In this document: in pieces, positions 1 through 38,593 of the stretch
Numbering within the stretch: the stretch's first letter is position 1
Layout of the letters: each line of letters starts with the position of its first letter
From: Folioceros fuciformis
Taxonomy: Eukaryota
Reading direction: 5' to 3'
Assembly (NCBI GenBank): GCA_049999805.1
Contig: JBNGIO010006445.1
Span: 1 to 38,593, forward strand
DNA: 38,593 nucleotides
The notes under the pieces: model-generated
What the model was told of the DNA's origin: nothing
The model's input: only the letters and a program-made list of their open reading frames with translations
Database searches by the model: none
Program-made: the position numbers and the translations under genes

Positions 1-94
1 TTCTTCTTCTTGTCCTTCTCCCTCACTCTCTCCTTCTCTTTCTTGGATCTCCCTTTGCCCCACGGATGAGACTCCTCATAATTGAGGGCTGCTC

Positions 95-682
95 TTATAG
101 CCCTGTCCACATCTTTTCTGCGAACAATTTCACATGGCCCCCCATCCTCGATCCTAAGCCTCCAGCGAACCACCTAATGGCTTGTAAGTCTGAATGAGGT
201 CCACAGCAATCCCGCAGGCTGTGGAACCTCTCCACATAGGCCTGCAAGGTCTCCTTCCTCCTCCTCCTCAAGGCCTCCAGCTTGGACAGCACATAGCCCT
301 CTACGTCTATCCCCCTGAACCGCTCACAAAAGGCCCTCTTCAACGCATCAAAAGTTGCTGGAAATGTGCCAACCTTGAGGTACTCTCTCCTGTACCACTT
401 GGCAGGCCCTCCACGCAGTACACCATAGAACAATTGGATGCGCTGTGCATCCGCTGATTCTTGGTTAGCAAGGGTCAGCTGCTCAAACCTCTCCACAAAT
501 TCATCCGGGTCCTCATAACCCTTCTTCTCCTCATACAAGGGGTACAACTGCTTGGTGGACATTGCAACAGCTGGGGCCGCCATGGTGCCTGCACTCACCA
601 CTGCAGTTGCGGATCCAGCAGCTCCAACAACTGGAGTTGGGCTGATGTTGCTGAATCCTTCAGCCCCTGCACTCCTAATCAC
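95..682 (-). pseudogene. Ty3/Gypsy gag (retrotransposon gag capsid domain), degenerate
   Basis: EDPDEFVERFE...LRGGPAKWY...TFDALKRAFCERF...ETLQAYVERF...WFAGGL pattern; upstream frame (to ~980) is broken by stops. Confidence 0.8.
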
Positions 683-1054
683 CTACACCAGTCTAGGATG
701 AAGACCAAGGAGCAGACTTGGATTAGGTTGCCCTGGATTAGTCCTCCCCCCAATAGCTGAAAGTTGAGGGTCTTGTTCCAACGTGATTGATTCCCCCAAG
801 ATCTGCTGGTTGCTTGCCCCTCTCCTCCTCCTCTCTAGTGTATGCCCTGGCTATGCCCTCCTTAGCTCCCTCTCCACTGCTCTTTGCTCACGCTCCAATA
901 CTTGCTGCTGCCTCCTTACTTGAGCTTGAGCTCCCCTTCAAAGCTAGAGTTGAAATCTTCAGCTCCTATGCGGGGCATCCATCAACCCTGCCACATTCCC
1001 TTGTACAGTCCCCTATCTAGATTAGTCCTCTCCAAACCTTGACAACAATGTCAC

Positions 1055-1072
1055 TCCCCAGCAACGGCGCCA
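1055..1072 (-). other. Primer binding site, tRNA-Asp type (TGGCGCCGTTGCTGGGGA)
   Basis: One mismatch to the classic Athila PBS TGGCGCCGTTGCCGGGGA, positioned next to the LTR CA end. Confidence 0.9.
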
Positions 1073-1075
1073 AAA

Positions 1076-2353
1076 TGTGGAGTGATTTCTTACACACCCA
1101 AGAACCACCAAGGGGCCACACTTCTCCTTATTATCGTTGCAGTCTTATGATTCGCTTCCAATGGAGTAAACTAATGTCAAGGTTACCTACATCCCCCTAA
1201 TCTCACCCTATTTATTAGCATATACCAAGTGCTACAGCAAAAGATCAGAATTCTCGATCCTATCTTCAGCTCCTACCACAACACCAACCCTAGCCTCAAC
1301 AAAATGAGAACTCCAGCATTGTCTTCAACCATCGTTTCCAGCTCCAAGTATCAATCGCTTCAGTGCTGAGAGGAGGCTCTAGCCCCAAGTCTGGCCTCCA
1401 ACTCTCAGCACCTAGTGTTAGCTACCTCCGCAGTTGAACGAGAACCTCAACTTCAGCTAGCTCCTCACTCCAGCTTCAACAGTTCATTCCACCACTTCAG
1501 CACTTCACCCCCAGCATTTCAGTCCTTCACTTCAGCTCAACTCCTCACTTCAACACTTCCACTTTCAAAATCTGCAACTCAACCCTTCTCTCCTGCAATT
1601 TGGAACACAACAGCCTTCCCTCTTGCAGCCTTCAAGGCAGAGTCGAGGCCTAGGGCTGGGTAGCCTCCTTGGCTCATGGCCATGCAACCTCACCTCAGCC
1701 AGCATGCAAGGTGGTCAGCCATTGCGGATTCGGCCACACGAATCTTGGCAGTCTTGGGATCCTCCACGTTCCCCTAGTGGCAAGGGAAATCAGGACCTTG
1801 GTTTAGTCTCAACCAGCTCAGCGCCCTAAGCCAGGAGTTCTGCACCCAAGGTCCAGGGAAATCGCACCGTAGACAGCCCCCTCCTCAATGGCAGGTCTAG
1901 CCTCTTATACTACCTTGGCCCAAACCTTCATCTCTATCTATTAGGGTTAGCCTTAGTCAACCACCCAACAATCTCTCTCTGACCTAAGCTGCCCCTAATT
2001 CTGACCTAAAACTAACTTTGACCTAACCCTAACTTTGACCCAAACCTAGTTCTGACCTAATAGGGGTTGTGTCCCATGGACACCATTGGATGCCCTTACC
2101 AAAATTGACCAACCTCTCAAGACTACCAAAATGGTTAGTGCCTCTCAACACTCTCTCCCTCCTCTCTCAAATCATTCCATCCCTTCTCTCAGATCATTCC
2201 AGCAACCCTTCAAAGACGCGTCTCGCCTCACCATTAATCTAGCTACTAATCTAACTTAATCTTTTAACCATTTCACCACAGGGTTCACTTAGAGATTCCC
2301 AAAAAGAGAAATCCTATCATTTTCAAGGACCTATTCAGCATGTGGAGTCCACA
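1076..2353 (-). repeat. 5' LTR of the Athila-like element (~1278 bp)
   Basis: Terminal inverted repeat tgtgga/tccaca; abuts the PBS on one side and the interrupted Copia frame on the other; U5 end is homologous to 16146-16250 and 27940-28042. Confidence 0.8.
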
Positions 2354-4098
2354 ATGTGCTATGCGTCATTTATGTCCAATCCAGCGTTCAAAGGGAGTAT
2401 AAGTAAAGAGTGGTTTCACTGGTAATCTATTGTGAACATAATTAACTGCAGCAACTGATTTTGCCCAATACCCACGGGTAAGTGATGCAGCTGATAAATT
2501 AGCTTTGCAGCATTCTTGTAAAGTGCGATTATATCGCTTAGCATATGAATTGTGTGCAGGGTGATATGGTATGGTCAATTGGTGGATCACTCCCTTCTGC
2601 CTGCAATATGCCTGTAAATCGTGGCTAAGGTACTCCTGTGCATTGTCACTTCTGAGTTTCTTCAACTTACAGCCTGTTTGAGTCTCAGCCATATGCACAT
2701 AGTCTAAAAATTTCTCATAAACTTGAGATCTGTGATGCAGAAAGTAGAGATGGCAAAAATGGCTCAATTCATCTAAAAACAATAGGAAATAAAATGCCCC
2801 ACCAAAAGACGTTGTAGACATTGGGCCACATATATTACTGTGTACCACATCCAACAGTCCGAGAGCCTTGGTTGGTTCAGGGTCATTATAAGGCTTTTGT
2901 GCCATCTTCCGAATCTGACAATCCTCGCAGAACAGGTATTCCTGAACTTTAAAGGTGATAGGATCCTTGTACAACTCTAGTTTATTAACAACTTGACGTA
3001 TATAACTTGTGCTTGGATGGCAAAGACGGTTGTGCCAGAGGAATGTATGGTCGACATCAACTTTTGCATCAGTGATGAGGTTGTATGCATAATTAGCCGT
3101 AACGTCGAATTGATACAAGTCATTGTAAGTTACTCCTTCACCAAGGATCGCTGAAGGATTGTTAACATAAGTGACTATACAGCTTATAGGAGTAAAACAT
3201 ACTCGCAGATCATGGTCCATAAACAGCTTTCTTACTGACAATAAGTTTTTCTTCATGCTAGGCACATGCAGAACACCAAGTAATGTGATATGTTTCCCTC
3301 CTTTCATGGGAAAAACAACATCACCATAGCCAACAATGGCCAATCCACTATCGTCCCCGAGGAGCACAAACTGACTGGTTGGTGCTAATTTATAAGTGGA
3401 GAATTTGTCTTGGGATACACAGATGTGATTTGTCACCCCTGAATCCAAAAACCACATGTTAATGTCGGCTTGAGTGAGGGAAAGACATACCGCTAGAATA
3501 GTTGGCGGTTTGTGTGCTGCTTGTGTAGGACTATTCTGTCCTTTTGTCACCACATGTGTTTCAGCGCCTGGTGGTGCCTCTCGGCGTGGCTCTCTAGCCC
3601 GCTTCTTCCGGCACTCATTCTCGAAATGTCCAGGAAGGCTGCAATCTTGGCACGAAGAGCTCAAAATTTGTGTAGGTAAGTTTCAACAATGTCCCTCTCC
3701 TTCATATGAAGGTTGTAGAGTTGTCTAGTCGCGTTGATAAGCGACATTCCATCTTTTGCTGCGAACATGTCCTTAAACAACTGCCATATGCTTGCAGAGG
3801 TGGTCTGCCCTTGTGTGTGTTGTATCATGTTTTTATCGAGAGCATAAATAATTAAGCAGCGTGCTCTCTTATCAAGCTTCAGCCAAGCCTGGATTTCAGC
3901 ATATGTTCCTTTAGGGGTTAACAGTGCTGGATTTGTAGCTGTACCAGTCCCAACGTCAAGGAGATCATATTCTTCTAAGATGGCCTCCATACGACGCTCC
4001 CAAATTGGGTAATCTATCCCGTTGAATCTGTCTTTATCTTTAATGTCAATTTTAATTGTATTAAATAGAGTTGTGCTGGTGGGATTGCTAGTTCCCAT
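2354..4098 (-). pseudogene. Copia gag-pol relic (gag, Zn knuckle, protease, GAG-pre-integrase, integrase)
   Basis: KDRFNG..WERRM gag; CxxxGHxxxEC knuckle; WFLDSG protease; LWHNRLCH; integrase with D->N (VHSNICGP) and E->K (NSYAKR); stops at 3661 and 2366; about 120 gag codons deleted near 3645. Confidence 0.9.
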
Positions 4099-4147
4099 GA
4101 ATAAGGTTTTGGGAGGAGTGAAAAAAGGGCAAGGTGTTCTTGGATAC

Positions 4148-4708
4148 CTATGTGGAGGTGACCACATACAGCTGTTGATAGGTGCTGTAGGAACCTACTG
4201 TATCAAAAAAAAAGAGAGTGGAGGAGTCAAAGTCCTGACCAAACATCTTTGCTAAAGACCCTAAAATTTGCTCAATTGGTTCAGGTACTATCATCAAAAC
4301 GAAGGATGGATCACAATGGGAAACATCACAACTCGAGATCCTCGAATTGGATTTAAAACCCGAAGAGAGTGAGAAATCTGTGAATTGCTCTATTAGCAAA
4401 GTGGCTTGTGACAATTTCTTGTGCAAAACACCTATTTGTTTCTGTAATTGCATGTGGTTCCTTTTGTAGATTTGTTGTGTGACACGTGCTTGGTCTTTAA
4501 GTATCGCCACTGAAGATATCAAGTGCTTAATTGCTATGTGGTCCTGGGGACAGGTGAGATGTTGCAGGGGCAAAGGACGACGAAGGAAAGGCGGATCTAC
4601 TACATGCTGGGCATAGCAAATATTACAAAAAAAACAGGGCTGATGTTGAGAAAGTAGGTCTTGATCTCCACTGAATTTATTTCCATTTCGATTCCTATTC
4701 CGTGTCAT
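4148..4708 (-). CDS. ORF0: extra ORF between PBS and gag (Arg-rich start, FxCxxC...HxxCPxDHI, coiled coil)
   Basis: 186-aa ORF in the element's sense orientation; motif shared with 13147-13467 and more weakly with 21312-21905. Confidence 0.55.
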   Translation of the reverse strand: MTRNRNRNGNKFSGDQDLLSQHQPCFFCNICYAQHVVDPPFLRRPLPLQHLTCPQDHIAIKHLISSVAILKDQARVTQQIYKRNHMQLQKQIGVLHKKLSQATLLIEQFTDFSLSSGFKSNSRISSCDVSHCDPSFVLMIVPEPIEQILGSLAKMFGQDFDSSTLFFFDTVGSYSTYQQLYVVTST

Positions 4709-4827
4709 GGTGCCGATCCACTTATCGTTTGTGCCTTTGACTGCACTCCCATCTGCTTAGGGCCTACCAATATTGTTTGAGCAGATCAAGATAAAGTCTC
4801 TTCTCCTCCTCCTGCCAGGGAAAACTA

Positions 4828-4954
4828 GAGGGTGGTACTGTCCACACTAGACGGAGGGTGGTACTGTCCACACTAGACGGAGGGTGGTACTGTCCACACT
4901 GGGCGGAGGGTGGTACTGTCCACACTGGGCGGAGGGTGGTACTGTCCACACTGG
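4828..4954. repeat. 26-bp tandem repeat, ~5 copies, in the Copia-1 5' UTR
   Basis: gagggtggtactgtccacact(a/g)g(a/g)cg starting at 4828, 4854, 4880, 4906 and 4932. Confidence 0.95.
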
Positions 4955-4984
4955 AACATGCTGCAACATCCTTCATGCTGCAAA

Positions 4985-4996
4985 GCTCTGATACCG
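4985..4996 (-). other. PBS, tRNA-iMet type (CGGTATCAGAGC; one mismatch)
   Basis: Matches TGGTATCAGAGC at 11/12. Confidence 0.85.
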
Positions 4997-4999
4997 TTT

Positions 5000-5223
5000 T
5001 GTATCTATGCCATCGCTTACCCATACTACTAGCAGCACTTGAACAAAGAACACACACATGCGCATATCGTAGAATTGTAGAATAGAATTTTTGGGTTCAG
5101 GAAAAAAACATATAAACAAAAGGTGGGAGTGTATAACCGTTTTTCTAACCTAATTCCTAATTAAATGATATTTAATTAATAGTTACGAGTTAGTGTCTGA
5201 AAATTGAAAACACTACTCCAATA
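5000..5223 (-). repeat. Putative 5' LTR of Copia-1 (~224 bp)
   Basis: Follows the PBS; distal end tactccaata matches the tattctaata end of the Copia-2 LTRs at 8/10; no second copy in the window, so boundaries are approximate. Confidence 0.55.
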
Positions 5224-6331
5224 ACCATCTTGCAGTCCTCTACAATAGTAAGTCATATCCTGGCCCTCCTCCTCTAGATTTTCCACACCAAAACTTCACG
5301 CTCACTTGTGGCTCAACAAGAACTTGCCCAACTAGAAGTGCTCGAGCAAGGGGTTCTCCTCTACTTTAGTGTCCAGGGAACCCATGGTTGTCCAATGGAA
5401 GCATGTGCTCGAGCTGGCCTTGCTCCGCAATAAAGCCATTCTATGCTTCCAAGCAGCGGTTGGAAACTCTCCTCTCTTCGTGTCCATTTTTTTTGCCTGT
5501 TTGCAGGACTGGATGGTCGCAAAGCATGGCAGGACTTTGTGTCGCTTTGTTATAACCTCATTCTTGTAACTGCTTTGTTTGTTGACGAAGGTGAAGTTTG
5601 GGCTTCCGCATCTAGCACCGAGTAGATTGTGTGAGTCGGGCATGAAATCAAAATAACCTGTAAGATTATAGGCGTGCGAAACAACATCATCAGGTAGCTG
5701 CATCGAACAAGATGCCCGTGGCACAAACTCATCGGAGGCTGAGCCACCCCAAGCAAGATACTGACCGACTTGTGGCGCTGACAGCAAAGCTTTTAGCATC
5801 AGTTTCCCTGGATCATCTTGGAGTACACTTGGATCTGCCTCTCATTTCCTACTGGAACTCTTGTCATTGATGATGCTCGGAGGAGAAGACTAGAGTGTCG
5901 TGAATGAGGAGCCCGTCCGAAAGTTGTTGGACCGCAAGGACGGGGGTGGGTAGCTTTTCCCCCTGGAGTGGGGCGCCCAATGCAACGCTTCCTGTGGTGG
6001 GTCTCACTTTACCATGGGCTGATTCGCGTGCGATCTCGTGTCCGACCTTCCACCTCCTTCAATTCCGGACAAGAGCAACAAAATTTGAAGAAGCACCCGG
6101 GCCCCAATGCATGTTGGCTGTAGGTCGCGAACGTATGTAATAAGAGTTTGGCAAGTATCTTGAGCAAAGTTCCCGCAAAACGCACCCGAATCGCGACTCG
6201 CTCATCTGCTGCTCACCAGCTGAACTCCATCGTCAATTTCCTGCTTCGCACTGGCTGTGCGAAATTTGAAAACACATGTCATGTTGCGCCTGAGATACAG
6301 GCCTGCTGGTCTCTCCGGAGCTGCGGACGCC

Positions 6332-6376
6332 CTGTTTCTGACGCCCTAGGGAGAGACCCTAGGGCGTCAGAAACAG
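6332..6376. repeat. Perfect 20-bp inverted repeat with 5-nt loop
   Basis: ctgtttctgacgccctaggg-agaga-ccctagggcgtcagaaacag. Confidence 0.95.
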
Positions 6377-6678
6377 ATGGAAAGCGATCTACAGCTGTCG
6401 CGCGCTAGGCTCTTGGCCGTTGGGCGTCGGAAAAAGATGCAAAGGGGGCTAAAGCTGCAACTCGCTTTCCATCTTCATCGGATTCCCCTTTCCCCATCCC
6501 CTCCGTACCTCCCTGTCCGACCGTTCGCACACAAGAAGGGACCTGACAGAGGGTTTCGGGTTCAACCTCGCAACCCGATCCCGGTCATGGGAGGAGCCCT
6601 TCAAATGCCCGCCCAAGCAGGCCCCACGCAACAACGCCCTCTCTCGAACTTGGCCTTCTGCAGTGCACGAAATCGAAA

Positions 6679-7188
6679 ATGGCCGGGTACAAGCAGCTCG
6701 CCGCAGCCCTGTTCATGCTGGCAGCGCTAGCCTGCGTGGCCGAAGCCAGCAGCTGGAGGCACACCGGATCCGACGGCATCACCATCCTGTCCTTTGTGGA
6801 GACAGCTGCCCAGGCGGACCGAGAGGTGTTCCTCCCTAATCCCATCCCCGGCAAGACCGACCCGAAGTTCGGCCAAGGCGGGGTGTACAACGCCGGCGTA
6901 CTCGTCAGGGGCAAGGAGGTGGGCCGCTCCACCGGCTTCTACTGATACGACTCCGTCTCTGGCGGCGTCCTCCAGTACGTCTTCACCCTCACCTTCACCA
7001 AAGGCTTCTACAAGGGCAGCTCCCTCACCCTCGGCGGCCGCCTCGTCTCCAGCATATCCATGGACGAGTTCCCCGTCACAGGCGGCACCGGCGTCTTCAA
7101 ATTCGTCACAGGATCGGCCATGTATACCACTCTCCCGACTGGCGCCTACGATGTCGTGGTCACCCTCAAAGGTGTCCTCCCCGGCTGA
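6679..7188 (+). pseudogene. Secreted dirigent-like (dirigent/allene-oxide-cyclase fold) protein, 169 codons, with one in-frame TGA at 6943-6945
   Basis: Signal-peptide-like N-terminus; VGRSTGFY, KGSSLTL and EFPVTGGTGVFKFVTG motifs; frame continues past the TGA to the stop at 7186-7188; high GC3; intronless. Confidence 0.75.
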
Positions 7189-7520
7189 AGCATTGGCAGT
7201 GAAGCTCGCTGAAAGCAGAGGATCACGCTCCTTTCTCAAAGTCTGTGGCCCACCCACAACCTTGTCTCATTTGTTTCACGCTCCACCACTTGTTGTTGCT
7301 AAAGGCAACGTGATATCCAGGGTAGGACAGTCACAGTGTGATCATTTTTGGGTAGGATAGTCACTGGACAACCGAATCACATGGTTGATGAGAGGTCAAT
7401 GCGGACTAATTTTGCTACTTAACACCTTACTCCTAGCTACTTCTCATGCTTCCCTTAAAGGATCCATCTAGGTGTGAATCTAGTATACTTAATCCTAGAA
7501 TTCTTATAAACTTGTGTTTC

Positions 7521-7560
7521 TTAGGTCTACACAAAATGTATTAGGTCTACACAAAATGTA
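7521..7560. repeat. 20-bp direct tandem duplication
   Basis: ttaggtctacacaaaatgta x2. Confidence 0.95.
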
Positions 7561-7826
7561 CAACTCTAGGAACATAAGGTAGAGTAGAATTGGGCTCTCT
7601 TTTGTGTTGAGATCTCCTTCCAAAGTCATTATCTCTTATCTTCACTACAAGCATATGAGTGATGCAAGCCCAAACTTCATGTCATATTCTAAATAACAAA
7701 TGCAACACCAACATCACCACCACTAATCTCCTAGTCCGTCCAAGAACCACTTTGTTCAACACAACAAAGAATTAAATTATATAATTTAGTACATCTGGAA
7801 GATAACAAAATGAGAGGGATACACGT

Positions 7827-8417
7827 TTATTGGTGGATAATAACATCCACAAGATGTGGATCTAGGGACACTAATACTTTACCTATGTCAAGGCTCAACC
7901 TATCTAAGGGACAGGTCATGGAAGAAGTGAACCATTCATCAATACACCCACGATGGAAAGTATGACAACATTCAGGAAGTCTTCTAACTTCTTGTCCCTC
8001 GTCCAATGAATTAAGACATATAGAACATTCTTCATTACTCTCCCCAACTTTCTTATAAAAAGTGAATCGAATAGTTTGCTCCAACTTTATCACATCTAGT
8101 TGCTCTTGTCCGCGTTGTGCTTGATGAACCCGCTGACCGGGTACTTCCCTATGCCTGTTAGTTATTCGCAATTGCCTTGGTTGTGTGTGATCGATTGGCT
8201 GACCAAATACATCTCTTGGCCTATTAAGTATCTCCCTCTCATTAACATGGTGTAATGATACGAGTCTCTCTTGACATCTATGCTTTAACCATTTCATGAA
8301 ACCTAACATAAAACCAATGATTACCATAAGGCACATACATGCAGCCAATTCGGGTAATCCAAATAATCTAGGGCCGTCATAATATTCAGTGATGTATTGG
8401 CCAAGTGTTGAAGACAT
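7827..8417 (-). CDS. ATL-like transmembrane RING-H2 E3 ubiquitin ligase (196 aa)
   Basis: N-terminal hydrophobic helix; CSICL...CCHTFHRGCIDEWF...TCPLD; ATG context ttacaATG shared with the paralog; intronless. Confidence 0.85.
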   Translation of the reverse strand: MSSTLGQYITEYYDGPRLFGLPELAACMCLMVIIGFMLGFMKWLKHRCQERLVSLHHVNEREILNRPRDVFGQPIDHTQPRQLRITNRHREVPGQRVHQAQRGQEQLDVIKLEQTIRFTFYKKVGESNEECSICLNSLDEGQEVRRLPECCHTFHRGCIDEWFTSSMTCPLDRLSLDIGKVLVSLDPHLVDVIIHQ

Positions 8418-9272
8418 TGTAATTTGAAAAAACAAGTGTACAGTCTCTGAAACCAAAAACCAATGTATCCTTGATTCTCCTAAAGTTGAAAAGAGTACTG
8501 ACTACAAAGTAGTAGATAGCAAACAAAGAGGTTATCAATGTGTTTGTTTCGAAATATCTATATCATGGATATCATGTATTGCATACATGTATAGATTGCT
8601 AGAAATTGTTTTCGAGACTTTTATTTACCAAACATTATCCTTAACTAGAAAGACCCTTTGCAATATGAGCTACTACCTAATGCAAACCTCGAGTGATCAG
8701 AGCCAAATTTATAAAGACTTGTGGCTGTACATGCATATATAGACCCTTGGAAGAATTGGATGATACTTGGACCACGAAGATTGTAAGAATATCATGATTC
8801 AGTAATTTAAAAAATTTACAATATTTTATAATTAAAATAAAGATAGATAGATTAAAATTGAGTGGTAACACACCATGAATCAAGGGATACAACTGACAAA
8901 CAAGTTAGTTTATCAACTTTGGATTTACGCTCACAAACAAAGACTTTATTGATAAACAAGATCCAACAGTCATCTGCCTCAAGAAAGAGGAAAACAAAAT
9001 TGTAAAAGCAACCAGGCGGGAAAGAACTGGTCCCAAAGGCTATAATTTGTATTCAAGCTATTTTTAAACTATTTTAACATAAAAATTAAATAGTGCTAGC
9101 ACTAACTTGTCTCTAAACAATCCAATCTACAACAAGTGACCATGAAGATTCATTTAAAAAACAAGATGAAAAAGTGGACCTCATTCGGATGCTAAACCCT
9201 ATTACGACAACAACAACATTGACTTTCTTGTTCCATTTTAAGAAGATTTTCAGACCCCAACAAAAGGATTAA

Positions 9273-9306
<34 letters not shown>
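9273..9306. repeat. (ATT)11 microsatellite
   Basis: Direct reading; lies in the 3' flank of the second RING gene. Confidence 0.95.
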
Positions 9307-9307
<1 letters not shown>

Positions 9308-9341
9308 ATTTTAAAAAATAATGCACATGAGGTATATATAG

Positions 9342-9794
9342 TTATGATTGGACAATAATTTCCAATGGAGCAGAACCTATGTTAGGACGTGACCTATCTA
9401 AGGGACAGGTCATTGAAGAAGAGAACCATTTATCAATACACGAACGATGGAAAGTATGACAACAGTCTTTAAGTTTTCTTACATCTTGTCCTTCCTCCAA
9501 CAGATCAAGACATATAGAACATTCTTCATCAGTTTCCACATCCTTCTTGTACAAGGTAAATGGAATATTTTCCTCCAATTTTGCCATGTCTAGTTCCTCT
9601 TCCTTAGGTCCAATGTTATACAAAAATTGACCACGTATTTCCCTTTGCCTATTAATGGGCTCATCATCGTGTGAACCAAACAATATGTGAAATATCCATC
9701 TGATAACTATCATGCAACATAGTAAAACATATATGAATAATATAACACAACTAAATACTACTAGTGGATGCAATCCAAATAAACTAATTGCCAT
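9342..9794 (-). CDS. ATL-like transmembrane RING-H2 E3 ubiquitin ligase (150 aa), tandem paralog
   Basis: TM helix; CSICL...CCHTFHRSCIDKWF...TCPLD; similar to 7827-8417 in the CDS and flanks. Confidence 0.85.
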   Translation of the reverse strand: MAISLFGLHPLVVFSCVILFIYVLLCCMIVIRWIFHILFGSHDDEPINRQREIRGQFLYNIGPKEEELDMAKLEENIPFTLYKKDVETDEECSICLDLLEEGQDVRKLKDCCHTFHRSCIDKWFSSSMTCPLDRSRPNIGSAPLEIIVQS

Positions 9795-10789
9795 TGTAAT
9801 ATGAAAATGAAAATAAAATTAATGTATCCTTCGTTTCATGAAATTGTTAAAGCTGATTAGCAGATGTTGTAGATAACCTAAGAAGATATCAGTGTAATTC
9901 CTTCATAGTATTCCTGTCATGGATGTGATAGAGTACTTGTGTGAATGGAGTTTAGGTTTTGACCGCTAGAAATTTTTGTCAAGACTTTTTATTTACCATG
10001 AATGTCCATATTTAAAGAGATGGAGTGCTTTGTTATACAATAGAATAAATAATTTTCTTTTAATATGGTTATGAACAAACAAGGTAAATATAACTTCAAG
10101 CCAAGAAGTCCTATTTTAGGCTCTGACAATTTATGCTCTCAAAGCACTCAATGATGTATAAAGCTAGAGTATACCTCACTTATGTTGAGGATTAGGCTCC
10201 CACACGTTATACTCTCAAAGTATTCAATGATGGTATGGAGCTAGACTAGACCCTCTTTTATACTAAGGTGGATGTTACTTTTGAAGTACCTACCTAAGTA
10301 AACTTTCCAAACTCTAACTCAAGTCTTGCAACCACTCACATAAAACTTTCCAATTTCATCCATGGGTATATGCCTCTTTTGGCAACTTCCCAACTAGAAC
10401 CATACTTAGAGGCCTTTGATGCAAGGCTCCTCATTTTAGTATGTCTCTCATACTCATGTGCCTACTAATTTGGTAGTTAAGTTATACTATAATATTTTAA
10501 CGTATAAATAAAAAATGTAAGTACTTAATGCTAAGGAAGTTATTAATTAACAAATTCTATGGAAGCCTTTCTCCTTTCCAGTGTGTGCACTATGTATTTG
10601 TGTGCACTATATATCAAGTGCATAGTCTTATAAATGCACTAGATAAGAAGCATAGTTTCAACCTTGTTCCTAATTATTGATGGGTAATGCCATCAATCAA
10701 GTAAGAATGAGTTCATAATACTTACCATTTTGCTTCATTGCAATTATTAGGTAACTCTTGCTAAGGTATTCTAGATTGTGGGCATTAGT

Positions 10790-10939
10790 CCTAACTAGTG
10801 ATACCTAACTAGCACCTAACTAGTGATACCTAGCTAGCACCTAACTAGTCATACCTAACTAGCACCTAACTAGTCATACCTAGCTAGCACCTAACTAGTC
10901 ATACCTAGCTAGCACCCAACTAGTGATCCCTAGCTACCA
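10790..10939. repeat. 25-bp tandem repeat, 6 copies (14+11 substructure)
   Basis: cctaactagt(g/c)ataccta(a/g)ctagca with a 25-bp period. Confidence 0.95.
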
Positions 10940-11342
10940 CCATCAAGGAGAATTCCAAGTAATGAATATAATGTTAATGAGGTGACAGAGGGAGGATATG
11001 CTAAAACGAGTTCATGTGAGCTACTTGAGCATGACAAGACAAATTATTCCGAGTCCTAGCATAGGTCTATAGAAATTGTCTTGTAATCAAAATGTATGCA
11101 ATTTGAGACATTACCTGTGATCTATTTTTTGGTGGGCATGTTTGAGTTATTAATCATTGTTAGCCGTACTCATTTTTTCACTTAACATAGCTCTAAATAC
11201 AACAAATCACCTCTTAGACCAATTGTCGAGCAAAGTTGTGGGTGAGGTTGAAATCTAGAATTACGTTATAGAAATAAATAACCTTTGCCCTAGCCTCCCC
11301 GACAGCTCAAATTTCTTAAATGGGTTTGCACACCCTAACCGA

Positions 11343-11393
11343 GTGTTTACTATTGCGAAAATGGGCAAGCTTTATTTTCGCAATAGTAAACAC
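11343..11393. repeat. Perfect 20-bp inverted repeat with 11-nt loop
   Basis: gtgtttactattgcgaaaat / attttcgcaatagtaaacac. Confidence 0.95.
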
Positions 11394-12244
11394 ATGGTTT
11401 GGTGCCTTTTTCAGGCTTGTTTGCCTAATGTAGACCGCTGGGATGGCTTGTTAGTAGCGGTGGGGGAGGATGATTGTAGATTATGCAGCAATGGGGCCTC
11501 TCACAAAAGCCAACGAGAATGAGTGTAGATTATGCAGCAATGGGGCCTCTCACAAAAGCCAACAAGGATGAGTGTAGATTATGCAACAATGGGGCCTCTC
11601 ACAAAAGCCAACGAGGATGAATGTAGATTATGCAACAATGGGGCCTCTCACAAAAGCCAACGAGGATGAGTGTAGATTATGCAGCGATGGGGCCTCTTAC
11701 AAAAGCCAACATATGTACTTCCACTGTAAGTTTGCCCACAAGGTTTGGTGAGAGGTGGAGAGTTGGCTGCAAGGGCTCTTTCCTCTGGCCAGCCCGGTTC
11801 TGACTGAACAATCTACCCTCTTTGGGCTAGATCAAACTTCTAGTAACCCACTGGTGTCGAATCAATGGTGGGCTTTGGTGTGGAGCTCTTGCATTTTCTG
11901 CCTCTACAGTAGCTGGACAACAGTTGTATACAGCAGCAGGGCCTCACTATCTACCAAGGCTGTAATGTGGCGTATCTAGGAATAGGTGCTAACTGCGGTG
12001 GAAAATCTCCAAGCTTCCTCTCCTCGCAAATTCAAGAGGAAGGATTGGGTTATGGCTGGCTTTCTACAGCCGGGTCGGGACAATTCATGGATCCACAAAA
12101 GCCATTAGTAGGATGATCGGTCCTCCTGTCAAGCCTTTGTTTTCTATGTGTTGTGGCTATCAAAAGACCATAGGCTCAATATGTGTACTCTCTAAGAAGT
12201 ATTCCACCTGTTTTATCTTACTCTTTTTTCACAAGGAAAAAAAA
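11394..12244 (+). mobile_element. LINE (L1-like) 3' fragment with C-terminal CCHC zinc finger and short A tail
   Basis: VWCLFQACLPNVDR...CRLC-x9-HMYFHCKFAHKVW (zf-RVT-like); homologous to 35104-35816; A run at 12237-12244. Confidence 0.75.
11466..11710. repeat. 49-bp tandem repeat, 5 copies, inside the LINE zinc-finger region
   Basis: gaggatgagtgtagattatgcagcaatggggcctctcacaaaagccaac with a 49-bp period. Confidence 0.95.
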
Positions 12245-13146
12245 CATTTTCCTATGATGGTAAAAAGTAATTAATTAAAGTGAAATATGAAAAGGTAACA
12301 TAAATATACAAACCACCATCCTCTCTCTCACTCAACATGACCTTCTATACCTATGCCAATGGGCTCAAAAGTGTGGCACCAAAGCATGCTTACACCCATG
12401 GGTTTAAAACTCTACTCCCACCTTGCTACTACGAGAACTTAATCATTGAAACAATCAATCAAGTACTTTTATTCATGTCCACGAAGGGGAAACCATTATG
12501 AAACAAAAATTGTACACCCTATAAAGAATACGATTGCATTATACACATATAATATTTTTGCATTGTACACATATATACCTTTAAACAAAAAAAAATATAT
12601 CAGACAGATTGAAACTCTATAATTTGGGTGAAAGGTAAGGCCTAAGGATAAAGAAAAAAAATATAAATAATCCAGCTAAGATTGTCAATAATCTCGAGGA
12701 GGTCTAAAATGAAGCCATTAGTTAGTCTTCACAAACCATGCTACTTTAGAATATAAACTTATGTAAAAGCTTTATATATACAGTTTTTTAAATTTGACAG
12801 AAAGAAGAAAAAAATGGAGGAGCCAGGCATCTACATGCTAGCGCACTGAGTAACCAGGAAATTTGGTAATCGTGGTTGATGGGACCCTTGATCCTGCCGC
12901 CCTTCAGGAGAAGATAATTCCTAAAGGCCTTCTACATCGATCCTGACTCCGTCCGATTCTCCTCGTGGAAACTCACGGGTCGGAGTGACTATTCTAGCAG
13001 CGTTGAGGTCTAAATCATCATCATCATCATCAGGCACGGGTTGCATCCCTGCAGACTTTGTCTTAGATGCAACAATGCGAGGTTGAAGGTGAAGATGACG
13101 CCTTTCTCATCCGTCCTGACTCAAGCGCTTTGTGGATGACACAAGT

Positions 13147-13467
13147 CTAATGAAGCTGTTGGATCATCTCACTGAGGCCATCAAACAGATCCTGGAGGCG
13201 ATTCACCTTGGTGTGCAACTCTTCGAGTTCGCTGTTGCAATGTGAGGGTGATCTTGCCGAAACTGAACACCGAGGATTGTTGAGAGGTTTGCACGAAACG
13301 CTTTCAATGTGCTCTGTTGGGCAAGGGTGTGAGGACGGTTGTGAGCAGATCTGAGCTTCTGCTTCACGGCAGTCCTGGCAAATGAATTCATGGTGAATCC
13401 TGGGAACTGGAATTCGTTTGTTTGCTCCTCTGCCCGTAGACTCCATCACAACATGGCATCTCGGCAT
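13147..13467 (-). CDS. ORF0-like protein (FICQDC...HPCPTEHI plus coiled coil), 106 aa
   Basis: Starts ~70 nt after the PBS; motif aligns by eye with 4148-4708. Confidence 0.5.
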   Translation of the reverse strand: MPRCHVVMESTGRGANKRIPVPRIHHEFICQDCREAEAQICSQPSSHPCPTEHIESVSCKPLNNPRCSVSARSPSHCNSELEELHTKVNRLQDLFDGLSEMIQQLH

Positions 13468-13690
13468 TGTCTCCCTAATGACATCGGCACAATATCACTA
13501 AGGTGCCGATCATCATCTGCGGGGAAACATATTCAGAGCTCCGATACCATAATGTGGATTGTGATGGTGGGCATGAGCGACACATGGAGAGAACAAGAGC
13601 ACGCAGAGAAAAGCAAAAGAGTGACAATTATTGTGCATTGTTCAGAATACATGCTTTGTTCATGACGGTTACAGGAAGAGTAATTGATTA
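13147..13690 (-). mobile_element. 5' end of a tRNA-iMet-primed LTR element (partial 5' LTR 13553-13690, PBS 13538-13549, ORF0); no gag recognisable downstream
   Basis: TGGTATCGGAGC 3 nt after a CA end; followed by an ORF0 homolog; LTR cut at 13691 by another LTR. Confidence 0.7.
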
Positions 13691-14117
13691 TGTAGCCTAC
13701 ACTAAACTAAAGGGGTTTCAACAATCTGGCGTAGCCTCTTGGAAGTTAAAACCTTCCTCCTCTCAGTCCTACCCAGGTATAGAAATGATGTGTTGGGCCT
13801 TCCTCTGAAGGATCGCTAGAGGAGCATGATGAAGGAGAGGAGAGGAGGAGGCAAGGAGGAGAGGAGGAGGCAAGGAGGAGAGGAAAAAAAGAGAGGTCAC
13901 ACTCTCACAAAAGGTCTCAATATGCAAGGGAGCTCAAGGGGGTATTTATACCATCTAGAAGAGCTCCCTAGGAAGCTTCACAAGAAGCGCACAGGAAGCT
14001 ATGCAAGAAGCTTCCTACATATTAGCTTAAGCTAATCTAAACTAATGATACTTAACTAGACACTAATCTTGAACTAAACACATTAGTCTAAGCACATTGG
14101 GCTTTAATAACCCTACA
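13691..14117 (-). repeat. 3' LTR of Copia-3 (427 bp), with TATA box at 13943-13950
   Basis: tgtag/ctaca terminal repeats; adjacent PPT; TATAAATA on the minus strand. Confidence 0.85.
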
Positions 14118-14159
14118 ACCTCCCCCTTAAAGGCCAATTTACCTTCATAGGAGAGTGGT

Positions 14160-14629
14160 CTACCTCATGCCCATGAGTGTCTGAGCTTGTGCGAATTGCT
14201 CCGAAGAGAGCCCCTTGGTAAGAACATTTGCAGGGTTCTGACTGGTGTGAACTTTGACAAGTTGTACCCTCTTGTCTTCCAACACCTCTCGAATGAAGCG
14301 ATACTTCACTTCCATATGTTTGGTCTTCGCATGAAACATTGGATTCTTTGCCAATTGAATAGCACTCTGGCTATCACAATGCAACACTGGAAGCTCAACC
14401 TTGATCCTCAAATCTCCCACTAAACGAGCAAGCCACATGGCTTCCTTGCACGCCTCAGTTGCTGCAACATACTCGGCCTCTGTGGTAGATAGCGTTATGC
14501 ACGATTGCAAACGAGATCGCCATGAGACTGCCCCTCCTGTGCACATGAAGACATAACCTGATGTGGACCTCCTTTTGTCCATACCCTCTGCATAATCAGC
14601 GTCCGTATATCCCACGACAGATGCATCTT
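14160..14629 (-). pseudogene. Copia RNase H domain fragment
   Basis: GYTDADYA..RRSTSGY..LSTTEAEY..CDSQSA..HAKTKH..NVLTKGL; homology ends abruptly at 14630. Confidence 0.92.
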
Positions 14630-16145
14630 TGTAGAGGAAAAAAACTTTCGACACTCCCATTTTGAGTGATAGGATGAGCAGGCTGCAATTTTTTGTATGA
14701 AGGAATGAGCAAATTGGCTTAGTATGTGAATAAAATGGGGTATTCATCCCCAAAAATGGCCTTGGTCTTTGGGTGTTTGGGATACCGAAGACCACGATCT
14801 AGAAGTGAGTGAGTGAGGGTGCCCTTGAGCCTTGGTGGTTCGGGGGCCTTTAGGAGATTATATATATCTCCCCCTTTTGGAAATAAGGAATAGAAATGAG
14901 TAGGGAAGAGGGTTAGCTAGTTGTGGATTTAGGAAAAAGGATGGGTTGAGGTGACTGGGCGACGGTGGCCAGTGGGGCAACCGTCGCGAAAAGGACAACA
15001 ATTGGTAGTCTAACTAGCAGTAGTGAGAGAAGAAAATGGCCAGTATAAAAACCCTAAAGGGAAGTATGGAAGGGAATTAAGTTAGTCTTCGAAAAGTAAA
15101 GGGCAGTAACTCGGGAGCGTGAAGGCGGCTGGAAGGGAAGCAGATGCTGAGGCAACAGGACGGGCCGAGGCAAGCAGCGAGTGCTCAGCGAGAGAGAGAA
15201 GGGAATGCAGAAGCCGGAGCATGAGGAGGAGATTGGCAGGATGAGGTCAGGTCCTGAACTGCTGCCTGGAGTACCAGAGTAGGAGGGGGAACCTCTTGTC
15301 CCCCGGATCGACCTACTGTTGTGGCCCAACATGGAGCATTGGAGGGTCAGAGCAGGAGGGTTGGTGGATGAATTGGGTTTGGGTTTCATGACCCAGAAGT
15401 GGAACCACGCGGCGCCACAGTTGGTCAGGGAGTGCGCCCTAAGGTTGAGGGAACTTGTCCGAGAGAAAGGGATCAGAGGTAGACCGCAAGGGTGGAATCT
15501 AGAGCTAGTAAGGAGGGTGTATGGCCGTGACCAGCGAGAAGAGGGAGGACTGGTGCTGGAGTCCTTGAGGAAACAGGGGGGTACAGGAGACGCTGAAGGA
15601 CTGCTCAAACCAGGCATGAAGAAGGAGGCTAACGGATGGTTGGTTCGCGACATGGCGAGCCCGCAGCTGATGGGTCTGGCCAGGTAGTTTCTTAGCTTTC
15701 TCCAGGTTCGCAAATAGGATTATCTATCATAGATGCTCCTGTTTGTGCATAAGGTAGTGAAGGGGACCAGGATTGATTGGGGAAAATTTCTGTATGCCAG
15801 GATGGACGAGGAGAGGCAGAATTTGACCCTGTCCTCTCCTCAGCCCTCGATGATTTCCCCGTTTCTAGTGCATATTTATAGTTATGTTAACCTGGTGTCC
15901 GAACTGGAGGTGTTGGCTTCACTGCACATGTGGAGGCCAATCAAGGATGTAAAATGGAAGCCTGCTGAGCCAGTGAAGGCTGACTCCAGCAGTTGGGAGT
16001 CGGGGAGTGGGGACAGCTCGGAGGGGAAGGTCCCTGTCAGGCCTAAGAAGAGGACAACGGCTCAGGGGAAGACCCTTGACAAGAGGAGATGGGTCAGCGG
16101 GCAGAGCACGAGAGGAGGGAGTATGCCGAAGACACCGGAGACAGC
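14630..16145 (-). mobile_element. 3' end of a probable Ty3/Gypsy element (LTR ~14630-14862, PPT 14867-14878, antisense extra ORF) inserted in the Copia-3 RNase H
   Basis: TG terminus exactly at the RNase H break; AAAAGGGGGAGA tract on the minus strand; decayed coding region on the opposite strand. Confidence 0.6.
15319..16145 (+). pseudogene. Degenerate retrotransposon accessory (antisense) ORF
   Basis: In-frame ORFs 15319-15687 and 15733 onward, separated by TAG stops; RIDWGKFLY...MISPFLVHIY resembles accessory ORFs of plant Gypsy elements (by recall, not searched). Confidence 0.5.
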
Positions 16146-16545
16146 TGTGGGGTTAAAATATGGTACCCAGGGGTACCGCGAGGTCCACACAAGCCCTCTA
16201 TGTCGTTGTAGCTCTGGGATTCGATCCCAAGGGAATGATTTGTGTTAAACTACATAGGTTAGCTTCTAAAGTCAATTAGCACTTTAAGCTCGACTGACCC
16301 ATGCACACACGTCCAGTGCTCGGACCTTGCCAAGCCCCCTTACTTCCCCACCGGACGACCCCTCAACCACCCGGTCGCCCCAACGGCTACCTTCCCCTAG
16401 ACTACCTGTGGAGGCAAAACCCCGGGCACTGATTGCCGACGGGTTCCACCTTTAGTGGCCACACTTATCCCACTGTCGTTGAGACATTGGGTTTCGTTCC
16501 CACGAAGGAGCGATGGGGTTCCTTGCTGCTGTGGATGGAGGGTCG
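16146..16545 (-). repeat. Athila-like LTR, U5-side 400 bp, interrupted by Copia-2
   Basis: tgtgg terminus; ccacac...tcgttgtag...gattcg..cccaa block shared with 1076-1170 and with the reverse complement of 27940-28042. Confidence 0.75.
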
Positions 16546-16809
16546 TGAAAAACAGGCTAGATCGTCATGCGTAGGCAGGTAGATCAGACAAGAAGAACAA
16601 GAAAGAATTAATTGTATTGCACGCGCGTCCACCTAAAAGGTTAGGGACGGCGGCGGTTGGCCGTGTCCGTTCGTATGGACACGGCGGTTGGTCTTAGGGC
16701 ACGACCGTTAGTCGTGCCCCTTAAAATGGGTTACGTCTTATGACGTTTCGCTACTTAACCTATTTAATTATCTCTATGCTTTGACTATTAATACATACGT
16801 ATTCTAATA
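16546..16809 (-). repeat. 3' LTR of Copia-2 (264 bp, TA...CA)
   Basis: Identical to the 5' LTR outside one rearranged block; abuts the PPT. Confidence 0.95.
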
Positions 16810-17117
16810 CTCCCACTTAGGCATAGCATAGATAATCTACGCCTCACAGCCACGACGTGTCATGTGATTGCTGTCTTTACGTCCACTCCTTTGACGAGGA
16901 CGGCAAGCTGATTCTGAGATATGGTAAGTGAAACTTGCGCCAGCTTGCTCCCACTGCAGAGAATTTCGCTTGCAACTGACCAAGTGATGCCGGTTTGTGT
17001 TGCCACAGAGCCGTGGTACATGTGCTCCACTTCCAGACCTCAGCGACAGTTCAAAGGATGGACGCAGACAGGTTTAGGTTGTCTGGCTGCGAATTCCTAG
17101 TGAGTGCAGAGATAACT

Positions 17118-20100
17118 CTAGGTTTCTGGCATGTTTGTGAGGCCCATGGCCCTACAGAATTTATCATGCTTCTCTTTTGACAAGGCTTTAGTAAGGACAT
17201 CTGGTCTTTGTTTGTACAGAAGCCCAAGGGTTGGAGTCCCTTTGAGATATCTCATAATTCTCTAGACTGCTGCCCAATGAGGACTTCCGTAATTAGAGAG
17301 AAACTGCGAAACAGCTCCCACTGCCTGAGATAACTCAGGCCTCGTCCAATTCCTAAAATATATAAGTGAGCCAACTGCAGATTTATAAGGTACGGCTTCC
17401 ATCTTTTGCCTTTCCTCCTCGTTCTTAGGGCACTGATCAAGGGTCAGTTTCTCACCCACAGCTTGTGATGTTGCTGCAGGCTTGCAGTCCAGCATTCTGA
17501 ATCTCATCAATATCTGCCGAATGAATTGACTCTGATGAATGAAGACTGTATGCGTGGACAGATTCTGGATAATTTGTACTCCCAAGAAGTATGTGAGCTG
17601 GCCCACATCAGTCATATTGAACTCAGAGGTCAGGATACCCTTAACCTTGTTCATAAGCATAGGGTTACTTGCAATAATTACGGCATCATCCACATACAGG
17701 GCAAGGTACGCAACACCATTGTTATCATACATTCTGTATACGTTGCTATCTGAGTCACTTTGGATGAATCCACAGTCTTTGAGGAATTTGTCTATTCTCT
17801 TAAACCAAGCCCTAGGAGACTGCTTCAATCCGTATATGGTCTTGATAAGCTTACATACCTTGGTTGGGTGATCTGGGTCCGCAAAACCTTCAGGCTGTTG
17901 CATATAGATTGTTTCCTCCAAGATTCCATTAAGGAATGCTGTTTTGACATCCATGTGATGCATTTTGTAATCATGTTGGGCAGCTATGGCCATCAACGCT
18001 CTAACTGAGGTGGCACGAACCACAGGTGAGAACGTCTCTGTATAGTCCAAGCCTTCAACCTGACTATATCCGCGGGCAACAAGGCGGGCTTTATACCTTG
18101 CAATGGTTCCGTCTTGTGCCAACTTTTTCTTGAATACCCACTTACACGTCACTGCCTTGCGGCCTGGAGGTAAGTCAACAAGTTCCCAGGTTTTGTTATC
18201 AACTAGTGACTGGTATTCTGATTGGATTGCTGCATGCCATTTTCCTGCCTCATGACCATGTATTGCTTCCTTGTATGACTGAGGTTCACTGAGATCTATG
18301 GGTTCTCCCTGATCATCTACAAGGAAGGAGTTGTAAGTCAATGGCGGTGTCTGCCACTCATCAGGTGAGGACGTATGCCTCCTACTACTCCTCCGTAATG
18401 GTGCCTCAGGCACATATACCTCAGTGTGAACTGGTACAGTATCTAACTGAACATGGTCCATGTGCTGATCACTGTCTGCAGGCACAACATCCCCATCCGC
18501 ATCCCCATCTGGACTTGCCAAATTCTGAGCAGGAGAAGTTCCACTTGACACCTCATCATCGGGGAAGTAGCTAAGTTCCTCAACTTCGGTGCTTTGTGAA
18601 TTACTCTGCTCATTTGATTGCGTAGGGATGACAGGGACTTGAGGTATGACTGACTGTCCATGAAGGTCAGCTGGCTGAGACACAGCATTATCATCCAGAG
18701 TCTGGTTATCCATATCAGAATCATGTGAATAACTACTGGATGCTTGAGTACTTAGAGGTGGTAGCTGAGGAGGCTCTAGCAACGGCAGTTCATTGAACAG
18801 TACACTCCTAGCATGCGTAGTGGTACGGGTTTCAGGATCATAGAGTTTGTACCCCTTGATGCCCTCAGTGTAACCGACGAAGATATACTGGCGAGCTTTA
18901 TAATCAAGCTTAACTCGTTGATCTTCTGACAGATGGGCATAGGCAGGAGCACCAAAAATCCGCAGATGATTAATTCTGGGCTTGTGTGATGTCCAGCGCT
19001 CGTAGGGAGTGGCACCAGTGAAAGCCTTGGTGGGGAGGCGATTCTTGATGTAGGTCGCCGTGGCAACAGCTTCTGCCCAATATCCCCTGGACAGGCGAGA
19101 AATCTTAAGCATAGATTTGGCTGCCTGCTGCAGATGCTTGTTGTTAAGTTCCGCTAAGGGATTCTGTGAAGACGTATAGGGCACTGTGAGCTGCCTGGCG
19201 ATGCCAAGAGAGCGGCAGTAAGCATCGAACTCAGCTGAACAGAATTCGCCTCCACCATCACTGCGTAAGGTCTTAACCAACTCCCCTGTTTGCCTCTGTG
19301 CAAAAATGACATACTCTTGGAAGCAGCCGAGAGTCTGATTCTTGTTTTTGATGAAATAGGTAATAGTATACCGGCTCCAATCATCAACAAAGGAGAGAAT
19401 ATACTTGGCGCCTCCAAGAGACGAAGTGGACATGGGTCCACACAAGTCAGAATGGACAACCTCCAAGAGCTTTGTAGCTCGGGTAGGGTTGGTGTCCTTG
19501 TAAGGTAAGCGCTGATGCTTGCCAAAGGCACATGCTTCACAGAACTGCTTATTCACAAACTGCAGCAGAAACTTTTCCCGATATAAGGTATTGTCGGAGA
19601 TCATCAACTTGATCTTATCGAAATTGGCATGACCCAATCGACAGTGCCATAACATGGACTGCTGATCCTTGAAGGCTGCCTGAATGGCTTGTACAGAAGG
19701 TGGCGGCAGTCCAAACTTTGAGGTAAAGTCCAAAGCATACAAGTCATTGACAGGCTTCCCAGTTGCTAGAGTCTTGGACTTGGAGTGAGGATCAGAAATA
19801 AAACAATCAAGGTCGATGAATGAGATTATCAACCCATGTTGTTTCTGGAAATTACTCACGGAAACCAGGTTCTTTACCATGGCAGGTACATGAAGAACAT
19901 CCATCAGATTGATGGTGCTCTTGTTTGTGAGTAATACAGGGACTGTCCCTACTCCAGCAATCTCCAGACCCCTCTCGTCACCTAGTAGCACTTGGTGTCC
20001 AGGCGGCATCTTAGTATAATGCAGAAAAGACTTCCGATTATGGCAAATATGTGCTGACGCACAGGAGTCAAGATACCAAACATCATTGACCTGCGTCGTG

Positions 20101-21305
20101 GCAGTCATACATACTGTAAGTATAGTGTTCTTGCGTTGAACCAGGTTGTTTTCTGCTGGAGGTGCAACCCTTCGAGGCTCATTGGCCTTCTTCTTCCTAC
20201 ACTCGGATTCAAAGTGGCCAGGAATAAGACACCAATTACACTTGCCCTTTTTCTTTGCAGAACCAACCCCTGGATACCTTCTGGCCCCTGAACTGTTGGT
20301 ATTGTTCCAAGAGGAACGTGATGGTGGCTTCCTAGAGCCTCTTTGAGAAAAGAGCACTCTGCTTGAAGCCTCTCCCCTGTGGGAGGTGCCACCACGGTTT
20401 GCATTTCGGGTTGCCTCTTCCTCGAGAAGGGCTCCGACTAGGTCAGATAGGTGAACTGCAGGTGCTTGTCCTGCTGGGGTTGCAAGCTGTATGTTACGGA
20501 GATTTGAGCTGTAGTTGCTCACAAACGTCCGATAGCTCTCAGGAAGTGTAAGTAATAAGGCGATTGCCGCCTGAATCTCTGTTATTGTAGTACCACTTGA
20601 TGTCAACTTTGAACGCAACGTTCTAAATCTACTCACATGAGCCTCGATTGTGTCAGACTCCTTCATCTTGCAGGTATAAAAGGACCTGGTAGAGGTCACC
20701 ATGGAGGTCCCATTGACAACCTGGTAAGCCTGAGTAAGTGCATCCCAAGCTTCTTTGGTTGTTTCCACATCTCGGGTATAATCAATCATTGTGCCATCTA
20801 GCGCAGCCTGGATAACTCCAAGTGCGCGAAGATCCTTTTTGTTCCAGGCGTCAATGTCGGCTTGTGCTGATCCAGTGGCTGGCTTCACCGATGCTCCAGA
20901 GACAACATCCCACAGGTCATGTTCTCTTAGAATGGTTTTAACCCTGAGTGCCCAGATGTCGAACTGGGTGCCCGAAAAACGGTCCTTCTCCTTGAAGTCG
21001 ATCTTCAGGTTATTCACAGTAGTATTATGAGTCACAGTGCCAGTAGCCATGGCTTGCACAACTCGAGTGGCTAACTGGAGTGCTAATCCTTGCTTAAAGG
21101 CCTGGACCTGTGCAGCAACTGAGGTGCTAGACTGTGCACTGGGGACAGGTCTTGTAGGTGAGGGAGTGCTAGACCGAGACGAGGAGGAACTGTCAATTGA
21201 CAGAGGATCAAATGTGTTACTCGAAACTAAATGCCCTCTTCGACCAGTGGGTCGACCTCTCCTAGATGAGTTCCTAGCACCCCTACCTCTTGAGTGCATC
21301 CGCAC
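17118..21305 (-). pseudogene. Copia gag-pol polyprotein; nonsense codon at 17262-17264 and RNase H core deleted
   Basis: CNWC..GH..EC; YLDSCAS; LWHCRLGH; VHSDLCGP/LRSDGGGE; YKARLVARG; LYVDD; after the TAG the frame reads RIMRYLKGT...LLYKQR|PDVLTKAL to the stop at 17118. Confidence 0.92.
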
Positions 21306-21311
21306 AGCAGA

Positions 21312-21905
21312 CTAGAAGTCTGGTGGAACATCAGATGTGGTATTGCACCCTGACATATCAAGCATATCCTTCATTGCATTTACTTGCCGTATTAATTCAA
21401 TGCCCTTCTCTGCTTGTGCAGCAGGTCTACTAACTGAAATGGACAAGAATGCAAGCTGTTGTGACAGCAAGGTTATGCTTCTACTATTGTCTTTCAATTT
21501 CTCACTGAGATCAGCAAAATGTCGTCTATTGATTTCGGCTTGACACTTTATGAACTGATGCACCTCTGCTAGAAGGTGATCGCTAGTGTTTGACACGTTC
21601 GAACTTGCTGTGCATCTATCACAAAGTGATCTAGTTGCAAACTGTCTTGCATGTTGTGCAACATTTGGATGCAAGTTTGTACGGTAGTCAGGATGGACAC
21701 TGATCTTGTGCCTATTTGCCTGACACCTAGTGAATGCAGATGACGACTGCTGATCCCTGTAATTTGAAGAAGACACAATGGGTTCAACAGTGTGCGACAG
21801 AAATTGATTTAAATTCTGATTCTGTGAATGCGCAAACTTACTATTATGGACAGCAAAGTGATCAAGATTCTGGTTTGATCTGCGTTGCCTACGGGCTCTC
21901 GGCAT
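21312..21905 (-). CDS. ORF0 of Copia-2 (197 aa; Arg-rich start, CDRC...SDHL, coiled coil), in frame with gag-pol across a single TAG
   Basis: Lies between the PBS and gag; junction reads TTC TAG TCT GCT GTG CGG ATG. Confidence 0.6.
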   Translation of the reverse strand: MPRARRQRRSNQNLDHFAVHNSKFAHSQNQNLNQFLSHTVEPIVSSSNYRDQQSSSAFTRCQANRHKISVHPDYRTNLHPNVAQHARQFATRSLCDRCTASSNVSNTSDHLLAEVHQFIKCQAEINRRHFADLSEKLKDNSRSITLLSQQLAFLSISVSRPAAQAEKGIELIRQVNAMKDMLDMSGCNTTSDVPPDF

Positions 21906-22092
21906 GATTACTTCCTAAGAAAAGTAGTGTTCTACAGTTTCTGCTAGAAACTTATCAGCCATGCTTCCGAATCTGACTAGCGCCAATTTGAGTGCAGAGA
22001 TAAGACTTCGAAAGACTTGGAAATCAAGACTCTTGATGCAATCCTCACTCTGGCAAATTGGACAGCGATTCTCAGACATGGCGTTATCCATG

Positions 22093-22104
22093 GCTCTGAT
22101 ACCA
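22093..22104 (-). other. PBS, tRNA-iMet type (TGGTATCAGAGC)
   Basis: Perfect match directly adjacent to the LTR. Confidence 0.95.
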
Positions 22105-22300
22105 TGAAAAACAGGCTAGATCGTCATGCGTAGGCAGGTAGATCAGACAAGAAGAACAAGAAAGAATTAATTGTATTGCACGCGCGTCCACCTAAAAGGT
22201 TAGGGACGGCGGCGGTTGGCCGTGTCCGTTCGTATGGACACGGCGGTTGGTCTTAGGGCACGACTAACGCTTTGACTATTAATACATACGTATTCTAATA
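22105..22300 (-). repeat. 5' LTR of Copia-2 (196 bp; 68 bp shorter than the 3' LTR)
   Basis: Direct repeat of 16546-16809 lacking 16711-16778. Confidence 0.95.
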
Positions 22301-22427
22301 CCTGGAGCGACTGGGTGGTAGGGGAGTCGCCTGGTGGAAGAAGTAAGGGGGCTTGGTAAGGTCCGAGCACTGGACGTGTGTGTCAATAGGATCGACTCCA
22401 ATCTACGTGCAAGTGTAGGAGAGGAGA
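22301..22427 (+). repeat. Fragment of the same Athila-like LTR family as 16146-16545, opposite orientation
   Basis: Reverse complement matches 16304-16383 (cacacacgtccagtgctcggacctt.ccaagcccccttactt). Confidence 0.85.
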
Positions 22428-22437
22428 NNNNNNNNNN

Positions 22438-25400
22438 TGTTGACATACACAAGATCAATAGCTCCAGATAAAATCCTTTCGCGAGAAAATGATAATGTAT
22501 TTCAATGTGTTTTGTCTTGGCATGAAACACTGGGTTTCGCGCCAACTGTATGTTGCTAAGATTGTCACAGTAGATAACAACCTTGTCGTTGACCTGCAAT
22601 CCAAAATCTTCGAGTAACTTACAAATCCAAGTCACTTCACACGCTGCCATTGCTGCGCCTCTGTATTCAGCTTCTGTACTAGACAAAGCCACTGTAGGCT
22701 GCTTCTTGCTACTCCATGTAATTGCTGCACTCCCAAGTGAAAAAATGAATCCACTTGTAGATCTACGATCAGTAACACTGCCTGCCCAATCTGCATCTGT
22801 GTACCCACACAGGTTTATTTCTAAATCTGCAACATAAAAGAGAGCATGATCCATAGTTGCCTTCACATAGCGCAACGTTCGCCTTACTGCATCCAAATGT
22901 GGCTTTCTTGGCGCCTGCATAAACTGACTTTGCAATCCCACTGTATAGTTCAAATCTGGTCGGGATAGAGTGAGATATATCAAGCTACCCACAATCTTCC
23001 TGTACATTGTTGGATCTTCAAGTGCTTCACCATCATGAGCACTGAGCTTTAGATTTTGATCCAAAGGAATCGAGATTGGCTTGCACTCAACCATACCATA
23101 CTTAGTTAGTACATCCGACGCATACTTCCGCTGTGACAGCCAAATGCCTGTGTTGGTTCGTATAATTTCAATGCTCAAAAAGAACCTCAGTTCACCTAGG
23201 TCCGCCATCTTGAACTCTTGTTGTAGAAGTTCCTTGATCTGCTCCACTTGATCCAACTGATTACCTCCAATGATTAGATCATCCACATAAATGGTCACAA
23301 AGACCAGTCGTTTTGTACTTTTGCACACATACAACGAATGATCCGCATCTGCCATGTTGAATCCGATGTGAATCAGATGCTGAGCAAGACGCTCATGCCA
23401 AGCCCTCGGGGCTTGCTTCAGTCCGTACAACGTTTTTTTCAGCTTGCACACATGATTTGGATGATCCAAATCCTCATAACCTGGTGGCTGGTCCATGTAT
23501 ACTTCTTCCAGCAATTCTCCATGTAAAAACGCATTCTTCACATCCATATGATGTAGGACCCAACCTTTCGATGCCGCTAGTGCGATCACGGTTCGAATTG
23601 TTGCCATTTTGGCAACTGGACTGAACGTCTCCTCAAAATCTATTCCATATGTCTGGGCATATCCCTTGGCCACAAGCCTTGCCTTGTACCTGTTGATACT
23701 ACCATCTGCGTTGTGTTTGACCTTGTACACCCATTTGCAACCTATTGGTTTCTTGCCTTCAGGTAGTTGTACTAGGTCCCATGTTGCATTCTGATTTAAT
23801 GCATTCATTTCTTCATCCATAGCATGTTCCCACTTTGTGTCTCCAATAGCTTCTTCAAAGCTTCTTGGTTCCACATCCTGTACAACCTTTGCCATATAGG
23901 CATGGTGCCTAGCTACATAGCTATCATAGGTCAACCGCTGTATTGGAACCTTCTGCCTTCCAGATCTCCGTGGGATTGAACCACTTCCAGGGGCTGATTG
24001 AACCTCTTTTGCACCAGGTGTTTCGATTTTCGGTACACCGAATTCCTCATCCAAGCTCTGCTCAGAGTCGCTTGAATCATCCGCACCTGCACTTAGGTCT
24101 GGTATCTTTGAATCCTGGACTTTTTCCTTCCCTTTGCGAGACACAGCTGTGGAGCTCGTAAGACTCACACTACCTCGCAACCTGCCACTCCATGGATTCT
24201 GAACATTTGTCGAGTTTGATGACGCTTGCGGTCCACTCAACACTTGTGATTGTTGACCTGCATTGCTTGTTACCTCAGTTTCAAGCACATCAGCTACACT
24301 ACTTCCTTGTACTTCAAAGTACCAGCTACCCATTTCATCAAAGACTACGTCTCTGCTTACTCTCATAGTCCGTGTACTGGGATTGTAGCACCTGTATCCT
24401 TTCTGTGTAACAGAATACCCAATGAAGACACACTTTTCTGCTTTTGGATCAAGCTTAGTCCGCAACTCATCCGGAATATGGACATAAGCAATGCAACCAA
24501 ATACCTTTAAGTGTGACAAGTCAGGTTTCTTCCCTGTGAACTTCTCCTCCGGTGTTACACTGTGCACCGCTGCTGTGGAAGTTCTGTTCATGATGTACAC
24601 TGCTGTGCTTACAGCTTCAGCCCAATAGTAGTGAGGCATCTTCTTCTCTGTCATCAATGCTCTCGCCACTTCTGCTATGTGCCTGTTCTTGCGCTCTGCA
24701 ACTCCATTTTGTTGTGGCGTATAACGACATGAGTACTGCCGTTGAATGCCCTGTTCTGATAAGAATTTGCTGAACTCTCTGGAGAAGTACTCTCCCCCTC
24801 CATCAGATCTTAGGCATTTGATGTGCCTACCTGTCTGCTTCTCAACCATCGCCTTGAAAGTATGAAAATGAGTGATCACTTCACTTTTTTCTTTCATGAA
24901 ATAGACCCACACCTTCCTTGTGTGGTCGTCAATGAAGGTCACATAGTACTTGCAGCCTCCGATTGATGCAGTCTGTGTATGACCCCATACATCTGAATGC
25001 ACAACATCCAACACATATCTGCTGACATGTTTGTCATGGGGGAACGCATTCCTAGGCTGTTTCCCAAGTTGACATGCTTCACATATACCTTGCAGTCCAT
25101 TTTCTGTAAGCTTGGGTATGCCTGTGACAACCTTCTGATGCCGCATGGACTTCAACTTCTGCACATTTACATGTCCAATGCGTTTGTGCCACATCTCTAG
25201 GTCTGTCACTACCCTTGTACCCTTCGCAAACATGGCTGACTTCAGCTTAGGAACCTCCACGTTCAAGGTGAACATCCGTCCAACCTTCTGTCCTTGAGCA
25301 ATCAGGCGACCGCCTTTCTTGCACTCTTCAACAAAGAGTCCTGCAGGTGTAAATCTAACCTGCAGTCCTTGCTCAACCATCTGCCCAACTGACACCAAGT

Positions 25401-26486
25401 TCTTTGTGATGTTGGGTACGTGAAGAACATCTACCAGGCACTTCACTTTGCCATCCTGCATCTTCAGAGGTACAGTTCCTGTATGCACAATTGCATGTGT
25501 TGTGTCATCTCCAGTTTCTACATATCCAGGTTTGTCAAGCACTTGCATTTCTTTGAACCACTCCCCATGGCATGTCATGTGGTTCGAAGCTCCTGAGTCC
25601 ACATACCACACAATCTCACCATTGTTGGATCCATTAGCAGACACAGAGTTAAGCATATGCTGCATGACAAACAAGTTTTCTGAGTCGTTCTGACTGCTGC
25701 TAGAGGCATAATTGTTTTGCTGCCTCCTGTTGCCTTGATTTCTCCTTGGACAGTCTCTTTCGAAGTGGTCTAACCTACCACAAGTCCAGCAACCACTATT
25801 GTCTGCATTTGCATCATTTTGTTGTTGATTTCCACGTCCTCTTTGACTCCCCCAGCCTCGAGAATTTTCTCCTCTTCCACGTGTACTCTTGTACTGGGAC
25901 TCCTGATTCTGTTGTTGATTTTGGTAGGGATTCCGACCTCTACCACCTCTTTGCCCTCTGCCACCTTGGGCTCTACCTCTGCCTCTGCCAGAGTAGAAGG
26001 CCTGCTCAGAGTTTTCCTTAGGCTTAGAGGATGATTCCTCGCCTAGGTTTTTCTCCTCTATGATCAACATAGAAATCAGGTCTGAGAAATTGGGAATGTT
26101 TTCCCGAGTCTGTATGGAAGTCTTGAACTGCTTGTAGGCAGGTGTTAACCCGCGCAAGCAAACTTCGACCTTGTCATCATCTTCCACACTGACACCAATG
26201 GACGCAAGGGATTCCACTATCCCTTTGATCTTTAACGCGTACTCATTGATTGATAAGTTCTTCTTCATAACTGTGTTGAAGTCATTCTTCAACTGCAGTT
26301 TTCTCGCCTTCGTGTTAGTCTCATAGAGTTTTACCAACTCATCCCATGCTTCTTTGGGCGACTCTGCATCCTGTATGTCCCAATCATGGTGTCATGAATG
26401 CTGATTGACAGCCAATACATGACCTTCCGAGATCCTTGACTCCAATCCTTCAGCGCCTTAATCTGCTCCGCTGTTGCATTCCGTTC
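22438..26486 (-). mobile_element. Ty1/Copia element 'Copia-4' gag-pol (gag, knuckle, PR, INT, RT, RNase H), bounded by N gaps
   Basis: CWTCGRLDHFERDC; YVDSGAS; VHSDVWG; NGVAER; IYVDD; YTDADWA; 1-bp frameshifts near 26379 and 22484; LTRs not visible. Confidence 0.93.
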
Positions 26487-26765
26487 NNNNNNNNNNNNNN
26501 NNNNNNNNNNNNNNNNNNNNNNNNNNNNNNNNNNNNNNNNNNNNNNNNNNNNNNNNNNNNNNNNNNNNNNNNNNNNNNNNNNNNNNGTCTGCCCACAAAG
26601 CTCCCGTGAGATTTCCTGTCAATTCCTTCCCTGCTGCCAAGCTAGGGTTAGCACACTTTCTTGCAGCTGCTGAGGCTATTGCAGCTGTTGCCTCCACTTG
26701 TCAGCCCTTCCACAGAGCTCTGGGGATCAACAGCNNNNNNNNNNCTACACAACTTCCAGGTTCAA

Positions 26766-28042
26766 TATGGGATAATCTACACTATCCTAAGGTCACTAAT
26801 AACTAGAACTAGTCTAGTATGAACCCAACTGGGATAACTAACACCACATGAGTTTAGCTCATACAGAGCTCGATAACTCAACAACAACTGCCTGGTTGAG
26901 ATCCCCGCGCTGCCAAGGTGGGTAGTGAGTGCGAGAAGCTCCTAGGGGTGGTCGAGAGCATTGCTCCGTGGCTGGTGGTGAGGGGGACGAATCCGCAAGT
27001 TCTGCTGGCATGGGAGAGGAGCTAAAGGATTGGCATAGGGCGGGTTTGGAGCTTGCTCGTAATGTTGTTGTGTCGTACAAAGGTTTTCCCCTCCCTTATT
27101 CCTTGAACTACCCGTCGTGTTTTGAAATTCTAAGTGTGGAAGTGAGTGTGTGAAGACGAAGATCGAAGGGGTAAGTGACGAGAATGTGTGTGAGAAGTGA
27201 AGAAGAGAAGGAGAGCAGAGTGGCCAAGCACTGAACGTGATGCGAGGTGTGAGGCAGGTGACTGAGATTAAGAAGAAGAACTAACTGAACGAACTAGAAA
27301 ATTGTATGAAATTGCTGAGAGATTGGAGATGAATCCTAGAAGATTTCGGAGAGATTTTTAGGCGATGTGGAGGATTGTTGAAGATTGTTGGAGATTGTGG
27401 AGCATTGCTGAGAGATTCATAGGGATTTGTGGACACTTATGGAGGATTGGAGACATTTGAAGTCAGGCCTGTGATAAGCAAGTGTGAATGGGAGCGCTTG
27501 TATGTTTTGTTTTGCATATGTAGAGAGTCTTACTTGTGTGTATGAAGGAGTGTGGCTAATTCGCAGGGTATTGTTCCCCGAGGATTGGCATTTGCATGAG
27601 TGGAGAGCATCCAATAAGACCTTATTTGTGAATCTGGGAACCCTTGGGACAGAAACCCATGGTGGAAACCCGTGGCGGCGCGTGCGCCGGAAAAATATTA
27701 GTTAGGGTTTTGGGTGGGTCCCACCATGGTCATGGGAACAACTACCGGTCGTGGAACTAGCGACCATAGTAGAAGAGTAGAAACTGGAGTTGTAGAGTAG
27801 GAACCGGAGTTGTAGAGCCTAGGGTTCGTGGTAGCTGGGCTAACTGTGGGGTAGTACTAGTTGAGCTAGTAGATAGTAGGGGTGGTAGTAGGTGAGTCCT
27901 AACTTAGGTAAGGATCCGTAGTGGTAGAAGTTAGCGTTACTTGGCACAAATCATTCGCTTGGAAGCGAATCATACGACTACAACAACATAGAGGGTGAAT
28001 GTGGGCCTTTCAGTGTCTCCGAACACAAGATGTCAATCCACA
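26766..28042 (+). repeat. Athila-like LTR (solo or 3' LTR), ~1277 bp
   Basis: Ends in tccaca; last ~100 bp match the reverse complement of 16146-16250; no PBS follows; left boundary (tatggg) inferred from length and terminal similarity; no TSD match. Confidence 0.65.
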
Positions 28043-29148
28043 ACTAGGCTCCGTAGCATCACCCTATATTGGTTTAGATTACGCGGAGTTGGGGGCAGGC
28101 AAGGAGGATTTCTGCCATCAGGCCGCAAACCATCAACTACGGGGCTTGCAACATTCAAGTTCACCTCAACTGCACAAGTAATACAAACGCTTGAAGGCAC
28201 ATGAATTGAGGAAGGTTATGGCGAGTAGATGGATCTGCAGCTTACTTTGAACTCTTGCCTCAGCGTTTATTGGGGGGGGGGGGGGGGTGGTGGGGCAGCG
28301 ATTGACAATATCTGCCAGGTGGCGAGTGAAGGTGACTCAAGTGCAAAGATCTCCTATCATCTAGTTGCCTCTGAAACTGAGATACTACAAGCTGCAACAA
28401 TGGCTCATGAAAGCTTAGAAACCCACAAGCTCACCAGACAATATCAAACAAATTCGACACACCATTCAATTGAATGCATTCCGGTTGAACACAACAAGAA
28501 GCCATGATTGTAGTCGCTTGCCTCGTTGATGTCATCCGTGCCGTGCGTAGATTGCAGCATCGTTTCCAAACACCAGGAAACCAAAATGCGCCCTTCTGGT
28601 GTGCATAAGCTACTTCGTGCCCCTTATGTCAAAGACACTTGACCTCCAACGCGAATGGCGGGTTCTTGTGTCTACCCATAAAGTTAAATCCCAACAAGCA
28701 TGCTTGTGGACCTGAATCATTGAGCTGGTGGCCATATAAGTTGAGACAGTCAGCTTGGGACATTATTATTATAGCATCTACCTCAGATTCAGACAGATCA
28801 CGACCTACATTACCTAATTTTCAGGCAGCGGCAGTTCAAACTGGTTGTATCTAGTCGAGTGCCAGCAAGGTATGTAGACCTAAATACGGTGTGCACATAA
28901 CGATAGGCTATTCAATTTACCATTTAAGGCCGGATTGTTCATGTACAATCCAAGACTCAACTAGTCACTTAGGCACCTTCAGAGTGTAGTCGCAAGCGAC
29001 CTGTGTATGGGACAGTCGATGAAGTGCAACCTTCTAGTTGGTGGCCCCCGGTCTGTAAGAGCTCAACAGAGTCACACATGCTACAAAGGAGGCAGAGTGG
29101 GAAAGATCCTTCCTCACAAACATTGACCAGAAGTAGGATTCTCCTATG

Positions 29149-29699
29149 CCCTTGTATTGTGATCTAGCCTTGGTTGCAAACCCTAAGTTCCACGCCAGGA
29201 CGAAGCACATTGAGATTTAGCACCACTACATCTGTGATGTTGTTGAGCGGGGTGTAGTTAAGGCCACCTATGTCTCTGCTGAGGAAAATGCTGCAAATAT
29301 ATTGACTAAGGGCTTACCTAAGCTGCACCATTATTAGCATACGTAGAAGCTAGGTTTGGTCGACTTCTCACCGCAATTCATTCACGACCGGAAGTTGAAG
29401 CGAAGACTTAGCTTTCGGAGGGAGCATTGTGGCATTCTTCTATCATAAGAAGCCAGACGTCCTTGCCAAGCCACGTGGATGAAGCTATGACGCCTTTCTA
29501 ATCGTTTGGCCTTGGCATCCCACCCTTCTTTGTTTCTTAGCTTATGATTAGCTTAAGAGGGTGTGTTCTATTATGATTAGCTTAAGAGGGTGTGTTCTAT
29601 TATGATTAGCTTAAGAGGGAGTGTTAGAACACAGATAAGCTATTTATAAGCCTGTATGTTGGCGTTCGTTAGGTTACTAGCGAATTGTTATCGCCAACA
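29149..29699 (+). mobile_element. Old Copia relic: RNase H C-terminus, PPT and start of 3' LTR
   Basis: PLYCD..ANPKFHARTKHIEI*HHYI..NAANILTKGL with stops; AAGAGGGAG then TGTTAG at 29622. Confidence 0.8.
29542..29626. repeat. 29-bp tandem repeat, ~3 copies, covering the PPT/LTR boundary
   Basis: ttatgattagcttaagaggg(t/a)gtgtt at 29542, 29571 and 29600. Confidence 0.9.
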
Positions 29700-29819
29700 G
29701 GTGCGTCCTTTCGCAATGGACACCCAAGCATGTATTTAAGACCACCTCCTTTTGTACTTTGTGAGCATGACGTGATAGATGCAATAGATGCAATAGATGC
29801 AATCCTACTGTTAGGATTT

Positions 29820-32669
29820 TCACAAAGGAGACCGCTTGTGATGGCTAGAACGCCTGTGACGGATAGGAGACCGCTTTGCGAAATCGGAGCGTACCGATTT
29901 CAAGATCCCATTCCTCATGTCGAACATGGTCGCCTGTGTGTAGGAGGGGGCGGTGCGGTGCGGATGGTGGAGAGCCTGGCTAGGGCCCGGAGGAGGCTCC
30001 TGTGGGGTCTGCGTGTTGATGTCGTACTCGGTCTTCACAACCTTCCTCAAGGCGAACGTCTTTCTCAAGGCGCGCAAGGATCGTTGGAGATCGATGTAGA
30101 ATCCGTTGGCGCCCGGAGTGCGGCGTTGCCACCAGACCAAAAGGAGCTCCCCAAACCATTCCAAGCAGTCCTTGAGCATGGGGATGACTGCGAAGAACAC
30201 CAGGAACATGCCTCCCAGGATACTGGACACCAGCATAGATGACAAGGTGTTCGGCGGAAGGTTTCCCATCCCGGCTGTGACGAATGCTCCGATGACAAAG
30301 GCTGTGGAAATGGTGAGGCTGGAGGACGTGTAAGCTATACCTTTGCGGAGCTTCTTCACCTCCTTCTCAATGAAATGTTCCGGCTTGGGCATGACGATGC
30401 GGATGGAGAGCACCAGAGTGTAGACGGCGAAGGAGAAGGAGAGGGTGTTGAAGGACCAGAATGCCTTCACAGCCCAAGGTCTGTAGCTCCCGAAGGCTCC
30501 TCCGAAAGGAGGCTGGAGGAACCCGCCAAAGGTGACGCTGGCGATGAGAGAGCCGCCTACAATGAGGCCGTTGGCGGCGTTGTGAAAGCTCTGCTTGTCT
30601 TGAATCATCCTCTCCATAAACATCCGTACGTCCTTCCTTCCCAGGAGACTATCCATGGCTTCTTGCCACTCGTACCATACTAGTTGCAGTGCCCTCTGCT
30701 TGTCCTGGTTTCTCATGTTTGCCTGCAGCGCACGTTTTTCGCACACCCGGTTGATGATGTGTATCCTCCTTTCGAGTATTGCGATGTGCAGAACGGTGTC
30801 TCCTGTGCTGGTTTGCGCATTGAGCTCCAGAGCGGGGTGTTCCAGCATCTTGGTGAACACGTCCAACTGGCCTCGGTGGGCAGCAATGTGGAGTGGCGTC
30901 ATGTTGGAGTAGCATTTATCATCATGCAGTTGTCTGCTGACTTCCGTTGGCGGGAGTCCTGTAGAGCTGTTCTTGGGGTTTAAGGCGCGCTTTATCAAAG
31001 CCTCTACCTTGGTCTGCGCATTCTGGACTTCGGCTGAGCCGCTTGCCAACAACGTCCGCAAAGCCTGTAGAATGGGGCCTACTCTGGAGCCTGAGAGCAG
31101 CTTCAACAAGTGGTTCAGTCTGTCCTGGTCAACTCCTGGGGCAGCGAGCATCTGCCGGAGCACCTCAAGATGTTCTCGATAGGCAGCCACATGCTGATCA
31201 CACAAGCGAGCGGAGCATTTGTCACCATCTTTGAGAATGTGAAATTCTGTGTGCGCATTCACACTCAACTTCTCCTGGGAGAGCAACTGGATGAGAACAT
31301 CTACGTGGCCCCAGTAAGCTGCGAGATGCAGAGATGTCATACCCTTGTAGTGATGGCCGTTGAGGAAGAAGTTACAGCTGCCAGTCTTGACGTTGAGCAG
31401 CATCCCCGTTCTCACATCTTTCACCAGGATTCCTACGATGTCAGATTGGCCCCTGTAAGCAGCGATGTGGACGGCAGTCATGGAGTCACACTGAGAATAC
31501 TTATCGGGGTAGAAGCGCAGGCCCCTGGTCCGCATCATCACATCCACTCTCTGATCCGCTAACAGCTTGGCCATCACTCCAAGATCCCTTCCCCACATGG
31601 CGGCACAGTGGAGAGGACTCGTACCATAGTGCTTCTCAACAGCGTTCACGTCAATGGCGCCGTGCAAGAGCAGCTCAGCCACGACTTTCGTATTGCCAAC
31701 CTCTGCTGCCAGATGAAGAGCAGTGTCTCCCCGCTTCTCAAATCCCTCTCTTGCAAACATCACAGTGCTGTGGACCGTGGCATCCACCAGCTGAGGGCGA
31801 AGGTGTTTCCAGTGAACCTGTGCCATCTTGTCGAGGTCATCCTCCCTGATGGCGCCAGCGCCGATCTTGGCATTGATTTTGATCTGAGTATGACGTCTAA
31901 GCAGCTTCACCACCTGAACCTGGTCACCAGGCATCCAACAGGCCACGTGCAAGGGAGTGAACTTTCCAACTTCGTCCTTGGCATTCACATCAATCTGTAG
32001 ATCCGCCAGCAACACTTTGACAACAGCAGAATGGCCATGCCGAGAGGCATAGTGAAGGGCAGTGCGTTGCAGGCCGTCCTTGGCATTGATGAAATCTGCG
32101 AATGACTCGTTGAGGGCTTTGCGGGTAGCCGAGAGAAGAACTTGAACGACTACTGCATGCCCCCCATCTGCTGCCATGTGAAGAGCTGTATGACCATCCG
32201 CAGTCTTTGCATCGAGCTTCACCCCGATCGTTTTCAGGAGCACGTTCACAACTTCCAGGTGGCCACGGAAGGCTGCCATGTGCAGCGCACTGATGTCCCC
32301 TTTGCAGTGGGCATTCACATCGGTGCCTTTCTCTAATTGTTCCTTCACTTGCTTCACCTGACCTGTCCATGCCGTTATATGCAAAGACCTGATGTCAAGA
32401 TTACGGTGAACCTTGTCAGCCAACAGGGAGACCGAGAGCGAGGGGAAGCTGTCCAGAATCAATTCTACAACTTTATCATGGTTATTTTCCGCAGCCTGGT
32501 GCATACCCAGAACCACTGACAGAGTCTCAGCCACCCCATGCTTGCTCTGCAGTATCTCCTTCACCTTCTCAAGCTCCCCATTTTCAGCGGCGTCCACGAA
32601 CAAGGTGGCACTGGTCACTGCTGGATTGAACCCGACACCGGACCCAAAGATGTTACTGCTGGTTTCCAT
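29820..32669 (-). CDS. Ankyrin-repeat protein with C-terminal PGG-type four-TM domain (ACD6/ITN1-like), ~949 aa from METSS
   Basis: More than a dozen TALHxAA/TPLH repeats; LIASVTFGGFLQPPFG plus hydrophobic helices; uninterrupted frame (open to 32870); candidate splice acceptor ctgcag at ~32690 suggests the ATG at 32669 or an upstream exon. Confidence 0.88.
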   Translation of the reverse strand: METSSNIFGSGVGFNPAVTSATLFVDAAENGELEKVKEILQSKHGVAETLSVVLGMHQAAENNHDKVVELILDSFPSLSVSLLADKVHRNLDIRSLHITAWTGQVKQVKEQLEKGTDVNAHCKGDISALHMAAFRGHLEVVNVLLKTIGVKLDAKTADGHTALHMAADGGHAVVVQVLLSATRKALNESFADFINAKDGLQRTALHYASRHGHSAVVKVLLADLQIDVNAKDEVGKFTPLHVACWMPGDQVQVVKLLRRHTQIKINAKIGAGAIREDDLDKMAQVHWKHLRPQLVDATVHSTVMFAREGFEKRGDTALHLAAEVGNTKVVAELLLHGAIDVNAVEKHYGTSPLHCAAMWGRDLGVMAKLLADQRVDVMMRTRGLRFYPDKYSQCDSMTAVHIAAYRGQSDIVGILVKDVRTGMLLNVKTGSCNFFLNGHHYKGMTSLHLAAYWGHVDVLIQLLSQEKLSVNAHTEFHILKDGDKCSARLCDQHVAAYREHLEVLRQMLAAPGVDQDRLNHLLKLLSGSRVGPILQALRTLLASGSAEVQNAQTKVEALIKRALNPKNSSTGLPPTEVSRQLHDDKCYSNMTPLHIAAHRGQLDVFTKMLEHPALELNAQTSTGDTVLHIAILERRIHIINRVCEKRALQANMRNQDKQRALQLVWYEWQEAMDSLLGRKDVRMFMERMIQDKQSFHNAANGLIVGGSLIASVTFGGFLQPPFGGAFGSYRPWAVKAFWSFNTLSFSFAVYTLVLSIRIVMPKPEHFIEKEVKKLRKGIAYTSSSLTISTAFVIGAFVTAGMGNLPPNTLSSMLVSSILGGMFLVFFAVIPMLKDCLEWFGELLLVWWQRRTPGANGFYIDLQRSLRALRKTFALRKVVKTEYDINTQTPQEPPPGPSQALHHPHRTAPSYTQATMFDMRNGILKSVRSDFAKRSPIRHRRSSHHKRSPL

Positions 32670-33480
32670 TCGAAGCCAGACGTCACTCCCTGCAGACGGA
32701 AGCGTATTGAAGCCGCTAACAATCCAGATCTCCAGTACCAGTCTCCTCTTCCTCTGTACGTCTGGATTGGAGACAAGGATTGCCGGCTCGGTTGGTAACA
32801 GCTGCCGAGTCAGGACAAGCCACCGGAAGTAGCATTTCTCAACGCTTTCAGGGATGGGAGCAGCATGCACGTTTTACACCCTGTGGCATTTTACCAGCGA
32901 CAATGCCACCAAGCTTGAGCGTATCTGCCAAGAGGATCCCGCCGATAAAAGGGCTGCAGACGCAAGGCAAACACAGATTCTGCAACTGGTACAGATACAT
33001 GAAACAAGACTTGAGTGCCTTGCCGTGCTCGCCTTGCCCAGGCTGGACCAACAATTGCAAGGATTCAGGAGCCCTGGCCTGAACTACACAGTTGTTGTTG
33101 TACGCAAACAGTACAAAAGATCAGTGTACCGTATCGGGTTCAATGGCCTCGTGCTGGCATCGGGACGAGTGACGACATGACCGACTGGTCGTTACGAAGT
33201 GCCGTGCCCACCCCTTCAAGCCGATGAAGCCGCCGACTCCACTGTCCGAAGTCAGACATATATTTCCGTGCGTGGAAAAACTTAAAAAAATAACATTTCG
33301 CTCCCGTTGCCTGCCCGGCTGCTATATATGGTACATGGGCGCCATTTCCCGCACGTGTAGCGTAGGAGAAAGCCGGATGGGGAGGGGGAGGGGGAGGGCA
33401 AGAGATTGCAGATGGATGTACGGTCCATGTGATTCTCCAGGCTGATGCTCCCCTTGACAAGTGCCTTATTTCTCGAGGCC

Positions 33481-33484
<4 letters not shown>

Positions 33485-33514
<30 letters not shown>
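33485..33514. repeat. (TA)15 microsatellite
   Basis: Direct reading. Confidence 0.95.
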
Positions 33515-33517
<3 letters not shown>

Positions 33518-33840
33518 GGGTTTGGAATCTAGGACGTGGCTCAAAACATATCAGCCCCATTTCCAAGGCGTGCGCGCGTCAGGTACCGAATCCGCCCATT
33601 TAAGTTTCCGCTCCCAAATTATGGTCACAAACTGGTTATATATGTCTGGCACGTTGGACACCAATTTGGCTGGACAGAAAACATTGCGCACACCAAGTTC
33701 GAGGCAGGTGGCATTGCTATTGCTGAACATAGTACCCCTCGACCCTCGCTACATGTGACCTCCTTAAATGTTATACCTCTAGAAATGTTATGGGTTTCGT
33801 ACTTCGTAGTTGGGGAAGCGGGTGAAGCGAACGAGAGCGC

Positions 33841-34100
33841 GATAGGCACCGGGGTGGAGCGGGCCAGATCGGGATAGGGACCGCGTGGAACGGGCCGAGA
33901 TCGGGATAGGCACCGCATGGAGCGGGCGAGACGGGGTAGGCACCGGGTGGAGCGGGGGAGACCGGGATAGGCACCGCGTGGAGGGGCGAAACCGAGATAA
34001 GCACCGCGTGGAGCGGGCAAGATCGGGATAGGCACCGCATGGAGCGGGCGAGAGTGGGATAGGCACCGAATGGAGAGCAGGAGCACGGGATAGGCACCGG
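33841..34100. repeat. GC-rich ~31-bp tandem repeat, ~8.5 copies
   Basis: gataggcaccgc(g/a)tggagcgggc..ga.cgg with a period of 30-32 bp. Confidence 0.93.
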
Positions 34101-34374
34101 GCGTTGTATAGTAAATACATATTTATATATATAAATTTGTATAAAGTAAAAATGTGTGTTTTTTTTATGTTTTTTTAACTTGGCATATTATTATTTTTTT
34201 ATGCAATATTTGGTATCATTTTTCTTATAGCTATCTAGCTTTGCAGTTTTTTTTTATACTTTTATGTGGCTTGGGAAGAACATGTACCCATACTCAAATT
34301 GCAATAGGTTTTAGTAGCCCTTGCACTTTGTTTTGTGAAGGCTTTTGATCTAACATGTGTTCACCTTCCACGCA

Positions 34375-34497
34375 CGCTCTACTTTGCAACGTTAAATATA
34401 CTAGGACATCGTCACACACCGCTCTACTTTGCAACGTTAAATATGCTAGGACATCGTCACACACCGCTCTACTTTGCAACGTTAAATATGCTAGGAC
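34375..34497. repeat. 45-bp tandem repeat, ~2.7 copies
   Basis: cgctctactttgcaacgttaaatat(a/g)ctaggacatcgtcacacac at 34375, 34420 and 34465. Confidence 0.95.
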
Positions 34498-35103
34498 GTT
34501 AAATGGGTTTAGGGTTTAAAACCCTATATCATGTAAATATGCTCATAGTGGAGCTAGTAATCGAGAGGTTAGTGCTTGGGCTTCTCATTTATCCAGCATG
34601 TCAGTTTTTGCTATGACTATAGGTTGAAGTTTCAAGAAGGGAGATGAGTTTCGAAACATGAAGAATAATGAAGCTAATTCTAAACGGAGGAAGGATATAT
34701 TTTATCTGAAGGTTGAGAAGGAGGCTTTGTTTTCATGGTTTGTGACGATGGACGAAAATGTCACTATCTCTAACGATATGTTGTTTAAAATGGGAAAACA
34801 ATTCTATGATAGATTACCAAAAGTAGAAAGGTTGGAAAAACCACTAACATTTTCTTATGGTTGGGTGGCAGAGTTTAAACATCGATATGGTGTCAAGGGT
34901 TATGTGAAGCATGGAGAAGCTACAAGTGCTAGTGCATCACAAGTGATCCAAGATAGAATGGAAGTCATGTAAAGTATCATGTGAGAATATGAGCCTCAAG
35001 ATATTTTTAATATGGATGAAGTAAGGTTGTTCTCTAGGTTGGGATGAGCAAAATATAAGCAACGAAGAGGCTGAGTGGGAAGGAAACTCCAAAGAAAAGG
35101 CTA

Positions 35104-35816
35104 CTTTTTTTTCGTAAAGAAAAAAAAAAAACTGATTATCTGCAGCTTAGGCTACAGCATGGGTACAGTAGTTACATATGCAACTGAATAAGGAGTTAGC
35201 ATACAAGCTAATCCCTAAAGCTGCAAAAGCGAGCAAACTTGGTCTAGCCTACGGGCGAGAGATTACCGTCCTTTGTGTGACTTACCTGCCCTATTGGCAG
35301 GAGTGGTCCTACTGGCCATTGTGCCAGAGGAATCTTGCTAATTTTCACTCTTTCGATCTGAGCTTAGTGTGAGCGGAAGTTCGAATGCTCTTCGCGACCA
35401 CTAGGACCTGTTCCCAGATGCACCATAGCAGAGCTTTCCTTGATGCCAGATCACTCCCGTCGTAGACCATTACTGTCCAGTTTTGTCACAAAGAAAAAAG
35501 AGACAAGGATCATACCACTCCCCACCATTGGTACTGAATTAATGACCCTTTCGACTGCCCATCAAGCCTGAATAAGGCGGTTCGCTTTATAACCAATATG
35601 GTTCTCTCAAGGAAAAGTCTTTGTAACCACCTGCTAACTTTGTTCCATATACCTTGCGCATAGTCGCACTGAAAGAGATTGGCTTTTATGAGGGGCGCAA
35701 ACACTGCATAGCCTGCAACACTCCTCCTCCGTGGCCACCAACAACTCGTCTTAGCGGTCTGCATTATGTAAGCAAGCTTGAAAGAAACACCAGATGGTTA
35801 CCCTCATGAAAGCCTC
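35104..35816 (-). mobile_element. LINE 3' fragment inserted in the pogo transposase, with TSD
   Basis: IWCFFQACLHNADR..CRLC..FQCDYAQGIW; T run at 35105-35112; flanked by aagaaaaggcta (35092-35103) and aagaaaggcta (35817-35827); transposase frame resumes as RLIVALIAN. Confidence 0.85.
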
Positions 35817-38593
35817 AAGAAAGGCTAATTGTTGCTTTAATAGCTAATATTGATGGTAGTTATAAATTATCGCCTTTGTGATTAACAAATTCTTGAGGCC
35901 CAAATCTTTTACTAGTCGTAACATTGGATCATTGGACAATCTAGGTATTCATTGGTAAGCAAACTCAAATGCTTGAATGTTGGTACCTTTATTTGAGTAA
36001 TTTATTTTCATTTTGGATGTGAACATAAAAGTTAGGGTCAAACTAATGTCTTGCTTCTTTTGGATAATATTGTTGTTCATAAACTAAGCTGAGACATATA
36101 GCAGGCTTCGAATTACAAGGGTTGAATTTTTTCTTTTTAATGTTTTGTCTCGTTACTAGCCCATGGATGCAAGCATTATACAATCTTTTAAGACCAATTA
36201 TAGAAAAATGCTTGTTTGGCATTATATTCAAGAGATTCAAAATAATAATTCTTCTCTTGATGATGTTTATCATACTGTGACTATGTTGGAGCAAGCTTGG
36301 CGTATCGATGTTAGAGGGAAAAACATTAAAAATTGTTGGAAATACTCTCGGTTATGATAAAAGAGATCAAGTGATACCATGTCGTATATAAAGTTAAATC
36401 AACTTAGTTTTGAGGCATGGAATGCTGATAGTGATGATGAACAATAACAAGACAACCAAGCAATACGTGAAGATTTGTTCAATAGAGATTACATAGAATT
36501 AGAAATTCTTCTTTGTCAGTTGAGGAATTTGAGACTTGAAACAACAAGATTGATCCCTACTATGTCTTTACAAGAATTTATTGATAATGAGGTGATAAAT
36601 GCATATGCTATCTTTTCTACTCCAATTGTAGATGATACATAGACTTCTATTCAACCTCCATTGAAAAATGAAGTTGCCCATGTTGAAAATTCTTCTAAAG
36701 AATATAGCTAAGGAATTGCAGCCAAGAGAATGCATTAGTATCTCACTAGTTTGCAAATCTATGTACATCTGCACAACTTTGTGCTTGACTATAAAGTAGT
36801 AGTACAAGTTGTTGTGGAAACCATAATCAAGTCACACGTGATGGGTTGAGTTAAGTAGCCATGGTTTGGCAACGGGAACTAGCCCTGGAAAGCAGCCCTT
36901 TTGTGACAAGGTATGCCTGTATCACAACCCATCACTGTTACACATTGGATGTTCATGTTCATGCGCAGCTATGGAGTCTAGGACATGGTTCTCCTAGTGC
37001 AAGATGAGCTCACAAAGGATGGCTGCTTTGTTCTTCGAGTCTTATGTTTACATGAGCCGTTCGACCCGAAACGCTACAATCCCGTTGTGCCCAACTGCAA
37101 TAATCACGTTTTGCTATTCCTAACTATATTTCTACCTATGAATTTAAGGCTAAATACTACGCAGTTAAAAAAATCTTTAATTCTAATTTATCCACTAAGC
37201 TCTTCGGCTGAAGCTCTTAACTTCGTCTTTGCTTGAGCTCGTTTCTTCGTTCTTAAGTCTTTTGATGGCCGACTGCGCGTCCACTGCCGGGCTCTCTGAC
37301 TGTCTAACTAGCTGGCCATGGCATCTAGGATCAGCACTGGCATTTCTTGCTCCTGCAATCATAACAATCACGGCTGACATACATATATAATCAGGTCACG
37401 CTTACTCGATACGATTCCATGGTATCCCCTCGGGTTTCTTCAAATACTAATGTCATTTTGCTTGAGTTCGCATTTCAATGTTAGCCTTATTTTCCTTAAG
37501 TTTGCAACCTCTTGCTATATTTTCTTGTTAATTTCCTCCATTGATCCGTGATTTGTATGGTGCAAGCCTTGCAAAGAATGTCAGGACCTTATGGCGAGTT
37601 GATGAAGCTTGCATAGCTTGCATTAGGCTCTAGTTAAATACGAAGTCCTATCCCATAAATTTGTCCTTAGTGCTCTCTAATAGAATTCTTCTTCTTCTGA
37701 AAAGCAAGTCAATGAACAACCCTTGCACACAAAATTTGGTAAATAAATGATAGTAATGAAGTACGGAGATATAATTAGACACCTAAAGTAGGCAGTTAGT
37801 AATTGAACCATTTCAACCAACTTTTCACTTAAATGACAAGTGCAAGTCATGCCTGTACAAACATTGCATTCTATTCTATATAATCTAAGTGTATAACCAT
37901 GCTCAATTACATTGAAATTGAAAATGATATCAAAGCAAACAAATTGCCTTCTGCAATACGGCCTTAAGCATCATGTCATGCCAACGAAGATGCCGAGCTT
38001 TACAAGCAAGGGTTGATAGATTGGCCGCGCAAATAAAAATCATGAGAACCATGCACTATAATAACTAATCTAAAAACATATCTTATCTCTATTACATTAA
38101 GGCTAGAAATAAAAGACATCTTAGCACACATAAACTCTTAGACTAGAACCACCATACAAGAGAATTGCTCCCAACACCCCAACATGTTTACCCCTACCAT
38201 TTCCTTGTCCAAGGAAGAACGTTTTGATGACCAATAATATAACTTCACTATAAAGAAGTTTCGAATTACCAATATCTTGAGGGGGAGAAAGCCATAGGCT
38301 TAGGGTGGGGTGTTGGCACTTCTTTTATGGTCATACCACATCCCATCCCATCTTAAGTGGTAGTGGTACTGCAACACAAAAGGAGGAGTGTGATGAAAAG
38401 AATTAGCAGGCCAGAAATATGATTATGCAATCAATGTGACATAGAAATGTCCCACAAATCAAAGGCGGTGAATCAACAACCAAGCCTACTAGTAGTAGCA
38501 CAAAATTTATGCAGCTAGCGACATCATGCACGTAATACATACTTTAAGGACTATAAAGGGAGACCAAGTTGACCACCACGTGATGTTGTTCCG

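Follow-up and report, generated by a model that had tools for sequence, protein, structure and literature searches.

In plant LTR retrotransposons, forward extra ORFs located 5' of the polyprotein form a named category, eORF-5'F (Neumann et al. 2019, PMC6317226). Extra-ORF (eORF) proteins were described in that survey as highly heterogeneous and without conserved domains, and in Ty1/copia they fell into 45 similarity groups; the authors suggested that they evolve fast or were acquired independently, and questioned their function (PMC6317226). The lower size limit of the survey was 250 codons, and in its main text the eORF-3'F of SIRE is the only such lineage feature given for Ty1/copia (PMC6317226). 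Sense ORFs upstream of gag are also found in Ogre (ORF1) and in Tat/Athila elements of another superfamily, Ty3/gypsy, where they are much longer and some carry a plant mobile domain or Athila ORF-1 (PMC6317226, PMC7264820). Sireviruses, which belong to Ty1/copia, have a Gag-associated predicted coiled coil, located within Gag after the CCHC knuckle (Bousios et al. 2010, PMC2829016, citing Havecker 2005).

The window analyzed here covers positions 1 to 38,593 (forward strand) of contig JBNGIO010006445.1 of Folioceros fuciformis (assembly GCA_049999805.1). The first-pass annotation had placed an extra ORF (ORF0) just downstream of the primer-binding site (PBS) in each of three LTR elements primed by tRNA-iMet. 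The ORFs (ORF0-1, ORF0-2 and ORF0-3 of elements 1, 2 and 3) were present, all on the minus strand and complete from ATG to stop, and a Met PBS lay upstream of each in the sense orientation (Table 1). Three iMet PBS matches with at most one mismatch were found in the window against 0.25 expected, and none of 100 shuffles reached three; the element 3 site was assigned by what we take to be the tRNA-iMet consensus. The quoted motifs (FFCNIC..HLTCPQDHI, FICQDC..HPCPTEHI and CDRC..SDHL) and the Arg-rich start of two ORFs (MTRNRNRN and MPRARRQRR) were likewise confirmed.

ORF0-1 and ORF0-3 resemble eORF-5'F in being forward, upstream of the polyprotein and outside tandem repeats (no TRF repeat overlapped any of the three ORF0s), whereas ORF0-2 has no polyprotein downstream, and all three (186, 106 and 197 codons) fall below the 250-codon minimum of the survey. 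The ORF0s match none of the domains of the Tat/Athila 5' ORFs: Athila ORF-1, the plant mobile domain and Transposase_28, which are domains of gypsy eORFs, gave no Pfam match in them. The likeness to the sirevirus coiled coil is one of description, and ORF0 is an ORF of its own upstream of Gag. As the three ORF0s are not detectably related to one another, ORF0 looks like the known, fast-changing class of 5' extra ORFs and not like a new conserved Cys/His domain. Our preferred reading, held tentatively, is that the ORF0s may well be lineage-specific, fast-evolving members of the eORF-5'F class, genuine in elements 1 and 3, whereas that of element 2 is doubtful. For now they illustrate how heterogeneous and poorly understood the extra ORFs of plant LTR retrotransposons are, and serve mainly as a pointer to a family worth genome-wide collection.

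Table 1. Features of elements 1, 2 and 3, in window positions
Feature	Position	Strand	Remarks
Element 1 protease-integrase fragment	2366..3682	-	40% identical to element 3; similarity stops at ~2354
Element 1 gag fragment	3661..4194	-	Other frame than ORF0-1; 38% identical to element 3 gag
ORF0-1, 186 aa	4148..4708	-	ATG to stop, between PBS and gag; MTRNRNRN start; FFCNIC..HLTCPQDHI
Element 1 leader tandem repeat, 26 nt, 4.9 copies	4828..4955	.	TRF; between PBS and ORF0-1, no overlap with ORF0-1
Element 1 PBS-like site, CGGTATCAGAGC	4985..4996	-	One mismatch to iMet type
ORF0-2, 106 aa	13147..13467	-	ATG to stop; FICQDC..HPCPTEHI; heptad-like C-terminus
Element 2 PBS-like site, TGGTATCGGAGC	13538..13549	-	One mismatch to iMet type
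Element 3 3' LTR, exactly repeated part	16546..16705	-	Same orientation as 5' copy
Element 3 pol tail	17120..17261	-	In frame past internal TAG (TAG=X translation); most of RNase H missing
Element 3 gag-pol ORF, 1345 aa	17262..21299	-	Pfam domains; starts 12 nt past ORF0-3 stop
ORF0-3, 197 aa	21312..21905	-	ATG to stop, between PBS and gag; Arg-rich start (MPRARRQRR); CDRC..SDHL
Element 3 uORF, 58 codons	21915..22091	-	Begins right after PBS (GCCATGG); contains CPICQSEDC; in frame with ORF0-3 and gag-pol
Element 3 PBS, TGGTATCAGAGC	22093..22104	-	Exact iMet-type match, directly after ...TTTTTCA
Element 3 5' LTR, exactly repeated 160-nt part	22105..22264	-	Ends ...TTTTTCA beside PBS; 100% identical to 16546-16705

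The third element had been thought to lack gag. This was incorrect, as the ORF directly behind ORF0-3 contains the Pfam domains DUF4219, Retrotran_gag_2, Pol_BBD, gag_pre-integrs, rve, SH3_retrovirus and RVT_2 (DUF4219 and Retrotran_gag_2 at residues 108-300, Pol_BBD at 408-487, rve at 613-709 and RVT_2 at 1035-1277); a protein search with the gag region yielded one match at 24% identity. With its Copia-type gag, protease-integrase-RT order, direct LTRs and iMet PBS, element 3 is a Ty1/copia element. The LTR pair is in direct orientation with 100% identity across 160 nt; a further 33-nt block upstream is common to both, and the 3' copy has ~73 nt extra. As to a target-site duplication, inspection of the two candidate LTR starts by eye showed no matching flanks of 4-5 bp; the exact 5' LTR boundary is uncertain. 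At position 16545, contigs from other copies of the flanking repeat continue with different sequence.

Element 3 is a defective copy, with an in-frame TAG in pol and most of RNase H absent. Its likeness to the pol of element 4 stops at element 4 residue 1186 (position 17214), and nothing in element 3 corresponds to element 4 residues 1191-1303. Element 1 is also defective, with ~120 aa of gag missing and frame changes. Elements 1 and 3 are best read, from their identity in gag and protease-integrase (Table 1), as two diverged families of one Ty1/copia lineage. In both, the distance from the PBS to the canonical Gag start is ~0.9-1.0 kb, mostly occupied by ORF0 (186-197 codons). Neither gag nor pol was found downstream of ORF0-2 in element 2.

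The extra sense ORF that elements 1 and 3 carry between PBS and gag is not explained by chance. None of 2000 dinucleotide shuffles of each leader gave an ATG-ORF as long as ORF0-1 or ORF0-3, and among 530 real non-genic windows, ORFs as long as ORF0-1 and ORF0-3 occurred in none and six, respectively. The codon usage of ORF0-3 was coding-like (0.065 per codon, with its own frame the best of three), a value reached by 1.7% of 59 simulated chance ORFs, while that of ORF0-1 was weakly so (0.028, p about 0.10). For ORF0-2, the shuffle fraction was 0.062, 29 of 554 real non-genic windows held an ORF of that length, and codon usage fitted chance; since neither measure sets it apart, ORF0-2, in its gag-less fragment, may be a chance ORF. 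Families that are 38-40% identical in gag-pol both keep a long sense ORF at this place although their leaders cannot be aligned, which suggests selection on the open frame.

The same results weigh against an alternative that we regard as rather unlikely, namely that the ORFs code for nothing useful, the long leader acting as RNA (in packaging, dimerization or translational control by upstream ORFs) and the frames being chance or decaying remnants: two of the ORFs exceed all shuffles in length, ORF0-3 has coding-like codon usage, and an ORF occupies this position in both of two diverged families. ORF0-2 fits that alternative in length and codon usage, and its listed variants comprised one synonymous change, two non-synonymous changes and one stop-loss. 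Variation in the leader also fits it. Related copies are represented by contigs whose alignment with the window begins near the canonical gag start. In sequencing run X1 the summed contig depth, about 73 in gag-pol, falls to about 24 on the upstream side of about 21071, and in one contig 20966 is joined to 22086, so the leader is far more variable than gag-pol. In favor of the preferred reading, both differences listed inside ORF0-3 between the window and the contigs of other copies were synonymous (21561 and 21741; two sites only). Against it, a search of sequencing runs listed no RNA run containing the stretch, and run X4, which we guessed to be RNA, gave no cover on the ORF0s.

The lack of any homologue of an ORF0 in the searches made, as well as the mutual dissimilarity of the three, is in line with either a noncoding leader or a fast-evolving protein of the eORF-5'F class. 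A homologous-protein search with ORF0-3 found none at near or longer lengths. HMMER with ORF0-1 against 1.84 billion representatives returned two matches, which were judged spurious because they were tandem-repeat proteins scoring through 5-6 repeated stretches. The best hit in a PDB sequence search was at E=0.21 for ORF0-3, with nothing for ORF0-1, and the best ESM Atlas scores (0.81 and 0.84, recognition about 1400) were uninformative. Pfam at E<=10 assigned no family, hence no zinc finger, to the three ORF0s or the uORF. Rfam at the gathering threshold gave no matches and a tRNA scan no genes. No paralogue of ORF0 was found within the window, and the ORF0s had no similarity to the gag of elements 1, 3 and 4 (16 Smith-Waterman tests, lowest p=0.064).

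The first-pass annotation had proposed that ORF0 is an accessory protein and could not assign it to a named family; on the latter point the data agree, as no family could be assigned to ORF0-1 or ORF0-3. Its further proposal of one family with a conserved Cys/His motif was not supported, as pairwise tests were not significant. BLASTP between pairs gave best E-values of 0.43, 1.3 and 0.049, and Smith-Waterman scores against 1000 shuffles gave p=0.37, 0.28 and 0.03, uncorrected for seven tests. The three leaders had nothing in common by blastn and tblastx except the PBS, and MAFFT did not bring the motifs into register. The three ORFs were thus not alignable, an outcome that the annotation itself had listed as refuting the proposal, by methods that are single-sequence and not true profiles.

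A loose pattern, C-x2-C-x(8-30)-H-x(3-5)-[HC], occurred in 3/3 ORF0s and in 16 of 371 other, background ORFs (100-220 aa), several of the 16 being true integrase or RING zinc sites, and a stricter pattern, C-x2-C-x(8-30)-[DE]-H-[IL], in 3/3 ORF0s, 1/371 background ORFs and 0.1-1% of shuffles; both patterns are post hoc, having been written after the sequences were seen. The motif lies at nearly equal distances from the N-terminus in ORF0-1 and ORF0-2, and ORF0-2 and ORF0-3 both begin with ATGCCGAGA, which has three sites in the window against 0.24 expected. These points would fit three very diverged members of one family, in which a zinc-binding Cys/His motif leads into an oligomerizing coiled coil. 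We consider this quite unlikely: the spacing of the Cys/His ligands and the loop lengths differ in each ORF0, the CP-x-[DE]-H-I block is missing from ORF0-3, a hand estimate by sum statistics puts p at roughly 0.06-0.25 for the two collinear motif matches between ORF0-1 and ORF0-2, and, as above, neither pairwise comparison nor Pfam supports it. The sequence comparisons do not show a metal-binding or coiled-coil family shared by the three ORF0s.

Structure prediction bears on the same question. In single-sequence AF2 models, ORF0-3 was predicted to form helices at residues 107-157 and 163-184 (block pLDDT 60-80; whole model 51.6) behind a low-confidence N-terminal half, and ORF0-1 a helix at 56-115 (pLDDT 50-66) in a poor model (39.7). 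Confidence was low over most of both models, as would be expected of frames that encode nothing useful. The motif His sits at the start of the predicted long helix in both, which favors the single-family reading, but the Cys/His region was modelled at pLDDT <50, which does not. A crude test of heptad contrast against 500 shuffles gave p=0.04 for ORF0-1 and 0.05 for ORF0-3; residues 78-105 of ORF0-2 have a clear 3-4 hydrophobic spacing with an unreliable heptad p-value. An amphipathic helix, like the helical segment described in the first-pass annotation, recurs behind a CxxC...H motif in all three ORF0s, but this loose pattern was defined post hoc. A homodimer prediction for residues 100-197 of ORF0-3 scored 0.06.

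Under the preferred eORF-5'F reading, ribosomes would translate ORF0 before gag on the full-length RNA of the element. The ORF0 stop falls at the gag start codon: in element 3 it precedes that codon by 12 nt, and in element 1, where the gag ATG (position 4167) lies within the last part of ORF0-1, it comes 20 nt later. Ribosomes finishing ORF0 would therefore be released at the Gag start. The product is predicted to be basic and probably disordered in its N-terminal half and amphipathic and helical in its C-terminal half, and we infer that it could act as a fast-evolving, element-specific helper that binds element RNA, self-associates or both. MuLV glyco-Gag, LINE-1 ORF1p and caulimovirus polycistronic translation offer analogies, of function only, for an upstream basic or coiled-coil protein or for abutting cistrons. 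If ORF0 proves both constrained and translated, a Ty1/copia lineage would be credited with a 5' accessory cistron, and one would then have to ask how Gag-Pol comes to be translated when an ORF of ~190 codons precedes it.

The reading frame of element 3 opens another possibility, which we consider rather improbable: ORF0 may be the N-terminal region of a Gag of unusual length that is cut by nonsense in element 3 and by a frameshift in element 1, or joined by occasional TAG read-through. The uORF, ORF0-3 and gag-pol share one frame, which is open over 1700 codons except for TAGs, with no TAA or TGA; the TAG=X translation (X76) shows the uORF to be in frame with the other two, and a single TAG separates ORF0-3 from gag-pol. 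By alignment with element 1 gag, the canonical Gag start of element 3 is at ~Met84 (about 21050), so an Arg/Ser-rich N-terminal extension (residues 1-83) already precedes it. Another in-frame TAG falls inside a conserved pol motif, just before the missing RNase H, which indicates that nonsense hits occur in this copy, and element 1 has other frame lesions. Fusions of eORFs to the polyprotein in some copies are known and were removed by Neumann et al. (PMC6317226). As elements 1 and 3 are both defective copies, the ORF0/gag junctions could also be lesions.

Several observations speak against a single long Gag. After each stop in element 3, between the uORF and ORF0-3 and between ORF0-3 and gag, an ATG follows 3-4 codons on; for each of them the chance is estimated at about 0.08 if it is not a real start, and separate cistrons fit better than random nonsense. 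The LTRs are identical over 160 nt, and few mutations after insertion are therefore expected. No stable structure lies downstream of the TAGs: the fold z-scores at the junctions (0.02, 0.38 and -1.76) were nothing unusual, and read-through or frameshift structures were rejected there. To our knowledge, the TAG contexts (TAG TCT and TAG GAA) match no known read-through motif. TAG as a sense codon was also rejected, since it is absent from other long frames of the window (none in frames of 1370 and 1017 codons) and, judged by the normal end point of Copia pol, element 3 pol appears to end at TAG.

A further, highly doubtful possibility is a relay in which in-frame cistrons abut one another (uORF, stop, 9 nt, ORF0, stop, 12 nt, gag-pol). 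ORF0 would then be a very fast-evolving 'pre-Gag' with a zinc finger and coiled coil, made by reinitiation after termination or joined to Gag when TAG is read through. If true, Copia elements would gain an accessory gene and an expression strategy that are both new. For the preferred reading too, the common frame argues against separate cistrons, being expected of a broken single ORF and having only a 1/9 chance if the cistrons are independent. Reinitiation past a cistron of ~190 codons is normally inefficient in eukaryotes, and this and the unremarkable RNA structure at the junctions also weigh against the preferred reading.

Relatives were also sought outside the window. A viral-contig scan with gag-pol and a metagenome scan with ORF0-3 found none, whereas a metagenome scan with gag-pol found 80 Copia loci. 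None of these had a credible iMet PBS upstream of the polyprotein (three matches, at two mismatches, were all inside or beside ORFs), and the 80 loci are therefore not of the same lineage. When they were searched by tblastn with the ORF0s, the uORF and the Gag extension, no match had an E-value below 0.4. In six of 12 Copia loci examined, the gag ORF starts 5-36 residues before the point aligned with DUF4219, and in the other six the frame is broken; a sense ORF of at least 141 aa upstream of gag was present in one of the 12.

All three extra ORFs (ORF0-1, ORF0-2 and ORF0-3) lie on the minus strand, ORF0-1 and ORF0-3 in Copia-type LTR elements (elements 1 and 3) and ORF0-2 in a fragment (element 2). 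The first-pass annotation had placed each downstream of a tRNA-iMet-type primer-binding site (PBS), which was borne out with one site per ORF, and the Cys/His motifs it quoted were present in the ORF0 sequences. Three 12-nt PBS matches with no more than one mismatch were found in the window compared to 0.25 expected, a number reached in 0/100 shuffles. The first nine bases, ATGCCGAGA, giving MPR, were common to ORF0-2 (13459-13467) and ORF0-3 (21897-21905) on the minus strand; this sequence occurred at three sites in the window (0.24 expected).

Features of the window. The codon-usage score was trained on coding frames of the window itself; known coding chunks score 0.02-0.18, and percentages are the simulated chance ORFs reaching the score. 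Shuffle and non-genic-window figures count those holding an ORF at least as long.
Feature	Position	Strand	Remarks
PBS, element 1	4996-4985	minus	iMet-type, 12-nt match, 1 mismatch
PBS, element 2	13549-13538	minus	iMet-type, 12-nt match, <=1 mismatch
PBS, element 3	22104-22093	minus	iMet-type, exact 12-nt match
ORF0-1	4148-4708	minus	186 aa; leader shuffles 0/2000; real non-genic windows 6/530; codon-usage score 0.028 (9.8%)
ORF0-2	13147-13467	minus	106 aa; leader-shuffle fraction 0.062; real non-genic windows 29/554; codon-usage score -0.023 (76%)
ORF0-3	21312-21905	minus	197 aa; leader shuffles 0/2000; real non-genic windows 0/530; codon-usage score 0.065 (1.7%)
uORF, element 3	21915-22091	minus	58 codons; starts directly after PBS (GCCATGG)
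gag-pol ORF, element 3	21299-17262	minus	1345 aa; Pfam domains
RING-H2 finger ORF	7827-8501	minus	zf-RING_2, E=6e-14
RING-H2 finger ORF	9342-9818	minus	zf-RING_2, E=5e-14
Ankyrin-repeat protein	29820-32873	minus	long, single frame; weak C-terminal PGG-domain match
Tandem repeat, 25 nt	10790-10941
Tandem repeat, 49 nt	11466-11710
Tandem repeat, 31 nt	33832-34099

Element 3 (16546-22264) is a complete LTR element. Its 160-nt terminal repeat showed 100% identity between copies, and the LTR ended in ...TTTTTCA with the PBS directly adjoining. The earlier statement that this element has no gag was wrong, as its gag-pol ORF carries DUF4219, Retrotran_gag_2, Pol_BBD, gag_pre-integrs, rve, SH3_retrovirus and RVT_2 domains. 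ORF0-3 and gag-pol share one frame, the ORF0-3 stop lying 12 nt ahead of the gag-pol ATG; an upstream ORF (uORF), ending 9 nt ahead of the ORF0-3 ATG, uses this frame too. The uORF contained CPICQSEDC and then a hydrophobic helix-like stretch. When TAG was translated as X, the frame stayed open over 1700 codons that included six TAG, no TAA and no TGA. TAG as a sense codon was rejected, given 0 TAG in the 1370-codon frame of element 4 (a further Copia element in the window) and the 1017-codon ankyrin frame. The element 3 copy is defective: another in-frame TAG falls within a conserved motif of pol, and it has no counterpart of the RNase H block seen in element 4 (residues 1191-1303 there). With LTRs identical over 160 nt, most of RNase H gone and a TAG in pol, element 3 is young but non-autonomous. 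It was present in contigs of two DNA runs, and its contig word depth of 22.8 compared to 5.6-7.6 in single-copy-like neighbours (sequencing run X1) points to a small number of nearly identical copies. Summed contig word depth was in the tens of thousands at 13584-14831 and 16080-16703 compared to ~8-10 elsewhere, which marks both stretches as repeats of very high copy number. At 16545 other repeat copies continue unlike the window, so a repeat of this kind is where element 3 inserted.

Element 1 showed the order PBS, 26-nt tandem repeat, ORF0-1, gag fragment and protease-integrase fragment; the gag fragment was in another frame than ORF0-1, and its ATG overlapped the ORF0-1 end by 20 nt. Elements 1 and 3 were 38% identical in gag and 40% in protease-integrase, whereas identity to element 4 was only 27-32%; the two are therefore separate families within a single lineage. 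Element 1 had no counterpart of ~120 residues of element 3 gag, its frame changed, and similarity stopped at ~2354. A Ty3/gypsy-type gag fragment was found at 95-682 on the minus strand (Retrotrans_gag, E=2e-9), and a nested insertion there may cut off element 1 at ~2354. Element 2 consisted only of a PBS-like site and ORF0-2, and tblastn with either gag-pol gave zero matches across 4056-14292. An RNase H fragment (14627-14292, minus strand, 46% identical to element 4) lay just upstream of the LTR-like stretch preceding the element 2 PBS; one LTR may be shared by two tandem elements.

Among the differences listed between contigs and window, both changes in ORF0-3 (two sites) were synonymous, the two in gag-pol were E>D and H>D, and of those in ORF0-2 one was synonymous, two altered the amino acid and one removed the stop. 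All of these amount to very few sites, with 2795 further differences outside this set. ORF0-1 and ORF0-3 are real-looking, lineage-specific 5' ORFs in defective Copia copies, and ORF0-2 is doubtful as a genuine ORF.

When elements 1 and 3 were aligned, Met84 of the element 3 gag-pol ORF emerged as the canonical Gag start; therefore, the distance from the PBS to that start is ~0.9-1.0 kb in both. In the metagenome Copia loci with an intact frame (6/12 examined), gag started only 5-36 residues ahead of the same point. Contigs of related copies began to align with the window near the canonical gag start and went on downstream of it; summed contig depth dropped about three-fold upstream of ~21071, and one contig joined 20966 to 22086, with a short side of only 20 letters. 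Hence, variability is much greater in the pre-gag region than in gag-pol. N runs were present at 22428-22437, 26487-26586 and 26735-26744, the last two masking part of the element 4 leader and gag start, where a 5' ORF of that element would lie.

ORF0 could also be a Gag extension, broken or joined by read-through; this is favoured by the single frame of ORF0-3 and gag-pol in element 3 and by other lesions in the element 1 and element 3 copies. Against it, an ATG followed within 3-4 codons after the TAGs that end the uORF and ORF0-3, the element 3 LTRs were identical, and these TAGs had neither a known read-through context nor a structure. The evidence is moderately in favour of ORF0 and gag as separate, abutting cistrons.

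The first-pass annotation proposed one ORF0 family with a Cys/His motif and a coiled coil; two extra 5' ORFs survived as real-looking, the third became doubtful, and a common domain was not demonstrated by BLASTP, Smith-Waterman or MAFFT. Both the first-pass observation and its interpretation hold in part. Pairwise BLASTP gave best E-values of 0.43, 1.3 and 0.049, Smith-Waterman against 1000 shuffles gave p=0.37, 0.28 and 0.03 (uncorrected), and MAFFT did not bring the motifs together. The leaders had nothing in common by blastn and tblastx except the PBS. Two patterns, both written post hoc from sequences already seen, occurred in 3/3 ORF0s: a loose zinc-finger-like one (CxxC, 8-30 residues, H, 3-5 residues, H/C) compared to 16/371 background ORFs, several being real integrase or RING sites, and a stricter CxxC...[DE]H[IL] compared to 1/371. 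ORF0-1 and ORF0-2 had two collinear motif matches (p ~0.06-0.25, hand estimate by sum statistics), and low-confidence models of ORF0-1 and ORF0-3 placed the His of the pattern at the start of a predicted long helix. The apparent common Cys/His pattern is a lead rather than a result. No ORF0 relatives were found in Pfam at E<=10, among PDB sequences, in the ESM Atlas, in metagenome contigs or in 80 related Copia loci. ORF0-3 had none among 5.8 billion proteins of near and longer lengths, and ORF0-1 none credible among 1.84 billion representatives, its two matches being spurious and repeat-driven.

Neumann et al. (2019; PMC6317226) defined extra ORF (eORF) classes -5'F, -5'R, -3'F and -3'R and reported 582 Ty1/copia elements with eORFs of at least 250 codons. 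The proteins were very diverse, forming 45 groups in Copia; only 21.4% had CDD similarity of any sort, and fast evolution or independent acquisition was proposed. The SIRE eORF-3'F was the only Copia lineage feature named in their main text, and eORFs were discarded if some copies had them fused with the polyprotein. Vicient and Casacuberta (2020; PMC7264820) state that extra ORFs may lie before or after gag-pol and may point either way, and Bousios et al. (2010; PMC2829016) describe an enlarged Sirevirus Gag in which a coiled coil follows the CCHC knuckle; beyond these three papers, literature searches yielded nothing on a Copia-specific 5' ORF. The present ORFs match the eORF-5'F category but are below the survey's 250-codon cut-off, and ORF0-1 and ORF0-3 add examples to the already described 5' forward extra ORFs.

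Elsewhere in the window, the two neighbouring RING-H2 ORFs had a 227-nt repeat in common (81% identity); they are probably host genes arranged as a tandem pair. The ankyrin-repeat protein had a plant-type architecture. Depth was ~20 at 5252-7734 in contigs of run X4, guessed to be RNA, and the plus-strand ORFs within it (e.g., 6731-7360) had zero Pfam matches; this region may be an expressed unannotated gene. Run X3 differed from the window at 3600-22300 by 929 C>T and 895 G>A compared to 5-61 per other change type, which suggests a library made from the same sample after bisulfite conversion.
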